DNA of 56,551 nucleotides, the filler included, from Stramenopiles sp. TOSAG23-2 (Eukaryota): NCBI GenBank assembly GCA_900128395.1. It is 5 parts of 5 records of this genome, joined end to end, with 100 filler letters (N's around TTAATTAATTAA, not from the genome) between each part and the next. Parts side by side here need not be neighbours in the genome. Positions count along the whole stretch, not along the records: positions 1 to 11,263 come from LT649949.1; 4 more parts are not named here. The stretch is one strand, 5' to 3'. Under the pieces are notes generated by a model that was given only the letters and a program-made list of their open reading frames with translations, had not been told where the DNA came from and ran no database searches. Of this stretch, positions 1-56,551 are shown one piece after another. How positions within the stretch are numbered: the first letter of the stretch is position 1; each line of letters opens with the position of its first letter. The translations under genes were made by a program, and so were the position numbers.

Positions 1-439
1 GTTGTTCTTACTGAAATTGGCAAAAAAAGTGTATATATATGTATCTATTGTTTTTACCTCCTTAAAAACACCTTATTCAGTGCTATAGTCATGTAGAATA
101 GGTACTCTTCAAAAGCAAACAGGGACACAGCATCATGCTGCAAAAAAATAAGAATTAGAATGCAAAAAAATGGAGTGATGTGCTGATGTGCCACCACACA
201 GACACAGAGGAGAGTGCGAGTTAGAGTGTGTGGTGCGACACAAAAAAAGAACACAGAAGATATATGAAAAAAGATATGAAATTTCAATACGACACAAGAG
301 TCCAACGCGACGCAGACTAATATATATACAACAATACCGAATCAATCCATCATCAACGCCACGTTAACCAATATATATATACATAACAACAATAAAAAAG
401 CAAAAATCACCCCAACCTAAAAAAAAATATATAAACAAT

Positions 440-1417
440 ATGAATTATCGCAACATTATCATCATTACAATTTGTGCTTATTTATATGCTGGTCCAGCAT
501 TTGAAGTCACAACTATTAAAGGTAAAACTGCATTAGTCACAGGTGGATCGCAAGGTTTAGGATTAGCAATTGCGAAAGATTTAGCAAAAGAAGGTGTTTC
601 AAAATTAGCTATATGTGCACGCAATATTGAAAAGGTAAATAAAGCAAAAGAAGCTTTGGCAATAGAATTTCCAAATGTAAAAGTATATGGCTTTCGTTGT
701 GATATTTCAGATAAATCGTCCCGTAATTTATTAGTAAAAGAATTATTTTCTGCTTTTAATAATAAACTTGATATTTTAATCAACAATGCAGGTGTTGAAA
801 AATGTTACCATTACGAAAAATATACAGAGGAAGATATTGAGATGCAAATGCAAATCAATAACAATGGTGCTGCGCAATTAACAAGGGCATTTATGCCTCA
901 AATGATTGAACGAAAAACGGGACATATTGTGATGATGTCTTCCATTTTAGGTCAAATACCTTGTGCATATTGTGCCATTTATTCCGCTACACGACATTTT
1001 ACATATGGATTAGCCATGTCTTTAAGAGGGGAAATGGCACATCGTCAAACTGGCGTAACAGTGCATTCAATACATCCAGGATTTATTGAAAATACTGGCG
1101 TATATAAAAACGTTCAAGATGATGTGAAAAAAGATACATCAGCACAAGAATTTCATATTCATTGGTTATTTGGTACAGGCGGACAAGATGTTGATACAGC
1201 AATTGCAGTATCAAAAATGATTAAAACAAATCAACCAGAAGTAATCATTAATACCCCACCATTGCGACCGACAATTGTATTATCGAAAATATTTCCACGA
1301 TTTTTCGATTATTTAGTTTATTATTGGCCTGGAACAGTTGATCCATTAGCAGATGCTATTAAATTAAGAGTGAATGGAAAGTTAAAAAGAGATACATTAG
1401 CAGTTTCTTCTGTTTAA
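440..1417 (+). CDS. Short-chain dehydrogenase/reductase (classical SDR) with N-terminal hydrophobic anchor
   Basis: TGGSQGLG Rossmann motif, DILINNAG, MMSS catalytic Ser, YSATR (YxxxK variant), IHPGFI; N-terminal IIIITICAYLY segment. Confidence 0.92.
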   Translation: MNYRNIIIITICAYLYAGPAFEVTTIKGKTALVTGGSQGLGLAIAKDLAKEGVSKLAICARNIEKVNKAKEALAIEFPNVKVYGFRCDISDKSSRNLLVKELFSAFNNKLDILINNAGVEKCYHYEKYTEEDIEMQMQINNNGAAQLTRAFMPQMIERKTGHIVMMSSILGQIPCAYCAIYSATRHFTYGLAMSLRGEMAHRQTGVTVHSIHPGFIENTGVYKNVQDDVKKDTSAQEFHIHWLFGTGGQDVDTAIAVSKMIKTNQPEVIINTPPLRPTIVLSKIFPRFFDYLVYYWPGTVDPLADAIKLRVNGKLKRDTLAVSSV

Positions 1418-1730
1418 AAAAAAAAAAAAAAAATGTGATTATGATATGATATATAAAATGTTCTCTTACTCATATCGATATATTATATAAATTTATGTGA
1501 TTATGATATATGATATGATATAATATCAAGATACAAATTTTTAAAAAAAGTGTACGCGTCATTTTTAAAAAGTGGCTTTTATCGCGTTTATAGAACATGA
1601 TACTTCTCGTATCGGAGTGTGCATTTTCAAAAGTGAGGTAGAGAAGGAGAGAAGGAAAACAAAAGGGTAAAAAGTGTGCGTGTGTACGTGTGTATATCTC
1701 CTCTTGATTTTAAATTTTATATTTTTAATA

Positions 1731-2105
1731 GAGCCACCTCCGCTAATACCGTCGCCAAATAAGGTTTTCTCTAAAATCGCTTAATTTTTACACAAAATGC
1801 CGCCGGAAAATTAGTGAATCGTTTCTAATTGTAAAAAAAATCATCAGAGATCATGTACACACAGTGTGTACAACATCTAGTCACTTTTTCTTTTCGATTT
1901 GAATCCATTTACGAATTTTCCGGTACCAATATGTGTATAAATTTAGCATCATTTAATCAACGTCAAAATCTTCGAAAAAATGGATATGGGAGGTCTTAAA
2001 ATTAGGGTTAAAAGTTTATTTTACTGCTATTCGCATACTAATACACAATATTGTAGAGAAATAATTTATTTTCGTTTTAGGCGACACTTTTAGCGGACTT
2101 GGCTC
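1731..2105. mobile_element. Putative MITE (non-autonomous DNA transposon, possibly PIF/Harbinger-Tourist-like), 375 bp
   Basis: Terminal inverted repeats 1731-1756 (GAGCCACCTCCGCTAATACCGTCGCC) and 2080-2105 (reverse complement GAGCCAAGTCCGCTAAAAGTGTCGCC), 21/26 identical; ATA on both flanks (1728-1730, 2106-2108); no long ORF inside. Confidence 0.7.
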
Positions 2106-2557
2106 ATAAAAATTATAAAAAAATAACACATTATAATGTGGAGAAGTAATTTTTATAATTTTTTAAAAGATATCATACGTGTTTTTATTATATATATATA
2201 ATTATACGAGTACCACATAATATATACACACACGTAAAAATTACGAACTTTGTAAAAAAGAATATTTTTTCTTTTAATTCCTCGTACGCGCGATATATGA
2301 TACGTATCATACTTTAACTTTTTTTTTTCACTTTCTCTACATTGACTTTTGTCTTATTTTAAATACATGTCCTCATTTTACTTTTTTCATGTTTCTTTTT
2401 TTTTTTACATTTTTTTTGTTTACAATATATTTTTTAATATTATTTCTTTACACATGTTAAAACGATTAATATGCAGTTTGAATGCATCCAGTATGTTTTG
2501 AACATACTTTTAAAACCGAATTACGCTACCCCTGACCCTAACCTAGCTTTCGTTTAA

Positions 2558-2663
2558 ACAAACACAGTGCAAGATTCAAACTCCACAAACACGGTGCAGG
2601 ATTTTCGCAGGTAACTACAAACATGGTGCAGGATTCAAACTCCACAAACACGGTGCAGGATTA
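2558..2663 (-). repeat. Four-copy AATCCTGCACCGTGTTTGT array directly after/overlapping the EF-hand gene stop codon
   Basis: Plus-strand units acaaacacggtgcaggatt at 2558, 2585, 2617, 2644 (0-2 mismatches); the last unit overlaps the TAA at 2663-2661. Confidence 0.9.
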
Positions 2664-5600
2664 TGGATCTACCATCTCACAAAATGTTGGATAATGGCAT
2701 TGATCTGTTTTTCCTGGAATAATCATACCAAATGCCTTTAACAAGCAATCTTGCTCTTCTTTTAAAGGTGGTAATAAATTTAAAAATCCTAATACGCATG
2801 TAAATTGATTTTTCGTAACTGTTCCCCTATTTGTTTTATCGTAATTTTGAAATGCTTGTTTTACATTCATTCTACGTTCACGTACGATACGTTTTATGTT
2901 CAGTAAAATGGATTGTAATGCATTTTGATTTACACCAGTTGCATCAACGCTAAAACGCCATTTTTTCCACGTTGGCAACCCTTTCGTTGGACTCTGTTCC
3001 AAATGAACGCGTTGTTCAATATCCAAGAAAAATTTATTCCAATACACTTCATCATCATGCTCTGCACTTTTGTATTTTTCACATAATGCTTGTTTCTCTT
3101 GGTATGTTAAACGAAAGTTTGTCCCTAATGCAACATCAAGTGCGCGATGCATTTTACCCATGGAAATCGCACCACTACGAAGTTGATCGTAATCTTTAAA
3201 GAAAACATCTAATGGTATACCACGACTTTTCACATGTTCACGTATGCGTATCATGACATCATCTAAATCTACAGGGGCACTTTTACTTTCCACTTTTGAT
3301 GCTGCGGAAATACTGTAATTTTTCTTTGTTGTTCTTTCTGGTGGATCAATGACATCGCAAAATTTCTTGTAATTCACATCGTATAATTCTTTCGATTGCC
3401 CAAGGGAACGTACTGCAAATTCACTTTTTGCAATTAATGGCATGATATCGGTAAATCGTGTAGTATTAAATACTAAGGATAAACATCGAACGAAGCTATA
3501 TGTATGTATGTGTGTGTGTGTGTGTATTTGTATATGTGTGTGTTAGTTTTGTTGTTTTTATTGTTTTTATACATGGTGTGTGTTTGTGTATATATATATA
3601 TATATAAGTAGTGTGGAAATGTATGTGTGTGTGTATGAATGTAAAGGTTGTCGTATAGTTAAATACGCTAACACTCCACAAACACGGTGCAGGATTACCA
3701 CCCCACAAACACGGTGCAGGATTATCACACGGTGCAGGATTACTCACCGATCTTGTGGTAATAATCCACGTTTATGCTTATCCAATTTTTGAAAGGACAT
3801 GCGTGTTAATATATTTGCCCTTGTTACCGTCTCCTTCATATCTCGTAAATATTCATTCAATTCATACCGTTCCTCTTCAGTCAATGATGTTTCATCCGTA
3901 TAACCAGCATCGATAACTTTTTGCGTTGCGCCCATGACATCCATCGTTGGATTTCTTTCTAAATTTGCAACGGTGAACACAGATTCTAAATCAGCAACAA
4001 ATTGTCTCCAATCAATCGTTGGTTGAAAGGATTTCCACGTATCCTCATCCAATGACCCAGTCGCTAAATAAATTGGTTCTAACATTTGCAATTGTGCTGC
4101 TGATAAATCTGCAGCTTGGCACATTTCTTTAATACCTTGGCGAAATTTATATATATTAATTTTACCAGTTTGCAATGGATCGCTATCACGGAAAAATTCC
4201 TTCGTGCGCAATCGTCTACCACGTACAAATTGACGAATTCTCCACATCACTTGATCTGCATTGCTGCCTTTTGCTCTCCATGTATCGCCAACATATGGTG
4301 TCTCTGACATTGGCACACCGCCGCCGCCATCATCTTTCTTTCCCTTATTATTATCCATTCGTACACTGCCAACTGCGCCGACTTCTTTTAAAAATGGTCG
4401 GTAACGTACCAACGTAGTGCCATATCCACCGCCACTTTGGTATCCATATTTTTTAATAATGCATTCTAATACTTCATCTTCCTCCGGGCGTATTTTACGT
4501 AAAGACAATACATCTTTTAAAAATGGTCGGTAACGTACCAACGTAGTGCCATATCCACCGCCACTTTGGTATCCATATTTTTTAATAATGCATTCTAATA
4601 CTTCATCTTCCTCCGGGCGTATTTTACGTAAAGACAATACACGTTCAAATTGATCACGTGTCACTGCACCCCTTGAAGTGCGATCGAAATCTCTGAATAC
4701 ATCTTGTAAGGACATGCGTGATTGATTTACAATCTGTTTTAAATTTCTTAAACCGATACGTAACAGTTCTTCTTCCCCATCAGTTAATTGTGGCAATTGT
4801 ACACGTGGTGCATGTGCAATTCTCCATGGTGCAGAATCCAATCCTTTTTGCGGGCTACGTTCTAAATTTTTAGCAGTAAATGCTAAATCAATGAAGGAAC
4901 ACATCGAACGGTAATCAACGAAATCATCCGGTCCTGGTATGGCATATTTATCAGCAAGGCTATCCATCTCCGCTTCCGTAAATTCACTTGGTAGACACAT
5001 ATACATGCATGTTTTGAATTTTGGTCGTTTAATAACACCTTTTCTCATTTTATCGAAATCATCGAAAAACATACGTAAGCGTATTTTCCGTTCCGATACG
5101 ATACGTATTAAACGTTGCAAGATTAATTCTCCATCATTTGGTCTCCAACTTGCAGATAAAATTCCCGTATTTGCACCACCACCAGCAGTTGTTGGGTTCA
5201 ACAACTTTGCACTTGCATTTCGCTGTGCAATTTTTTGCTGTTCAATAGCTTCCCGTTCTTTTGGTGTACTTTCCGCATCACGACAAAATGCTTTGTAACA
5301 GATACTTTCACCATCGGAATAACTTTTTGCTAATAGTTCACTTTCCACCATATTAATATCTTTTGGCAATGCCGTTTGCAATGCACGGTGAAAGCGACTT
5401 TCACTTACAAATCCTGTGTTATTTTTATCAAAATCTCGAAAGAAGATTTTTAAAATAACACCACGATCACGTTGTGCTTTGGAAACATTTACCATAATAC
5501 CACGTAATTCAGCGCGTTCCGTGGCAGTTAAAGGCAATCCATATGGTCTTGGATTTGCACCAGCCAACGCTAAACGTACTTGTTTCGTTGGGGAAAGTTC

Positions 5601-5861
5601 CAATCCTTTGACACTGTAGACCATATTGACTTGATCACAGAACGTTGCATAATCAACGTTCCCATCACCCGCATCGAACATAGCTTCCAATGCATCTAAT
5701 TGTGCACGATTTAATTGAACCTTTGCAATAGATAAAGCACGTTCAAAACGATTTTTATTAATATATTTATGGTTTAATTGGTCAAAATCACGAAAATAAT
5801 CATCTAAACGAAATTTATTACGTAATGCTTGCTTTTGTACTTCCGCAACAACGTCTGCCAT
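2661..5861 (-). CDS. Multi-EF-hand protein, CFAP115/EFCAB6-like flagellar type; two exons join(5861..3748, 3495..2661)
   Basis: Repeated F-x-D-F-D-x-x-x-x-G EF-hand pairs in both ORFs; removing the GTGAGT...ATATAG intron fuses them in frame (QD-R-FVRCLSLVFNTTRFTDI-MPLIAK). Subfamily is from recalled pattern only. Confidence 0.85.
3496..3747 (-). other. 252-nt spliceosomal intron carrying CCTGCACCGTGT repeats (Introner-like candidate)
   Basis: Donor GTGAGT 3747-3742, acceptor TAG ending 3496, phase 2, restores the reading frame; three core repeats then (CA)/(TA) microsatellite. Confidence 0.9.
4384..4641. repeat. Exact 129-nt in-frame tandem duplication in the EF-hand CDS
   Basis: 4384-4512 identical to 4513-4641; 43 codons repeated. 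Confidence 0.95.
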
Positions 5862-6184
5862 GGTTGTGTAATAATAGTAATAATATAATTTCTTGTGTGT
5901 TATATATATATATATATATATATGTTATTATATCTTGTTTGATGGATTCTTCTTCTTGTTTCTGTGTATGGTATAATATTTATTTCGTATATATGTTTTT
6001 GTATGTGATATATATTTTATAAATTATTGCGTGTGTTTTTTGTAATGGTATTTCCTTGTTAATCGATCGATTTGCCGCCTCGGATGTAATAACAAAACGC
6101 CTAGAGAGAGAGATAATGGAATGAGGTAAAAACGGATAAGATATGAGATATGATATGGAATATAGGATAGAAATAGTATTATAA

Positions 6185-6545
6185 TAGGTAAAAACATTGA
6201 TAAATAGGAGGAGATAGAATAGTGAAATAACAAGTTAAGTACAGATGGAAACAGGGGGAAATCGTTTGATATGGGAATAGTAGGTAAAAACATAGATAAA
6301 TAGGAGGAGATAGAATAGTGAAATTAGATATTAAGTAATGGGAATAGTAGGTAAAAACATTGATAAATAGGAGGAGATAGAATATAAATAGTGAAATAAC
6401 AAGTTAAGTATCGATTTAATGATGGAAATAGGGGGAAATCGTTTGAAAATCGTTTGAGAATACGAAATAACAAAAGTTAAGTATCGATTTTATGATGGAA
6501 ATAGGGGAAAATCGTTTGAGAATACGAAATGACACAAGTTAAGTA
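6185..6545. repeat. Composite purine-rich minisatellite in a divergent intergenic region
   Basis: TAGGTAAAAACATWGATAAATAGGAGGAGATAGAATA at 6185, 6281, 6348; GATGGAAAYAGGGGRAAATCGTTTGA three times; AAGTTAAGTA four times. Confidence 0.9.
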
Positions 6546-6811
6546 CAACAACAAAAAAAAGGAGGAATCTGTGGCACCCTTTGCATTTTAAAAAAGAGGG
6601 CCGTGGTTTTCCTCCGATCCTACTCGATAGCAGGTAAATAGTATGCATTTAAGGTGAAATTTCCAATATTCCATCCAAAATATATAGACAATTTGTATAT
6701 ATAAAAATAACAAACACACACAAACGTTTGATAACATAGATATATATACATCACATTGTTAATATATACATATCCATTCTCTCACTCTGTGCGTGTGTTC
6801 TATAAATATTA

Positions 6812-9800
6812 ATGATGAAAAGAAAGAAAATGGTTTGTCATCGTAATAATAATAATACAAATGATTCTTCCAATCATCATATGAAAAGGAAACAACGCCA
6901 TTATTATTATTATAATAATAATAATAATAATAATAATCAACAACTTTTGTATATTCTTTCTATTGTTGCAATTATATTTGCTTTATTTATATCCCCAACA
7001 TATTCACAAGTTGTGGAAGAAGAGAAACGACCACAACCACCTGCAGAAGAAGTAACTGCAAGAAATGCGGATACTAGCTCATATACAAATATCTTGAAAC
7101 AATTGGAACAACCAACGGGTGCTGCTGCTGCTACGACAAAAGCATCGACTGATGGAGTGAAGGAAGAGAAACAAATTCCAAATACAAAACCAGATATTGC
7201 ATCTCCTGATAATAATATGTTAACATATGAACATAATAAATTTGACTATGTCAAGTTACAAAAGATTCTTCACGATAAAACAGCAGATTTTCAAATGAAA
7301 TTTCTACCAGGGCGTGTGAATGTGAAATTAGGTAAAGTTACAATAGATGCATTAAAAGGTCGTCGTAGTGAAGATATTGGTGCAACTGGAGAAATTAACA
7401 ACATTTTTGACCAAAATAGTAATAGTAAAAATAATAAACAAACAAACGGTAATGGTATTAGTAGTACGAGCCGTGTGTTTGGTATAGATGTAAATGAGAA
7501 ACATGTTCATCATTTATTTAAAGGTGCGATCACCGGTATGGAACAACAACAACAACAAGACGTAGCAAATTTGGCAACTGGGCCAATGGATGCAACTGCG
7601 TTGGAATCCGTAGCGTCTGAATCGAAATTACCACAAGTTGTTGCTTTAAAGGAACAAGTAGAAGATGCAAAATTTGAACTTGCAAAAATACCGATAGATG
7701 ATTTAGAAAATCCATCGTATGTAGGGGCAAAGAAAAAATACGATGATGCGTTAGGACGATTACAAGCATCATTGATGCCCACCGGACCATCATCGTCATC
7801 ATCATCCTTTGCACAACCACCAACTGGTGCTACTGGCAATACCAATTATATAAATTTCGATGCACCAACTGGTAGTGTGAATAATAAGAATAATGAAATG
7901 ATACATAACTCTGCTACGTATCGTGTGTTAAAACCTTCTATCTTGCCATTTGGACCAACTGGTACTCGCAATGGTGAAGGTGCGTTACTCGATGCAACTG
8001 GGTTATTAATAGCTAAAAAACGACATGTTCAATTGTTGAAAGACATTGAAATACTTAAAGATGAATCGGAAATGTTGAAAAAATCAAAACGTATGAACGA
8101 AGTAAAAGTAAGACAATTGCAAATGGAAGAATTAAAACAAAAAGTAGTCAACGTGGAAAAAATGATTCAAGATGCTACTGGTGGTGCAACTGGTGGTACG
8201 TCTACTGGTGGTGGAAATGATGATGATTCGATGTATTTTACGTCAACAAGTACTGGTAATAGTAACGGCAAGAAAAAGAAGAAGAGGGAGGAGGAGAAGA
8301 AAAAGAAGAAGATACCTTTTGATGCAACAGGTACTGAGGCTACGACGACGACGACGTTGACTCCAACAACAACCTGTGATGAATGCAAATGTGATAAAGA
8401 AACGGATCAAGTGCAATATGAAGAAGTTCATGGGCATAAATATTGCTATTGCACATCTGCAAATTTTATCACGAAACGTAGACGTTGTTTAGGGCCAATT
8501 CCAAGGAATAGGCCAACTGCTTGCGAGGCATGTGTCTGTGCAGCAGATGAACAACCATTTGGACAAGTTCATACGTTTAAAACATTTGGTGGTACAAATG
8601 CATGTTTATGCGCTGGTAAAGTATCAGTTGGTCGTAGTAAAATATGTAGTGGTGAATTACCAACGGCATATGAAAAGACGATGGATTGTTCATTAGCAAA
8701 ATGCAGTGGTGGTGGTGGTGATCCGGGCCAACGTATTGTATACCAAGCATTAGGCGATGTCAACCGTTACTATTGCATCGATGTACGTACGAATAATCCA
8801 ATTACGGAGCCAAAACATTGTAAAGGTTTTATCAATGCGAAAAAATTATGTACTACATGTACGTGCAATCCAAATGGACGCGCACCCGAACTGGTATATG
8901 AACGAATGAATGGTAATAACATTTGCTATTGCAAAGGTGCAGATGGAAATACAATTAGTGAAGTGTGCCATGGGCCATTACCAAATGGAAACGTCGCACC
9001 ATCTAATATTGCACCGCGTACGGAATCCAATAATTTAATGGCAACGATGTATGGCAATAAAAAATATGTACATTATCAAAAACATTTATCAATGGAAAGC
9101 AAATCTGCAATACAACGTTTAAGGCAAGCATTGAATATTTTAATCGATAACAATGCCTCGTTCCAAGAAATGTTAAATGTCATGAAAAGTTTATCGCACC
9201 AAGTGAAGGCGGATAAAAATTCAGCGGATTTAATCCATTCCTTAGATGCAAAAGGTTGCGGGCATTCCATTGCGGAATATAGTGCAGAAGTGAAACAAGC
9301 GTTGGAACGTAAGCAACAATGCATTGCAGCCGTGAAAGAACGTGAGGTGGAAAGCAATTCTGCAAAGAAAGAGTTTATTAAATTAGTGGATATGGATAAA
9401 TTTGGAAAAGGTAAAATTGCTGATATTAAACGTAGAGAAAAAGTATTAAGTAAAATTGAACAAGCGGAGATGGCATCTGAATTTGCAACGAAAGCATCGG
9501 AAAAGATCTATAAAACTACTATGAATGCATTGATGGGAAATGTGCAAGAAGGGTTGAAAAATAGTGATCCATCCATCGATGAAGATTTAAAAACAAAACC
9601 AAAACCATCCACAACATCAGCAACGAAAGTCGTGCAACAACAACAAGAACCATCGTCTTTTTTAGAGAAAAAAGAAAATATCGTAGAATCAGATATTCTT
9701 ATCAAACAAGAATCGCAAACTGTTGATAAAGTATTAAATTCAATTGCAAAGAGGAAGATACGTAGGAGGAGGCATAATAATAATATGAGAAGTAGTAGTA

Positions 9801-11061
9801 GTAATGGTGGCAAAACAAATAATAATAAGTATGCAGCAGCAGAGGCAGCATCAAAATCGTTACCAAAAGATCCATCAAAAGACAAAGCGTCTACATTGCA
9901 AATACATAAATTTCCAAGGCATACATATAATAACGTCGTCGATAAATGGCATAAAGAAATCAAGGCACATGATAATTTAGAAGAATTAAGTAAATTAGCC
10001 ATGGGTATTCATTCCACCGGGGAGAAAGTGGAAAAAACGATGGAATTGCCTAATGCTGCGGATCAAATGAAAAATTTGAAATTAACGTTGAAAGATGAGA
10101 AAAAAATGGTGCAAACGAATATCTTAGCAAATGATATGAAACGTGGTAATTACGATCGTTTACGCGTGCGAAATGTCCAAGCGAAAGCGGCATTGGCAAC
10201 GGCGGAGCAAAAATTAAACGATGCAAACGTCATGTTGCGTAATGTGAAAGAATTTAGCAATACCATTTTAAGCAGCTGTAATTTAAAATCAAAGCGTTAC
10301 AATGAAGAAAATAAAGAACGTGTGAAAACCATACGTTTAACGGATGATTTAATCGTAGCAATTGAAGGTGCTATTAATGGTGGTGGTGAAAGTGATTTCC
10401 CGAATGTACGTTTAACGGATGATTTAATCGTAGCAATTGAAGGTGCTATTAATGGTGGTGGTGAAAGTGATTTCCCGAATGAATTGTTGTCCGTGGAAAA
10501 AGAACTGCAAAGTCATGAAGGTCGTAAAAATTACACAAAGAAATTCAATGGTTTAGATTTAGCAAAAGATGATTCTACTAAAAAATATTCTGCCATACAA
10601 CCAGGCAATCAATGTACATACATTGTAAAAGCTGGCGATCATTTACAATCCATTCAACAAAAATTTAACATTGCAAATGAAAAAGATCTTAGAAATGCAA
10701 ATATGAATTTAGAAAATCTGTTTGATACGCAGCATCTGAAAATCGTGTATCCACCTGTCGGTACATACGTTGTCGTTCCGCGTAAATTTATTATTACAAA
10801 GAAATTGAAAAAAATGTGTTCAAAAATACAACGTGCTGTAGAAAATACAACCGTGCCTGTGAACCATTTCGTTTTGGAAGATGATGAAGATATGCAAGAT
10901 CAAACGAGAAACCATACGACGTTGCGTGAAGGTGACGAGAAACATATGGAACAAAATCCATTTTGCCATTCAACAATTATCCACGAACACAACCAATTGA
11001 ATAAATTGTTCGTTTTGGAAGATGATGAAGATATGCAAGATCAAACGAGAAACCATACGAC
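6812..11061 (+). CDS. Large secreted/membrane-anchored protein with four Cys-rich repeats, coiled coils and a LysM domain; 3' end incomplete
   Basis: Hydrophobic LLYILSIVAIIFALFISPTYS segment; CxxCxC...C-x-C...C-x-G-x-x-P repeats 8375-8983; YIVKAGDHLQSIQQKFNI...LRNAN LysM signature at about 10619-10781; ORF ends at a GTGAGT donor. Confidence 0.8.
10332..10481. repeat. Exact 75-nt in-frame tandem duplication
   Basis: 10332-10406 identical to 10407-10481 (RLTDDLIVAIEGAINGGGESDFPN twice). Confidence 0.95.
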
Positions 11062-11063
11062 GT
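10868..11063. repeat. Exact 55-nt direct repeat, 141-nt offset, in frame
   Basis: 10868-10922 identical to 11009-11063 (FVLEDDEDMQDQTRNHTT twice). Confidence 0.95.
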
Positions 11064-11183
11064 GAGTACCTTACCTGCACCGTGTTGGCGTATTCGCCTT
11101 ACCTGCACCGTGTTCCTTACCTGTTCCTTACCTGTTCCTTACCTGCACCGTGTTGGCGTATTCAACTATACGACGACAGCCTC

Positions 11184-11228
<45 letters not shown>

Positions 11229-11263
11229 TATATATATATACATATAACGGAAAAAGAAACAAA
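11062..11263 (+). other. 5' part of an intron carrying CCTGCACCGTGTT repeats, homologous to intron 3496-3747
   Basis: GTGAGT at 11062; core at 11074, 11102, 11142; tail 11150-11174 is 23/25 identical to the tail in the other intron; then (CA)n; no clear acceptor before the contig end. Confidence 0.75.
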
Positions 11264-11363
11264 NNNNNNNNNNNNNNNNNNNNNNNNNNNNNNNNNNNNN
11301 NNNNNNNTTAATTAATTAANNNNNNNNNNNNNNNNNNNNNNNNNNNNNNNNNNNNNNNNNNNN
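11264..11363. other. Artificial contig linker
   Basis: N44 + TTAATTAATTAA (stops in all six frames) + N44. Confidence 0.98.
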
Positions 11364-12383
11364 AATATCATCATCTTTATTATTGTTGTTGGTTTTTTTT
11401 GGTGAAATTGCTCTTGTATCTTCTATCTTTTTCTTCTCTGGTAATTGCCCTGTTTCTTTTAAATCGTTTTTATTTTCATCATCTTCAAAGTCATCATCGA
11501 AAAAACCATTATCATCATCGTCGTAATCATCCATTTCAAAACCTAAATCTGACATCATTTCATTATTGCTTTTTTTTACTCCAATAGCATTATTTCTGAT
11601 CAATGTCGGTGATTTTTGTTTTTTTGGGGCTATTAAAGTTGTTTTTGGAGATACCATTTTAGGTGACGTAGCAGATGTAGTAGAACCAGTGATTATTGTT
11701 GTAATTGTCTCTGGTTGATTTTCTTTTTGCACTTCTTGTGTGTTTTCAACATTATTTTTTTCCGTAATTACTTCTTTCGATTTGTCGATAATATTAACTG
11801 CCTGGCTATCGGTTGTTGTTGTGTTGCTAGAGTTGATATTCAACAATGCAATATTATTATTCATATCAGTTTTTTCAACTCTTTCATCATCATCATCTTC
11901 TTCTTCCACTGCATGATTTTCCATATCATTTTGTTTTACATTACCATTTCCTTTCGCCGATTCGATCTTTAATTGATGATCGACTAGTTTTTGTACTAAA
12001 CGTCTTAACTGTTTTGTTTCTACCAAGTGTGCTGCTAAAAAGTTTTTACATTTTTTTTGTAAATTTTTCGTAACTTTATCAACATTTGAATCGCCTTTTA
12101 ACTTTTTTATAGTAAACTGACGTAAGTATAATTTCTCTCCTTTGTTTTTATCTCTGAATTCAAGAATAATCGTTGGTGGAGTAACTTTCAATGCAAAACG
12201 TATTGGTTCAACATTCCTTTTTGATTTTGATGAGCGTTTACTTTTCTTTTTTCTCCCTTTGTGTTTACTACTATTACTATTATTATTTTTATTATTATTA
12301 TTTTCCTCTGAAATGTTATTATTATTATCACTAAATTTTTTCTGTGATGCATGTCCTGCACCCATATGTTTTCTAAGCATCAT
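11364..12383 (-). CDS. CEP19: CEP19-like centriolar protein, 3' partial
   Basis: PIRFALKVTPPTIILEF...KLYLRQFTIKKL...QLRRLVQKL resembles the CEP19 N-terminal domain (IRFQPPAIILIY...QLEKLF); runs into the linker. Confidence 0.7.
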
Positions 12384-12608
12384 CTTACAGAAACGTTATA
12401 AAATAATTATTTATTTATTTATATATATAATACTATTTGTAGTAATATGTTAATTTCTTTAATCTTCTTCAATATGATATTCTATGGTTTCTTTTGTGTA
12501 TATAATTCTATGCACATCTATCATCTATTTTTAACTGATGTATATATTGTAATTATAGCTCTAATTCCTCTAATAATTAATGCAACCCTAATATGTAGCT
12601 ATACTTAT

Positions 12609-13246
12609 NNNNNNNNNNNNNNNNNNNNNNNNNNNNNNNNNNNNNNNNNNNNNNNNNNNNNNNNNNNNNNNNNNNNNNNNNNNNNNNNNNNNNNNNNNNN
12701 NNNNNNNNNNNNNNNNNNNNNNNNNNNNNNNNNNNNNNNNNNNNNNNNNNNNNNNNNNNNNNNNNNNNNNNNNNNNNNNNNNNNNNNNNNNNNNNNNNNN
12801 NNNNNNNNNNNNNNNNNNNNNNNNNNNNNNNNNNNNNNNNNNNNNNNNNNNNNNNNNNNNNNNNNNNNNNNNNNNNNNNNNNNNNNNNNNNNNNNNNNNN
12901 NNNNNNNNNNNNNNNNNNNNNNNNNNNNNNNNNNNNNNNNNNNNNNNNNNNNNNNNNNNNNNNNNNNNNNNNNNNNNNNNNNNNNNNNNNNNNNNNNNNN
13001 NNNNNNNNNNNNNNNNNNNNNNNNNNNNNNNNNNNNNNNNNNNNNNNNNNNNNNNNNNNNNNNNNNNNNNNNNNNNNNNNNNNNNNNNNNNNNNNNNNNN
13101 NNNNNNNNNNNNNNNNNNNNNNNNNNNNNNNNNNNNNNNNNNNNNNNNNNNNNNNNNNNNNNNNNNNNNNNNNNNNNNNNNNNNNNNNNNNNNNNNNNNN
13201 NNNNNNNNNNNNNNNNNNNNNNNNNNNNNNNNNNNNNNNNNNNNNN
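12609..13246. other. Intra-scaffold sequencing gap (638 N)
   Basis: Run of N without the linker sequence. Confidence 0.98.
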
Positions 13247-13312
13247 ATATATATATATATAATATATTATGATATATATTATAAATAAATTGTAATGTAT
13301 CATACTAAATAT

Positions 13313-14758
13313 CTATGCCATCCAACCAGGTTTTCTAAAATTTGCACCTGTATATATTGCATCACTTCCTAATTCCTCTTCGATTCTTAACAATTGGTTA
13401 TATTTAGCTGTTCTTTCTCCACGGCATGGTGCACCAGTTTTAATTTGCCCAGTACATAAACCTACAGCTAAATCAGCAATATATGCATCTTCTGTTTCTC
13501 CACTACGATGACTTGTCATTACACCCCATCCATTTTGCTTTGACATTTTCACCGCATTGATCGATTCTGTAATGGAGCCAATTTGATTTACTTTCAAAAG
13601 CAAGCAATTTGCTGCTCCTTCTTTTACAGCTTGCTCGATTTTAGTTGGGTTTGTCACGGTTAAATCATCCCCAACAACTTGGCATTCCACTCCAACTGCA
13701 GAGCAAAATTTGGACCAATTGCTCCAGTCATCTTGATCAAATGGATCTTCCACGGTGACAAATGGATATTCTTGAATTAATTTTTGGTAAAAGGCAATCA
13801 TTTCATCACCAGTTAACAAAGCTGATGTGTCTTTATCTGCTCCTGTTGTTTTAAAATCCAAATCATATGCATCTTCACCATCAACTTTAAATTCAGACGC
13901 AGCGACATCTAATCCAAGCGTTACTTCTTTCTCATATCCAGCTCTTTGAATACCTTCCATTAATAAATCAACACCTTGTTGAACATCAATTGGAGGAGCA
14001 AAGCCACCTTCATCTCCTATTAACGTGGCATCACCACCATATTTTTCTTTAATAACAGATTTTAAACTATGGAACACTTCGCATCCTATTACCATAGCCT
14101 CTTTGAAGGAATTGGCACCCGTTGGTATGACGAAAAATTCTTGAAATGCTAATTTATTACCTGCATGTTCTCCCCCATTAATTACATTGAAACATGGAGT
14201 TGGTAATTCATTTGCATTTGGATTTCCTGCTAAATCTGCATAATGTTTGAACAATGGTACGCCTTTTGCTGATGCACCTGCTTTTGAAATTGCCAAGGAA
14301 GCGCCAAGAATTGCATTTGCGCCTAGGTTTGTTTTGTTTGGTGTGCCATCTAAATCAAGCATCAATTGATCAAGTCCACTTTGATCAGTCGGGTCTTTCC
14401 CAAGAAGAGCTGGACCAAGTGTTGCGTTCACAGCTCCAACTGCTTGCAATACACCTTTTCCCATGTACCGTTTTCCACCATCACGTATTTCACAAGCTTC
14501 GTATATACCTGTGGAAGCGCCAGATGGTACACTTGCCCTATGTAATCGGTTATCATCTGTAGTGATATCAACTTCAACAGTTGGATTTCCACGTGAATCA
14601 ATAATTTCACGAGCGTGTACTTTTGTGATAGTACTAAATGCTGCACGTGACGATTTTTCCCAAGGAGTAGATGCAGATGCATATTGTGATGCTTGTACGA
14701 CATTTGTAATGTTCTTGATTTGTTTGGTGAACAATGGTGTGATTAATTTGCTATTCAT
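13313..14758 (-). CDS. ENO: Enolase with N-terminal presequence (probably mitochondrial)
   Basis: [63 protein letters not shown]; likely start MNSKLITP at 14758 rather than the track's 14962. Confidence 0.97.
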
Positions 14759-14827
14759 TGTGTTAAAATGTGTTGTTTCAGTAGTTGATAAGTAATAATT
14801 AATAATATCTCTCTTTCCACACTCGAC

Positions 14828-17689
14828 GTGACTAACATTAAAAAGAAACGTAAGAGAAAGCGTGGGCGTGATGAGGATAATAACAGACATGATGATAATG
14901 ATAATGAAGAAAGTGGGAATGGCAGAGCTGGAGATAGGAAGTCTGCTAAAAAACGTCGGCATATAAGTGCTCCAAAATCATCGAGTAAATTACAACGGGA
15001 TCTCCAAGTTGCAACTCCCGTTTCAAGCGATAACGATGACAATGTTGATATAAGCAAGAAAACAAAAATTAATATAAAAAATACGAAGAAGGAAAAAAAT
15101 ATTTTGGAATCATGCCTATCGAAATCAAATGATGAAGGTCCATTGACTTCCATTTTATCAACATCGGCTTCTTCTGTAAAAAGTAAAGGTATAAATGAAA
15201 ATCGATCGAATGGTTTTCATGCCCATCAAAAGAATAATTCATCGAGCCATGATCGACGTGTTAGTTTTGGTAAATTTAACAGTGGTTTCGGTAGTAGCGA
15301 TTTAAAGTCATCTCCAAGTGGTGGAAGCGCTTTATTTGATGATACCATGAATACGACATCAGACACAAACGGGGGCGTCTTTGGTAATTCTCCTACTTCG
15401 AACACACGATTAGAGTTTGATGAAAAACGTCGTGTTGGCTACAATAACAAAGGTCTTAATGTTTTAAAATCATCAATATCATCTGTATCGCCATCGAAAC
15501 CTGAATTTCATAAATCCCCGGAAGCAACATATGCTTTATGGGGTAATGATCCTACAAAACATAATTTTGACAAGCCATTTAATAAATACGAAGCATCGAA
15601 AAAGAAAAATAACTATCTCAATTTTCATTTACGTAATAATAATAATAGCAGTCCTTATAATAATTATATGAACGCCAATCAACGATATCACCGTCAGCAA
15701 TTATACCAACAAGAACAGCAGCAGCAACAACAACAATATTATTATTCTCATCAACATGATGGTTATTATGAGGCTATGCCGAGCCACTATAATCACACAA
15801 TTTATGAAGAAAGAAATGACAATAATATTTCGCAGCAAGAAAGTCGGGATTTTTTAGCATATCAAGAATTACTGCGTCAAAAACAAAAAACAGGACAGCG
15901 ACCATTGTATCAAACAATGCGTTCCCCATCAGGCGGAGTAATTAATATTGATGAAGAGTATGATCCTCTATATCGCTTGAATCTAATTAATAGTATTGCA
16001 AATCGAAATAGTTATACCAATACTAGCACTCCGCACTCTTCAGTGCCACATCATGAGAGGGGAACTATGGCTTGGGAATTAGAACGTGAAGAGGCAGATC
16101 GTAAACGTATTGAACAGTTGAGAGTTGCAAAATCTAGTCTTCGATCTTTACGAGAGAAAGCGAAAGAGCATAATAGCAATGATAATATTAGTATTAGGTT
16201 TGGTAATAATAACCTTTTACCTGAAATTAAGATAAGCCCTCGCAAAAATGTTTCTAATTTGAATCAAGATACAGATGTAGGCGAAAGTTATTTGCATGGA
16301 GGTAATCAAAATGATAATAGTGCTAATAATATTAATGGCGCAAAAACAACAAAAGTCGATCTTCCAACAAGTAGTGCGCCGATATCATCAAATTTATCTC
16401 ACAAAGAATTATCCAAGTCTTTATTTGCTTTTACTAAAGTTAATATACCTGGTGTAACAGATGGCAGTACTCGTTTTGGATCAAATAGTAGCGTAACATC
16501 GTCTAGAACAGATGTTAATAACTCTAATAAGCATATTTCGTATGGAAATTTTGATGCATACATGGATAATACGGTGCAGGAAGAAGTAGAAAGTACAGAC
16601 AATGATACCAAAATAAAGTTACCAAGCAATAGCGTATCACTAAATAAAGAATTGGAAACACCATTATTTAGTTTCGCAACTACATCCACAAATTGCAGCA
16701 GTAAGGATCAATCTTTTATGGTGGAAAGCAATGTCAATAACTCTAATAAGCATATTTCGTATGGAAATTTTGATGCATATTTTCCACCTGGAGGAGATGA
16801 AATTAATGACGCAATAGAAAGCGAGGAAGAAGAAGGTGAAGATCACGAGGAGGACACTATCAATTCTTCTAGACCATCATTCGAACCCAGAATTGAGCCT
16901 GGTGATCTTGCCCGTGTTGAATTAGCATGGAATCGCAATCTTGATGAAAGAGATGTGGTGATTGATAGTACCAAACATGGAAAAGATCACAGAGACAGGG
17001 ATGTTATATATGAGAGTGAGGTAACACGGAAAGACTACAAATCGTTAGTTCCAGGTTCATGGCTGAGTGATGGTATTATAAATCCGTATATTAAAGTTTT
17101 GAGAAATATATGCCGTATAAATAAGCTGAAAATCCATTGGTGGCAAACATCGTTTTTTATAAAGGTATATAATAACGGCGATTTTGCTTACAATGAAGTG
17201 AAAAGATGGGGCAGAAGGGTTATTGGTAAGAACATTTTTGAAATGGACAAAATGTTTATACCTGTGCATAAAGATGGATCGCATTGGATATTAATCGAAG
17301 CATGTATGAAAAGTAAAGAAATTAAATTTTATGATTCGATGTTAGGCGCGTTAGATGAAAAATATGCATTCAAGATGATGACTACGATTGCCCAGTATAT
17401 CAATAAAGAAGGTGAGCAAAAACAAATTGAAGGTTTGAATGCAATGGATTGGAAAATGTCAATAGTTAAAAATACACCTCAACAACGCAATGGTTATGAT
17501 TGTGGTGTTTTTATGTTGCAAAATGGACGTGCGTTGATGGGAATTATTGATAATGTAAATGGTATACAATTTAATCAAGGTAATATTGATTACTACAGGT
17601 ACTTGATTGGTGCGACATTGATTGATCCGGAGAAATATGCACCTAAAAGTGTTGAACATGCTGAGGAGGAAATGACAATGCAAGTGTAA
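14828..17689 (+). CDS. Ulp1/SENP-family SUMO protease (peptidase C48) with long disordered N-terminus; start uncertain
   Basis: [23 protein letters not shown] (His), FYDS (Asp), [12 protein letters not shown] (Gln/Cys). Confidence 0.92.
16512..16779. repeat. 49-nt in-frame direct repeat (219-nt offset) in the Ulp1 CDS
   Basis: 16512-16560 vs 16731-16779, 48/49 identical ([16 protein letters not shown] twice). Confidence 0.9.
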
Positions 17690-18097
17690 AACAAAAAAAC
17701 ATACGAGTCGTAAATGATATATGATACGTAAATTTATCTAGTTTACGCATTTCATAAAAATTTACTCGTATTTTTTTACTTTACTCCATATGATAATTCC
17801 TACGTACTCTTCAAAAGACTATACAATAACTGAGACAATATTACGTACAATACCATTATATTTTTTACGTACGTACGTACAAATATCATACTCGTACCTC
17901 GTATCTTTTTCGTATCTCACACTAGGTGTTGATATTCTCTCATTAAAAGAGAATTTTACCAAAAATAAAAAGGTAAATAGAGAGATGGTATACTTCGTAT
18001 ATATTTTTACAACAATATAATTTATCAAAATATCGCGACTTTAATTTTTTTTCACACTCTGAAAAAGCATACTTCGTACCAAGTATTCGTACCACAA

Positions 18098-18126
<29 letters not shown>

Positions 18127-18128
<2 letters not shown>

Positions 18129-20214
18129 ATGAGACACCATTATTACTGCGCTGCTGCATTTGTTTTTGCATTAAATGTTTTTTTTTAATTCTTCTGCGTT
18201 CTCTTTCTTCCTTCATTTTTTTAAACCTCGCAGCAGCTTGGTCACCGTATGCATTTCTTCTATTTCGCCTTTCTGTTTCTTTTTTCTTAATTTTTTTATC
18301 TGCTGCTTTAATATGTAGTCTAGCGGCTGTATGTGGGGTGTCATCCCTGAACCTGAATTTTGATGCGTGCTCATTAATTAATGGAGTTGCTAATGCATTT
18401 GCCAACAGTATGTACGCTTTGGATGGGGATGAAGTTACACCGTTTGTTAAATTTACTTTATATCGCCTCATACTTTGTGGCACACCACTCATTAATGCGG
18501 ACGTTTTATTACCAACATATTGACTACCATTATTACTGTTACTTTTGCTTTCAACTATTCCAGTTTTTGATGCAGTCAACTTCTTGTCGTCAACATCCCC
18601 ATTACTCAAAGTCTCGCTTTCATTATCAACGTTATCATTATTATTATTATTTTCCTCGCTATTCTTATTATTATTATCATTGTTACCATTGAAAGTGCCA
18701 CCGTTTGCACCATTCGCATCGTCGCGCAGACTTCCTACCCAATGAGAAGCTGCTTTGCCATCTCCATGCCCAGTAGTAATATGCATCCGTACACCATTCA
18801 TATTCATACCTACATAAGGGCGTTGGAGAGCTCGTTTTGCATCTATACTATTACGCTTATAAAATTTACTGCATGTTTGACCTGGTTTTGGATACTTGTA
18901 TTTACCATTCCCAAGTTCACTATTCTGCGAATATTTTAATATACGACTGATCCGGTTTTTACGTTGACGAAGTTTTTTCTCAATCGCTTTTGTTTTCAAA
19001 TTTGGATTATGAATCATTTCCTTATAAGCCGATTTAAGATCACTTGAAGAAATTGTTGATTGCATGTTTGCCTTGACCTCTGCTTCCTTTTTGCGCACTC
19101 TAGATGACGACATCGAACGTCCATCTGGTCCTAATGTTTTAGAAAATCTCATTGGTTTAACACCTTTGACACGATCAGCATACTTTGCATTATCACGCAA
19201 TGAGCCCGCCCATCTTGCCATCGGGATACCATCACATGTACCTAAATATTGGTCCACGTGATGCCCATGCTGTGCCATATTTAATCCAATCCAGGCATTT
19301 CTCTCTTTTGCTTTGACAGCTTCTATTGAGTTTCTTCGATAATGTTTGCTTTCCCATTGGCCTGGTAAGGGGTATTGCGCAGGTGCGTGATTGTCAATGC
19401 CAATTGCAGTTATTATTGATGATTTATTTTGATAATTATCATTATTATTCCTCTTTTGAATATTATTGTTGTCCATTGAAATCATATTTGCACTAGCCGT
19501 ACTTTGATTTCTTTCTAAATCTTCCACTGAAATATCGTTTTCTACATGGCTATTACTATAACCCATACTGCCATTTACATTCTCCATCATTAAAAACGAA
19601 TCTTCTTCTATATCTTCCTCACCATTTATTATTCTAGATAGTTCAGCGTTATTATCTATATTTACTTGTTGTAACTCACCTAAACGTTTATCGCATAACT
19701 CTTGCAATTGCATTGCCGTTGTTAAAACGGTGTCTTTAGTTAAAGCAGAGGACAATTTGCCGGCGCCTTCGATGTCATTATGCAACGCAATGTCGACATT
19801 TTCAGAAGCTAATATATTAATTTGTTCGGAAAATATATTTTTTCCACTTCGCTCCAAAACAGAAAGCAATATTTCTACACCTGTCATGCCTATTGAAATC
19901 TCACTATTAAAACCACCATCATTATCCATACATAAAAGTAAATCATGTCTTAACTGTTTCAAATTATTTAAATCAATTTCATTAAATGGTATAACAAAAT
20001 TTTCCCAGTTGTAAGTTATTAATTTCGTATGATTGTCATCGACACCATCACGAATAGGACTATGCTGTTTCCCGTTATTATTATTATTATTATTTCCAAG
20101 ATTAGCTGATAATGGTGAACCATTTTCTATTTGAACAGGACTCATAGCATCAAAAGTAAAAGCATCATCTATCTGCGTTCCACCTGATTGTGGAGACTGC
20201 ATTCCATCGGCCAT
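18127..20214 (-). CDS. Hypothetical protein with a duplicated ~60-aa motif
   Basis: 695-aa ORF; YPxPGQ..SKxYxRNSIxA...GxNM...DG....W[AV]GSLRD occurs twice. Confidence 0.8.
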
Positions 20215-20757
20215 AAAGAATACTATATAATTATATTTACTTATTCCTTCTAAGATGTCATATCTAGATGTAAATTGAATATTTTACTCTTTATGATATT
20301 TTATATCACATTATTGGATATTCATATATATCTGTATTTTATAAAATAGTATTATTATTATTTTTTTATTGTTGGCAACAACTGTGCTGCTATTATCAAT
20401 TAATTTGCCAGGATTAGCATAGAGAATACATGTACATGTACCAGCTGGCCAGGTACTGTAGCTCTCCTAAAGAGAGAGTATTAATACTGTCATACCATAG
20501 AGATCATGGTGCCCTATATAAGTCGTATTCGGAATTCGGAGGTGAGTATAGTGAGTACCTGGTAAAGTAGTAACCTTGCATTTTATTAGAAATAGATATA
20601 TTTAAATATATATATATAGCTATATGAAATTCTTTACAAGTTTATCTCCTCTTCTGTTGTACGTGCGTACCGATAACGATATGATATATATTTTGACCTA
20701 TCCCGGACACTTATAAAATATTCACACATGTATATATATATAATAACACACACATTT

Positions 20758-22230
20758 TTAAAAAATCATAATTTTTTTCTTCCCCCTCGATTTCTTCTTG
20801 TTAGAAGAAGAATGTTGATGTCTTGGAGAATTATTATTACTATTACTACTGCTGTTGTTGTTATTTCCATTATTCGTGGATTGTCTTGATTTAGCTACCG
20901 TTGTTAAGGATTTACTTTCACCATTATCTGAAGATATTGAAGAGGTCGATTTACGGCTAATAGAATTAGTAGTTTTTCTTTGTTGTTGTTTGGTATCATG
21001 AAGCTTTTGCATTTTAATATTAATATTATTATTGGTATTATTGTTACCGCCGATAACATATCTACGATTTGCTGAAGATGGTTCATCATAGTCGAAATCA
21101 TTTACATTGCCAAAGACTAATGTATTTCTATTTCTACGAAATTGTTGTTTTGACACTGATTTTTTATTTTCAGATTTTGGCAATACAATATTATTAGTAT
21201 TATTATTACTATAATTGTTATGCCCTTTGTTTCGAATACTTTCTTTCTTTGAAGCATTTTTCTTCGTAGTAGAATATGTACTATCCTTTTTCATCATCAA
21301 ACCTTTTTGATCAGTAATATTATTATTAATGCTATTATTATTTCTCTTAATTTTAACAGGAGAAATCTTCTTCTTCATAGTTTTTTTAGTACCATTGGCA
21401 ATAATATCCATATTTTTATTCCTTGTAACACAAGTCTCACTTTCTATTGAATGAGCAGATTGCTTTTTATTTTTATTTCTATTATTTTTCTTATTTCTTA
21501 TTTTTTTACTATCTGCTTTCCTTGCAACAGGGATAATTTGGATTTTAGATTTCTTTGCTTTAGAAGATGATTTTTGTCCCTTCTTTTCAGGGGTTGTTGG
21601 CGCATTGTGGTTACCTTTCATGTGGTTCATCTTTTGCTGCTTCACTTTTCCAAGGATAACTACTCCAGAGGCAAGTTCATATTTCTCATCAACATTGCCA
21701 TTATTCGTAGTTGATTTTTTTTTATTACTACCACTTTCATCTGCTTTCTTTCTATCATTAATATTATTTCGAATGGGTGATATATTCACTTCAGCTTTAA
21801 TATGATTGTTATCCTTTCGCTTTTTCATGGATTGTTTCTTCTTTCCACGTTTTCCATTTTTATCCATCTCCATTTTAGGTTTTGTTACAGTAGATTTTTT
21901 TGGTACTGCTGATTGAGATTTTATAACCTTTTTTGGTTTACTACTATTTATAAAAGTATCGCTTTCTTTTGTAATATCATTCAATTTCTTCTTCTTGTGA
22001 ACTATTTTATGATCATTGATTTTCGATTTGTTGTATGGGTCATTATTTTTTGCTTCAATATGATTAATATTATCATTATTATCCTGATTATTTATATGAT
22101 TTACAGTATCCATCCTCTTATAAATTGGTATTTCATGCTTTTGTTCATAATTATGATTCAATGTTACAATTTTATTATCACTATTATTTAATGTCAATAT
22201 ATTATTTAGCTTTTTCTCCTGTTTCTTCAC
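20758..22230 (-). CDS. Lys/Asn-rich low-complexity coding region; 5' boundary uncertain
   Basis: Long open frame with genome-typical poly-Asn/Lys composition; the part above about 22230 is antisense to an RRM-like frame. Confidence 0.55.
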   Translation of the reverse strand: MKKQEKKLNNILTLNNSDNKIVTLNHNYEQKHEIPIYKRMDTVNHINNQDNNDNINHIEAKNNDPYNKSKINDHKIVHKKKKLNDITKESDTFINSSKPKKVIKSQSAVPKKSTVTKPKMEMDKNGKRGKKKQSMKKRKDNNHIKAEVNISPIRNNINDRKKADESGSNKKKSTTNNGNVDEKYELASGVVILGKVKQQKMNHMKGNHNAPTTPEKKGQKSSSKAKKSKIQIIPVARKADSKKIRNKKNNRNKNKKQSAHSIESETCVTRNKNMDIIANGTKKTMKKKISPVKIKRNNNSINNNITDQKGLMMKKDSTYSTTKKNASKKESIRNKGHNNYSNNNTNNIVLPKSENKKSVSKQQFRRNRNTLVFGNVNDFDYDEPSSANRRYVIGGNNNTNNNINIKMQKLHDTKQQQRKTTNSISRKSTSSISSDNGESKSLTTVAKSRQSTNNGNNNNSSSNSNNNSPRHQHSSSNKKKSRGKKKIMIF

Positions 22231-22610
22231 CACCAGAGTACATATTGCTTTTATCAAATGTTCCAGCAGGTTTAGGGGCTGATCAAATCCACGATACGTT
22301 TGAATTGTTTGGCGAAATTGTTTATTGTAGAATGTTGCTGAATGCCGCACCTATACATGATCGTAAATATGGCCATTCACCTGATTGTTGTGTTATTGTA
22401 TTTAAATCCCCTGAAGCAGTTATTACAGCCGCAGCTTACAATGAATTGATAATATTAGGAAGGCCAGTGTATTTGCATGCAATAACGTCAAATGGTGTGG
22501 GATTAGCGAAGTTAAAATTGGATCATACAACGAATGCAACTACATTGCCTTCGACAGCAAAATCATCATCGTCATCCTCTTCCACTACAACTTTTTTTAA
22601 TGCTGGTGCA
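22191..22610 (+). CDS. RRM-like domain fragment, 3' partial
   Basis: LLLSNVPAGLGADQIHDTFELFGEIVYCRM...CCVIVFKSPEAVITA...ILGRPVYL fits the RNP2/helix/RNP1 layout. Confidence 0.65.
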
Positions 22611-22710
22611 NNNNNNNNNNNNNNNNNNNNNNNNNNNNNNNNNNNNNNNNNNNNTTAATTAATTAANNNNNNNNNNNNNNNNNNNNNNNNNNNNNNNNNN
22701 NNNNNNNNNN
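22611..22710. other. Artificial contig linker
   Basis: N44-TTAATTAATTAA-N44. Confidence 0.98.
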
Positions 22711-22712
22711 TA

Positions 22713-22832
22713 AGTGGTGGAAATGCAACTAAAATTGAGGAAGCTGTAATTCAAGCATTGAATTCCATTTTAGGTTTTGTAATGCCATTATGTTCAACTT
22801 TGGGCTGGTATGATACGAACGATATGAAATAA
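22713..22832 (+). CDS. C-terminal fragment of an unknown gene at contig start
   Basis: Open frame SGGNATKIEEAVIQALNSILGFVMPLCSTLGWYDTNDMK* followed by UTR-like sequence. Confidence 0.4.
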   Translation, partial: SGGNATKIEEAVIQALNSILGFVMPLCSTLGWYDTNDMK

Positions 22833-22983
22833 AAAAGAGAGAGAAAGATAGGCCGAAAAGTGTATTTTATATGTGTGTGTGAGTGTGGTTTTTAATATAT
22901 TGATCTACAATGAAAATATATAACGAGTTACTGTATGAATATATGGAGAGAAAGATATTAATATATATACTCTTTTCTGCCTC

Positions 22984-24081
22984 TCACTTCTTTTTATTTC
23001 GTATTACACGTTGTTTACTTTTATTATTCTGTATCCGTCGTCTATTATTATTATTATGCATATTATTTCCATCATTTCTACTACCATTACCCAAACGTGA
23101 AGAACGATGAGCATTTGGATTATCAGTTTTACCCCATCGATTGATTACATTTCCAGTGTTTTGTCCACCACTACTTACATGCATTAATCGAACACTTCTT
23201 TCTGCACGCCCATTGTATGGTCTTGAAATTGGTGGTTGTTTTTGTTGCATAGCACGCATTGCATTCCGTTGTGCAACAATTGATCTATTGTTATTATTAT
23301 TATTATTATTATCAGTTGTTGATGATGATGATATCATTTGAAAATATTGATCTGAATTAATCATTCCACTTGAATACATTTCTTCTGGAGACATACCACC
23401 ATTATCATTATGACTACTAGACATGGTTAACGATTTCATACTGTGACTAATATTGCTTGTTCCTCCTCCTCCTCCTCCTCCTCCTCCATTAAATACACTT
23501 TGTTGAATATCACGATGTTCTGAAAATGGTTTAAATGCCATTCCAACCGTACGTCCTTCACGTCTACGTTCTTCTTTTGATTCAAAAGTTGTTTCATGTT
23601 CTTCATATTTACCATCACAACCTAAACATAAAAAATTAGATGTAAACAATCCACAACTACATGAATTACATGATTTTGTTACCGGGTCATGTAAAGTATG
23701 TGGACACCCACATCTACATTTCGCACGCCAACTATGTACATTAAAACCACGACGACGAACTAACCACCAATCACCAACTTCTTCTGGTCGTTTAGGAATA
23801 TATTCAAAACATTTACATTTACATTTTAAACAAGATGGTAATCTATCTTTCATTCTATGGTCAGAGAAATTGTGTCCACAAAAACAACGTGATTTATGAC
23901 CAACACGTGCACAATCTTGTTGATTACGTTTGCTTCTCCATGTTATGTATACACCCGTTTTAATAGCAAGTTGTGCTGCTAACATTTCTTCATCTATCAT
24001 TTTTCTACCACCAGCTGCAACACCATGTTTCGCTAATCCTTTTTTAATTGCAGGTATTGTCGTTGCTGCATTTCCTAACAT
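22984..24081 (-). CDS. FAM221: FAM221A/B-family Cys/His-rich protein
   Basis: DCARVGHKSRCFCGH, CKCKCFEYIP, WRAKCRCGCPHTLHDP, CLGCDGKYEEHETTFESKEER. Confidence 0.85.
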   Translation of the reverse strand: MLGNAATTIPAIKKGLAKHGVAAGGRKMIDEEMLAAQLAIKTGVYITWRSKRNQQDCARVGHKSRCFCGHNFSDHRMKDRLPSCLKCKCKCFEYIPKRPEEVGDWWLVRRRGFNVHSWRAKCRCGCPHTLHDPVTKSCNSCSCGLFTSNFLCLGCDGKYEEHETTFESKEERRREGRTVGMAFKPFSEHRDIQQSVFNGGGGGGGGGTSNISHSMKSLTMSSSHNDNGGMSPEEMYSSGMINSDQYFQMISSSSTTDNNNNNNNNRSIVAQRNAMRAMQQKQPPISRPYNGRAERSVRLMHVSSGGQNTGNVINRWGKTDNPNAHRSSRLGNGSRNDGNNMHNNNNRRRIQNNKSKQRVIRNKKK

Positions 24082-24804
24082 GATGTTTTAAAATTATTTC
24101 TTGTTTTTTTCTAATAATATTTATTATCCGTACATATAAGACTGTTTAGTATTAAACTGGATGTGATTAAGAAAGATTATAATATATATTATTTATAAAA
24201 TCTGTTTTTGATATATAAATTCAACGTCTTACAAAGCAGTTCTATCTATTTCAAAATATAATATTTGTAATATATATAATAAATATAATAATAATAACGT
24301 CCAAAAAAAAAGCTAAAGCCAAAAGCCCAAAAGCCCAAAATTAAATGGATTTCCCTTATATTATTTCCGGGATTTATTCTCCCGACTATCCCTAATTTAA
24401 AATTCTAATTCCACTATACCTGTGGTACTCTGTATTGAAATAACTAAATAAAATATGGTAGGAATATTACTACTATCAATATATACGAGAGTCGTGTTTC
24501 CAACATGTTTAAATGATGTGGTAATGATACGTGCATACTGGCATACCCTGCTTCAGTTTGTTTCGTTTGTTTGTTCCACGTGTGCACATTTGCCTTTTGG
24601 TCTCAAAACAAACCGTTACATTTTTTTTCATCTATTTTTAGTCCGAATTATAACTAAAGAATTCCATGGCAACTTTTGGCCAAAATTTTTTGATAGGAAC
24701 TTACGATATTACTATACGACTGTTTGGTGTTGGCTTGGAACAACATTTGCGTTGGAATAATAAGTAAGAATGTAGAATATGGAATGTAAACATATATAGA
24801 TATA

Positions 24805-25161
24805 GTGGTAGATATAGTACGTGGTATCTTGACATGGTTCATGTTCCGTATTATATTACAAAAATCGATCAAACAATCAATGAAATTATTGCACGTAGAC
24901 ATTAATTTTGTATTTCAAAGTGTCAATAAAATTCGAGCCATTTTAGCATTGGTAACCGCATGCACTAAATTGGGAAGAAAGGCTTCCAAAGTGCAACCTA
25001 CGAATGATATTATGGAAATTAAAGATACCGTTGATAGCGTAAAGGATGACGTGGGTGACATCAAAGACTCAGTGAAGAAACTGAACAAAAGGGAAGAACT
25101 GCTAAGAGAGAAAGAAAAAAAGAAAGAAAAAACTCCTGTTATTCAAACATTCGATATCTAG
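24805..25161 (+). CDS. Hypothetical membrane-protein-like C-terminal fragment or pseudogene
   Basis: 118-aa ORF with hydrophobic start and heptad tail (IKDTVDSVKDDVGDIKDSVKKL); I could not find a frame-compatible splice to the upstream ORFs. Confidence 0.3.
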   Translation: MVDIVRGILTWFMFRIILQKSIKQSMKLLHVDINFVFQSVNKIRAILALVTACTKLGRKASKVQPTNDIMEIKDTVDSVKDDVGDIKDSVKKLNKREELLREKEKKKEKTPVIQTFDI

Positions 25162-25983
25162 GCCAACGTTCTATTATCTCACATTTATGTGCCCCACAAA
25201 ACTAGCTTGGGGCTTGGGAATTCAAAGACGTTCAGGGATACCTACAACGGATTGGGGATTCCACTACGCATATTTGTTTTAAAACCATCTTCATAATCAT
25301 TTCACTTTAAACTGTGTATGCGAGAAGAGTCACGATATATATATATACTCTACCGACGGTAGTGGGATATCAAAAAATATAAATTCTATAAAAAATAAAA
25401 AAAAATTATTATCCTCCGAAGTTGTTTTTAAGGGTTTTGTCCAAAATTACTACTTGCGAGATGTAACTATATTTTTGAATTTATTCTAGCTAGGCCGTAA
25501 TAGCATTAGAAACATGATACTAAGCCTATTTGTATGATAGCCAATACCACCAGTTTCAGCGATCATTCTTTGATTTTTAGAATATCTTTTTCTTTTTACG
25601 CCACATTATACCAGGTAACATCATACGCACAGTATAATGTATAATCAGCACAGTGCTTTTCATCGTGATCTATTTTAATTTATTCAGGTTCATCTGAAGG
25701 TTTGTAATGCTATTTACCTATTATTATTACTCGCGCCGAAACTTCTTCTGCTTTTGAAAAAAAATCATTTTTACAAAATTTATAATACGATGTACACAGC
25801 ATTAGACTAAATCGAGAGAGCCTCACATTTTTCATTTTCTATACTGTATATATATCTATCTCTCTCTCTCTAGATACACACACACATAGAGTGTGATCAT
25901 CATACATGTAGATATAGATATAGTATTATTATTCAATAAAGAAAGAATATATCAACAAGAATAAAAAAAAAAAACCAACAATC

Positions 25984-27432
25984 ATGAAATTTGCAGTATT
26001 ATGTTTATTTGCATTAGTTGCTGTATGTGCAGCTAAAGAAGGACGTCAATTGAAATTGATGACTTCTATCACTATCGATTTAGACAGTGAGGAACATACC
26101 CCAAAAACAAAATGGGCAGCGTTCAAATCCGTATTTAACAAAGTATACAACACTTTGGAAAAAGAAGCAAAAGCAATGGAAGCATTCGCAGTAAATGATG
26201 CATTCATCGTTGCACACAACAAAGAAGGACATTCATACACCGTTGGCCATAACGAATTCTCTGACATGACCAACGCAGAATTCAAAGAAACAATGACTGG
26301 ATACAAAACCAAAGATAGCTACTTGCGCCGTACTAAAAATGTTGACGAAACATTAAATGCTAAATTTGCATCTGCACCTGATAGTGTAGATTGGAGCACA
26401 AAAGGTGCTGTAACCCCAATCAAAAACCAAGGACAATGCGGTTCATGCTGGGCATTCTCAACTACTGGTTCCACCGAAGGTGCATACGCAATTGCAAGTG
26501 GTAAATTAGTTAGTTTATCTGAACAAGACTTAGTTGACTGTGATAAAGTTGACCATGGTTGCCAAGGTGGTTTAATGGACAATGGTTTTGATTTCATCAA
26601 GAAGAACGGTGGTATTGCAACTGAAGAATGTTACCCATACACTGCAGCTGACGGTACATGCAACACGAAATGTGCACCAGCTGTTACTATCACCGGACAT
26701 ACCGATGTTAAACATATGGACGAAAAAGCACTTGTAGCAGCTATTGCTGGCCAACCAGTTAGTGTAGCAATTGAAGCTGACAAACCAGCATTCCAATTTT
26801 ACAAATCTGGTGTATTTGATAACTCTGGTTGTGGTACACAATTGGACCACGGTGTATTAGCAGTTGGTTACGGTACCGACTCTGGTAAAGATTACTACAA
26901 AGTTAAAAACAGTTGGGGTGCAACATGGGGTGACCAAGGTTACATCATGATTATCCGTAACAAAAATATGTGCGGTATCTCCCAAGAACCATCCTTCCCA
27001 ACAGGCGCAAAAAAAGCATCCGGCCCAGCTCCAGGACCATCCCCAGGCCCAGCTCCAGGACCATCCCCAGGCCCAGCTCCAGGACCATCCCCAGGCCCAT
27101 CCCCAGGACCACCAGGAAAAACCCACTATGGTGATCCATTCGACGGTCCATGCATGAGCGGTGAAGTTAATGTAACTGTTACCGGTGTTGCTGGTTCATT
27201 TTGCTCCCCAGAATGTACACTTGGTATCTTTTGCCCAAAAGACGTACCAGCAGGCGTAACGGCAAAACCACAATGTGCATTACAAGACCAAAAAACACAA
27301 TCCAAATACTGTGCATTGATCTGCTCCCCAAGTACTGATGAATTATCCTTACGTGCTGGTGATGCACAATGTGGTGCTAAAGCAAGTTGTAAAGCAATCA
27401 GTGGTGTTGGCTTATGTACTTATGATGAATAA
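25984..27432 (+). CDS. Cathepsin L-like papain-family (C1A) cysteine protease with Pro-rich linker and Cys-rich C-terminal extension
   Basis: Signal peptide, I29 prodomain (NEFSDMT), QGQCGSCWAFS, LDHGVLAVGYG, VKNSWG. Confidence 0.97.
   Translation: MKFAVLCLFALVAVCAAKEGRQLKLMTSITIDLDSEEHTPKTKWAAFKSVFNKVYNTLEKEAKAMEAFAVNDAFIVAHNKEGHSYTVGHNEFSDMTNAEFKETMTGYKTKDSYLRRTKNVDETLNAKFASAPDSVDWSTKGAVTPIKNQGQCGSCWAFSTTGSTEGAYAIASGKLVSLSEQDLVDCDKVDHGCQGGLMDNGFDFIKKNGGIATEECYPYTAADGTCNTKCAPAVTITGHTDVKHMDEKALVAAIAGQPVSVAIEADKPAFQFYKSGVFDNSGCGTQLDHGVLAVGYGTDSGKDYYKVKNSWGATWGDQGYIMIIRNKNMCGISQEPSFPTGAKKASGPAPGPSPGPAPGPSPGPAPGPSPGPSPGPPGKTHYGDPFDGPCMSGEVNVTVTGVAGSFCSPECTLGIFCPKDVPAGVTAKPQCALQDQKTQSKYCALICSPSTDELSLRAGDAQCGAKASCKAISGVGLCTYDE
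27022..27114 (+). repeat. 24-nt coding tandem repeat (GPAPGPSP)x3 plus partial copy
   Basis: ggcccagctccaggaccatcccca at 27022, 27046, 27070. Confidence 0.95.
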
Positions 27433-27988
27433 ATGAATTATTATTCAGATTTTTTATTTAATATATAGATATATATACTGATAGAAATCAAAAGAACAAA
27501 CGTTCTTATCATTTGTTATATACAGTATATACACGCATTACTAATATTTAATTTATATTTCAAAATTTAACATCGCAATATGCATTTTAAATTAACGTAT
27601 AATTGAATATATGCATATTATTATGAAACGGTACATGAAATATATATCAGTTTTAATATATATATTTCTTGGCGTGTTCGGCTTAAAAACGAAATGAGAA
27701 AGAATGCAAACAAACAAACCAAACAAAGAAAAATATTTTTAAATGAAAAGTGAAAAGAAAAATTTATGTGCACATGATGTGTGTATTTAAATTTTAATAT
27801 TTGGCTTGAAGAGAGATTATTTTTACAAGAAGAAGAAGAGTATAAAAATATTTATCCTCAAACTATACCATATATTTACATTTAAAAAGTCTTTTTACAT
27901 TTTGGAAAAATGTACGAGTATAATATTATATACGAAAATATATTACACATACATTTACACACACAACCACAATATTATACGAAGAGAT

Positions 27989-28185
27989 TCAATCTTCATC
28001 TTCTGAATCTATGATATCATCATTTTCATCAAAATAATTTGCAATTCCGCCTTTTGAACAAAAAAGATCAATGATCTCTTGATGACGAATTGGACTATAT
28101 TAATATCTCATTAACACGATATTATAGTAACAATTGTCCAACAGAGTTTCTCCATCGATGTTCTCCTTATTCATACAAATGTATA
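27989..28185 (-). pseudogene. Degenerate ankyrin-repeat C-terminal remnant
   Basis: MNKENIDGETLLDNCYYN, then SPIR in a second frame and KEIIDLFCSKGGIANYFDENDD...* after a further frameshift. Confidence 0.45.
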
Positions 28186-28347
28186 CCCCTCTCGCATCTC
28201 GCATACCACATTATATACACACACGCACATATATATAAAATTACAAATTAGTAATGTACGGTGTTTCAGTTGTTTGTTTTTCACATGATTTATGATATAT
28301 ACAAATGTATCAGCACGTCTTATATCACATAATATATATTAATAAAT

Positions 28348-29070
28348 CTATATCTCTCTCTTTGTACTCTTTAGCGGAGCATATTTTTGAAACAATTGTT
28401 CTTGCTCAGCAGCTAATTGTGCTTCTTCTTCTGGTGTCAATTTTTTCTTGAAAAACTTTCGTTTCTTTTTAGCTCTAGCCTTTGCTTCGTTTCGTGATAT
28501 TTTTTTCGAAAAAGCATATTCGTTTTTCCTCTTTTTCTTTATCTTCTTTTTAACATTATTATTATTATTATTATCTACAGGTACAGTTGTTGTTTCTTCA
28601 TGCTTTACCAGTACCTTCTTACGTATTATCTGCGATGAAGATCCAGTATTTTTTTTAAGACGGAAATCACTTTCTTCGGGAAGAATAACTGCTTTTACTT
28701 GTTTCACTACATATTCTTTATATTCAGTTAACCCTAGATCATCTAACGCACGAATAACAAAATCAGCGTTAACATATTTTCTTTTTTTCATTTGTCCTTT
28801 TGTATTTCCATCTTTAAAGCATACATCTCCACTTTCAGAAGCAACCATTTCGATAAATTCGACGCAGCATGTATGTAACATTTGCAAAAATTTCTTCTCT
28901 AAAATCATTCTATTGATGTTACCCTCTATTTCATGTTTTTTCTTTTTCTTTTTCCTTTTTTTTTTATTATTAGTTGATGTTGAATTTTTATTTAATTCAT
29001 CTTTTATCATATCATTGCCAATATTTCTTACCACCTTTCGCAATGCATCAATTGAAATATTAGAATCCAT
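28348..29070 (-). CDS. DR1: NC2-beta/Dr1-like histone-fold protein
   Basis: CCVEFIEMVASESGDVC, YVNADFVIRALDDLG, C-terminal PEEEAQLAAEQEQLF. Confidence 0.8.
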   Translation of the reverse strand: MDSNISIDALRKVVRNIGNDMIKDELNKNSTSTNNKKKRKKKKKKHEIEGNINRMILEKKFLQMLHTCCVEFIEMVASESGDVCFKDGNTKGQMKKRKYVNADFVIRALDDLGLTEYKEYVVKQVKAVILPEESDFRLKKNTGSSSQIIRKKVLVKHEETTTVPVDNNNNNNVKKKIKKKRKNEYAFSKKISRNEAKARAKKKRKFFKKKLTPEEEAQLAAEQEQLFQKYAPLKSTKREI

Positions 29071-29418
29071 CTTACTTTTGGAATAAATATTTCTTTCTTT
29101 CTGTCTCCTCTTTATATATGTTAATTTTTGTCAAACGCTTCTCAGTAATGGATTATAGTACATAAATACATTGCATTTTATTTGCTTTCGCATTTTATTA
29201 TAATGTAGTATGCGTTTGTTGTTATTTCATTTATTTATTATTCTTCTATTAGTACCTGGTGGTAATATATAAATTCAAAATTTATTAGATTTAATAAAAA
29301 TTCAATTTTATAATAATAATAATAAAGTAAAAGTATAGAAAAAATAGACAAAAACTTAAACTTCAGAAATAGAAAACAAAGATACAAACAGACACTTTTA
29401 ATTTTTCAAAAAAAATCA

Positions 29419-31320
29419 ATGAAAACAATAACTATGTATCATAATTTCAACATTTTATTAATAATAACAGTTTTTATTTTTTTACTATCACAAGGTTTGT
29501 CACATGCAAAAGAATGGCCTTTTAATTATTCCGCAATAAATGTCTGGCCATTGCCAATAAATGTAACTTTACCATCTAATCCACTTGGGCCTCACGTAAT
29601 AAATATTGCAGAGGCAACAATTGACCCATCATGTGATATACAAATAGCTACACTGGCAACAGAAGCATTGCACCTTGCCACGGTATTTTTAGCACCTGTA
29701 CAAACATATGCAGAAGAGCCATACGCAACTCGTCGCAACGCTGAATGTACAAAACGTTGCATGAAAGATATGGATTGTAATAATGGAAAATGTTATGTAA
29801 AATCAAATATAAGATGGAATTCTACCCATCCATGTTCACCATCTTCTGCTTTTAATGCACCATGTGGATGTTGTACTACCTCACCATCGTTACCCGAAAT
29901 TAATGAATTGATAATAAATTGTAATACCCCAAGTGCTTTTATAAATAATAATAATGATAATAAAGATACCTATAAAAAAAACAATAATTTTGTAAAACAA
30001 GAAATGTATGAAATTGATATATCTAATAATAACAAGATAATAATTAATTCCTATTCATCGCACGGAGCTGCAAATGCCCTTAGTACTTTAGCTCAAATAT
30101 TTCGATATGATACGATATTGAAAAATCATGTGGTAGATATTGTCCCGCTTTATATATTTGATGCACCATTGCATGAATGGCGTGGGTTTATGTTAGATAC
30201 TTCAAGGCATTTTATTCCAAAAAGTATTATATTGAATTTAATTAAAGCAATGAGTGCATCGAAATTAAATGTTTTTCATTGGCATATGGTTGATTCTCCA
30301 TCGTTTCCTTATGAATCTGAAAAATATCCTGAATTATCAAAAGAAGGTGCATGGGGTCAATCCATGAAAAATGTATATACAAAAGAAGACATACAAAATG
30401 TGGTTGCATACGGGAAGAATAGATATGTTAAAATTATGATAGAAATTGATACACCAGCCCATACGCTTTCTATTGCTAGGAGTCATCCTGAAATGATGCC
30501 TGACGGTTGTTTCGAATGGATGGCTAATTCACAATATAAAATTGATGTCGATTCAGATGATTGTATGGCAATTGACCCAACGAATGATGCTGCAAGGACA
30601 ATGGTTGCCAACTTACTTCAAGAAGTTGCTGAACTAGTTGGAGAGGAAGGAACACATATACATATAGGAGGAGATGAAGTGAAATTCGATTGTTGGAGAG
30701 CCTCTGAAGCAATCAATAATATCGTGACAAAACGTTATGGAAATACTAGCGATGCTTCTTTTTCCATGTTACAAGCAGAATGGACAGCTAATGTTACTGG
30801 AAAAGCTATTATTGATGCAAAGAAAAAAGTCGTATTGTGGCAACCAACTACATTAGGTCCAGGGGATCCAGCATGGGATGGAAAATTACCTAAGGATGCC
30901 GTATATATGGTCTGGTTGAATGAGGAAAGTGCAGCTGCATATGCAAATTCTGGATCAGATGTTATTGTTACAACTCCATATTATGTAGCTGGAATGGGTT
31001 CATCTGGTTGGTTAGATGTGTATAATGCTGATTTGTTACCATCGGGTTTAAAGCCTGGTGCGGAAAAACATATATTAGGTGGTGAAATATGTATGTGGGG
31101 TGAAAGTTTAAATCAAGGAAATTTAGCAATGCGTAGTTTACAAATTGGAGCAGCTGCAGCAGAGCCATTTTGGCGCAAAAACAATAAAGGCAGTGGCCCC
31201 GGTTCCCCAAATGGTGTTGGTTTATCTGATCGTTACAACAGATTTCTATGCTACCTTTCCCGTTTTGGTATAGAAGTACCTCCAATTATGCCAAGTTATT
31301 GCGATGTTGTTGTTGGTTGA
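29419..31320 (+). CDS. Beta-N-acetylhexosaminidase (GH20), secreted/lysosomal
   Basis: Signal peptide, VWPLP, WRGFMLDTSRHF, LNVFHWH, EIDTPAH, HIGGDEV catalytic pair, ILGGEICMWGE. Confidence 0.96.
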   Translation: MKTITMYHNFNILLIITVFIFLLSQGLSHAKEWPFNYSAINVWPLPINVTLPSNPLGPHVINIAEATIDPSCDIQIATLATEALHLATVFLAPVQTYAEEPYATRRNAECTKRCMKDMDCNNGKCYVKSNIRWNSTHPCSPSSAFNAPCGCCTTSPSLPEINELIINCNTPSAFINNNNDNKDTYKKNNNFVKQEMYEIDISNNNKIIINSYSSHGAANALSTLAQIFRYDTILKNHVVDIVPLYIFDAPLHEWRGFMLDTSRHFIPKSIILNLIKAMSASKLNVFHWHMVDSPSFPYESEKYPELSKEGAWGQSMKNVYTKEDIQNVVAYGKNRYVKIMIEIDTPAHTLSIARSHPEMMPDGCFEWMANSQYKIDVDSDDCMAIDPTNDAARTMVANLLQEVAELVGEEGTHIHIGGDEVKFDCWRASEAINNIVTKRYGNTSDASFSMLQAEWTANVTGKAIIDAKKKVVLWQPTTLGPGDPAWDGKLPKDAVYMVWLNEESAAAYANSGSDVIVTTPYYVAGMGSSGWLDVYNADLLPSGLKPGAEKHILGGEICMWGESLNQGNLAMRSLQIGAAAAEPFWRKNNKGSGPGSPNGVGLSDRYNRFLCYLSRFGIEVPPIMPSYCDVVVG

Positions 31321-31538
31321 GTGAAAAAAGGACACGCGATACGCGAACCTTGGGTAAAAAATTTATATATAATACGAAGTACGTACGAAGCGTTCGTAAA
31401 AAAAATCTACCAAGCGGAGACACTATTTTTATTACCACACGTAATGTATGATATAATAAATATGATAATGCATAATCATATGAATATGATATGATATGGA
31501 AAAATATGTACTTTTTACGAGTACTCGTTACAATGTCC

Positions 31539-33935
31539 CTAATCCTCCTCCCACCATTCATTCGTATCCTCTAACAAAACATCCATAACGTTTCTGCTAC
31601 GAACATCTTCTTCCTCTGCTGGTTCATCTTCTACTACGATATTCTCCTCTAAATTTATCGACGATGATGCTTCAACTTCCATCTCTACCAATTCATCCAA
31701 TTTTCTTCTTCTAGATCCTTTTGTAAAGATTTTTTCAATAATCTCGTCTACTTTTTCCTCCATCTCTAGGTTCATTGCATCAAATTTCATTGCCTCTCCT
31801 ATTAATCGATACAAACGCGTATTTCGATGTAAATGGGTACGTTCAAATATCTTTTGTAAATGTTTAAGTAAATCTGTTTTCTCAAACATGGAATCAACAA
31901 CTTCATGCATCATATGCTTTGCTTCTTTCTTCCATACTGATTGATCGCCATTTCCAGAAATCAATTCCCGTGGAACTCCAGCTCGAAAACGTTTATCTTG
32001 ATCTATCTTTATACCTAATGCTTTATAATATGCTTCAATTATATGATCATGTCTAAAAAATTCACCCGCACCAAATAAAGCTTCCCATGTTGTTGATAGA
32101 TGAGCATCATTCATAACTTCCACCCCCACAGTTAAATGTATCGATGATTCCATCCAATCCATACTTGATGTTTTCTCTTCATCATTCATTTTTCCATCTG
32201 CATAATATGTTTTTTTCCAAAATACCATGATTGTATTATCTAACCAATTATGAGTAGTTGCTGTGCTTCGGAAATATAACGACAACTCCAAATCGTATAC
32301 AAATCCACGTTTTACCATTTGTTGAATTACATAAGGATTGTCTTGTTCATTACAATGCCCTGTACCACCTTGGCCGATCTTAGCCCAAGTTAAAATAACG
32401 CCTTTTCTACTTGCACGTTGTAAATTATCAAAAAATATAGATTCGTATTCTTTCGGAATATGTTCACCAACCTCAACGCTTATGGCCCAATCTTGTACTA
32501 AATTTTTGCTTTGAAAATCGATTTTTGTACTTAAATCCATCCAACACATATGTGGCACAACATATGTGTTTCTATTTGTAAGCAATCTAACTTGTTCACC
32601 TACGAACTCTTCAATATTTTGACCGCCATCAAATCCATGCCATTCAATATTAGAATCAATGTTCTTTAGATAAAAGCCTAATTGTCCAATACCAGCTCCT
32701 AAATCAATTACGGATTGGCCATCCAAAAAATCATTGATGGCATTACCAAAGCCACTGTCAAATTCAACATGATTTTTAAAAATAAAATCCTTTGTATAAA
32801 ACCATCCACCATTGTCTTGTATTTTTCCAGATGCAGATTTCTCTAATAGTACCTCATCTTTTCCATCATTCTTCGGTTTAAATGGGCATGTTTTTTCCAC
32901 TCTATTATTATTACGTTTTTTGTTTTCATCGTTTATTGTAGGAGGCGTTGATGTTGTATGCAAACAACCACGTGGTACAAATAATATATCACCAGGATTT
33001 AATACAACATCTAAAAAAGGTTTTCCTAAATCTGATATATAGACTTCATCACCTTCATCGCGCCCTCTTATATGACGATATCGCACGGGTAATTCTAGTT
33101 CATCGTACATCCATAATCTCCAACGTTTTTTCCCATGTAATTGTACCATAAATGACCCTTGGAAATCCGTATGTGCACTTAATGACTTTTTAACATTTGG
33201 TGGAGTTATGTACATATTGATATTAACAGGACGTTGGCTCGAACGAGACAATTGGAATGCGAATCGTGCAGCAAATTTATCAGAACGTTGTATACCAAGA
33301 AATTGTAAAGTATAACCAAACTGCAATGCACGTATAATATCTCTCTCATCATGGTTTTCTCGTTTACTTTCCATACGATTTGCAAATGTTTTTTTCATAT
33401 AATTAATATTTCGGAATGGAGGTGTATTTATTCTATTTTTTGAATAGACATAACTACTCTTTGCAGCAGTTGTTAGTATGGTACGGAATGTAATTTCAGA
33501 ACAAATTGAGCAATTGTTTATTAAATGTATCAACAATGGGTTTTTTTCCCAATAGACGGAGCTAAAATTACCATTATATACAAATTTATGAAATGCAACT
33601 AAATCATTTAATTCCATTTCATTATTATAACTATTGTTAGTTTCAACAAACTTCTTTACATCAGATGGTATAAATCGATCTCTTTTACCAGTTGCTGCAT
33701 CTGTATCTTTGTTTTCAGCAATTTCATAAAAATTATTTGGAGATAACTGTGCATTCAATCGATTATTATATCTAAGTGGAGGCAATGGAAAACCTTTGAA
33801 TTTTTTAAATTTTCCAATATTATTATTATTATCAATACTAGCATCAACATTGTAGTTAAAAACTAATGCATCTAAATTTTCTAAAACACGCAAATTAATT
33901 GGTTCTAATTTATACGCTCGTTTAAAAGCTTTCTC
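31539..33935 (-). CDS. JmjC/cupin-4 (NO66/MINA53/ycfD-like) oxygenase with inserted class I SAM methyltransferase; 5' partial
   Basis: NMYITPP, HTD, QLHGKKRWRLW, LNPGDILFVPRGCLH, SIHLTVG; VIDLGAGIG, SVEVGEHIP, GQGGTGHCN; frame open to the linker (EKAFKRAYKLEPINLRVLENL, TPR-like). Confidence 0.88.
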   Translation of the reverse strand, partial: EKAFKRAYKLEPINLRVLENLDALVFNYNVDASIDNNNNIGKFKKFKGFPLPPLRYNNRLNAQLSPNNFYEIAENKDTDAATGKRDRFIPSDVKKFVETNNSYNNEMELNDLVAFHKFVYNGNFSSVYWEKNPLLIHLINNCSICSEITFRTILTTAAKSSYVYSKNRINTPPFRNINYMKKTFANRMESKRENHDERDIIRALQFGYTLQFLGIQRSDKFAARFAFQLSRSSQRPVNINMYITPPNVKKSLSAHTDFQGSFMVQLHGKKRWRLWMYDELELPVRYRHIRGRDEGDEVYISDLGKPFLDVVLNPGDILFVPRGCLHTTSTPPTINDENKKRNNNRVEKTCPFKPKNDGKDEVLLEKSASGKIQDNGGWFYTKDFIFKNHVEFDSGFGNAINDFLDGQSVIDLGAGIGQLGFYLKNIDSNIEWHGFDGGQNIEEFVGEQVRLLTNRNTYVVPHMCWMDLSTKIDFQSKNLVQDWAISVEVGEHIPKEYESIFFDNLQRASRKGVILTWAKIGQGGTGHCNEQDNPYVIQQMVKRGFVYDLELSLYFRSTATTHNWLDNTIMVFWKKTYYADGKMNDEEKTSSMDWMESSIHLTVGVEVMNDAHLSTTWEALFGAGEFFRHDHIIEAYYKALGIKIDQDKRFRAGVPRELISGNGDQSVWKKEAKHMMHEVVDSMFEKTDLLKHLQKIFERTHLHRNTRLYRLIGEAMKFDAMNLEMEEKVDEIIEKIFTKGSRRRKLDELVEMEVEASSSINLEENIVVEDEPAEEEDVRSRNVMDVLLEDTNEWWEED

Positions 33936-34035
33936 NNNNNNNNNNNNNNNNNNNNNNNNNNNNNNNNNNNNNNNNNNNNTTAATTAATTAANNNNNNNNN
34001 NNNNNNNNNNNNNNNNNNNNNNNNNNNNNNNNNNN
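33936..34035. other. Artificial contig linker
   Basis: N44-TTAATTAATTAA-N44. Confidence 0.98.
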
Positions 34036-37000
34036 AGATCAGAAAAGGATAAAATTAATAAAATTCTAACCCCATTATTCGCAAAATATCGCATTGACAT
34101 ACAGCATGTAGCAAAACTAGAGAAAGATTTAAATACTTATAAATCTAATTTGCAAGCGGAAAAACTATTTTTAGATAAGTTAAGCTCTAAAAATACAGAT
34201 CTTAAAAATGAAATTAGTCAATCGGAAAGTTTATTTCAAGATACTGGTGCAAACGTGAAGGCAATGACAAAATTATCAGACGAATTCCAAGACATCAAAC
34301 GAGTATGGTTCAGTAGGCAGGAATCACTTTCTAAGATTTTCAATGAACAAACAGTTACAGATTTAGCAATTTCTACTATATTTATGGTTTACATCGGCCA
34401 TGCTAATGAAGCTGGTAGAGATCTTCTTTTATGCAATGCTGCTTCAATTTTGGTTGAACATGGATTTCCAATTCAGAAGGAGAAACGTAAGTTTTACACT
34501 GATTTTAACATTGATAAGTTATATGTTTCAATGGAGAGACAATTTCTGAGTAAGGCCATAATGCAAAACTGGAAAACTAATGGTCTTTTTGACAATGATT
34601 CTCATAATTTTGTCAGTTGTATTGGATGCCACTGTTTATCAAAAAAGTATATCCCTATTTTGTTGGACCCTTCCGAATACGGTAAAACTTGGTTAGAACG
34701 TACGCTTACACAGCAACAACTTTCACATGTAAAAAAAATAAACAGTGAAGAGAATTACAATGAAATGGGTGAAGTAGATGTGCTCCAATTTATATTCGAT
34801 GCAAATAAATTTGAAGTAAAAGATGTAGATCTAGCTATTTCCAATAATTATCCAATTGTTTTTACGAATGTAAATTGCGAATGTATTTCGTCATATTTAA
34901 TAGAGTTAATAGAAAAGAAACCTGCCTCAGGTTTATTTTTATGTACGAAATCTGTGGAACCACATGTATCCTTCGCTTTATGTGAATACGACGTCATAAC
35001 ATTTAATTTTGCGGAAACAGCAAATGTAGTTAAAGGACAAGTCTTTGAAGGACTGCTTAAGTATAAAAACAATGATAGATTTAGGAAATATAAATCTTTC
35101 ATGATGGAATTACTAAAGGAGGAAAATGACTTAGATAAAATAGAGCAGAACATTATGAAGATATTGACCAACTGCGACACTAGTATTGTGGATGATGTTT
35201 CAAAAAGCGAAGTTTTGTTACTGATGAACCTCAAATTAGCGCATGACAATTTACGAAGAGTTATTTTATCAAGGAAAGAAACTATTTTAAGTATTAAAAC
35301 AGCAAATCATATAACTGTGAATTCATTGAGCAAATTTTATATACGTACTAAGCAACTTAAATCGATTTGCTACCTGTATCAATTTTCAATTATAGAATTC
35401 TTAGATCGTGTAAAAAATTCGATGAAAGTATATTATCAAAAAAAAAGACAAGTAGGCATGGAAGATGAAAATAAAGAAAATTTGAATATTGTTACATTGA
35501 TAAAGAATTTTCCAGTATTTATGTTATACCAAGTCTTTTTATGGGTTGACAATGTTCTTTTCTTTCGACATAGATACGCATTTGTATTTCTTCTGGCGTT
35601 GGATCATCTTGTAAACATAGTTGAAATTACCCAAGAAGACCTTGACTTGTACATTGCACATGGCGGATTTTCTGCAGTTCATAGCAGTAGCGAGCAGGAC
35701 GACGACGATGATACAGATGCCGATGGTAAAAATAAAAAAAGGAATGATTATCCATTAATACATTCTCTATGGTTGAGCAGTTCCTCCTGGTGTTGCCTCA
35801 AAAATATGAAGAAGCTGGCTGGAATGCAGACTTTAATTAACAGTTTAAAAGAGAAAACCAGTAACGTTGCTTGGGAAACGTGGTATAGTAACTCTATCAA
35901 ACATGGCAACATAGCAGAATTTCCTGTTTTGCAGTCTAGTTTTACCTCTAGTTCTTTTTTAAAAGTCGTTTTCATCACGTCTATAAATCACCCTTTAGCT
36001 TTTAAATGCATACAATCTTTCATTGAACAAACATTAAATCCAATATTTTTAAATGATCATTATGTTAGAATCAAAGATATATACAACGAATCAGCGGAAA
36101 AACAGTTAATATTACTAATTAGTGGCAGCTTATCCGATACCATAGCTGAAGTTGAACGAATAAGTATGCGCAAGCGAATTAAATCTAAAATTATCGACTT
36201 TCATAGCAAAGAAAAATGTAATAATGTAACAGAAGACGTCGAAACTTCGAAACGGAACGGGAATTGGTTAATATGCGACTGCGTAACTTTTGATGTTCAA
36301 ATAATGAATCAAATACTGGATATAATCAATACTGAGAAAGCTTCTACACATGAAAATTTTAGATTATGGGTTTGTACTACAGAAACTGCTTGTCGTCTAC
36401 GACACAAGCAACCATCATTTCCTGAGAAATGGATTATACAATCAGAAAAATATGCAATAGAAATTGCTGAAAATGCTGGATTGGCAATGAAAAATATGTA
36501 TATAAACAATTTTTATATACGAGAGTCATATGTACATGTTGAAAATTTAAGATGGAAAAAAATGCTATACATTATAACTTTATTTCACTCTGTAGTAATC
36601 AATAAATCATTTATTGGAAGTGAAGATAACAATGAAAACTTATTATTGGATTTGAATAGGACAAACTTGAACTCAAGCTTAGCGGTCTTAGAGGCTACAT
36701 TAGAAAAAATGCCAAATGAGACAGATCCTGTGGATAGCCGTTTCGTATCTCTCATAGTAGGTGAAATAATTTATGGTGGATACGCACAAGAGTTAGGCAT
36801 GTTAAATGAGTTTATTGAATTAGGAAATCATTTATTTGTCAATAAAGTTGATAGATCAGAAAAGGATAAAATTAATAAAATTCTAACCCCATTATTCGCA
36901 AAATATGACATTGACATAGACAAATCGTTTAGAACATTTGAAAAGATGCACAAATTTATTATTGAAAATAATACTAATAGTTTCAATGATTTGAGTGACG

Positions 37001-37110
37001 AAATGTTGATGAAAATTGGTAGAGTTAATATTATGGACGAACAAAAACATAAAAAATCATTTCATCATATGAAAGAGATAATCGATTTTGTAAATGCCGT
37101 GTTTAGATAA
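34036..37110 (+). CDS. Divergent dynein heavy chain-like protein, C-terminal part (stalk end, AAA5, AAA6); 5' partial
   Basis: WKTNGL, PILLDPSEYGKTWL, LYQFS, GNWL, HENFRLW, FP..IIQ, LFHSVV, GEIIYGG in dynein order. Confidence 0.75.
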   Translation, partial: RSEKDKINKILTPLFAKYRIDIQHVAKLEKDLNTYKSNLQAEKLFLDKLSSKNTDLKNEISQSESLFQDTGANVKAMTKLSDEFQDIKRVWFSRQESLSKIFNEQTVTDLAISTIFMVYIGHANEAGRDLLLCNAASILVEHGFPIQKEKRKFYTDFNIDKLYVSMERQFLSKAIMQNWKTNGLFDNDSHNFVSCIGCHCLSKKYIPILLDPSEYGKTWLERTLTQQQLSHVKKINSEENYNEMGEVDVLQFIFDANKFEVKDVDLAISNNYPIVFTNVNCECISSYLIELIEKKPASGLFLCTKSVEPHVSFALCEYDVITFNFAETANVVKGQVFEGLLKYKNNDRFRKYKSFMMELLKEENDLDKIEQNIMKILTNCDTSIVDDVSKSEVLLLMNLKLAHDNLRRVILSRKETILSIKTANHITVNSLSKFYIRTKQLKSICYLYQFSIIEFLDRVKNSMKVYYQKKRQVGMEDENKENLNIVTLIKNFPVFMLYQVFLWVDNVLFFRHRYAFVFLLALDHLVNIVEITQEDLDLYIAHGGFSAVHSSSEQDDDDDTDADGKNKKRNDYPLIHSLWLSSSSWCCLKNMKKLAGMQTLINSLKEKTSNVAWETWYSNSIKHGNIAEFPVLQSSFTSSSFLKVVFITSINHPLAFKCIQSFIEQTLNPIFLNDHYVRIKDIYNESAEKQLILLISGSLSDTIAEVERISMRKRIKSKIIDFHSKEKCNNVTEDVETSKRNGNWLICDCVTFDVQIMNQILDIINTEKASTHENFRLWVCTTETACRLRHKQPSFPEKWIIQSEKYAIEIAENAGLAMKNMYINNFYIRESYVHVENLRWKKMLYIITLFHSVVINKSFIGSEDNNENLLLDLNRTNLNSSLAVLEATLEKMPNETDPVDSRFVSLIVGEIIYGGYAQELGMLNEFIELGNHLFVNKVDRSEKDKINKILTPLFAKYDIDIDKSFRTFEKMHKFIIENNTNSFNDLSDEMLMKIGRVNIMDEQKHKKSFHHMKEIIDFVNAVFR

Positions 37111-37368
37111 ATTCGTTTTGCTACGCAGTACTCTGTATATATTTCGTACGAACGTTCGTATTGTGTTGAGTAAAAAAAGAAATAAAAAATATATACGTAT
37201 TATAGAGACTAAAATGATATGATAGTATCTCGCTCTGCGCGTTCATATACGCTTGTTCGTATAATTATGATATGCATATTGATATGGGATTGTTATTGCG
37301 CGTGTATCATATTATTTTTTATCTTCTTTTTAAATCACATCCGCTTATTCCCTCAATTTCTCTCTATT

Positions 37369-39265
37369 TTACCCTTGTACAGCAGATAAAGCAGTCTTAG
37401 TAAAGTCCATGATGTTCGGAGACGTTTGAAACGATATCACATTTTGTGCTAATGATTCATGGTTACAATTGTCATGGAACCTAAAAATATAATGGTTAGT
37501 AATTGTAATAATTTAAATGATTTTAATGATTTACTTACCACATAGGGGTTACCGGTGAAGACCACGGCGCACGGATGACACTTTTTTCAATTCCATTAAA
37601 CATCAGCGTGTTATGAATTTGTCCAATGCCACTCTGCACATCTTCAGGAGTATGGTTGTAATAACCACCCCAAGTGCAAGGAGTGCAGAAATAACCCAAT
37701 CCAGTTGGAGCGTTGACGCAGACAGATCCATATTTTAAATCAGCTATAGCCTTTTCACATGCCTCTTTTGATTCTTTTTGCAAATCAGGTGGAATGAAAA
37801 TTGAACAAGAGAGTGTTCCCCATACTTTTTCATTACAGAATTTGGTTGCTTTTTCAAGGAAATCAGCACCACTTGTGGAATCAATCGTAATTTCTGTCAT
37901 TAAACATGTCCAAGCTTCGTTGCAGCAGGTATGTTCACAACATTTTTCATTTGAAGAAACATCTTCGATGATAGTCCAAGGAAGAGCTGAATTTTCATTA
38001 TTTGGTGATTCCCAATTTTTTTTTTCAGCAGCGCCATAAACTTGTTTAAACTTGTTTAACCTGTCCCCAGCGCCAGGATAATAGGCACTCCTTGTTTGAC
38101 AGGCATTTAAATTTTTACGCAAAGCATTTAAAAACTCACCACGTTGCGGCCAATTCTTCGCAACAATAATATTTTGAGCAGCTAAACAATTGAAATGTCC
38201 ATTATGTACACACATAGACACAACTGCTCTTGCATGAAATTCAATACTTTCAGCAGACCATTTTCCAGGTGAAATGATATATGGAGTTGCCGCACCCAAT
38301 TCAGCCATAAATGGTTTGCTAATATTTTTTTTCCCCGATTTTTTGTTACGTGCAATAACATCTCTCATGGATTCATTTGTTTTTTCCCGTGGTCCCCACA
38401 TAATTGCATCATATGTTTTATCTGAACCTGTCATATGTATTCCATCAATACCATTATGATGAATTAAAGCTTGTGCAGTTTGAACACCGCCACAGCAAAT
38501 TTGTAAAATACCAAGATCAACTAATGGTTGAAATGCTTTAATCATATGTGGTTGTAAATAATCGTTTACTGGGTTTAATTTGCAAATCAACGAGACACCT
38601 TCTGAAAAGACAAGATGTGCAATATCACAACCAACAACAGTAGCTTGATTACCTGCTCCTAAACAAAGCCAGGTTGCTTCTTCATGATCCATCGGATTAT
38701 TTATTGTTGGCTCTTCATGAAACCAAAGCTCCCCGGCATAACCACCAAATAACATATGTTGGTACAAACCTCTTGGAAATACATTGGCAATTTTACGCCC
38801 ATCAGGACCATCAACAATAGAATTTGCTTGTTTTTTCAAACCACTTGCGCCAGATTTTGCAATGATCTTCAACGACTCACCTAATTCACGACAAGTTGCT
38901 ATTGTTGCACTCCAAGCAATGGTTTCTTCCCCACGCCCTGTCTCGTATGAACCTTTAAATTTAATGCTTTCAGTAACCATATCATTTGTTGCCTTGTTAC
39001 AAGTTTGAACACATTTAAACGCAAGTTCAGAACGTTCACTTGCAGACATTGCTTTTAATTTTGCAGCACCTTCTTTTGCTGTAGCAACCATGGCTTCTAT
39101 TTCATCATCTGTTGGAACATATGCTGGAGTCATATTTGTTTCCTTCGTTGCTGGAACTCTATTTTTAATACCTTTGCCGTTTATACCACCTCTTCCAAGC
39201 AAATATGATAGTCCACCAACTAGTGGTGAGGATACAATACCTAACGTTGATTGTACTGAATTCAT
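37369..39265 (-). CDS. Aldehyde dehydrogenase superfamily protein; two exons join(39265..37539, 37480..37369)
   Basis: LGAGN, KLNPVN, HMTGSDKT, AELGAATP, HNGHFNCLAAQ (catalytic Cys), LKYGSVCVN; splicing adds WFHDNCNHESLAQ...AVQG*. Confidence 0.9.
37481..37538 (-). other. 58-nt canonical U2 intron
   Basis: GTAAGT donor, TACTAAC branch point, TTTTTAG acceptor, in-frame join TG|G. Confidence 0.93.
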
Positions 39266-40001
39266 AATTTTGTTCTTGTTCTTTTTTTTCCTCTCTGTTA
39301 TACTGTTACTTAAAAAATATCTATGTTCTTTTCTAAATAATAGTTGTTGTTTAGAATGGGTTTGTATCCATTCTAATTCATCTATCTATACTTTTGTATT
39401 GAATATATTGTTTTTAGTGTAGGACTAAAAAAAAAAAGATGAGTTTGTATGAAGAAATTATTATACAATAATTATTATTACAATACAATAACAAATCCAA
39501 AGATATAGAAAACAGCACAACACAGCACTAGCACGCAGCCAAAGTTCAATCAATCCTGTGCAAACCTGGCAAGCCCAGCAAGCCTTAGGGCAAGCTTAAT
39601 CAAGAAAATGACACTTCCTTATTCACATTTTTCTGCTTTCCAGGCTTTCCAGGCTTTCCACGGGCCACACAGCAGGCATATATGGTCTAAATAGCTAACT
39701 TTACTACCTACTGTATATATGCTATTGTGGGGGTAGAATACGGACAAGTACAACTACAGTGTTCTTCCCTTTTCTGGAGGAGTCGATGAGGAGCCACACA
39801 TTTTTTTACTTAATACCTTCATTTCATAGAATTCTTCGCGAATAATAAATAGAACATATTTTATTAAGTAGAACAAACATACATGAGTAGCTATACAGAT
39901 ACATATAGAACAATAATAAATCAAAACAACAAGAAAAAAAAATAATCGTAGCTAATTGTTATCATTAAGAAAAATTATATATTCGCATAAATATTCAAAA
40001 C

Positions 40002-40304
40002 ATGTCTCTTGCAAGAAAGTTTATCCCATTAGCAAATCGCGTACTTGTAAAACGCGCAGAAGTTGTTACCAAAACAGCTAGTGGTATCTATCTACCAGAC
40101 TCTGCACAGGCCAAACCAAATGATGCTGAAATTGTTGCTGTAGGCCCAGGAGCAAAAAATAATGACGGTAATCTTATCGCAATGAGCGTAAGTGTTGGCG
40201 ATAAAGTTTTATTACCAGAGTTTGGAGGCACAGAAATCAAACTTGGTGATGATACTTTTCATTTGTTTAGAGATGAAGATATCTTAGGTAAATACGAAGA
40301 TTAA
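40002..40304 (+). CDS. HSP10: 10 kDa chaperonin (mitochondrial Hsp10/Cpn10)
   Basis: PLANRVLVKR, KTASGIYLP, VAVGPG, VGDKVLLPEFGG, LFRDEDILG. Confidence 0.97.
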   Translation: MSLARKFIPLANRVLVKRAEVVTKTASGIYLPDSAQAKPNDAEIVAVGPGAKNNDGNLIAMSVSVGDKVLLPEFGGTEIKLGDDTFHLFRDEDILGKYED

Positions 40305-40876
40305 ATCAATATATTTATAAAAAAAAAATAAAATTTGTATAATAAAGAGGAGGAAATGTAAAAAACCGGAAAAAGCTAAGAAGTATATATACCATGTATG
40401 TATTCTACCATTAATACCATAGATTTACACACACACACGTCGTGTGTAAACATTTAGGATGAAATATAAATACGAAGTATTGATTTTTTTATGGAGAAAA
40501 TATTTTATATATTAAGAAAATTTATAAAAAAATACGAAGAAGCGTTAACAATATTTTTTTTGATAAAAAATTGGAATATATATTTTTTATCTTTTTATCA
40601 GAATATATATATAAAATGTTCTCACTTACTCAGAATATATATATATATATATATTTAATACATCTCATTAAAACAATACGACGACGTTCGTGTATTTAAT
40701 TCTTACGACGTACTTCGTATTTTTAAAAAATTGTACGAAAATTCGTACGAGTATCAGAGAGATTTAAAAGATAATCTCAAAAGATTTAAAATAAATACGA
40801 ACCTATCTCTATCATAAATATTCGTATTTTTTATACGAACGTATGATATACTTCTTCGTAAACATGATAATATAAA

Positions 40877-43800
40877 TCACCACAAACTAGTTCTAACACT
40901 GGTAGATTTTTTTTTAATTTCGGCACGTCTTGCAGTTCTTAACATTTTCTTCTTTGGTACGGCTCTCCAATCACTAAAATATTTCACAAATTTCTCTTGC
41001 ACCAATGTTCCTCTTACACTACCGGCAGTGTTGAACATATATGCCGCCTGTTCTATTGTTGGTGATGGTAACGAATATTTTTTAAACAAACGTCTTAAAC
41101 CTTCAACAAAGTCTTCTAGTCGTAAAATTGGAAATCTAATATTATGGCCAATTTTTTTACCACCAAATTTATAAAATGCTTGTGCAGGTGTTTGATATGT
41201 TTTCATAATCAAATCAACGACTTTTTTACGACGTATTTCCATCATATCCCGTTTCTCTGTTTCCTCAGGTTTTGGTGCCAGCCAATATTTAAATTCTGAT
41301 AATTGAATTTGTCCATCTTCATTCGAATCAATTGCTTTGACTAATTGTTCCAATTCAGGTGCAGAAATATTAAAACCAATATGACTCAATCCCCTTCTTA
41401 GTTCCTCCGGCGATAATTCACCATCACCATCTGTATCGAATGTTTTAAAAATTAAATCTAAATTATCAGTTTTTTTTCGAAATGATTCACGAATTTTTTT
41501 CATAGCATGTGCTTCAAAATCTAATGTTAATTTAGCTTGCACGGGCACGATGATTGATCGTTGAAATTCACTATATGATACAGCATTCCCACGAGGTGAG
41601 AAAACTTCCCATAGATCTAATATATCATTTTCATTGGTAATGTTAATGCGCATTAAAACCTTTTTAAAATCTTGATGATCGACAAATCCATCTTTATTCG
41701 TATCAAATTCTTCAAACATGCCACGATGATCACCTCTTGGAGCAAGCTCATATGCAATTTCTCGAATTCGTTGCAACTTTTGCACATGAACTTCAAAAGG
41801 CGAAAAGGTAAAAACAAATTCATCTTCATCTAATACACCATCGGATTTAGTATCAGCCCGATTGTATAATTCTACCCATTGCGCTGATGATAAATTCAAT
41901 TTCTCAATTTGAGACATATTTGCACCAAATAAATGGTTGCTCAACATCCAAAGTTCAAATTCAGATGCTGAAGGACACACTTTTAATCGTCGACCAAATT
42001 TTTCTTTGAACAAACGTCGTAGCTCTTTATCTGCATCTTTTTCAACTTGACCACCACGTCGTTTCGTAGTAAAAGAGCGACCAATAACTTTTAATGCTTC
42101 CTCTAACCAGCCAAATTTCAATTGACCAGGTCTAAATTTTGCAGCAAAATCTTTATACGTAATTTTGCCACGGCCACTAGTATCTATCAAATGTGCCAAT
42201 CTCTCAACTTGTTCAGTAGACATATATGGTATTCCCATGGCAATCAAACCTTTTCGCAATTGAGCAACATCTAATGAAATAGATGCAATTGTACGTTGGA
42301 CTTTATCAGACCCAGGATCAAATTTTTGTGGATCAGCGTTGCTGGATGATGATGCTCCAATACCGCCATTAGTTTTTGATAAAGCTAAGAAACAGAAACA
42401 TTTTTCGACCCGCCATCGTAATGCACCTATTCTTTTTTTAATCTCACGCACCAATTGATCCGTGCTTACAGCAAATCCCATGGAAGCATCGCTGAATTTT
42501 TCAAATTGAGTTAAATCAACATACCCAACATACTCAATATCAATCAAATTAAACAATGATCTAACTACTTTAGGATGAACGTATAAGTACGAATCATGTA
42601 CATGCAATGGAGAAATCATTTGTCTTGCTGTATTTGGACCTGTTGAATTCGATTCATTATGAAAAACTTTAGTTAAATCATCTAATGATATATAGCCATC
42701 ATTGTCCCTATCAATCGCATTGAAAAGATCTTTTGGTGAATGTCTACGACGATATAACCGATCAAACAATTCCACTCGCAAAGATGATAATGACCACTTT
42801 GCATATGGAGATCGACCACCACTGCCAAGGCTGTTATTGTTATTTTTCCTTCCCTCTGAACCCCATGCATTACTAGGTTGTAGCATTACATTTTCGTTAA
42901 ATGCTCCTCGCAAACTTTCCATTTCACTTTCTCCAAGATGCATCGAAATAACCTTTTTAACCCTATTATCATATTTGAAATTTTCAGGTGATAGAAACTT
43001 GAAAAACTCTTTATTATTTAAAAAGCCATCTTTGTCCAAATCGAAAATTTCAAATAATGCTTCATAATGTTCATCACTAGGAGAAAATAATGAAGATGGT
43101 AATCCAGCTTTATTAAGCAATTCAATGAAATCAGATCGTGAAATTAAACTAACACTATTTGTATGCTTCTCACTATGAATGCGAAATAATGCAGCATTGG
43201 ATAATGATTCTACTTTTTGGTATATTTTTACCAAACGCAAGTTGTGAATAATCCAATTAAATTGATCTTTATCGTTCTTTTCTTTAAACGACCGCTTAAA
43301 ACTATCAATGTCTGTTTTAAATAAGGTGGTAAAATCTTCTATCCCAACACTATTGGAGTCAATATTATTTGTTATACCACCAGATGCGATCATCATAATT
43401 TGATCAACTTCCGACATATTTAAGTGGCACCCTAAACCTCTTAACGTTCGCGTCAATTCCGTACGCGTAATAGTCCTTTCATTTCTTCGATTTTGTTTCT
43501 TTAATGATCGTTCCAGAATATTACCAATTCCATCATCTTCACTATTGCCAAATCCGGTTGATTTTTTCACTGAATCACGTATACGGTCTAAAACAGTGGT
43601 TTTCCACATTTTATCATGGGATTCAAATGTTTGCTGCAAACGTTTCCGTAACAATTCCAAATCAATAACAGTTCTACCAGATCCTTGAGCAGATATGGAT
43701 GTACCAATTTCACGTATCAAGTTGGATGATAATTTAGGTTCTAATTTTTTCAATCCAATGACCCACTCATCATACGTAACAATCCCATCATTATTTTCAT

Positions 43801-45250
43801 CTAAATAACCAATCAATTCTGTTATTGTTAAATGATGATTGTACAACATTTCTTGTAATTTTTTAATAATGTTATTTGATTTTTCAACACCAAAATGAGA
43901 CTCAAAATCTTTCAAGCCAACATATTTATCATTATCTACATCTAACAGACGTAACAATCTGTCTGCTTGTGCGGACGATATGACAAAATTTTCCTTTTCC
44001 AAGCATTTGCGAAGTTGATCAGCATCCAAAAGCTTTTTACGAATGTTTGAACTTGGTTTATGCGATAACAGACGTTGAAATGCGCTGTAAGTATCTTTAA
44101 ATCCTTTCATAACCCATGTTCTAATATTTTGCAAAATTGTTTCCTCCCAATCAATGTCTTTTGGTTCCTCAGGCAATTTCATTATAGCAATAAAATCTTT
44201 CGATGTAACATAATGGCGCCGTTGAAACAAATGCGATACAAGAATACCAAGATCGTCTTTGGAAACGTATCTATTACCATTATTTGAAAAGATATTTAAA
44301 AAATCTTTACTGTTTATCTTGCGTTGGGTTTTTTTATCAAATAGGCGAAATGCTGCGGTAAGCGTTAAGCGTTTGCTTAAAAGCCAATCGTGAAAATGAA
44401 AAATTGCTTTTTTTACATTAGTACTACGTGTATCATTAATATTTGATCCACTTCTCATATCAGAAGTATTGTTGCGCTTACTCTCTTTTCCCATTAATCG
44501 CGAAAAACTACGATTTGTTGGCCTCTCCCGATACGAAGTGGTAGCTCCACCTGCACCATTATATGTTACCCTCCGATCCCCACCTCCCCCTCCGTTTCTG
44601 CCACTTGGGCGTGTCGTTTCATTAAAACCGGAACGATAATGTGCAGATCTACGTATTGGCGATATTAAATCATCAAAATTGTTATTGTTTCCAGTTTCAT
44701 TTAATTCATCTTCAATACCATAATCAACATTTAAACGTGGTTTACACCATAATTTACCATAATCTAATTTAGATTTCAATGACATCGAGGTGGTAGACAA
44801 ATTATCATTGTCTTTACATGCATCTAGTAAAGCAACAACGTCATTTTCACTGATTGATGGTAGCATAATTTCAATGCAAGATTTTAAAACATGATAATCG
44901 ATCCCTAATTTAAACATACTAAGAGAATCTGATGGCCTTACTTGCATCATTATTTGATCCCGTAAATGCCTACCAGATGTCGGCTTCACATCATTCACTC
45001 TGCTAAAACCTTCAATCATAGATCTCATATCTTTTAAAATATTTTGTACATGTTTATTTCCACCTCTAAATCGATTGTTGCCACTATTACTGCTACGAAA
45101 TCCCCACACGAAATCTTCCACCGTGATACCAGATATTGTACCGCGTCCACTTCTACCTCTACCACGTAATTCTCTAATTATATCATTTGAATCATCGATT
45201 GATAAACGAAATGTTGACCTTAGATCAGATGGTATTATAATTCCATCATG
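40877..45250 (-). CDS. Very large multi-EF-hand protein, 5' partial
   Basis: Many EF loops (DVDNDKYVG, DENNDGIVTYDE, DLDKDGFL, DRDNDGYISLDD, DTNKDGFVDHQD, DTDGDGELSPEE, DSNEDGQIQLSE); frame open upstream of the track start to 45250. Confidence 0.9.
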   Translation of the reverse strand, partial: HDGIIIPSDLRSTFRLSIDDSNDIIRELRGRGRSGRGTISGITVEDFVWGFRSSNSGNNRFRGGNKHVQNILKDMRSMIEGFSRVNDVKPTSGRHLRDQIMMQVRPSDSLSMFKLGIDYHVLKSCIEIMLPSISENDVVALLDACKDNDNLSTTSMSLKSKLDYGKLWCKPRLNVDYGIEDELNETGNNNNFDDLISPIRRSAHYRSGFNETTRPSGRNGGGGGDRRVTYNGAGGATTSYRERPTNRSFSRLMGKESKRNNTSDMRSGSNINDTRSTNVKKAIFHFHDWLLSKRLTLTAAFRLFDKKTQRKINSKDFLNIFSNNGNRYVSKDDLGILVSHLFQRRHYVTSKDFIAIMKLPEEPKDIDWEETILQNIRTWVMKGFKDTYSAFQRLLSHKPSSNIRKKLLDADQLRKCLEKENFVISSAQADRLLRLLDVDNDKYVGLKDFESHFGVEKSNNIIKKLQEMLYNHHLTITELIGYLDENNDGIVTYDEWVIGLKKLEPKLSSNLIREIGTSISAQGSGRTVIDLELLRKRLQQTFESHDKMWKTTVLDRIRDSVKKSTGFGNSEDDGIGNILERSLKKQNRRNERTITRTELTRTLRGLGCHLNMSEVDQIMMIASGGITNNIDSNSVGIEDFTTLFKTDIDSFKRSFKEKNDKDQFNWIIHNLRLVKIYQKVESLSNAALFRIHSEKHTNSVSLISRSDFIELLNKAGLPSSLFSPSDEHYEALFEIFDLDKDGFLNNKEFFKFLSPENFKYDNRVKKVISMHLGESEMESLRGAFNENVMLQPSNAWGSEGRKNNNNSLGSGGRSPYAKWSLSSLRVELFDRLYRRRHSPKDLFNAIDRDNDGYISLDDLTKVFHNESNSTGPNTARQMISPLHVHDSYLYVHPKVVRSLFNLIDIEYVGYVDLTQFEKFSDASMGFAVSTDQLVREIKKRIGALRWRVEKCFCFLALSKTNGGIGASSSSNADPQKFDPGSDKVQRTIASISLDVAQLRKGLIAMGIPYMSTEQVERLAHLIDTSGRGKITYKDFAAKFRPGQLKFGWLEEALKVIGRSFTTKRRGGQVEKDADKELRRLFKEKFGRRLKVCPSASEFELWMLSNHLFGANMSQIEKLNLSSAQWVELYNRADTKSDGVLDEDEFVFTFSPFEVHVQKLQRIREIAYELAPRGDHRGMFEEFDTNKDGFVDHQDFKKVLMRINITNENDILDLWEVFSPRGNAVSYSEFQRSIIVPVQAKLTLDFEAHAMKKIRESFRKKTDNLDLIFKTFDTDGDGELSPEELRRGLSHIGFNISAPELEQLVKAIDSNEDGQIQLSEFKYWLAPKPEETEKRDMMEIRRKKVVDLIMKTYQTPAQAFYKFGGKKIGHNIRFPILRLEDFVEGLRRLFKKYSLPSPTIEQAAYMFNTAGSVRGTLVQEKFVKYFSDWRAVPKKKMLRTARRAEIKKKSTSVRTSLW

Positions 45251-45256
45251 CTAGGT

Positions 45257-45356
45257 NNNNNNNNNNNNNNNNNNNNNNNNNNNNNNNNNNNNNNNNNNNN
45301 TTAATTAATTAANNNNNNNNNNNNNNNNNNNNNNNNNNNNNNNNNNNNNNNNNNNN
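45257..45356. other. Artificial contig linker
   Basis: N44-TTAATTAATTAA-N44. Confidence 0.98.
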
Positions 45357-45358
45357 GG

Positions 45359-46615
45359 ACAAAAGAACCAAAAATTGCGTTAGACAGTAGTAATCCACCA
45401 TTTTATAAATGTAGAGAACATGAATTTGCTACAAGTAAAGTTAATGAAAATTTTGAATGGATAAACAAAAAAGGATTAATTGGTTCGCAGAAAGGACAAG
45501 AAATTGTAAATAAAAATATGAAACAACATGAAACGAAACGTCATTTTACCTCCACATCAAAACGTAATGATAAAATAAAAGTGGATAATATACACGATTT
45601 TAATATATTACGTGAAAAACGAATTGAATTTATTAGTAATAATAAAAATTATGAACATGATAAGGTGGAAGTACAATATCAAAATGATATCAAAGCATAT
45701 TTTGCAGAATTGTTAAATGTTAATAATTTGAGGCTTGGTGAAATAAATTTATCATCTAATGAAGATGTTTTGCACCAATACGTTGGATTTGAAACTGTAT
45801 TAGATCCAGCAAATACACCATCTTTGTTACAAAAAAGACTTGGCCATGGACGAAGAGTATTTAGTTTGAATCACCCACTATTAGATTCATTTCCATTGGC
45901 ATTTGTGAATGTAGGATTGACAAATGGTATTGCTGATTCATTAGAATATATCGATGCACATACGGGGACATTGCATTTAGAACAAAATGCAAATACGGCA
46001 ATGTTCTATTCCATATGCACTGCACCTGGCTTACATGGATTATCCTTTGGCAATTTTTTGATAAAAGCAGCAGTTGAAAAACTTACTACGGAAATGTTCC
46101 CAAATAATCAATTGCAACAATTTTCAACATTAAGTCCTATACCAAGTTTTAGAAAATGGTTAGAATATGAAAGTGAAGATGATATCTTAGATGTAATTAT
46201 TGGAGACCAAAAATTTGAGCATCGTCATGATGGTGAAGAAAAAAGTAGGCGATATTTAATATATGATGGTGCTGATAAATTGACGAAAGATGAAATTCTA
46301 GAGAAGATTTATAATGTTAATAATCAAGATGGCGATTTTAACCTCACTCGATTACCATTAGTAGCACATTATTTAATTGATAAAAAAAGTCATAAAAATG
46401 TAGAACAAGCACTATGTCCAGTGGCTAATTTTCATCTATCAAATGGAGCTATATTACATCGATTAAATAAAAATGGTGATATGTCAATAAATGGCATCAA
46501 GCGTTCCTATGGTGTTATGGTGAATTATTTATATGATTTAGATCATTTAAATGAAAATTCAAAAAATTACAAGGCGAGAGGGATTATTCAATCGAATATT
46601 GGTTGGGGTTTGTAG
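45359..46615 (+). CDS. MLYCD: Malonyl-CoA decarboxylase catalytic domain; probably 5' partial
   Basis: TAMFYSI, GLHGLSFGNFLIK, FSTLSPIPSFRKWL, CPVANFHLSNGA, SYGVMVNYLY; frame open from the linker. Confidence 0.88.
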   Translation, partial: TKEPKIALDSSNPPFYKCREHEFATSKVNENFEWINKKGLIGSQKGQEIVNKNMKQHETKRHFTSTSKRNDKIKVDNIHDFNILREKRIEFISNNKNYEHDKVEVQYQNDIKAYFAELLNVNNLRLGEINLSSNEDVLHQYVGFETVLDPANTPSLLQKRLGHGRRVFSLNHPLLDSFPLAFVNVGLTNGIADSLEYIDAHTGTLHLEQNANTAMFYSICTAPGLHGLSFGNFLIKAAVEKLTTEMFPNNQLQQFSTLSPIPSFRKWLEYESEDDILDVIIGDQKFEHRHDGEEKSRRYLIYDGADKLTKDEILEKIYNVNNQDGDFNLTRLPLVAHYLIDKKSHKNVEQALCPVANFHLSNGAILHRLNKNGDMSINGIKRSYGVMVNYLYDLDHLNENSKNYKARGIIQSNIGWGL

Positions 46616-46873
46616 AGGTGAGAATTTCGTCCGTAAAAACAATACGAGCAGAGAGTGTATTTTTATTACATTAAAATACTCTTGTATTAAAAAAAATAAT
46701 ATTTTTGAAAAATATGTGAAATGTACGTAGAAATATATATATATGTGTACCCGGTATGATATATCCTCTCCTCAATATTATTTTTTATTTTTCTATCTCT
46801 TGGATAATACGCACACTAATCAAAACACAATCTCAATGTTTTTATCTCGTATTACAGACACTTTTCCATATTT

Positions 46874-49711
46874 CTATTTCAGCCGAAAATCAGATGGGGC
46901 TTTATACCGAAAAAGCTCATCATCATCATCGTCATCAAAATCGAAGCTTACAGTTGAATCACTCACAGAGCGTTTGACCATTCTAGAGCCACCAATATCA
47001 ACAGCATTTGGTTGATTAGTTATTAATAGCAAATCATCGTCATCATCATCATCATCATCATCACCAGAACTACTGCTAACTTCATATGTTGCTTCTTCTT
47101 CTTCTTCTGCTTCAGCATCAGCATCGCTTTCATCATCGCTGATCAAATTGATGCAATCGGCATCATTATTATTAGCTGTTATATTGTTTGAACCATTTAA
47201 TTCTTCTTGTAATTTTCGTGCCAAAATAGCATCTTGTTTCTCTATTTCATTTAATTGGCTCTTATATAATGAATAATTACTGCTATAACTTGGGCTTTTG
47301 ACAATATTATCATGCTTCTGCCTCTTTTTTTTTTTCTTTCTACCGCTTCCACCGGCTGTATTATTTTGTATCTTCAACCCACCAACACCAACAGAGGAAG
47401 GTACTTTTCGTTTTATACCTGCACTTGGTCTCTGATGTGCACATGAAATATTATTAGTACTAGTTTTCTTGTGACTACTGAAACCACCACTACTACTACT
47501 ACTACGACGATGACTACTGCTACTGCTACCAGTATTATCAATTTTATTCTTACGATTTAAAAGAAATTGGATTATATCACTTCGCTTTTTTGGTATGGAT
47601 TTAGTAGGTATATTTTCACTCCTACAAATTTGTTTTAATTCTTTTACACTTAAATCACCAAAATGCAGTTTACTTGTCTTATTAATTGCTTCAATATGAC
47701 GATTCCCACAATCGCATGCATTGCGATAGTGTGCATCACAATGTAAAATCTTTGCTAATTCTCTGCCATCCTTGGTCATTTCAAAAACAAATTGATTCTT
47801 AACTTTCTTTTTGCTTCTGTGAATAAATGCAAGTGAATTTGCTGATCTCGGATTCACTAAAGCTTTTTTAACATTGCTCCAGCCATCATATCCAAACATA
47901 TTATTGCTTGTATTTTTTTCAAATAATGATTTTTTTGAAAGTCGTGTAGCATTAATTCCACTTCCTTTTATGCTATCGGCATAATGCATCCAGTCATGTT
48001 TGTTAATTCTTAATGCCTCCCCATCATTATCATTAACAACACCAATCTCTTCTAATTCTTTCCGATGTATTGCTACTAATAAAGCATAAGTTGAAGTGTG
48101 TTCTTTAGGTATAATAGATAATTTATTTGTTCTTGGTGTAAAACATTGCGCCACCCTTTGTCTTTTTATTCTTGGAGTTGTATTTGCATTTAATGGAGGT
48201 ATAGCTTTTATATTATGATTGTTCCTTGTATTGGTTGAATTTTGTACCAATGGATTTCCTTCACTAGTATTTGTTCGAATCCTTGTTGCTTCTGGTAGTG
48301 GTAATAAACCATTATTCTTTGGTCTTTTCCCCAATGCTTTTGCAAATTCTTTATATTCATACTTATTCCAATTTGGGTTGTTGTTACTATTATTATTATT
48401 ATTATTATGCCTTAATGCATTTTGAAATTCTTTAAATTTCATCTCAAGAAAGTCCACAGTATCACGTATGTCATTGAATAAATGAGTTTTATAATTAGGC
48501 AGATTTTTTAGTTTTTCAATTTCAAACTCAACTTTTTCTTTTGTTGGACAGCCTTGCCTTACACAGCCTCCAATTCCTTTACAATTACATTCTCGACAAA
48601 CATTTGAGGTCGATCTTTCAGCACCTTCTAAGAGATAATGGCATTCCGCATTTACATCCCACAATTTTGATGTTCGATACATATTATGCCGTTGTTTTTC
48701 CCATCTTTTATCTTTCATAGAATCTGCAATATCATTACAAGATTTTCTCTCAATCAAACATGGAATAACATAATCAACATATTTACTTAGATTAGAGGAT
48801 GATGTTGATGATGAAAACGCCGATGGTGAATATTCTATTGATGATGAACGGTGGATAAATAAATAATCATTTAATTTACTTGGTAATGCTCGTGTTTCAA
48901 ATCTTATATTTCGTTGTTTTAATTTTTGTGTAATATCAGTTAAATATCGTCTTTCCCCACCTCCTTCTCTTAAATCAATAAATAAAACTATACCATCATC
49001 ATCATTTTTAAAAGATCCATGGTGAGATATGGTAGGTGCTTTTTGGGAATCATATTTATAATTTGCCATTCTTTCAGCTATCTTTCGTCCTTTTGCTGTT
49101 AATTGAAAACTTTTATAAGATATATCACAATAATCACCACGTCCATTAGTCTTCCGAATAATTTGTACAACATAAGGATTTTCACCTCCAATCAACCTAT
49201 GAAGTGGCTCCCAGGATATTGGTTTTATATTTGAATTAAATTGTGGAACAGGATCAAATGTTGTTGTTCGCATTCCATCCTTTGTTTGCATCCGTGTCAT
49301 ATCATAATAATGTTTTGCTCGACTACATAATTCTTTCCAAGGGCAGAAAATATCGTCTTTTGTAACTACACCTCTTTGTAATATCATATTTTCATATTCT
49401 AATAAAGCTAATATTATTGAAACTGCATGGGACGGAAATTTATGCCTATGCTTATGTCGAGAAAGTAAAGCTACATTTAACTTTGAATTCATTTTATTAG
49501 TATCACTTTCTTTTAATACTTTCATGACAATTGTTCCTTCGCCCATACCTGATGGTAGTTGATTTAAATTTCGTATTGGATATTCATGAAATGCAATTTT
49601 ATGTGCCCCTTTAAAATATTGATGTCTTTTTTGCGTTTCTTGTTGTTGTGTTTCAAAAAAAGCTTTTCGTGTTAATGCTCTAACATATTTCCATTTTTTA
49701 TCTTCATTCAT
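46874..49711 (-). CDS. MUS81-like ERCC4/XPF-family structure-specific endonuclease
   Basis: IDLRE, DYLF, ERKSCNDIADSMKDKRWEKQ, YLLEG; winged-helix-like segments; SAP-like LSVKELKQICRSENI; likely start MNEDKK at 49711. Confidence 0.8.
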   Translation of the reverse strand: MNEDKKWKYVRALTRKAFFETQQQETQKRHQYFKGAHKIAFHEYPIRNLNQLPSGMGEGTIVMKVLKESDTNKMNSKLNVALLSRHKHRHKFPSHAVSIILALLEYENMILQRGVVTKDDIFCPWKELCSRAKHYYDMTRMQTKDGMRTTTFDPVPQFNSNIKPISWEPLHRLIGGENPYVVQIIRKTNGRGDYCDISYKSFQLTAKGRKIAERMANYKYDSQKAPTISHHGSFKNDDDGIVLFIDLREGGGERRYLTDITQKLKQRNIRFETRALPSKLNDYLFIHRSSSIEYSPSAFSSSTSSSNLSKYVDYVIPCLIERKSCNDIADSMKDKRWEKQRHNMYRTSKLWDVNAECHYLLEGAERSTSNVCRECNCKGIGGCVRQGCPTKEKVEFEIEKLKNLPNYKTHLFNDIRDTVDFLEMKFKEFQNALRHNNNNNNSNNNPNWNKYEYKEFAKALGKRPKNNGLLPLPEATRIRTNTSEGNPLVQNSTNTRNNHNIKAIPPLNANTTPRIKRQRVAQCFTPRTNKLSIIPKEHTSTYALLVAIHRKELEEIGVVNDNDGEALRINKHDWMHYADSIKGSGINATRLSKKSLFEKNTSNNMFGYDGWSNVKKALVNPRSANSLAFIHRSKKKVKNQFVFEMTKDGRELAKILHCDAHYRNACDCGNRHIEAINKTSKLHFGDLSVKELKQICRSENIPTKSIPKKRSDIIQFLLNRKNKIDNTGSSSSSHRRSSSSSGGFSSHKKTSTNNISCAHQRPSAGIKRKVPSSVGVGGLKIQNNTAGGSGRKKKKKRQKHDNIVKSPSYSSNYSLYKSQLNEIEKQDAILARKLQEELNGSNNITANNNDADCINLISDDESDADAEAEEEEEATYEVSSSSGDDDDDDDDDDLLLITNQPNAVDIGGSRMVKRSVSDSTVSFDFDDDDDDELFRYKAPSDFRLK

Positions 49712-50267
49712 TGTTATATATATATATTTCTTTGGATTCAATATATTAAATATATGTATTGGGTATTAAATAAATGAATTATTATATATTGGCTCAACGA
49801 TGGGAATGATTTTATTGTACCGGTATAATATCTATATGCACACTTCTCTCTCAGTGTATACATATATGTTTTCTACATGCTAAAATATTCAAATAATAGT
49901 AGTAGTGATGCCTTCCATCTGCCTGTCCATACCACCAGCATAGTGCCATAAAATGAAATAAAACACAACTTCTTCCTTCGCAAAAATCCAAAAATATCAA
50001 AATATAATATCACAAATTATATAATGGATAGATTTAGTATTATATTAGTATTCTAATTTACCATTCATAGAATAAAATAATATAAATTGCCATATGGCGA
50101 GAGCCTGGAGAGGAGGTTGGTTAAAAAACAACACAACAACATACAATCTTTTTTATTTTTGTTGGCTATTTATTAGAAATAAATGTTCTACACATATATG
50201 TGTGAAAGGTAGATGGGTTTGATGGATATGTATGACATAATCATACATAACATATACCTGTATAAAC

Positions 50268-51965
50268 ATGGAAACACCAACAAATGCAAATGATAGTAAC
50301 AAGACTACCAGTGATGACAACACTAAGTTGAAACAAAAATTAAAACAAGTGTTAATAAAATTAAAACAAGCATTATTGAAAAATAAAAATTATGAGAAAG
50401 AGATTGAAGCGTTAAAAAAACAGAATGAAGAAGCAATAATAGGGGAAAAAGAAAAAAATAACGACGATGGGGATCAATTACTATTATATAAGGAAAAGCT
50501 TAAAGATATTGAGAAAGATAATTTAAAATTATCCAATGAAAATAATCAGTTAAAATGGCAATTAAAAGATGTACAAAATAAATATAATGCAATTAATGAT
50601 GAGACTAAAATAATAAAGGAAAATAATAATAATTTAATAAAACAAAATAATAAGGATACAAAGGAAATAACGGTATTGAAGAAAAAGTTGAAACAAGCAT
50701 TATTAAAATTAAAGACAACAAAAAACGAATTACAACAAAATGCATATGAATTGGATTCAATGAAATCGAAGTTTGCTGAATACAAAGATCAAAGTTCAAA
50801 AAGTTTACGTATAGCCAATAATAAAGTTGATAATATTGTTTTGCAACAAGGGTCATTCGTGGAAATCAGAAAAGAGCTAGAAGATGCTCGTGCCCAATGC
50901 GATAATGCAATAGTAGATTTAAAATTTGCTAATGAAGAAAAAGATAATTTACGAAAAGAATTAAATGAAAGAATCAAACAAACTAAATTATTGCAATTAA
51001 AGAAAGATGATACTACAACGAAAAAAAAGAACATTGAATTATCAGAGAAAATAACAAATTTAGAAAAGGAAATAAAAGATATGGAAAATGAAAATTTAAA
51101 AAAAGATAAAAAACACCAACAAGAGTTGTTGAAAAAGACGGAAAATGTGCGTAAAGCAATATTTGATCAAGAAAAAGAAGCGCTTGAAATGAAAAAACAA
51201 TTTGCAAAAATGAAAAATGACTTAGAAAGTGAAAAGAATAAAAACGAAAAGTTAAATTTGAGATTGGAAAAGATACAAGTTGAATATAATAAACAGCAAG
51301 ATGAAACACAAAAGGAAGCGGAGGAAATTGATGTAATAATGAATTTAGCAAAGGAACAAGCAAGTCGTGATAGTAATATGGAATTTATGAAGAATAGAAT
51401 AGCAGATTTAGAAAGTGAAGTGATTGAATTGAAAAGAACGAAAAATGCTCAAAACGAAGAATTAGTATTATTACAAAATAAAAAAAAAAGTAGGGAAATG
51501 GAGGAAAATTTAAAATTAGAAGAAATTGCATTAAGAGAAAAACGGGAAAAAGATTTAGGGGAAGTCGATTCATCAAATAATAATGATAATAATACAATCA
51601 TTAGTAAGGACAGCAATAACAGCAACAGTAATAAATTGGATAATGATACTAATACTAAAACAAACAATAATGTTGCGTCAAAAACTTCATCATCCAGACA
51701 AGCAACAACAGTTGAATATTTAAAAAATTGTTTAGTCCAATTTCTGTGTAGCAAAACGCTTGAAGAACAAAGACAACTTTTGCCTGTATTAGGAACAATA
51801 ATGCATTTTAATAAAAAAGAAAAGTTAGATGCAAGGAAAGCATTAGAGTTGCGTAATCAAGGTGTCTCTGGAAGTCTTATATCATTTGTATCAACATTTG
51901 CTGGAGTCAATACTGGTGGTACAACTAAAAGCAATCAACGTTCACCCGGTCCACCAACATGGTGA
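50268..51965 (+). CDS. GRIP-domain coiled-coil golgin
   Basis: Long K/E/Q heptads; C-terminal VEYLKNCLVQFL...QLLPVLGTIMHFNKKE. Confidence 0.88.
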   Translation: METPTNANDSNKTTSDDNTKLKQKLKQVLIKLKQALLKNKNYEKEIEALKKQNEEAIIGEKEKNNDDGDQLLLYKEKLKDIEKDNLKLSNENNQLKWQLKDVQNKYNAINDETKIIKENNNNLIKQNNKDTKEITVLKKKLKQALLKLKTTKNELQQNAYELDSMKSKFAEYKDQSSKSLRIANNKVDNIVLQQGSFVEIRKELEDARAQCDNAIVDLKFANEEKDNLRKELNERIKQTKLLQLKKDDTTTKKKNIELSEKITNLEKEIKDMENENLKKDKKHQQELLKKTENVRKAIFDQEKEALEMKKQFAKMKNDLESEKNKNEKLNLRLEKIQVEYNKQQDETQKEAEEIDVIMNLAKEQASRDSNMEFMKNRIADLESEVIELKRTKNAQNEELVLLQNKKKSREMEENLKLEEIALREKREKDLGEVDSSNNNDNNTIISKDSNNSNSNKLDNDTNTKTNNNVASKTSSSRQATTVEYLKNCLVQFLCSKTLEEQRQLLPVLGTIMHFNKKEKLDARKALELRNQGVSGSLISFVSTFAGVNTGGTTKSNQRSPGPPTW

Positions 51966-52158
51966 GTGATAATATATATTAATATATATATTATCATACT
52001 TTGTATGATAAAAAGATAATTCCGAGCAGAGATGTGTATGTGTTTGTGTGTGTATAATACGGAGTAATAATTTTCGTTTTCTATATATAGAGACTTAAAA
52101 CTACGTAGCGTATCATATTTTACATTTTATAAAAATGAATAAACACACACACACACAC

Positions 52159-55100
52159 TCAATCGACCATGGATTTGATTCGATTTCTAACAATATTAAT
52201 AAAACTCTCAATATATAATTGAGGATTTTGTACTCCTTGCGATCCTGTTTTAAACACAAATGCAATATGTTTCGTTGCTTTCGTAAAACTACATTCAACC
52301 ATATATAAACGTGTGGTATTTCCAGATTTAATTTTTTGTTCTGCATAAAAGTAGAATTTCGAAACACCTTCTTTTTCTCCACTTGCCATGCAATGGATAT
52401 GATCTTTCATCAATAAACGTTCTAACTCACCATCAGGCAATGAAGTTTTTAATCTACTACCCCATAATTTCGTAATATCCATTTGTTGCCATCTTCTTTC
52501 ATATTCTTCTGGCTCCAATGTAGGATTCGATATAAAGTTCAAAAGTGGATATTCTACAGGTTTCTTTTGTTGTTGTAGCTGTGGCATATTATTGTTGCTA
52601 CTTCCAGCCACACTATTTGCTGTCTTTCCAAAATTATTTACATTATTACCAAATGCATTTGCACCTCCACCAGTATTGTTGCTACTTCCAGCCACACTAT
52701 TTGCTGTCTTTCCAAAATTATTTACATTATTACCAAATGCATTTGCACCTCCACCAGTTGTAGCCGTGCTTCTAAATCCAAATAACTTCTGAACCTGATT
52801 ATTGTTATTGTTATTATTGTTATTATCTGTATTATCGTACGTAAAAGAATACCAATGCCAATTTTTTAATATGAAATTTGCGTCCAGCCCCGCTTTTTCA
52901 GCGATGGCAGCGTTCTCTACATAGGATACGTTCGTAACTTTTGATTGCCCAGCATTCATGGTACCTGCATCTATAACAGTTTTGACAATGTATTCTTGGT
53001 ACCCTTGAATACCACCACCAAAACCACCACCAAAACCAAAACCACGTTGAACAATTTTAGCATCATTCAAATAACTTCTGAACTTTTGTGAAAAGCCGGT
53101 AATTTTAACAATTCTACCGCCATCGTGGGGCTGATACACCACACCGCGTGGCACATTAGTTTTAGTACGTGAAAATCCACATTCAGATATTTTTTGGTGT
53201 AATATATACATTTCCAACCTTGCTTCAGCACCTGCTGGTAAATCTTTTACCCCTTTTGCGCTGACTGCGTCTTGAAATTTTATAGTTCCAAGATTTTTTA
53301 CACCTACCATTGTCGCCTGATCAAATATTGCACCATTCACTTTAGCATTACCTAAGTTTACATTACTGAGATTTGCCCCGGTAAAGTTCGAATTACTTAT
53401 ATCAGCATTTGAAAAATCTGCATCTTGTAGAGACCTATTAGGTCCTGAGAAATCAGTACCAACTAAACTTGCCTTTGTAAAATTTGCACGTGTCAAATTT
53501 GCATTTTTAAACTTTGTAAGAAAACTTGTCTTTGCGGAAGTGAAATTTGCGCTTGTTAAATTTGCGTTTTCCAAATTGACATTTATTAAACCGCATTTTG
53601 TAAAATCACCTCCAACTAACTCTAGATCAGAGAAATCAATTCCAGATAAATCGCATTTTTTAAAAATGGCACCTTTCAACGTTGTATTTTTAAAAATGGC
53701 ATCCTTCATCTTAGCAGTAGTAAAGTTTGCTTCACTTAAATTTCCCCCAGAGAAATTAACTGATCGTAAATCGGCATTTGTAAAGTTAACTTTCGACAAA
53801 TTCATGCCAGCCATATCATAACCTTTCAAATCACAATTTTGAAGATTTGCACTTATTAATATCATCTTTTGAAACTTTAAATTTTTCAGTATTGCACTTG
53901 ATAAATTTGCCTCACTAAAATCAACATCAGTAACGTTTGCATCAGTAAAATTACTTTCAACTAAATTTGCTTTAACAAATTTTGTCCTAGTCAAATTTGC
54001 TTTCATAAATTTAACACTTTTTCCATTTAAATTACTAAAATCACAATCACTACATTCACTATCAACAAACAAACCTGATTCAACTTCAGCACTTGTAAAA
54101 TTTGAATTTTGAAGTTCTGCTTTTGTAAAATCAATAATGTCATCTTTCGAGCATATTTTACTAAAATTACACCGAATACATTTACTATTATCAAACACAG
54201 AACCTGACAAGTCAGCAGAAATAAAGACGGAATCTTGCAAAGTTGATTTTGTAAAATCTAACTCCTTACCAGTGCATCTAGAGAAAGATGTTTTTGAACA
54301 CTGTATTTCAGCAAAGTGACCTTCAGATATTTCGCTAGAAACAAATGAACATCTAATTAACTTCGACTTTGTAAAATCAATTGCATAACTCTTTGATTTA
54401 TCAAAATCAATTGATGTGCATTGACTCTCAGTAAAGTCTCCATCTTCAAGTACTGATTCAATGAATTTTGTTTTCTTTAAATTGCATTTAACAAAATTAA
54501 TGCTTTTTCCATTTACCTTACTAAAATCACTATCGGCAATTTCACTTTCTGTAAAAATGGCACCTTCTGCCAATGTGTTTCTAAAAAGCCCATGGCTTAT
54601 TTTACTGCATTTAAAAGATGCGAAAGAAATATTCGTAATACTTTGACTAAAATTTGAATAATTTAAGCAAGCACCATCAACATGAGCTCGATAAAAACTA
54701 GATCCTCGAAAATCAATTTCTGTTAAATCCAATTTTGACATATTCATACCAGACATGTTTCTTTGCCCATTTAAAAGTTGCATTACATCCACGACACTAA
54801 GACGTTTGTAAGCGGTTTTACATAATTTTACAAGTTCAAGTAAATTATAGCGATTGCCTTCGCGTTCAAGCCATTGTAATTGCGAGACATCTTTCAATAT
54901 AGGTAATTGGGATGGGTCTCGTAGATATTCGGCTATTAATTCAAAATAACGTGGATTACCATTAATAATTAGCATATTTTTTTCAGGGCAGTCAGATTTA
55001 TCTTGCCAAATTTCTTGATGCTGACGTAAGGCATCAAAAAAGATACTACGTTCAAATTTTACTAAACAACGCCATGGAAGTTTATAACTTCTACCACTTA

Positions 55101-55881
55101 CAATCACATCAATACAAGCATTTTTATCGTCCGGTGTAGTTGCAAGCATTTCTTTAACTCGTTGTGAAATCAATTTTTCCTCTTTTGACAATGAATCTAA
55201 GTGTTGTAGTTTTTTTTCACAAGCTTCATTAAATTCCTTTTCTTGTTTTGTAATATTTACGAAATGATCCTTTTCAAGCTTCGATATACGCTCTTTTGCA
55301 TCAAGTTCTTGTTGTAACAAACATTTTTTATGTTCTTCTTCCGCTTCAATTCGCTTTTTTTCCATAATTGCTAAGTTTTCATTATGTTTTAATTGCATGT
55401 TTCTTAATTTTACTTCATGATCAGCTTGCTCCTGGGCGATATCGTTCATTTGTTTCTCAATTTGTTTTGTTATTTTTTTCGCTTCTGAGTTTGCAAGATC
55501 CCTTATTTTTTGGGCATCTTTCTCACCTTCTGCTATATATTTTTGTTTTAAAGCATTCAATTTTTTTTCTGCTTCTTCCATTTCTTTTTCCCTCTCTTTA
55601 AATGCTTGTAATCCAACTTCCATTTGTTTTAAAAATGTTATCGCTGAATTTTCTTGTTCAATCATAAATTTTTTATGATTATCTGCCACATCTTTAGCTA
55701 TTTGGGTTTGTTCCTTTAGTGATGTTAATAGTGTATTTACATCATCATCATTATCATCATTATTATTATTGTTATTAATTTCAATACCAATATCCTCACT
55801 ATTAACTTCATCATTTTGATTTGCATCCATTTTTTGTTCATCATCTGCAATATTTACACCATTTACATTATTAGTTGCCAT
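52159..55881 (-). CDS. Coiled-coil + BTB/POZ + pentapeptide-repeat (KCTD9-like) protein ending in a beta-adaptin appendage-like domain
   Basis: VIVSGRSY...INGNPRYFELIAEYLRD (BTB); about 490 aa of A(N/D)(L/F)xx repeats; LEPEEYERRW...IHCMASG...KFYFYA; likely start MATNN at 55881. Confidence 0.82.
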   Translation of the reverse strand: MATNNVNGVNIADDEQKMDANQNDEVNSEDIGIEINNNNNNDDNDDDVNTLLTSLKEQTQIAKDVADNHKKFMIEQENSAITFLKQMEVGLQAFKEREKEMEEAEKKLNALKQKYIAEGEKDAQKIRDLANSEAKKITKQIEKQMNDIAQEQADHEVKLRNMQLKHNENLAIMEKKRIEAEEEHKKCLLQQELDAKERISKLEKDHFVNITKQEKEFNEACEKKLQHLDSLSKEEKLISQRVKEMLATTPDDKNACIDVIVSGRSYKLPWRCLVKFERSIFFDALRQHQEIWQDKSDCPEKNMLIINGNPRYFELIAEYLRDPSQLPILKDVSQLQWLEREGNRYNLLELVKLCKTAYKRLSVVDVMQLLNGQRNMSGMNMSKLDLTEIDFRGSSFYRAHVDGACLNYSNFSQSITNISFASFKCSKISHGLFRNTLAEGAIFTESEIADSDFSKVNGKSINFVKCNLKKTKFIESVLEDGDFTESQCTSIDFDKSKSYAIDFTKSKLIRCSFVSSEISEGHFAEIQCSKTSFSRCTGKELDFTKSTLQDSVFISADLSGSVFDNSKCIRCNFSKICSKDDIIDFTKAELQNSNFTSAEVESGLFVDSECSDCDFSNLNGKSVKFMKANLTRTKFVKANLVESNFTDANVTDVDFSEANLSSAILKNLKFQKMILISANLQNCDLKGYDMAGMNLSKVNFTNADLRSVNFSGGNLSEANFTTAKMKDAIFKNTTLKGAIFKKCDLSGIDFSDLELVGGDFTKCGLINVNLENANLTSANFTSAKTSFLTKFKNANLTRANFTKASLVGTDFSGPNRSLQDADFSNADISNSNFTGANLSNVNLGNAKVNGAIFDQATMVGVKNLGTIKFQDAVSAKGVKDLPAGAEARLEMYILHQKISECGFSRTKTNVPRGVVYQPHDGGRIVKITGFSQKFRSYLNDAKIVQRGFGFGGGFGGGIQGYQEYIVKTVIDAGTMNAGQSKVTNVSYVENAAIAEKAGLDANFILKNWHWYSFTYDNTDNNNNNNNNNQVQKLFGFRSTATTGGGANAFGNNVNNFGKTANSVAGSSNNTGGGANAFGNNVNNFGKTANSVAGSSNNNMPQLQQQKKPVEYPLLNFISNPTLEPEEYERRWQQMDITKLWGSRLKTSLPDGELERLLMKDHIHCMASGEKEGVSKFYFYAEQKIKSGNTTRLYMVECSFTKATKHIAFVFKTGSQGVQNPQLYIESFINIVRNRIKSMVD
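52590..52757. repeat. Exact 84-nt in-frame tandem duplication
   Basis: 52590-52673 identical to 52674-52757 (TGGGANAFGNNVNNFGKTANSVAGSSNN twice). Confidence 0.95.
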
Positions 55882-56072
55882 ATGTTTTTTTTCTTTGTTA
55901 TATATGTACACACACACAAACTATATTCAAAAATATATTTTTAAGATATATATAGATTGAAATGTATATTGAATCATATATATCTACAGTACGACATGTC
56001 AACTCTCTCTATTAAATTAAAATATATTACTTCATTTTATATATAATATTAATAGTCTATTCCGTATATTAG

Positions 56073-56088
56073 TACCAGGTACCTGGTA
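56073..56088. promoter_or_regulatory. Perfect 16-bp palindrome TACCAGGTACCTGGTA in a divergent promoter region
   Basis: Self-complementary; half-site recurs upstream of other genes (20555, 25609, 29252). Confidence 0.45.
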
Positions 56089-56451
56089 GTGCTATAATAT
56101 CATATATCTCTATTTTTTCCTAAAGCTAAAGTCAACTACTACAGGTTCAATCATAATCAGACGCCGCAGATCATTTATTTTTTGAGATTTCAAAATAGCC
56201 GCCTCCTTAAAAAAGATATTAATACTTTACTACAGCTATACAGGTAACTTTAACTTGCCTTGGCTTGGTTGGCCTGCCCAGCCTGGTGTCACATATGGGG
56301 CATTGATGATCAATAGTTAGAAAAAAAAAATAATAATAATATATTTTTTCTTCATATTAGACTAATTCATTTCAATACATTTTCATTTTCCTGTATATAT
56401 ATATGTGTATCTGTAAATAATAATAATAACGTATATAGATGTATAAACACC

Positions 56452-56551
56452 ATGTCAAGTAAACGAAGAGAGAGAAACAATCGATCGGAAAACCGCCCAC
56501 CAAAAACAAAACGTTCATTTCGAAAATTTAAAATTGATGACCTTATTGATA
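56452..56551 (+). CDS. N-terminus of an unknown protein, 3' partial
   Basis: ATG after an AT-rich UTR-like tract; MSSKRRERNNRSENRPPKTKRSFRKFKIDDLID open to the window end. Confidence 0.5.
   Translation, partial: MSSKRRERNNRSENRPPKTKRSFRKFKIDDLID

Follow-up and report, generated by a model that had tools for sequence, protein, structure and literature searches.

Why does a tandem repeat begin exactly at the stop codon of a protein-coding gene? The question arises in the 56.5-kb stretch of DNA that was analysed here (the window), where the minus strand at the end of a gene for an EF-hand-repeat protein reads ...GTA GAT CCA TAA|TCCTGCACCGTGTTTGTGGAG... and the stop TAA (2663-2661) is at the same time the opening triplet of TAATCCTGCACCGTGTTTGTGGAG... 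The original prediction, that the repeat starts at the stop of GAT CCA TAA and comprises four units, was borne out on both points, with TAA as the first triplet and four cores counted. We propose that this array (W-A, 2519..2663, minus strand) probably belongs to a lineage-specific, introner-like family of repetitive introns in an uncultured marine stramenopile, of which it would be the 5' module in unspliced form; the family itself probably derives from a non-autonomous DNA transposon.

The window consists of five contigs of ~11.2 kb each, chained via runs of N with a TTAATTAATTAA linker (11264-11363, 22611-22710, 33936-34035 and 45257-45356), and the first of these (1-11263) carries all three arrays of the repeat. 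With a GC of about 0.3-0.37 the window is AT-rich, and it is dense in genes and poor in introns; the DNA is of seawater origin, with at least half of the sampled words found in the 20 runs listed (13 studies; 6 of the 20 are RNA libraries). Positions 1-11260 were compared with Logan contigs from three poly(A) metatranscriptomes (X8, X14 and X20) and one metagenome (X3). The scan for introns in the window was crude, demanding a branch-point-like motif and, on either side, an ORF of 70 codons or more, and can miss introns; a conventional 66-nt intron at 37537, which is free of the array, escaped it.

W-A is built of four ~27-nt units and a partial TTACCTGCG unit (2606-2614), followed by a second module, module II (TTTGTTTAAACGAAAGCTAGGTTAGGGTCAGGGGTAGCGTAATT). 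The CCTGCACCGTGTT cores of the four units lie at 2647-2659 (0 mismatches), 2620-2632 (1 mismatch), 2588-2600 (0 mismatches) and 2561-2573 (2 mismatches), all on the minus strand like the partial unit, and Tandem Repeats Finder delimited the repeat at 2558-2662 with a period of 27, 3.7 copies and 73% matches. The motif TGTTTGTGG is present in this array, which terminates ...GGTTAGGGTCAGGGGTAGCGTAATT at 2519; it is flanked TAA...TAA, although the right-hand TAA may be module II's own sequence. With up to 2 mismatches allowed, the core was found 11 times in the whole window against 0.35 expected (maximum of 100 shuffles, 2). Ten of the 11 matches fall in three arrays, at 2519-2663 (minus strand), 3650-3747 (minus strand) and 11062-11174 (plus strand), each oriented in the sense of the preceding ORF. 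The 11th (16568-16580, 1 mismatch) is solitary and within an ORF.

The arrays differ in how they end. GCGTATTYAACTATACGAC is common to the two intronic arrays (2 matches in the window against 0.03 expected), whereas W-A ends in a different module, GTAGCGTAATT; the predicted echo of the intron tails in the tail of W-A comes down to GCGTA, the only element in common. Module II was found again in tandem in the metagenome loci L012/L030 and within the intron of L021. The TTAGGG in W-A, which had been called telomere-like, occurs in the window at chance frequency (12 against 13.6 expected) with a single copy inside module II, and neither tandem TTAGGG units nor an excess of TTAGGG was found there. 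No inverted arms or terminal inverted repeats were found at the three window copies.

Some features of the assembly might suggest that W-A is an artefact, that a copy of the intron array was put in the wrong place, or that the likeness is a matter of chance. The window was chained from five contigs through N linkers, it holds exact tandem duplicates of 129 nt and 75 nt that are absent from all four public runs compared, and an odd 55-nt repeat stands before the third array. Independent data exclude such a reading, to which we assign almost no probability. The whole array, with both flanks and an unchanged stop-to-array junction, is found in an independent assembly (L033; 99.4% identity across 3591 columns). 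The junction is also crossed by an RNA contig from X8 and a DNA contig from X3, each covering 2633-3486, and a further X3 contig (record 12) covers 2109-2541 on the far side of W-A. The spacers of W-A (GGAGTTTGAATCC) are unlike those of the copy in intron 1, and the excess of core matches over expectation speaks against chance. The suspicion that W-A could be a mis-assembled intron copy can accordingly be set aside. For annotation of the window, the duplicated stretches of the assembly matter in another way, as they inflate two proteins.

The host gene runs on the minus strand from an ATG at 5861-5859. Exon 1 (3748..5861) holds the 129-nt duplicate (4384-4512) that is missing from the public runs, and is separated from exon 2 (2664..3495, 277 codons) by intron 1 (3496..3747, 252 nt, phase 2), which was also rebuilt independently. 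Intron 1 reads, in order, GTGAGT, a 3-unit array, the tail GTTAGCGTATTTAACTATACGAC, a CA/TA-rich stretch, an ACTAAC branch point and TATAG; its array and tail (tail I) make up the second copy in the window (W-B, 3650..3747, minus strand; cores at 3726-3738, 3708-3720 and 3681-3693). The intron is spliced out in all three RNA runs, with one contig each from X8, X14 and X20 joining 3748 to the next exon; nine letters between the aligned pieces at this joint were taken as 3495-3487, inside a masked repeat zone.

The fate of W-A in RNA is different. The 2936-nt X8 contig contains exon 1, the spliced junction, exon 2, the stop codon and 28 nt of the array, ending at 2633, and the choice between 3'UTR and spliced sequence falls to the 3'UTR, as RNA contigs read through the stop into the array. 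RNA depth in the three runs was 8.8, 19.4 and 28.4 in the bin 2257-2632, compared with 12.8, 46.9 and 57 in the adjacent coding bin and 0, 0 and 1.2 in the bin 1881-2256, values that come from contigs rather than reads and may over W-A partly stem from other family copies; no poly(A) site showed up in these data. Minor RNA contigs connect the array at 2605 to unique sequence at 2512 (X14, with 27 other letters that amount to one further unit) and at 2514 (X20). Because the ends of these joints do not have GT..AG, they are better read as a length allele than as a splice, and the part concerned (2513..2604, minus strand), one unit plus module II, would be polymorphic in length, missing or replaced in the minor contigs. 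The RNA cover of 2257-2518 follows from the bin depth together with these two joints. W-A is real and forms part of the mRNA; the populations sampled are fixed for it, its length varies, and it is neither an intron nor a mis-assembled intron copy. It constitutes the first ~145 nt of the 3'UTR, to judge from the junction, which the RNA demonstrates, and from its full extent, which is probable.

The array spares the protein. For exon 2, 641 homologues were retrieved; among the 150 listed, most have 800-1000 residues with 4-6 such modules, and in many the alignment comes within 0-13 residues of the homologue's own C-terminus. The final residues of ...FCEMVDP are conserved, VDP or IDP recurring in the 24 homologue C-termini inspected, two of which (P0150 and P0247) end exactly there while others continue for 3-8 residues. 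Only two close relatives of exon 2 were found, one identical and the other 90% identical with a shifted C-terminal frame, and neither yielded an empty site. W-A cuts no domain and leaves the conserved C-terminus of the EF-hand-repeat protein untouched; any loss would be limited to a few unconserved residues.

The third copy (W-C, 11062..11263, plus strand) is the 5' part of a second family intron, in a Cys-rich gene, and is cut off at the contig end where the N linker begins (11264). It shows GTGAGT, an array (cores at 11074, 11102 and 11142, with the CCTTACCTG variant), tail I, (CA)n and (TA)n. Directly in front of it lies an exact second copy (11009..11063, plus strand) of the 55 nt at 10868-10922. 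The junction 11008|11009 is absent from RNA contigs, and an X3 DNA contig stops at 10922, exactly where the two forms of the 55-nt repeat diverge; this pattern is compatible with a presence/absence polymorphism of the intron and also with a real duplication. The three window arrays were predicted to be sense-oriented and to abut the end of coding sequence: all three are indeed sense, but at W-C the RNA contigs depart from the window 54 nt before the donor.

To place W-A in its family, metagenome data were scanned with a pattern of two exact units 5-30 nt apart, which misses single or decayed units. The scan returned 38 loci, 31 of which are AT-rich like the window (GC 0.30-0.41). The other seven (L001, L003, L014, L016, L020, L032 and L034) were discarded as unrelated tandem repeats because they are GC-rich (0.51-0.73), and L010 (GC 0.41), which has no tail, was excluded; L007, L013 and L029 overlap L006, L012 and L028. 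The 27 remaining loci (GC 0.30-0.39) together with the first contig hold 44 listed arrays, which after merging via shared flanks gave 23 classified sites. Left outside these classes were L002, a short contig with a stop 17 nt upstream or else a weak GTATTT donor; further downstream arrays in the same 3' regions of L012, L024 and L036; L027, where the flanking genes diverge; and the inverted arms of L017/L035 and L022. Inverted unit arrays occur at L017/L035, L022 and L027 only.

The 23 sites fall into three groups. The first (n = 11) has a sense array whose first full core is 9-37 nt behind a GTGAGT, GTAAGT, GTATGT or GTACGT donor, and comprises W-B (with L009, L031 and L033), W-C, L015, L005/L028a, L011, L017, L021, L022, L025, L028b/L038a and L038b. 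The second (n = 8) has no donor and a sense array that comes after the stop codon of a long ORF (from 229 to over 660 codons): W-A (with L033), L018, L036, L004, L024/L026, L012+, L037 and L012-/L030. In these, the first full core lies 4, 6, 13, 15, 18, 28, 29 or 37 nt away, counted from where the stop begins, with the longer gaps partly occupied by partial units. The third group (n = 4: L006a, L006b/L019, L008 and L023) has an antisense array in an intron, 1-27 nt before ACTAAC. The number of units differs between orthologues (8 vs 5, 7 vs 9, 2 vs 7).

The hosts, whether of family introns or of stop-adjacent arrays, are ordinary genes. The intron-bearing genes encode a kinesin, a protein kinase, LRR, WD40, lactonase and myotubularin proteins, and the intron of the last (L021) divides one Pfam domain cleanly, with PF06602 profile positions 17-190 on one side and 186-351 on the other. 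The ORFs of the second group have complete Pfam domains well inside them and include an FMO-like oxidoreductase, a methyltransferase, a NIPA transporter, a 2OG-Fe(II) oxygenase and an EF-hand protein; since they belong to convergent pairs, L004 and both L012 genes represent true gene ends. Domains of transposases, reverse transcriptases or integrases were not found in the 40 flanking ORFs scanned.

The family unit is the 26-27-nt CCTGCACCGTGT (TTGTGGAG), arranged as a tandem array with a GCGTA-type tail. In full-length members the order is a GTNAGT hexamer, the array, the tail, a CA/TA-rich stretch, the ACTAAC branch point and a YAG acceptor. Seven independent family introns were rebuilt, flanked upstream by open frames of 162-725 codons and downstream by ones of 192-609; in all seven a GT donor is combined with an ACTAAC branch point and a YAG acceptor, with 20-80 nt from ACTAAC to YAG, where RNA evidence of splicing comes from intron 1 and the other loci are read from sequence. 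The alignable stretch shared by intron 1, W-C and the introns of L011, L021 and L038b takes in the array, tail I and CATACATYTCCACACTACTTATATATA; these introns reside in unrelated hosts, namely the EF-hand-repeat, Cys-rich and myotubularin (L021) genes and two unnamed ones (L011 and L038). Because the alignment extends past the array via tail I and CATACATYTCCACACTACTTATATATA, most of the intron is family sequence. Copies adjacent to stops are shorter, with the array and tail followed by unique sequence; L024a departs from the family alignment directly after ...TATACGACAACCTC. In the 3' flanks, TACGA, TCGTA or CGTAA was seen in 8 of 17, and TACTC was the sole enriched 5-mer.

The ends of the introns give a hint of how they arose. 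Three of the seven rebuilt introns (L028a, L025 and L038a) open with GTAC and are each followed by an exon that opens with GTAC too, which places the tetranucleotide at both junctions; L011 has GTAA/GTAC, and the other three, including intron 1, have no such duplicate. GTAC/GTAC looks like a 4-bp target-site duplication, in which the upstream copy would supply the GT of the GTACGT donor. The element also has an intrinsic polarity in both orientations, judging by what its array adjoins: the array's own 5' end abuts the donor hexamer (GTGAGT, GTAAGT, GTATGT or GTACGT) at the 11 sense sites, and at the 4 antisense ones it abuts GTTAGT, which is ACTAAC reverse-complemented. In L006a the far end has GTAAGT, read on the gene strand, at the position that ACTAAC occupies in sense copies on their own strand.

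The placement of W-A has parallels. In eight independent genes a sense array starts at most 37 nt behind the stop, against no antisense case, and all eight non-intronic first arrays lie within this distance. As a null, 2.4% of oriented positions in the same sequences fall within the 0-40 nt that follow the stop of an ORF of 100 codons or more, and 8 of 24 sites gives a binomial P of 5.7e-8, calculated before L019 was merged with L006b, the count now being 8 of 23 with a small change expected. L012 offers two convergent genes, each with its own sense array at its own stop. A sense copy directly behind the end of an ORF is shown by these genes to be a recurrent placement, with W-A as one case. 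The expectation of a non-random strand and position beyond the window was upheld in so far as sense arrays cluster behind stops, but the four intronic antisense sites show that the repeat is not always sense. A bias arising from the stop-codon content of the unit was considered and dropped, because sense and antisense strands differ little (3.59 vs 2.45 stop triplets per 100 nt; stop-free frames 51/129 vs 66/129). Neutral insertion followed by selection, the weak point of our preferred reading below, does not by itself predict that all eight non-intronic copies should be sense and lie so close to a stop.

Such regularity could be explained if the array were a cis-acting RNA element that flags where coding sequence ends, its GU-rich sequence (GUGUUUGUGG) offering a platform to an RNA-binding protein. 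Such a protein would aid donor recognition in introns and act on termination, stability or 3'-end formation behind stops. The short distances of sense arrays from donors (11 sites) and stops (8 sites), the excess over the random expectation, the lack of antisense arrays behind stops and the paired arrays of the L012 genes would all fit. The unit also contains TGTTTGT, comparable to the TGTTTGTT that lies 4 nt downstream of ~96% of poly(A) sites in Blastocystis, likewise a stramenopile, where a GU-rich TGTTTGT core stands just behind the ORF end (PMC4159000). As far as the accessible part of that report describes it, the Blastocystis motif is single and sits exactly 4 nt behind the cleavage site in ~96% of genes, whereas TGTTTGT in our family is embedded in a longer repeated unit, present at 1 of 18 gene ends in the window and read through by transcripts. 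W-A as a poly(A) downstream element of the Blastocystis type was rejected on the same grounds, the RNA contigs passing through its first unit.

The broader RNA-element reading meets similar difficulties, and we consider it unlikely. The array is carried by 2 of the 3 introns recognised in the window, RNA depth goes on past the array of W-A, unit number and modules vary between strains, and at four intronic sites the array is antisense. The RNA folds of W-A and of intron 1 were no better than those of shuffled sequences (z = 0.79 and -0.77), and Rfam gave no match at E <= 1 across 2200-3800 on both strands. A general exon-boundary or 3'-processing signal at the RNA level, one of the two possibilities originally put forward, is unsupported because only one of the window's 18 gene ends has the array; the array-free intron at 37537, the read-through, the variable units and the four antisense sites point the same way. 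We think that the array is not needed for 3'-end formation.

A stop inside the first triplet of the repeat also brings to mind a dead terminal intron, that is, a family intron inserted in or just after the last codons, which lost its donor and in whose first triplet translation now stops. One locus fits this: the ORF of L012-/L030 ends GTA CGA TAA|AATCC (GTACGATAAAATCC), resembling the live donors GTACGTGTAAAATCC (L028a) and GTACGTTATTATAATCC (L038a), and the stop overlaps the leader of the first unit at four of the eight stop-adjacent sites. At the remaining four, the gene's own stop is clearly upstream (8-26 nt) of the first unit or partial unit. The reading does not fit the W-A locus, where no trace of a donor precedes TAATCC, no sense ORF follows the array, and the CA-rich part, branch point and acceptor of full-length members are missing; the final VDP, moreover, is conserved in homologues and is the exact terminus of 2 of the 24 inspected. 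For W-A we judge a dead terminal intron to be very unlikely.

A more far-reaching possibility, distinctly unlikely in our estimate, is an element that seeks the ends of ORFs, its insertion or its action at the RNA level being coupled to the first non-coding nucleotides behind coding sequence. One and the same element could then create a new exon-intron boundary, where a GT is supplied, or a new start of the 3'UTR, and with its GTNAGT/ACTNAC ends one or two point changes would be enough for it to work as an intron, whichever way round it lies. If this were true, the targeting or selection of introners would read where coding sequence ends and not merely the accessibility of DNA.

The introner-like family remains our preferred explanation of W-A, and we propose the following sequence of steps. 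The family is probably mobile and would spread, or have spread, as DNA, as the GTAC flanks suggest. Copies would insert at the DNA level into accessible DNA at the edge of coding regions, and purifying selection would leave only those that are spliced out or do not interrupt an ORF, so that copies in coding sequence survive only if spliced and copies outside it survive unspliced. Full-length members would be removed by the spliceosome as ordinary introns, intron 1 being the demonstrated case, and W-A, which has no donor, is transcribed and retained in the mRNA as the start of the 3'UTR. The tight placement at stops may reflect accessible-edge insertion and selection acting jointly. The other original possibility, that an insertion can persist only as an intron or after a stop codon, agrees best with the evidence, given a multi-copy family, splicing of intron 1 in three of three runs, a stop copy in the 3'UTR and an intact VDP.

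The core properties of introners, similar introns at non-homologous sites in unrelated genes and splicing by ordinary signals, are both found in this family. Introner elements of Micromonas and Aureococcus were reportedly described by Huff et al. in 2016. Introners are documented in Micromonas pusilla and Aureococcus anophagefferens, and 548 families of them have been surveyed across eukaryotes (PMC9860276, PMC4815162, PMC11282704). In the introner scheme the donor can be supplied by a target-site duplication (PMC9860276, PMC11282704), insertion occurs into nucleosome linkers (PMC9860276), and in Micromonas 25 of 3171 complete D-IE1 copies are intergenic (PMC9860276, PMC4815162, PMC11282704). 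Compared with what the accessible text of these papers describes, our family is alike in consisting of sequence-similar spliceosomal introns at unrelated positions in unrelated genes of a marine protist, in having a subset with a short duplicate at both junctions that would give the donor GT while the element brings the acceptor, and in having a minority of copies outside introns and copies in both orientations. By the same comparison it is unlike them in that a 26-27-nt unit, repeated in tandem to a variable extent, forms its 5' end, terminal inverted repeats are not seen in most copies, and the non-intronic copies are 5' fragments at most 37 nt from a stop and always sense.

Other repetitive introns offer partial likenesses, again within the accessible portions of the sources. 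Fungal introner-like elements are repetitive, have no terminal inverted repeats or target-site duplications and are tied to transcribed sense DNA, which has led to RNA-based (reverse-splicing) models (PMC9860276, PMC4815162). They share with our family the repetitive introns and the bias to sense DNA, but they are described as short and structured, whereas our family folds no better than shuffles and a subset of it has the target-site-duplication-like GTAC flanks that indicate a DNA-level mechanism. The invasive intronic elements of Amoebophrya and the dinoflagellate introners are also repeated intronic elements of marine protists and have been interpreted as mobile (PMC7789003, bioRxiv 10.1101/2020.10.14.339549). 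The tandem array behind the donor and the sense fragments hugging stops are the unusual parts of our family; no description of unspliced sense copies directly behind stops was found in the accessible parts of the literature consulted.

When introns are gained in bursts, introners are currently the best explanation, and marine protists supply the majority of known cases. The present family adds an example from an uncultured stramenopile abundant enough to be followed in public ocean metagenomes and metatranscriptomes, together with an architecture in which a fast-evolving tandem array stands directly behind the donor, and with unspliced sense copies that start right after stop codons. Should the placement reflect insertion targeting or a role at the RNA level, it would show how such elements find, or survive at, the ends of exons; should it reflect selection alone in a very compact genome, it would provide a clean natural map of tolerated insertions. 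For annotation, the unit marks introns and gene ends in this lineage.

A few minor observations concern the sequences themselves and their source. By eye, CTTACCTG may resemble the 5' end of U1 snRNA and GTTTGAATCCTGC a tRNA T-arm, likenesses on which no conclusion here is built. The window also contains an enolase gene (13313-14977, minus strand), whose top named relatives are ochrophyte stramenopiles.

The array module, built of tandem ~27-nt units, seems to be invertible inside a common intron scaffold, because introns carrying it in antisense and in sense orientation match in their 3' parts. In the minus-strand EF-hand gene of metagenome locus L006 (1850-3600), an antisense array adjoins the branch point in each of two introns. 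Visual comparison matches the 3' parts of both introns (TGTCACATAYGGCTTCGCTTCGCTCGCTA) to the 3' end of the L025 intron, in which the array is in sense. Judged by their near-identical upstream flank and donor, the array-bearing introns L017:1330-1498 and L035:430-570 appear to be orthologues within a single gene. Inverted unit arrays form a long hairpin in the L017 intron, whereas the L035 intron has lost most of the left arm. At L024:1900-2330, ~105 nt of the host gene 3' end, stop included, recurs past the inserted array and tail, differing by a few substitutions. This repeat is a very long flanking duplicate, and its downstream copy was confirmed by a further metagenome locus, L026. Three introns were recognised in the window, and one of these, a conventional short intron read by eye on the minus strand (GTAAGT...TACTAAC...TTTTAG, ~66 nt long, at 37537), has no array; therefore the array family does not include every intron of the organism.

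The third array of the window (11062-11174, plus strand) is preceded by an exact 55-nt repeat with copies at 10868-10922 and 11009-11063. Beyond the repeat, one copy runs on as exon and the other enters the GTGAGT intron, a structure that could represent a polymorphism for intron presence or absence, a genuine duplicate of an exon fragment within the intron, or two alleles joined end to end by the assembler. Contigs from all three public RNA runs depart from the window at 11008, continuing GTTACGTATGG..., and a contig from the public DNA run (X3) ends at 10922, the exact divergence point of the two copies.

Exact tandem duplicates were found inside ORFs at three sites, of 129 nt (4384-4512), 75 nt (10332-10406) and 84 nt (52590-52757). 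The first two look like assembly artefacts, since contigs from all four public runs, the DNA run included, skip both; they add 43 and 25 extra residues, respectively, to two proteins.

Population variation was observed around the stop-codon array (2519-2663, minus strand). A plus-strand C>T at 2678, five codons ahead of the stop, is a common population variant (RNA runs X14 and X20, DNA run X3 and L033, an independent assembly of the same gene) and converts GAG (E) to AAG (K), changing ...FCEMVDP to ...FCKMVDP. In the spacer between two convergent genes downstream of the array, 387 nt (1721-2109) are swapped for 15 other letters in an X3 DNA contig, an indel polymorphism. Among the 3' flanks of 17 window gene ends, TACGA, TCGTA or CGTAA motifs lie within 120 nt behind eight stops, often between convergent genes. 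These motifs contain CpG, are partly palindromic (e.g., TACGAACGTTCGTA) and may serve as a 3'-end signal of the organism.

Follow-up and report, generated by a model that had tools for sequence, protein, structure and literature searches.

The window analysed here is the whole stretch of 56,551 nucleotides, which consists of five ~11.2-kb pieces with N44-TTAATTAATTAA-N44 linkers in between. It is AT-rich (G+C ~33%, from the base totals) and carries long uninterrupted ORFs, cilium and phagotroph genes included (dynein heavy chain, CEP19, FAM221, cathepsin and hexosaminidase). The window enolase has two proteins at 87% identity, and its best named relatives are those of stramenopiles, with Rhizochromulina, diatoms and Triparma at 71–78%. 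The host looks like an intron-poor stramenopile. According to the run metadata, the stretch is present in 11 studies of seawater that comprise DNA and poly(A) RNA runs. For the MAST-4A lineage, the available text of PMC5269757 gives 33.9% G+C and introns that number 0.56 per gene and average 260 bp; as a guess, the G+C of the window, its ~11-kb pieces and its few but long introns would be compatible with these figures.

The window contains 3–4 credible introns, two of which carry the repeated element described below. Both element-bearing introns display standard splice signals, i.e. a GT 5' end, an ACTAAC branch point and an AG 3' end. A further intron is of the short TACTAAC type, as the first-pass annotation described, and ~34 nt separate its GTAAGT from TTACTAAC. 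The features are as follows.

2516–2562, minus strand: C-type tail TTTGTTTAAACGAAAGCTAGGTTAGGGTCAGGGGTAGCGTAATTCGG, repeated in L018, L053, L034 and L068 (sequence comparison)
2562–2659, minus strand: copy C (W-C), four units, two exact and two variant; the stop codon TAA of the EF-hand gene (2661–2663) lies 1 nt before it (motif match)
3496–3747, minus strand: intron A (W-A) of the EF-hand (EFCAB6-like) gene, 252 nt, phase 2, 5' splice site GTGAGTAAT, 3' end ..CATATAG (frame-consistent GT..AG and RNA contigs)
3542–3549, minus strand: putative branch point of intron A, AAACTAAC, ~46 nt upstream of the 3' splice site and followed by a CA/TA-rich tract (read from the sequence alone)
3581–3625, minus strand: element segment CATACATTTCCACACTACTTATATA..CACAAACA, common to the copies in other genes L017, L034 and L076b (alignment)
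3650–3674, minus strand: 25-nt tail of element A, GTGTTAGCGTATTTAACTATACGAC, a weak hairpin (aligns with L017, L034, L076b and L063)
3682–3738, minus strand: three exact CCTGCACCGTGT units of intron A, at 3727–3738, 3709–3720 and 3682–3693 (motif match)
10868–11008, plus strand: exon segments X (10868–10922, end ..CCATACGACGT) and Y (10921–11008), joined without intron B (window sequence, RNA contigs)
11009–11063, plus strand: exact second copy of X (55 nt), immediately 5' of intron B (identical to 10868–10922)
11062–11263, plus strand: 5' part of intron B (W-B), 202 nt, in a large EGF-domain gene, cut at the window-piece end 11263 (sequence and RNA contigs)
11074–11153, plus strand: three exact units in intron B, separated by CCTTACCTG spacers; CAGGTAAGG appears five times on the antisense strand (motif match)
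11150–11193, plus strand: tail of element B with GACGACAGCCTCTACATACATA, common to L005, L011 and L017 (sequence comparison)
37481–37538, minus strand: element-free comparison intron, 58 nt, GTAAGTA..TTACTAAC..TAG (splice signals only)

Element-bearing introns and an after-stop copy in two genes of the window

Intron A is missing from the RNA contigs X11 record 1 and X8 record 21, which cover the window from 3748 upward and from 3486 downward. Exactly 9 record letters stand between these two positions, the length of 3487–3495; the aligner repeat-masks 3487–3648 in this comparison. The DNA contigs X4 record 9 and X7 record 14 are continuous from the intron into the exon, and no contig joining the exons across intron A was found among the DNA contigs aligned to the window. 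The distance from the first intron base to the start of the first unit is 9 nt. The intron differs in length between populations (234 nt in L063, 252 nt in the window and 277 nt in L068), and its predicted RNA fold is nothing special (z = −0.77).

The same EF-hand gene carries a third cluster of units in the window, copy C, which had been missed by the first-pass annotation. Its stop codon TAA sits inside an ATAATCC spacer. RNA contig X8 record 21 is unspliced down to 2633, and the RNA depth in the 2257–2632 bin is 8.8 for X8 and 19.4 for X11; since copy C is transcribed, it is taken as 3' UTR. The origin of the C-type tail from telomere repeats was considered and found no support in its sequence.

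The feature at 11062–11263 had been annotated as an intron, which stands for its homologous 5' part but not for a complete copy, since it is cut at 11263. The rest of intron B is found on metagenome contig L021:1–194 and comprises ~38 nt, with branch point CATACTAAC, the 3' splice site ..ATACAG and the next exon. The start of L021 is the 3' end of intron B, overlapping window 11176–11263, and is followed by the 86-nt exon segment Y and its continuation C; intron B thus totals ~240 nt. RNA contigs of both runs (X8 and X11) match the window as far as 11008, and their next 30 letters are found once among the loci, at L021:195–224. The RNA contigs and the layout of L021 together indicate that the gene is arranged as A-X, intron B, Y-C, and that the RNA reads X-Y-C. 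The splicing presumed in the first-pass annotation is thereby supported, as both junctions, that of intron A and that of intron B, read as spliced in the RNA contigs of two studies. The EGF-domain gene holds a second element intron at L021:1242, 1135 nt downstream; a reading of this intron and W-B as copies in different genes was rejected, as the layout of L021 places both in one gene.

The order in the window is A-X-Y-X-intron B, i.e. an X|Y junction without intron followed by an exact second X. The Y|X junction (11008|11009) is missing from the RNA contigs. An X4 DNA contig ends exactly at 10922, the last base common to X-Y and X-B, which hints weakly at two continuations of X; over 10923–11263 X4 has no contig at all, a gap that does not count as evidence. 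The local structure is odd because 11009–11063 is an exact repeat of 10868–10922; the arrangement could be a chimera, a mixture of alleles or a tandem duplication in which one copy lacks the intron.

A dispersed family of tandem units

The core CCTGCACCGTGT has 10 matches in the window with at most 1 mismatch against 0.05 expected, and all of 100 shuffles stayed below 10. Two exact occurrences of the tail GCGTATTYAACTATACGAC were found, at 3650–3668 (minus strand) and 11156–11174 (plus strand), against 0.03 expected, and the 25-nt tails at 3650–3674 and 11150–11174 differ at 2 of 25 positions. Elements A and B both start with GTGAGTA right after a long sense ORF, and both continue into TACATWCATACACAC. 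The architecture that the first-pass annotation attributed to the two introns is therefore confirmed in its particulars (three exact units each, 23/25 tail identity, GTGAGTA and TACATWCATACACAC), as is their sense orientation to hosts on opposite strands (minus at 3496–3747, plus at 11062–11263).

Metagenome contigs were scanned for two exact units 5–35 nt apart, which gave 77 loci. Family members are found at 29 of these (28 with G+C ≤0.40, and L017), while the other 48 were dropped as unrelated tandem repeats (47 with GC 0.41–0.74, and L054). Together, 28 of the family loci and the window hold 49 unit clusters. About 33 distinct sites remain when locus groups with the same genes are merged. 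In run X7 the depth is 113–182 over the units against about 8 in single-copy flanks. The motif is thus dispersed over many loci in variant sequences, which appear in named metagenome contigs from many projects and, as both DNA and RNA, in the contigs of another four runs, so that neither a satellite local to one contig nor a library adapter or primer accounts for it.

The unit is ~26 nt long and tandem (as in aaaatCCTGCACCGTGTttgtggagt), and its copy number varies between populations and orthologous copies. W-A, L017, L034 and L076b, which lie in different genes, align over ~170–190 nt comprising the first units, the tail and the CATACATYTCCACAYTACTTATATA segment; a non-repetitive tail of ~100 nt is common to copies in different genes. 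Further modules recur as well, namely the C-type tail, a 3' module bearing a branch point and, in antisense-type introns, a unit of 27 nt.

The two-unit pattern had 0 matches in viral contigs. A scan of Rfam 15 gave nothing at or above a gathering score, the two weak matches (E = 0.06 and 0.26) being far below theirs, and no transposase was seen by Pfam among the scanned host genes and loci. Helitron-like ends and a SINE-like origin were also tried, and neither found support in the letters of the copies. No account of the family was found in the library searched; the tables of species and families that supplement PMC9860276 could already list the lineage.

Position, orientation and boundaries of the copies

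Site contexts were assigned by ORF logic, with an RNA basis in the window. An intron was kept only with long ORFs on both sides; automatic GT..AG joiner introns were set aside, since CA repeats read as open frames and make many of them spurious. The sites were distributed as follows.

Complete introns with long ORFs on both sides: 15 sites
Arrays after a 5' splice site, with contig ends or a weak downstream exon: 2–4 sites
Arrays 4–37 nt past the last codon of a long ORF: 9 sites, all sense
Intergenic or unclear: about 5 sites

About 14 of the 33 sites are 3' UTR, intergenic or not clearly intronic, and in at least 15 introns the element makes up most of the length. The host Pfam families are mutually unrelated (myotubularin, DRC7, kinesin, CDPK, LRR, WD40 and lactonase), several hosts being without a Pfam match; together with the EF-hand and EGF-domain genes of the window they substantiate the earlier claim of homologous introns in unrelated genes. 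The intron of the myotubularin host falls between positions 190 and 186 of the Pfam profile, as matched by the two exons. When 224 kb were scanned strictly, 20 candidate introns resulted, of which all but three had units; this count of element-free introns comes from a biased sample, as the loci were picked through their units.

Sense units alone are present in 8 of the 15 introns and antisense units alone in 4, while the other 3 combine sense units on the 5' side with antisense units on the 3' side. The first unit begins 9–35 nt into the intron in all 11 sense-unit introns, and the last antisense unit ends 2 to ~40 nt upstream of ACTAAC in all 7 antisense-unit introns. The stop codon lies inside the unit spacer in W-C and also in L018b. 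Phase 0 is represented by 2 introns, phase 1 by 8 and phase 2 by 5. The distance from branch point to AG is 32–121 nt in the element introns against 14 nt in the canonical intron. A common 5' exon motif (ATYG|GT) was too weak to claim.

Inverted unit arrays are found inside three of the 15 introns (L024, L036 and L061), which are foldbacks; the L061 intron forms nested hairpins with z = −10.9. The L024 contig stops within the right arm. The absence of visible terminal inverted repeats (TIRs), proposed by the first-pass annotation, holds for the two window copies and fails for the family with respect to these foldbacks. The intron ends themselves are not complementary.

A perfect 4-nt repeat between the intron start and the start of the next exon is present in 4 of the 15 introns (GTAC in L076a, L052b and L040; GTAA in L055). 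Three of the four bases match in 2 introns and 0–2 in the other 9; in 3 of these 9 the exon end and intron end share repeats of 3–6 nt. No target-site duplication (TSD) of shared length or sequence was found across the 15. The 5' splice-site hexamers vary by copy (GTGAGT, GTAAGT, GTACGT and GTATGT), and the donor therefore does not represent a conserved terminus of the element. The first exact unit begins 9–15 nt into the intron in W-A, L055, W-B, L052b and L076a, where the unit spacer (AAT, AAAAT or CTAT) fills most of the gap, and 22–35 nt in other copies. In most sense-unit introns, the resemblance over the last 40–110 nt is confined to ACTAAC and a low-complexity CA/TA sequence. Only in L040, L027 and L038a does a distinct 3' module, ..GGCTTCGCTTCGCTCGCTAT, extend to 2–14 nt from the 3' splice site; it alone was retained from the pairwise 3'-end comparison, the scores of which are inflated by masked N-N matches. 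Permissive BLAST coverage maps were excluded from claims on boundaries, as they overstate homology by matches that extend into exons.

Introners are operationally defined, in the available text of PMC9860276 (Gozashti et al. 2022), as at least four similar introns in non-paralogous genes of one genome, the similarity starting at most 5 exonic or 10 intronic bases from the 5' boundary and reaching to within 10 intronic bases of the 3' boundary, with low-complexity or microsatellite families excluded. The similarity among the present copies starts within the 5' distance so worded and, in the sense-unit introns, ends short of the 3' distance. Four introns align over ~170–190 nt and 15 complete introns carry units, but the copies were drawn from related populations, by way of metagenome contigs, and not from a single annotated genome. 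The 5' half of the element introns is a 26-nt minisatellite and their 3' part is CA/TA-rich, yet the tail of ~100 nt common to several genes is non-repetitive. Removal by splicing is seen for the two window introns, in RNA contigs of runs X8 and X11, from two studies. The Introner-like reading of the first-pass annotation is therefore partly supported: it holds for dispersed, homologous, spliced introns and their 5' similarity, while the similarity stops short of the 3' splice site, TSDs and TIRs are inconsistent, and the creation of the introns by the element is no more than plausible.

The search for empty sites returned none, the element being present on every member of 8 orthologous locus groups, with locus identities of 92–99% (88.7% for L024/L072). 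The spliced-junction strings of the 14 other introns had no match in the DNA examined, and the sole intron-less junction found is the window's own X|Y (10907 onwards).

Origin of the introns and comparison with known systems

The repeat is a genuine dispersed family that builds spliced introns in unrelated genes, and it is probably a new Introner-like family. How the introns arose is best explained, with a probability of roughly 0.5, by a dispersed family of non-coding DNA elements that created them. The element would be short and non-coding, with tandem units of ~26 nt followed by the non-repetitive tail of ~100 nt. A complete copy would be a foldback of sense units, a small central hairpin and antisense units, of which many copies retain one arm. 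As with MITE-like Introners, the elements would have inserted into coding exons at the DNA level, and copies with a 5' splice site at the left edge, an internal ACTAAC and an AG would have survived as introns. For some of them, the four bases that open the intron (GTAA or GTAC) would be a copy of the target site, with the next GT supplied by the element. Copies landing near a gene end would have given new stop codons and 3' UTRs, and the after-stop copies do look like insertions into the ends of coding regions. The antisense unit GGTGCAG|G resembles a 3' splice site and may be tolerated only near the branch point, which would explain the polarity of the units. Creation of the introns is favoured by the strong enrichment of introns among the copies, the 4-nt boundary repeats of four introns, the distribution of phases and the intron-less X|Y of the window. 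Against it stand the varying donor hexamers, the low-complexity 3' ends, the lack of a uniform TSD and of terminal inverted repeats, the many non-intronic copies and the presence of the element on both sides of every orthologous pair compared. A wider version of this scenario, in which an active foldback intron generator with a polymorphic 26-nt array next to the 5' splice site, in an abundant, possibly uncultured marine stramenopile, made most of the few but long introns as well as stops and 3' UTRs, and in which the window caught an intron-less and intron-bearing pair, is offered tentatively and is unlikely as a whole.

Secondary colonisation is a possible origin, albeit a doubtful one. Here the introns would be old, and a MITE-like or minisatellite repeat would have inserted later between the 5' splice site and the branch point, and also into UTRs, and expanded by slippage. 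With the ~34-nt space of the 37481–37538 intron, any insert would lie near both signals, as is seen. The variation of donor hexamers and 3' ends between copies, the UTR and intergenic copies and the change in unit number by population all agree with a late arrival, as do the orthologous introns common to both sides down to 88.7% identity; the published Introner pipeline, as given in the available text of PMC9860276, filters out exactly such cases. Old introns, however, appear rare and tiny here. A repeat that merely landed in non-coding DNA should rarely reach so small a target, yet introns account for about half of the sites. The branch-point-to-AG distance also sets the element introns (32–121 nt) apart from the canonical one (14 nt). 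The colonisation of old introns does not account for the sense-polarised copies adjacent to stops, for the 4-nt repeats at the boundaries of four introns or for the scarcity of phase 0 (2 of 15 introns).

The strict sense polarity right after a coding exon, both in introns and after stops, would also be accounted for by a cis-acting RNA or DNA signal under selection, whatever its origin, e.g. a GU-rich array that aids 5' splice-site use and 3' end formation; the sense unit is indeed GU-rich (GUGUUUGUGG). Such a signal is improbable, as unit number and spacers vary freely between close populations, four introns have antisense units only, Rfam gave no match and the fold of W-A is ordinary. Still less probable is the RNA-mediated transposition of introns, whereby the intron, once excised, enters another mRNA by reverse splicing and, after being copied to DNA, recombines into the genome. 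The mostly sense orientation of intronic copies and the lack of TSDs at most introns fit this route, and the spliced-looking X|Y in the window DNA could indicate recombination of cDNA; against it, antisense, foldback, UTR and intergenic copies exist, and the 5' splice sites and 3' ends are not carried along with the element. An artefact (adapter or primer, one-contig satellite or assembly error), for which the odd exact duplications in the source assembly of the window might speak, has a negligible probability in view of the variant copies across projects and runs.

The origin of new spliceosomal introns is an old question, to which Introners are the best current answer. If the element made the introns, this would explain why introns are few but long, as reported for MAST-4 in the available text of PMC5269757. 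Gain, loss and change in array length would then be traceable in existing ocean metagenomes and metatranscriptomes without a culture, and the X|Y beside X-B, if these are intron-less and intron-bearing copies, would be a snapshot of intron gain or loss. If the repeat colonised old introns instead, the family would be a worked example of a false positive for Introner pipelines, and its strict polarity beside coding ends would still want explaining.

MITEs and foldback elements, with the minisatellites derived from them, are small and non-coding, have inverted arms and many copies, and their sub-terminal motifs can be tandemly amplified. The present family resembles them in its small size, lack of coding capacity, inverted arms, many copies and tandem amplification. 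Unlike them, it showed neither defined termini nor a TSD nor an autonomous partner, and its association with the 5' splice site and with the place where the coding exon ends is unusual. The fungal Introner-like elements of van der Burgt et al. 2012 are reportedly sense introns, similar over nearly their full length and without TSDs, and are said to share both splice sites and a stable fold. Unlike these, the present family has ends that are not common to its copies, and W-A folds in no special way.

The Introners of Micromonas pusilla and Aureococcus anophagefferens are MITE-like DNA transposons that become introns, according to the available text of PMC11282704 and PMC9860276. As far as they are described there, the present family shares with them short, non-coding, multi-copy elements that form whole introns of unrelated genes with ordinary splice signals in a marine protist, and the 4-nt boundary repeat in 4 of 15 introns fits a splice site derived from a duplicated target. 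It departs from the same description in having no constant TSD or TIR, a variable 26-nt minisatellite body with foldback arms in some copies, a similarity that ends before the 3' splice site, strong sense polarity and many after-stop copies. The introners of Amoebophrya have inverted and direct repeats that form hairpins (PMC7789003, in its available text). Compared with that account, the introns of the present family are canonical GT..AG introns, their inverted repeats are internal unit arrays and most copies have one arm; both families consist of repeated introns of a marine protist, with inverted repeats capable of forming hairpins and short direct repeats at the boundaries.

Make-up of the window and intervals of high depth

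Five pieces of ∼11.2 kb, joined end to end, make up the window, and any feature located at their ends is truncated; the joins and the single internal gap lie at the following positions.

11264-11363, 22611-22710, 33936-34035 and 45257-45356: linkers, each N44-TTAATTAATTAA-N44
12609-13246: gap of 638 N

The summed depth of contigs over two intervals is very high in both DNA runs, reaching 1234 (X4) and 472 (X7) at 1129-1504, and 104 and 113, respectively, at 9777-10152. This very high depth suggests that both intervals hold other sequence of high copy number or low complexity.

In-frame repeats within coding sequence

Several open reading frames of the window carry in-frame repeats, either in tandem (exact or 99%) or dispersed.

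4381-4638: tandem duplication of 129 nt
10332-10481: tandem duplication of 75 nt
52590-52757: tandem duplication of 84 nt
34036-34101 and 36853-36918: dispersed 66-nt repeat, its copies sharing 97% identity at a distance of 2817 nt
16512-16560 and 16731-16779: dispersed repeat of 49 nt, 98% identical, 219 nt apart

The duplications at 4381-4638 and 10332-10481 are skipped in the X4 DNA contigs as well as in the X8 and X11 RNA contigs, and are therefore particular to the source assembly or strain. The exon segments X and Y, which flank intron B (5′ part at 11062-11263, + strand) of the EGF-domain gene, are arranged at 10868-11063 in the order X-Y-X: the exon junction comes first, intron-less, and X then recurs as an exact repeat of 55 nt, with the intron directly after it. 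The X-to-X spacing of 141 nt is a multiple of 3, as with the in-frame tandem duplications.

Further introns and arrays of the C-type tail

A second intron type was observed among the metagenome contig loci found via the two-unit pattern.

L010:3274-4741, L027:650-920 and L038:5964-6279: introns of the second type

These introns run from tandem 27-nt units (ATGTATATATCGAATCTCACATCACCT) through antisense CCTGCACC units to a common 3′ module that carries a TGACTAAC branch point, with ..GGCTTCGCTTCGCTCGCTA near the 3′ splice site; the intron of L040 ends in the same module. A further small palindromic repeat, cctacctgccagaggttggcgag .. ctcgccaacctctggcaggtag, and ccaacctcaggcagg repeats are nested in the element introns of L038 (lactonase gene) and L040.

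51962-52223, + strand: candidate intron of 262 nt

This candidate begins GTGAGTGATAAT and carries a putative TTTCTAAC branch point; the open reading frame downstream of it spans 27 codons only.

The C-type tail, the sequence following the units of the copy 3′ of the EF-hand gene stop (2562-2659, − strand), occurs in tandem with a period of ∼65 nt and one TTAGGG-like motif.

L018:1806-2488, L053:60-339, L034 (within a 750-nt intron) and window 2516-2562: C-type tail

In L018, sense arrays follow the stop codons of two convergent genes, forming a large inverted arrangement between them.

Follow-up and report, generated by a model that had tools for sequence, protein, structure and literature searches.

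Empty and filled states of an introner-like insertion site in a marine protist gene, probably set side by side by an assembly artefact at a contig end

Overview

At the end of one contig of Stramenopiles sp. TOSAG23-2, the same exon end occurs first without and then with an inserted intron-like element, and this side-by-side arrangement is probably an assembly artefact at the contig end, caused by a genuine presence/absence polymorphism of an introner. The empty and filled forms exist as real alleles of one marine-protist gene. The inserted element is one of a dispersed introner-like family that may be new, the phenomenon of polymorphic introns itself being already known.

Sequence window and comparison data

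The window, i.e., the whole stretch of DNA that was analysed (56,551 nt), consists of five pieces in order of descending size (11263, 11247, 11225, 11221, and 11195 nt) with four identical linkers between them; the host G+C content is ∼33%. Four sequencing runs were compared at the locus, X1, X5, X6, and X7. X7 is polyA RNA, the library kind of X1, X5, and X6 is a tool guess (‘DNA?’), and X1, a run of organism A, may or may not be the source library of the assembly. Related open reading frames (ORFs) and metagenome loci from other assemblies were compared as well. The features around the site and in the neighbouring gene are as follows.

6815–11008, + strand: 5′ part of a gene that encodes a secreted Cys-rich/EGF-type protein, forming a long single-exon stretch (from the ORF and near-identical proteins)
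10868–10922, + strand: copy 1 of a 55-nt block, genuine exon with an unoccupied insertion site (from the exact repeat and spanning contigs)
10923–11008, + strand: exon downstream of the site (LREGDEKHMEQNPFCHSTIIHEHNQLNKL), ending at the probably false join 11008/11009
11009–11061, + strand: copy 2, the same exon end from the element-bearing allele, probably appended out of place (100% identical to 10868–10920)
11062–11263, + strand: first 202 nt of an introner-like element, cut by the contig end (same architecture in the EF-hand intron and in loci L001/L002)
11264–11363, no strand: artificial contig-joining linker (N44-TTAATTAATTAA-N44), with an unrelated contig beyond
3496–3747, − strand: full-length 252-nt copy of the element, a GT..AG intron in phase 2 in the neighbouring EF-hand gene (frame-restoring)
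2540–2662, − strand: partial or related copy of the repeat region of the element, in sense orientation in the 3′ UTR and not an intron, its start coinciding with the TAA stop codon of the EF-hand gene

A repeated exon end and its two continuations

The earlier note on this DNA had reported that a 55-nt exon segment is present twice, and both a repeat search and an exact-repeat search of the window returned it as a single direct repeat, 100% identical, at 10868–10922 and 11009–11063. This identity is far beyond chance expectation, and the copies are spaced 141 nt, or 47 codons, from start to start and share the same frame. Copy 1 continues as TGCGTGAAGG..., which keeps the long ORF open, in line with the claim that it runs on as in-frame coding sequence. 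The unoccupied site within it is the GT at 10921–10922, in phase 2 within a Thr codon. This GT is common to both copies (10921–10922 = 11062–11063), and the first differing base is 10923 vs. 11064; placing the divergence exactly at the GT, in the form ‘CATACGAC|GT...’, was a fair description, with the identity taking in the GT itself.

Copy 2 continues as GAGTACCTTACC..., i.e., GTGAGTA followed by repeats, and in its frame (...ACG ACG TGA) the GTGAGT gives an immediate stop codon. The proposal that this copy passes into a repeat-bearing intron holds for the GTGAGTA start and the repeats; however, the contig end cuts the “intron” after 202 nt and its 3′ end lies outside the window. Copy 2 and the “intron” together form the final 255 bases of the contig, copy 2 lying ∼200 nt from the contig end.

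Empty and filled alleles at the site

Both states of the site were recovered in X1. The empty site is bridged by record 3 (93 nt, depth 53.2, 0 mismatches), and copy 1 is likewise spanned unbroken by one DNA contig of X6 and one RNA contig of X7. The 5′ junction of the filled site is bridged by record 6 (76 nt, depth 36.2), which leads from the exon into GTGAGTACC over 11027–11102 with 3 of 76 positions mismatched to the window. Record 4 (96 nt, depth 34.3) consists of 38 letters ending in ...ATACAG, attributed to the element solely because they resemble the EF-hand intron at its 3′ end, followed by 10921–10978. The earlier note had asked whether the 3′ end of the intron rejoins the exon, and the 3′ junction in X1 does so exactly at GTTGCGTGAAGG (10921 onward); across records 3, 4, and 6, the filled form reduces to the empty one when a GT...AG segment is taken out at this site. 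The two forms also carry unlike flanking SNPs, with G at the equivalent of 10916 and C at 10948 in the filled contigs and A and G in the empty one, and their depths sum to about that of the shared flank (95.7). With an empty-site contig and both filled junctions in one run, the suggestion that intron-less and intron-containing alleles had been captured is supported.

The proposed presence/absence polymorphism is likewise reflected in 18 related ORFs from other assemblies, of which five read through NHTT|LREG, three end exactly at ...NHTT, six start exactly at the TTG of LREGDEK, and four lie off the site, the classes ‘starts at MREGDEK’ and ‘ends at NHTT’ being taken from gene calls and not from contig DNA. 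The three ORFs ending in ...NHTT sit on contigs 197–333 nt longer than the ORF. Two more distant orthologues, P0003 and P0005 (58–61% identical), read through the region, either without the element or with it spliced, and this read-through fits absence as the older state. The polymorphism appears to have arisen by insertion and not by precise loss.

A different account would place the element in every genome copy and take the ‘empty’ sequences for spliced transcripts or cDNA. X7 is RNA, the library kind of the other three runs is a guess, and the X7 contig without the element at this site would look alike whether it came from a spliced transcript or from an empty allele. Some ‘empty’ ORFs may also be spliced mRNA instead of empty alleles, e.g., P0050, which lacks the element at all four sites in the gene discussed below and whose contig is almost wholly ORF, as in an mRNA. 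However, the empty and filled contigs of X1 differ at the two flanking SNPs, so that splicing of that filled allele cannot have produced the empty form. Moreover, P0053 (on a 9069-nt contig), P0054, and P0002 are empty here, yet enter unspliced element elsewhere in the gene; such a mixture is easier to reconcile with genomic mosaics than with mature mRNA, although pre-mRNA spliced only in part may also produce it. We consider an element fixed in all genome copies very unlikely, and keep to two genomic alleles, from the filled one of which the element is presumably spliced out.

The in-frame TGA directly after copy 2 could alternatively be a true stop codon followed by a repeat-rich 3′ UTR, with no intron at all, and another copy of the repeat does lie in a 3′ UTR, at 2540–2662. 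This no-intron reading is contradicted by record 4 of X1, whose ...ACAG end rejoins the exon at 10921, and by P0050 and P0053, in which the gene extends >1000 residues beyond the site; in addition, an intron of the neighbouring gene that is proven to restore the frame has the same GTGAGTA-plus-repeat start. A terminal stop here is extremely improbable, leaving the intron-bearing allele as the source of copy 2.

The join at 11008/11009

The continuation of the EGF-type gene (...KL|VTYGHEEFCGKHG..., >500 further residues) lies outside the window, and residues 263–761 of P0002 had no tblastn match anywhere within it. The near-identical P0002, P0050, and P0053 run past 11008 into EGF_Teneurin/EGF_2 domains; a Pfam search of the 1416-aa ORF of the window returned only a weak, sub-threshold LysM-like match. 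For the neighbouring SDR gene, Protein Atlas matches were to generic short-chain dehydrogenase clusters, mostly bacterial, and pointed to no particular lineage.

In three of the four runs (X1, X6, and X7), contigs over 10949–11008 continue into sequence different from that of the window (574 nt at depth 95.7 in X1, 964 nt in X6, and 4181 nt in X7), and the sequence after 11008 translates as VTYGHEEFCG in each. In X5, of which about 55% was read, the single contig at the locus stops exactly at 10922, and the lack of cover beyond this point therefore carries no weight. The X1 depth bins over 10992–11063 are sums of the displayed pieces, with no hidden piece over 11009–11026. All 12 near-identical ORFs that reach ...NKL/HKL go on as (V/I/L)TYGHEEFCGKHG and are EGF-rich, as does the more distant P0005, and the FVLEDDED continuation was found neither among these 12 nor in P0005. 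The codon right after 11008 is variable (V in nine ORFs, I in two, and L in one).

The arrangement thus has the features of a haplotype-derived false duplication: an identical block, near a contig end, with a join that lacks independent support in four runs and 12 ORFs. Because of this lack of support, copy 2 behind copy 1 is best read as a false duplication. The alternatives that fork at the end of the block also exist as separate sequences, since records 3 (empty) and 6 (filled) of X1 both start at the equivalent of 10886 and part after the GT.

The earlier note had also offered a genomic duplication followed by insertion, i.e., a real 141-bp in-frame tandem duplication whose second copy either received the element by insertion or was duplicated together with it. 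The spacing of 47 codons is in frame, two other perfect in-frame tandem duplications lie on the same contig, and a fourth lies on another contig.

10332–10481, + strand: perfect 75-nt tandem duplication (2.0 copies, 25 codons) in the EGF-type gene, private to this assembly
4384–4641, − strand: perfect 129-nt tandem duplication (2.0 copies, 43 codons) in the EF-hand gene, private to this assembly

The lengths of the four perfect duplications in the window are all multiples of 3 (chance ∼0.012), which a frame-blind artefact does not predict and selection on real duplications would explain better. However, the junction at 11008/11009 was found in none of the four runs, including the organism-A run, where contigs pass both 10868 and 11008 unbroken, and in none of the 12 related ORFs, all of which go on into the gene; contigs do drop rare variants, so the comparison of runs could miss a genuine junction of low frequency, or a chimera formed by amplification in the source. 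The other perfect duplications are likewise missing from all other data examined: an X5 DNA contig and an X7 RNA contig skip exactly 75 nt at 10332–10481, the 75-nt unit is single in four of four covering ORFs of the P0002 cluster and in P0003 and P0004, and the 129-nt unit is single in the DNA of L006 and L007 and in all 12 ORFs of the P0007 cluster that cover it. The filled allele, moreover, shows ordinary flanks where its 3′ end rejoins the exon at 10921. A real duplication is accordingly quite unlikely, and this part of the earlier note is not supported. As side observations, an extra low-depth contig of X6 joins at 10344 with an unlike left side, and exact repeats of 44 nt (16517/16736) and 54 nt (34036/36853), considered as possible further cases, may be ordinary in-gene repeats.

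The join could also be a physical chimera from single-cell whole-genome amplification, with the template switching from one allele to the other or inside a single molecule. At 10–21 million contig letters, the three organism-A runs are so small as to suggest single-cell amplified genomes, and several perfect local duplications, those of 129, 75, and 84 nt among them, were seen in this assembly alone. Against such a chimera, the junction left no trace in the X1 contigs, and a 55-nt block ending exactly at the allele fork is more readily explained by a k-mer vertex than by a random switch; we regard a chimera as unlikely. Under chimera and graph error alike, the arrangement is artefactual and the two alleles are real.

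An error in the assembly graph is the reading that we prefer. The population, or the cell, would hold two alleles of the gene, one uninterrupted at ...CATACGAC|GTTGCG... and one with an element of a few hundred bases, inserted in sense orientation and bringing its own GTGAGTA 5′ splice site and ...ACAG 3′ end; carrying both of its own splice ends, such an element would be excised with exact restoration of the frame. In the graph, the alleles would run together along the exon as far as the GT and part there. The assembler may have taken the empty branch for 86 nt, halted at 11008, the base preceding the population-variable codon, and then appended the filled branch beginning with the shared 55-mer, to give exon, 86 nt, the same exon, and element, with the contig terminating within the microsatellites of the element. 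A value of k = 55 is a common assembler default. A 55-nt block ending at the fork and an 86-nt stretch ending just before a variable codon fit a k = 55 graph, and the precise route to this order was presumably of this kind.

A dispersed introner-like family

The element is ordered as a GTGAGTA 5′ splice site, three CCTGCACCGTGT repeats, a core (GCGTATTCAACTATACGAC, 11156–11174), (CA)n, and (TA)n, and this architecture recurs in the EF-hand intron and in the metagenome loci L001/L002. The repeat CCTGCACCGTGT occurs in the window nine times exactly and once with one mismatch, vs. 0.05 expected, and three of the exact occurrences lie in the clear intron of the neighbouring gene. Excision of this intron (3496–3747) gives a 982-codon frame with no stop. 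Orthologous filled copies are present in L006 and L007, and sequences contiguous across the EF-hand site comprise P0008 and P0009 (936 aa), as well as P0057–P0059 (556–937 aa), the last three on contigs of 1.9–3.3 kb that may be of DNA or RNA. The C-terminus of the EF-hand protein, ...MVDP, equals the tails of P0057–P0059. Named relatives of this protein are found in Phytophthora (24%), Aureococcus (26%), chytrids, and animals, a spread that does not place the host.

Three further variable sites, both filled and empty, were identified in the same EGF-type gene, at KK|VDYF, EKIG|EKIDD, and KEG|LGF, from loose ends in X1 and from the read-through tails of P0002, P0053, and P0054. The core and similar starts (GTGAGTA or GTAGGTAT, then CCTGCACCGTGT within 12 nt) are shared by the element at the present site, at these three sites, and in the EF-hand gene. 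Similar intron copies are thus found at unrelated positions within two or three different genes; their ends are GT..AG and excision restores the frame, in the EF-hand copy and at the present site; and they are present or absent among very close relatives, at this site and at three more in the gene. The window contains three copies, all on one contig, and a scan of JGI metagenomes gave seven loci, six of them true copies, from three to four places. In X1, the depth over the element core is 174, vs. 35–96 on single-copy flanks.

Neither of the two sites with both ends available had a convincing target-site duplication (the GT alone is shared at the present site, and the EF-hand site has no flanking repeat), and no terminal inverted repeat was seen by eye in the one full-length 252-nt copy. 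The RNA fold of this copy was not unusually stable (z = −0.77; 38 of 200 shuffles at least as stable), and a structure-based mechanism is unsupported by this single fold.

We put at about even the chance that the family generates introns and is still moving today in a marine protist that is widespread and probably uncultured, with at least five sites, four of them in one gene. The four sites in the EGF-type gene are occupied or empty among nearly identical sequences from many ocean samples and different years. At the fifth, in the EF-hand gene, most sequences carry the element, and the few read-throughs may be spliced RNA. The earlier note had expected direct evidence of recent intron gain; the window alone, with a truncated intron followed by a linker, does not supply it, but the external data make the case that the site records a recent intron gain by a mobile element.

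Comparison with known systems

The introner elements of Micromonas, a marine green alga, show presence/absence polymorphism in wild populations (Simmons et al., 2015; PMC4540971). The present family resembles them in that near-identical short introns with their own splice signals occur in sense orientation, in varied phases, at unrelated positions, and are present or absent among nearly identical ocean-sample sequences (PMC4540971). It differs in having no sequence relationship to those elements and in a host of ∼33% G+C. The element here is built of 27–28-nt tandem repeats, a core, and microsatellites, and conserved secondary-structure features are described for Micromonas (PMC4540971), whereas the one full-length copy folded here was not unusually stable.

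Gozashti et al. (2022; PMC9860276) detected introners in 5% of the species that they searched. The concept of non-autonomous mobile elements that create introns upon insertion into genes is shared with that work, in which part of the families have target-site duplications or terminal inverted repeats (PMC9860276); here, no duplication is consistent between the two sites with both ends available, and the one full-length copy has no terminal inverted repeat visible by eye. Fungal introner-like elements are likewise multi-copy intron families, in an unrelated host and of unrelated sequence (PMC4457414). As in the haplotype-derived false duplications described by Ko et al. (2022; PMC9516828), allelic versions placed in series at a contig end mimic a duplication; unlike in those cases, the scale here is 55 nt and not that of genes, and the underlying heterozygosity is an element insertion with both states displayed. 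Presence/absence of recently gained introns also segregates within a species in Daphnia populations (PMC4202315). A literature search for introners together with MAST-4, uncultured protists, heterotrophic flagellates, or single-cell genomes returned none, a result of no firm weight. The intron gains of Daphnia are reportedly mostly unique sequences, ascribed to break repair and not to a repeated element.

Implications

Gene models derived from this contig would contain a spurious repeat of 47 codons, a spurious stop codon, and spurious duplications of 25 and 43 residues. When a short perfect repeat is found beside a contig end in fragmented wild or single-cell assemblies, a graph artefact is a more probable explanation than a duplication. 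In the present case, the misassembly displays both states of one insertion site, and public ocean data confirm both.

The origin of introns is a long-standing question, for which cases that are still polymorphic are the most informative. If the family is indeed currently mobile, metagenomes could serve to follow intron gain as it proceeds in populations, through site allele frequencies, SNP linkage, and geography, and the EGF-type gene would be an insertion hot-spot with a cause open to study. The transposon hallmarks that were sought, at two sites and by eye in one full-length copy, were not found, which would leave room for an unusual insertion mechanism. The locus and its family offer a concrete system in which to measure intron gain in nature.

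A Repeated Exon Segment With Two Continuations

A repeat search of the window recovered a 55-nt block that occurs twice without a mismatch in a Cys-rich/EGF-type gene near the end of the first contig, at 10868-10922 (copy 1) and 11009-11063 (copy 2), an offset of 141 nt (47 codons). Copy 1 continues as TGCGTGAAGG... and the very long ORF (6815 onward) stays open; copy 2 continues as GAGTACCTTACC..., which joins the shared GT to make a good 5′ splice site (GTGAGTA) and an in-frame stop codon (ACG ACG TGA). Past this splice site lie three CCTGCACCGTGT repeats, a core GCGTATTCAACTATACGAC, (CA)n, and (TA)n, in that order. The exact repeat confirms a segment present twice, with one coding and one repeat-bearing continuation, as described in the earlier note. 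The note's placement of the divergence exactly at the GT stands insofar as the fork lies at the GT site, but the GT itself belongs to the identical block, and the copies first differ at 10923 versus 11064.

Empty and Filled Alleles at the Site

Logan contigs of four public sequencing runs, specifically X1 (small ‘organism A’ DNA), X5 and X6 (marine metagenomes), and X7 (polyA metatranscriptome), were placed on 10200-11263. In X1, the empty site was represented by a 93-nt contig (depth 53.2) matching 10886-10978 with 0 mismatches. The filled site was represented by a 76-nt contig (depth 36.2) with the equivalent of 10886-10922 followed by 39 nt GTGAGTACC... (differing from the window at 3 positions, one of them G for A at the equivalent of 10916), and by a 96-nt contig (depth 34.3) whose first 38 letters, ending ...ATACAG, lead into 10921-10978 (C for G at 10948). 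In X1, the element-bearing form thus returns to the exon precisely at the GT; the 96-nt contig supplies the 3′ junction at 10921 that the earlier note raised as a check. Because the flanking SNPs differ, the empty form is not merely the spliced product of the filled form, and the depths of the empty (53) and filled (about 35) forms sum to roughly the 95.7 of the contig that both share downstream.

Among 18 related ORFs from other assemblies, drawn from the P0002 and P0006 protein clusters, the site is read through in five (P0002, P0050, P0053, P0054, and P0056) and lies outside four. Three (P0051, P0052, and P0055) end exactly at ...DQTRNHTT on contigs 197-333 nt longer than the ORF, as predicted from the in-frame TGA of GTGAGT, and six (P0006, P0044, P0045, P0046, P0048, and P0049) have the TTG codon of LREGDEK as their exact start; these ORF-end and ORF-start classes rest on gene calls rather than contig DNA and are therefore indirect. 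Two more distant orthologues, P0003 and P0005 (58-61% identical), are uninterrupted through the site region, which fits absence of the element as the older state. The X1 contigs and the ORF classes agree with the suggestion that the assembly caught intron-less and intron-containing alleles, and it is very likely that an introner-like element is genuinely polymorphic for presence and absence here and that an intron was therefore gained recently.

The Join at 11008/11009

The adjacency of the two copies is another matter. P0002 (786 aa) is near-identical to the ORF end and aligns there, contains once the 25-residue unit that is doubled in the window, and is uninterrupted through NHTT/LREG; at the point after ...HKL where copy 2 restarts in the window, P0002 instead goes on with ITYGHEEFCGKHG... 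and >500 residues that include EGF-type domains, and these downstream residues had no match anywhere in the window. Contigs over 10949-11008 in X1, X6, and X7 go on unbroken for hundreds of bases, translating VTYGHEEFCG, and no contig piece in any of the four runs crosses 11008/11009. The X1 depth bins from 10992 to 11063 equal the sums of the listed pieces, and 11009-11026 is therefore without any unlisted piece. In the 18-ORF set, all 12 ORFs reaching the join continue as (V/I/L)TYGHEEF and none as FVLEDDED; the more distant P0005 likewise continues, as NVYGADEFCGKHG. The earlier note's other reading, a genomic duplication followed by insertion, is not supported at this junction, and there is little doubt that the side-by-side arrangement is an assembly artefact at a contig end.

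From 11264, the window carries an N44-TTAATTAATTAA-N44 linker. Because four identical linkers cut it into five size-ordered pieces (11263, 11247, 11225, 11221, and 11195 nt, descending), the window is a string of separate contigs; the sequence past 11363 is unrelated to the first contig. The first contig breaks off 202 nt into the ‘intron’ after copy 2, so the window lacks the 3′ end of this ‘intron’. Within the second contig, a 638-N run at 12609-13246 is a scaffold gap, and the assembly was therefore scaffolded.

At exactly 55 nt, the duplicated block matches a value of k commonly used as the largest default for short reads, and it stops where the two alleles fork. A de Bruijn graph built at k = 55 would have the shared 55-mer at the head of both outgoing branches. 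The 86 nt after copy 1 end at 11008, directly before a codon that is V in nine, I in two, and L in one of the 12 ORFs, and this codon would form a second branch point at which the contig stopped. The other branch (the 55-mer plus 200 nt of element), itself dying in the microsatellites, would then have been appended behind the stalled path, giving the observed text. Unresolved haplotypes are described as a recognised source of false duplications in assemblies (PMC9516828). Identical text would also result from an amplification chimera in a single-cell library, and the two routes cannot be told apart; the k = 55 graph route is the most likely origin of the false join. The whole account, a false duplication together with a real polymorphism, is likely.

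Other Duplications and Repeats

Three further duplications were found in the window:

4384-4641, first contig, coding: perfect tandem duplication, 129 nt × 2.0
10332-10481, first contig, coding: perfect tandem duplication, 75 nt × 2.0
52590-52758, last contig, coding: perfect tandem duplication, 84 nt × 2.0

The 129-nt unit occurs once in the DNA of two JGI metagenome loci (L006 and L007) and once in each of the 12 P0007-cluster ORFs that cover it; X5 and X7 contigs skip the 75-nt unit, and each of the four P0002-cluster ORFs covering it has a single unit. Real, very recent duplications would sit well with the lengths 129, 75, 84, and 141, all multiples of 3 (chance ∼0.012 if the process were frame-blind), but have a small probability given these single units and the lack of support for the 141-nt junction. 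Absent from every independent sequence checked, the 129- and 75-nt duplications are either artefacts or private variants.

In the same gene, a low-depth 188-nt X6 contig with an unlike left side joins at 10344, and an X1 contig is interrupted where the 75-nt unit begins (10361/10407), with depth rising from 33.9 to 67; both may reflect further structural polymorphism. The fourth contig starts with a 54-nt block (34036-34089) that recurs exactly at 36853-36906, 2817 nt (939 codons) on, beyond which the sequences are only loosely similar; either a graph vertex at the contig end or a repeat genuinely present in the gene may explain this. A 44-nt exact repeat (16517-16560 and 16736-16779, spacing 219 nt or 73 codons) lies inside a long ORF.

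Copies and Sites of the Element Family

The 12-nt element motif occurs 10 times in the window (nine exact, one with one mismatch) versus 0.05 expected by chance; the one-mismatch match at 16569, close to the 44-nt repeat, looks like chance. Two further copies lie in a neighbouring EF-hand gene on the first contig:

3496-3747 (252 nt), minus strand: full-length element, EF-hand gene intron, GT..AG, three exact motif matches
2540-2662, minus strand: partial element copy (repeat region), beginning at the TAA stop of the EF-hand gene, in the 3′ UTR, sense orientation

The full-length copy repeats the part order of the site copy: GTGAGTA, three repeats, core GCGTATTTAACTATACGAC, (CA)n/(TA)n, and an end ...CATACATATAG. 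Its removal leaves a 982-codon frame with no stop, and EF-hand relatives of 936-937 aa are contiguous across the site. Among the 15 cluster members listed, 11 stop at ...LLPQDR (element present), three read through, and one falls short of the site; relatives at 59-62% identity are also contiguous there, and the intron copy looks like a lineage-specific gain. Given the 3′ UTR copy, the family is not confined to introns.

Three more sites vary in the Cys-rich/EGF-type gene:

KK/VDYF: filled in P0054, P0006, and P0048; read through in P0002, P0049, P0050, and P0053
EKIG/EKIDD: filled in P0053 and an X1 loose end; read through in P0002 and P0050
KEG/LGF: filled in P0002 and an X1 loose end; read through in P0050

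Every genic copy observed runs in the sense direction. A core scan of JGI metagenome contigs gave seven loci, of which L006 and L007 are orthologous filled copies of the EF-hand site, L001/L002 and L003/L005 represent four copies at one or two other places, and L004 was rejected as a chance match. By eye, L003:3873-4371 and L005:1-372 show a ∼100-nt direct repeat with a few mismatches on both element flanks and a further degenerate copy ∼130 nt later, a layout resembling a tandem array in which element and flank are repeated together. The subfamily at 11137-11212 also occurs at L001:976-1051, L002:439-512, and in X6 and X7 contigs, at another locus. The L001/L002-type copy begins ∼30 nt inside a putative intron starting GTATTT, and thus not every copy brings its own splice site.

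Comparison With Introners

In its behaviour the element resembles the Micromonas introners, which are described as polymorphic for presence/absence in natural marine populations (PMC4540971), and it is also consistent with the wider Introner class, which a survey reports from 5% of all the species it searched (PMC9860276). As judged from sequence, there are several similar copies, each forming a putative intron that is bounded by GT..AG and whose removal restores the frame exactly, and near-identical sequences differ in whether they carry it. Neither a target-site duplication nor terminal inverted repeats were seen where both ends of the element are available (n = 2 sites only), and the stability of the RNA fold of the element was not unusual. 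The finding is a new example of an already known phenomenon; it is of moderate interest, and would gain interest if the family is actively spreading in an abundant uncultured protist.

Follow-up and report, generated by a model that had tools for sequence, protein, structure and literature searches.

A class I methyltransferase nested in the JmjC fold of a putative secretory-pathway oxygenase from a stramenopile

The initial annotation of a 56,551-nucleotide stretch of DNA from Stramenopiles sp. TOSAG23-2 (GCA_900128395.1; the whole stretch, made of parts joined end to end with filler, is called the window here) described a gene in which a SAM-dependent methyltransferase appeared to lie inside a JmjC oxygenase fold, so that the last barrel strand, SIHLTVG, followed the strand with the distal histidine only after about 270 amino acids. 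The locus raises the question whether one enzyme has indeed been built into another and, if so, what such a protein might do. We examined the reading frame and its relatives, the two domains and the closure of the barrel, and weighed several explanations for the arrangement.

The reading frame and its occurrence in environmental sequences

The minus-strand frame stayed open over 799 codons, the DNA having a G+C content of about 31%; together with a JmjC_2 match of 60.7 bits and the 2960 relatives of the insert, this argues that the coding frame is not due to chance. The motifs quoted in the initial annotation were all found at the places given, on the minus strand (Table 1), and the codon of the distal His was confirmed at 32960-32958. 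The start proposed at 33893 had to be revised, as the frame runs open at its 5' end up to 33935, where the piece of the window ends and an artificial joint begins (33936-34035, N44-TTAATTAATTAA-N44). The gene is therefore 5' truncated in the window. Residues 97-888 of protein P0002 aligned to positions 33935-31542 with 97.5% identity (tblastn), and the full-length forms, P0002 and the metagenome contig L001, measured 883-888 aa. The TPR-like end noted upstream is present, with only its last 14 codons inside the window; the rest of the N-terminus, comprising a hydrophobic anchor and the TPR, lies beyond the end of the piece. A dynein-like ORF (34150-37110) was rejected as a neighbour, since it sits in another piece of the concatenated window. 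The neighbour of the nested gene is a GH20 hexosaminidase on the opposite strand.

Table 1. Features of the nested gene in the window, in order of the polypeptide
Feature	Positions	Strand	Remarks
Nested JmjC-methyltransferase gene, coding region	31539..33935	minus	ORF list and translation; stop codon 31539-31541
End of single TPR-like repeat, last 14 codons	33894..33935	minus	EKAFKRAYKLEPIN; from sequence
JmjC part 1, residues 95-316	32946..33611	minus	N-terminal strands and barrel strands through the distal-His strand; JmjC_2, Cupin_8
NINMYITPP motif, JmjC part 1	33198-33224	minus	
HTD motif	33165-33173	minus	H241-x-D243
GKKRWRLW, JmjC part 1	33111-33134	minus	
Distal-His segment, residues 300-312	32958-32996	minus	PGDILFVPRGCLH; carries H312
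Linker 1, residues 317-335	32889..32945	minus	PPTINDENKKRNNNRVEKT; low complexity, length-polymorphic
Class I SAM-methyltransferase core, residues 336-560	32214..32888	minus	CPFKP to TIMVFW
Motif I, DLGAGIGQLG	32676-32705	minus	
GFDGG	32622-32636	minus	
CWMDLS	32529-32546	minus	
EVGEHIP segment	32454-32492	minus	DWAISVEVGEHIP
GQGGTGHCNEQ	32343-32375	minus	
Linker 2, residues 561-581	32151..32213	minus	KKTYYADGKMNDEEKTSSMDW
SIHLTVG, residues 584-590	32124..32144	minus	predicted last JmjC barrel strand (strand 8); HxT = H586-x-T588
JmjC part 2, residues 591-745	31659..32123	minus	conserved post-barrel helical extension; TTWEALFGAGEFF, DKRFRAGVP, further helices
C-terminal tail	31542..31658	minus	acidic, poorly conserved; ends EWWEED, no xxEL; pLDDT ~30-34

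The nested gene is real and expressed. A metatranscriptome contig of 3113 nt spanned 31540-33935 without a joint, polyA-RNA contigs of a second study covered 31618-32514, 32794-33105, 31816-32352 and 32569-32876, and a DNA contig of another study covered 32364-33935. RNA and DNA contigs thus cross both insert junctions, and no joint or splice was seen at either one in the four runs (RNA contigs from two studies plus DNA contigs); runs X16, X17 and X2 cover the gene in part, and their gaps carry no meaning. L001 carried the whole gene at 99% identity with no stop. The same nested order was found in a second species, whose contig L002 holds a single uninterrupted frame of 861 aa, and probably in a third, represented by P0020, which runs from JmjC through the insert to SIHLTVG and is 70% identical in the methyltransferase core. 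The stretch of P0020 just before the insert is garbled, which looks like a gene-model error. Since the arrangement is conserved across species, it is not a random chimera, as the initial annotation had held. Between L002 and the window protein, identity was 74% in JmjC part 1, 61% in the methyltransferase, 67% over residues 582-700 (strand 8 and helices) and 29% over residues 701-784, while linkers 1 and 2 retained 19% and 25%. Marine metagenomes and metatranscriptomes from 13 studies contained the gene, and the organism is therefore widespread. Among near-identical strains the ratio of synonymous to non-synonymous substitutions was 11:17 in the best-covered contig and 4:8, 2:3 and 4:6 in others; the counts are few and mixed, and at this level of divergence purifying selection cannot clearly be recognised.

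Two enzyme parts in one polypeptide

The sequence comparisons confirmed that the window gene encodes a JmjC_2 oxygenase of the NO66/MINA53 type. Pfam JmjC_2 (PF08007) matched residues 219-316 (E 1.3e-16) with 60.7 bits, the cut-off being 22, Cupin_8 was also matched in JmjC part 1, and JmjC_2 scored above its gathering threshold likewise in P0002, the L002 ORF, P0004 and P0008. The best solved relatives were chains of NO66 (3.6e-10) and MINA53 (7.6e-09). In an alignment of 16 sequences (A1), N226, Y228, T230, H241, D243, K256, R257, R308 and H312 were among the invariant residues. These include the Fe(II) triad HxD/E...H (H241, D243, H312) and the basic residues K256/R257 of GKKRWRLW, placed on strand 4 by the predicted secondary structure (E255-260); a strand-4 basic residue that binds 2-oxoglutarate is described for JmjC enzymes in the excerpted text of Iyer et al. 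2010 (PMC2938197). The same excerpts give a strand-8 HxT motif and an Arg between strands 6 and 7 for the MINA/No66 clade, and in the window family the HxT (H586-L-T588) was nearly invariant and R308 invariant. The C-terminal alpha-helical extension of the clade is also present, as helices 603-742 in the model, where pLDDT is only 50-70.

The distal His312 and the Ser of SIHLTVG are separated by 271 residues in the window protein, in agreement with the spacing of about 270 first reported. The usual spacer had been put at about 10-15 residues; we measured 10-43 residues, of low complexity, in the 14 un-inserted relatives recovered (P0004-P0017), so that the range had been drawn too narrowly. 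Alignments that mixed JmjC relatives with stand-alone methyltransferases (A4, A5) misplaced the post-insert part of un-inserted relatives into the insert and were left out, A6 and A7 being used in their place.

What fills this loop is a complete domain. The insert alone matched 2960 proteins at E<=0.001 (best 1.3e-112, 30 below 1e-30). Many of these relatives are stand-alone proteins of ~270 aa, and over its whole length (CPF to MVF) the 225-residue core could be aligned with free-standing proteins measuring 230-300 aa, ~45-50% of residues being identical. An AF2 model of the insert (74 sequences) reached pLDDT 88 and pTM 0.85. Foldseek returned at least 500 PDB matches for it at E<=0.001; all among the matches listed were methyltransferase folds, the best of these being ChlM (4qdj, 2.2e-07), with target-normalised TM up to 0.67. 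A profile of the insert family met methyltransferases in the PDB at 7.2e-07, and 39 of the 74 aligned members matched Methyltransf_23 at E<=0.01 (best 2.5e-07). No Pfam methyltransferase model reached its cut-off with the window insert itself (MTS, 13.9 bits with a threshold of 23; Methyltransf_31, 11.9 with 27), and superfamily membership of the insert therefore rests on the fold and profile searches. Motif I is present as D397-L-G-A-G-I-G403, with D422 in GFDGG as the acidic residue after strand 2. In A7, G84, G86, G88 and D107 (insert numbering) were nearly invariant and matched motif I of phosphoethanolamine methyltransferases when aligned. The window copy retains every one of the 21 columns that hardly vary in the 74-member alignment, among them motif I and H478 (insert residue 163). 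In the tree, the window and P0020 formed a clade (SH-aLRT 99) within a 17-row clade (98) of stand-alone proteins. The two linkers flanking the core showed pLDDT of 56-60 (linker 1) and 58-70 (linker 2, insert model), and one RNA contig carried a six-base in-frame insertion after 32902, in linker 1. The insert model and the alignments thus strongly support a complete class I methyltransferase nested in the hairpin between strand 7, with the distal His, and strand 8, as originally described.

SIHLTVG is predicted to complete the JmjC barrel, as the initial annotation had supposed. S584, H586, T588, V589 and G590 were nearly invariant in inserted and un-inserted relatives alike, and the segment was modelled as a strand. 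A two-chain ESMFold2 fold of residues 95-318 with residues 580-745 scored 0.76 (0.53, 0.76 and 0.77 in the single runs), against 0.01 for the best of three controls; of 78 solved complexes 51 attained the mark set for this score, as did 2 of 108 mismatched pairs. Contact agreement between runs was at least 24% and partner pLDDT at least 38 (38-46). In this fold residues 582-595 touch 219-232 and 243-256, which places SIHLTVG between those strands, and residues 585-591 contact 223-229 and 248-253 with an expected error of 0.5-0.6 A. A closed double-stranded beta-helix, with strand 8 pairing between strands 1 and 3, was thus obtained at low confidence. Since JmjC structures have already been solved, the result shows likeness to those structures, and this likeness was what the fold was meant to probe. 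The full model aligned with NO66 4y4r_B (VIA-align) at Z 14.0 and rmsd 3.8 over 277 residues (model 99..698, chain 188..564). The NO66 alignments extended to model residue 698 (chain residue 564-580) and those with JMJD5 chains stopped at model residue 592; identity to NO66 in the structural alignment was 15-18%. The HMM alignments to NO66 and MINA53 ended at the distal His, and phmmer gave no meaningful PDB match for residues 579-724 (best, a DEAD-box helicase at 0.24). Full-length AF2 on the shallow alignment A6 gave a poor model (mean pLDDT 51.9, pTM 0.44), from which the geometry between the two active sites therefore cannot be read.

Cellular compartment and glycan context

The JmjC oxygenase probably works in the secretory pathway, judging by the termini of its family. 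A hydrophobic N-terminal 17-residue window (hydropathy >=1.8) was present in 12 of 16 family members, and 10 of the 14 un-inserted members end in xxEL or xxDL. Given these anchors and ends, a nucleolar enzyme of the NO66/MINA53 type appears unlikely. Inserted forms no longer have the xxEL end and terminate in EWWEED, DGWEELI and, in P0041, ASTL, so that their compartment is less clear than that of the un-inserted relatives. TPR_2, TPR_8 and TPR_1 gave sub-threshold matches at residues 79-109 of P0002 and in the L002 ORF, and a profile of un-inserted relatives matched TPR structures, namely OGT (7e-12) and designed TPR proteins. Among methyltransferase relatives that start with M, 66 of 138 have a hydrophobic N-terminus, about half thus passing what is a crude hydropathy test, and one ends in HAEL.

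Relatives of the insert repeatedly occur with glycosyltransferases. In 23 scanned relatives, glycosyltransferase domains scored above cut-off in three (GT31/Fringe, GT29 and GT11), one more carried GT25 just under cut-off, and three were fused to an FkbM methyltransferase. A glycosyltransferase was fused to the homologue, adjacent to it or within two genes of it in all eight viral or bacterial-looking loci scanned; these were chosen for long flanks from 16 with ORFs listed, out of 80 fetched, and their homologues are distant, being ~50% identical over only ~90 residues on phage-like or bacterial contigs. This linkage applies to the relatives and not to the window gene itself, whose neighbour is the GH20 hexosaminidase. 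The fusions and neighbourhoods point to sugar methylation as the probable role of the insert. Chlorovirus PBCV-1 offers a parallel: according to the excerpted text of PMC9614988, A064R domain 3 and A061L are class I methyltransferases that act on protein-linked glycan sugars and lie fused to or beside glycosyltransferases. Their fusions and neighbours are of the same kind as those of the insert relatives, a likeness drawn by description only; they differ in being cytoplasmic viral proteins, none of them nested in another domain. No microalgal enzyme of glycan methylation was named in the literature search listings, and the insert family is on that basis a candidate only.

Proposed function, alternatives and known systems

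We consider it reasonably likely that the whole protein arose when a protein hydroxylase of the secretory pathway took up a methyltransferase of the glycan type. The architecture itself is well supported: a hydrophobic N-terminal anchor is followed by one TPR-like repeat, a JmjC Fe(II)/2-oxoglutarate oxygenase of the NO66/MINA53 type and, last, helices that extend the C-terminus, with a methyltransferase of ~225 residues and two flexible linkers of ~20 residues set in the strand 7-strand 8 hairpin. The insertion may have been a single event, in an ancestor shared by two or three marine protist lineages at the least; a methyltransferase from a family of free-standing, membrane-anchored proteins of ~270 aa would have entered a loop which, in un-inserted relatives, is long and of low complexity. 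Both domains would be catalytically competent, because the metal, 2-oxoglutarate and SAM motifs are kept. In the ER or Golgi lumen, secretory proteins could be recruited by the TPR, as happens in AspH or P3H1, and hydroxylated on a side chain by the JmjC part, and the methyltransferase part could methylate glycan sugars on the same class of substrates. The protein would then resemble lysyl hydroxylase 3 in catalysing several steps of modification and would not methylate its own hydroxylation product. Lysyl hydroxylase 3 (PLOD3), which joins a hydroxylase to a glycosyltransferase, has several functions in the lumen, where it performs consecutive steps of a single protein modification; it differs from the window protein in its tandem domains, in transferring glycosyl rather than methyl groups and in its oxygenase family.

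The direct coupling proposed in the initial annotation, in which a hydroxyl placed on a residue by the JmjC part is itself O-methylated by the nested methyltransferase to give a methoxy amino acid on a protein, seems unlikely to us. It would suit two catalytic domains that share one fold through short linkers and have been conserved together in at least two species. Fused oxygenases and methyltransferases that act one after another are known, as in ALKBH8, and the excerpts of PMC2938197 tabulate fusions of TYW5 with TYW4/TYW2-3, the fusion with TYW4 occurring in some species. Those proteins likewise combine an oxygenase and a SAM methyltransferase in one polypeptide, there on one substrate, but they are tandem and cytosolic, act on tRNA and belong to other oxygenase (AlkB, TYW5/FIH clade) and methyltransferase families. 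The architecture of ALKBH8, in which an AlkB-type oxygenase is combined with an RNA-binding module and has the methyltransferase on its C-terminal side, was not found here, the oxygenase being JmjC_2, the methyltransferase nested, and no RNA-binding domain being detected by Pfam. Moreover, the insert relatives are tied by fusion or neighbourhood to glycosyltransferases and not to oxygenases; among the best 150 of the 2960, only P0020 and P0041, both JmjC-flanked fragments, carry the JmjC part, and no model of usable confidence brings the two active sites near each other.

It is equally doubtful that the insert has no catalytic role, being a passenger or a module such as a regulatory or lectin-like domain that binds SAM or sugar, or that one of the two domains is a pseudoenzyme, leaving a single activity. 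The sub-threshold Pfam scores of the window insert, the loss of the xxEL end in inserted forms and the strain variants T511I/A, C514Y and D518N in the conserved GQGGxGHxNE stretch speak for such a reading. The same variants spare H513, N515 and E516, however, the near-invariant family columns are kept without exception, the JmjC triad and strand-4 basic residues are invariant, and both domains are far better conserved between species than the linkers.

A bolder version of coupling, to which we give little credence, is that a side chain of a protein that is secreted or displayed on the cell is hydroxylated by the JmjC half and the methyltransferase caps that hydroxyl, placing methoxy amino acids on the surface or scales of marine protists as an undescribed secretory modification. 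The methyltransferase would in this case be fixed to the same barrel at a distance of a few nanometres. Were it true, other protists would have a split version of the same pathway, made up of the un-inserted JmjC family and of stand-alone methyltransferases.

More improbable is an intracellular ribosomal oxygenase like NO66 or MINA53 that gained a methyltransferase for ribosomal protein or RNA. The closest solved relatives, NO66 (RIOX1), MINA53 (RIOX2) and bacterial YcfD, do belong to the same JmjC_2 family, are the best sequence and fold matches, and share the HxD...H triad, the strand-4 basic residue, the strand 6-7 Arg, the strand-8 HxT and the C-terminal helical extension. Unlike them, the window family has an N-terminal anchor and a TPR-like repeat, its un-inserted members mostly have xxEL-like ends, and the window protein carries a methyltransferase insert of 270 residues before strand 8. 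The hydrophobic N-termini, the low identity to NO66 and the glycan context of the insert relatives also speak against it, as do the extracellular members of the clade described for Monosiga in the excerpts of PMC2938197. An assembly chimera, a retained intron or a segment spliced from the mature mRNA, for which the artificial concatenation of the window and the garbled stretch in P0020 might be cited, can safely be set aside, as the RNA and DNA contigs cross both junctions without a joint, the independent contigs L001 and L002 carry the whole frame without a stop, and the insert is in frame, 61-70% conserved between species and itself a full family member.

Returning to the secretory hydroxylase with a captured methyltransferase, the insertion site and the pairing of families both carry implications. 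JmjC enzymes are known to carry inserted domains in their N-terminal region and also between strand 4 and strand 5 (excerpts of PMC2938197); a whole second enzyme between strands 7 and 8 means that this hairpin tolerates a large insert too, which bears on protein engineering and on the origin of multi-domain enzymes. The abstracts and passages returned by a full-text literature search described no methyltransferase nested in a JmjC domain and no TPR-JmjC-xxEL family. The fusion also serves as a Rosetta stone: it ties a TPR-JmjC family with ER-retrieval-like ends to a membrane-anchored, glycosyltransferase-adjacent methyltransferase family, and the joining of these two poorly known protist families suggests common secretory substrates.

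The order of anchor or signal, TPR and oxygenase is shared with the ER-lumenal enzymes AspH and prolyl 3-hydroxylase 1 (P3H1/LEPRE1), the latter of which ends in KDEL (architectures as given in the abstracts of PMC6817910 and PMC3352923). Their catalytic domains are classical 2-oxoglutarate oxygenases (Asp_Arg_Hydrox, P4Hc) and not JmjC, and they have no methyltransferase; the architectural likeness is probably convergent. The language-model look-alikes of P0008 were clusters of TPR plus Asp/Asn hydroxylase proteins (0.82), a lead on architecture only.

Extent and contiguity of the JmjC-methyltransferase gene

The window is made up of five pieces, each about 11.2 kb long, with joints of the form N44-TTAATTAATTAA-N44, and is not one chromosome stretch. 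Since the pieces were joined artificially, genes flanking a joint are not genomic neighbours, and a dynein-like ORF (34150-37110) was rejected as a neighbour of the JmjC-methyltransferase gene because it lies on the other side of a joint. The open frame of this gene reaches the end of its piece, and the near-identical protein P0002 (888 aa, 97.5% identical) maps by tblastn to 33935-31542 from residue 97 up to residue 888, so that the gene is 5'-truncated by the piece boundary. The lost 5' part encodes the hydrophobic N-terminus together with a TPR-like repeat. Every motif quoted in the initial annotation was found at the coordinates it gave. An ORF elsewhere on the same piece has a FAM221 domain (9e-18) and poly-Gly and poly-Asn tracts; FAM221 proteins have received little study.

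Coordinates of features in the window and of their counterparts on L002, a contig from a related organism
Feature	Window	Strand	L002 (strand)
Filler joints	11264-11363, 22611-22710, 33936-34035, 45257-45356		
Further N run (638 N), apart from the joints	12609-13246		
Piece with the nested gene	22711-33935		
ORF with FAM221 domain	22984-24081	minus	
Papain-family protease, PSPGP-repeat linker and Cys-rich tail	25984-27432	plus	2-718 (plus)
Small lysine-rich gene	28348-29070	minus	1327-1818 (minus)
GH20 hexosaminidase gene	29419-31320		
JmjC-methyltransferase open frame	33935 (piece end) to stop 31539-31541	minus	
Distal His, H312	32958-32960	minus	
SIHLTVG, residues 584-590	32124-32144	minus	

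The stretch was present in 20 of the 24 sequencing runs listed, which came from 13 studies, mainly of marine metagenomes. A metatranscriptome contig of 3113 nt (run X15) spanned 31540-33935 at about 99% identity. In a second study, polyA-RNA contigs (31618-32514 and 31816-32352) lay over the downstream junction of the insert, and others (32794-33105 and 32569-32876) crossed or reached the upstream junction. In yet another study, 32364-33935 was covered by a DNA contig, and metagenome contig L001 (3404 nt) carried the whole gene at 99% identity. No joint that would mark a chimera was found in the four runs in which one was looked for. The initial annotation had made its reading depend on support for both junctions, and this was obtained from RNA as well as DNA contigs; being contigs, they speak for contiguity, not for the level of expression. 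An artefact is excluded, the observation of the initial annotation is confirmed, and the nested JmjC-methyltransferase architecture is very probably genuine.

Length differences between these contigs and the window were only in frame, namely six bases in linker 1, following 32902 (two added Asn codons), and three near 31599 (one codon absent). Related strains showed in-frame length polymorphism in the low-complexity stretches 32889-32945, about 33830-33850 and 31542-31600; a seven-residue SIDNNNN segment is not in P0002, and the L001 protein stops at ...EDTNE and so lacks the terminal WWEED. Among near-identical strains, the ratio of synonymous to non-synonymous changes (11:17) was uninformative. 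In the X15 contig the match to the window broke off right at the stop codon (31540), giving way to 477 nt unlike the window, and a polyA-RNA contig from another run tracked the window to 31524. A rearrangement in the strain, a chimeric contig or an alternative 3' end may account for the divergence seen in the X15 contig.

JmjC barrel and its last strand

Residues 219-316 matched Pfam JmjC_2 (1.3e-16, 60.7 bits, cut-off 22), and the closest solved relatives of the JmjC part were NO66 (3.6e-10) and MINA53 (7.6e-09). Database search gave 18 relatives, of which 14 (P0004-P0017; 511-666 aa; 31-43% identical) aligned on both sides of the insert; these are un-inserted relatives, with 10-43 low-complexity residues where the insert would sit. 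The invariant or nearly invariant columns included H241, D243, H312, K256, R257, R308, H586 and T588, and the clade features described by Iyer et al. (PMC2938197), among them the HxT motif of strand 8, were all found in the window protein. Judged by the motif published there, SIHLTVG is strand 8 at the level of sequence.

The full-length AF2 model was weak (pLDDT 51.9, pTM 0.44), with residues 584-590 modelled as a strand. Its alignment on NO66 (4y4r_B; VIA-align, Z 14.0, rmsd 3.8) extended over model residues 99..698 with 277 aligned, so that about 320 residues were skipped, and JMJD5, a minimal JmjC protein, aligned as far as model residue 592 (Z 8.6, rmsd 3.7, 187 aligned). We also folded residues 95-318 and residues 580-745 as separate chains, along with three controls. 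The pair scored 0.76 (runs 0.53, 0.76 and 0.77) and the best control 0.01; among solved complexes 51 of 78 attained a mark of 0.76, and among mismatched pairs 2 of 108 did. At least 24% of contacts were shared by the runs, and pLDDT of the partner was 38-46. The lowest-error contacts were those of 585-591 with 223-229 and with 248-253, so that SIHLTVG is flanked by the NxYxT strand on one side and by the strand following HxD on the other. In the double-stranded beta-helix, strand 8 occupies the position between those two strands. The question asked by this fold was likeness to JmjC structures and, since such structures are already solved, the pass signifies likeness to them and not independent proof. 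The proposal of the initial annotation that SIHLTVG is the final JmjC strand agrees with both the two-chain score and the HxT motif, in models of modest confidence.

Both domains are from known superfamilies, and ALKBH8 is a tandem oxygenase-methyltransferase fusion. TYW5-TYW4 is another such fusion, and domain insertions are on record for JmjC proteins, some in their N-terminal region and some between strands 4 and 5 (PMC2938197). Unlike the two tandem fusions, the window protein has its methyltransferase nested between strands 7 and 8. Full-text literature searches turned up no account of a catalytic domain inserted between these two strands or of a TPR-JmjC-xxEL family.

Related nested proteins and origin of the insert

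A search for the same nested architecture, as proposed in the initial annotation, found it in L002 and P0020. The 5.9-kb contig L002 holds an unbroken 861-aa frame with its parts in the order of the window protein: anchor, TPR, JmjC part 1, methyltransferase, SIHLTVG and helices. Identity with the window protein was 74% in JmjC part 1, 61% in the methyltransferase core and 67% in strand 8 plus helices; it was 19% in linker 1, 25% in linker 2, 34% in the region before JmjC and 29% in the C-terminal tail. P0003 corresponds to the N-terminal part of the L002 frame, and the JmjC-flanked fragment P0041 is close to its C-terminal part, differing near the C-terminus. P0020 is a third form (core 70% identical), running from JmjC through the insert to SIHLTVG, with its gene model garbled directly ahead of the insert. 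The window and L002 show partial synteny, sharing, in this order, the papain-family protease, the opposite-strand small lysine-rich gene and the JmjC-methyltransferase gene; the window differs in having the GH20 hexosaminidase gene in between, with the JmjC gene inverted.

The inserted segment, residues 336-560 (CPF...MVF), aligned over its whole length with stand-alone proteins that are 230-300 aa long and about 45-50% identical to it. Exhaustive search returned 2960 relatives at E<=0.001, 30 of them below 1e-30. Against Pfam the window insert fell below every cut-off (best MTS, 13.9 bits vs 23); Methyltransf_23 was matched by 39 of 74 aligned relatives at E<=0.01, and the family profile matched phosphoethanolamine N-methyltransferase (7.2e-07). 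The initial annotation had described a complete class I methyltransferase, and this was borne out by the retention of motif I (DLGAGIG), of an acidic residue following strand 2 (GFDGG) and of 21 of 21 nearly invariant family columns, as well as by an AF2 model of the insert (pLDDT 88, pTM 0.85) for which Foldseek gave 500 or more matches at E<=0.001, those listed being methyltransferase folds. The origin of the insert, which the initial annotation had referred to a phylogeny, was traced with a tree built from 74 members of the family. There, the window insert and P0020 formed a clade (SH-aLRT 99) nested within a larger clade (17 rows, 98) made up of stand-alone proteins; thus, the insert derives from a stand-alone methyltransferase family.

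Cellular setting and possible function

A strongly hydrophobic N-terminal window was present in 12 of 16 JmjC-family members, and 10 of the 14 un-inserted relatives ended in xxEL or xxDL. The anchor, TPR and xxEL ends of this family recall the ER-lumenal hydroxylases AspH and P3H1 (PMC6817910, PMC3352923). The inserted forms end in EWWEED and DGWEELI, and P0041 in ASTL, the xxEL/xxDL signal thereby being lost.

Among the methyltransferase relatives, 66 of the 138 starting with M had a hydrophobic N-terminal segment. Eukaryote-like relatives were fused to GT31/Fringe, GT29 or GT11 above cut-off in 3 of 23 scanned, and some were fused to FkbM methyltransferases. In all eight phage-like or bacterial loci scanned (drawn from 16 with ORFs listed, of 80 fetched), glycosyltransferases were fused, adjacent or at most two genes from the homologue, which had about 50% identity over about 90 residues; sugar-nucleotide genes (NeuB, cytidylyltransferases, DegT) were often present as well. 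In chlorovirus PBCV-1, class I sugar O-methyltransferases fused to glycosyltransferases are proven (PMC9614988), and relatives of the insert show a like arrangement.

N-terminal anchors, TPR, xxEL ends and glycosyltransferase linkage together point to a lumenal hydroxylase with a glycan-type methyltransferase. As a proposal of function, the JmjC part would act as a lumenal protein hydroxylase, which would have captured the glycan-type methyltransferase; we consider this the best reading and a fairly probable one, glycan methylation being its weakest link. Direct coupling, in which a target is hydroxylated and then methylated, as the initial annotation suggested, is possible but less likely; the physical linkage of the two domains, and nothing further, speaks for it.

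The phage-like locus L034 (20-3704) carries five same-strand Methyltransf_24 genes with one glycosyltransferase-like gene interrupting. After these come the insert homologue, more glycosyltransferases (GT7C/GT2 and a PLOD-type GT) and a homing-endonuclease-like gene (NUMOD3); as a cassette for methylation and glycosylation, this is exceptionally dense. The bacterial-looking L069 (2786-4267) has, beside a TonB-dependent receptor, a fusion of the methyltransferase homologue with a Core-2/I-branching (GT14) domain.
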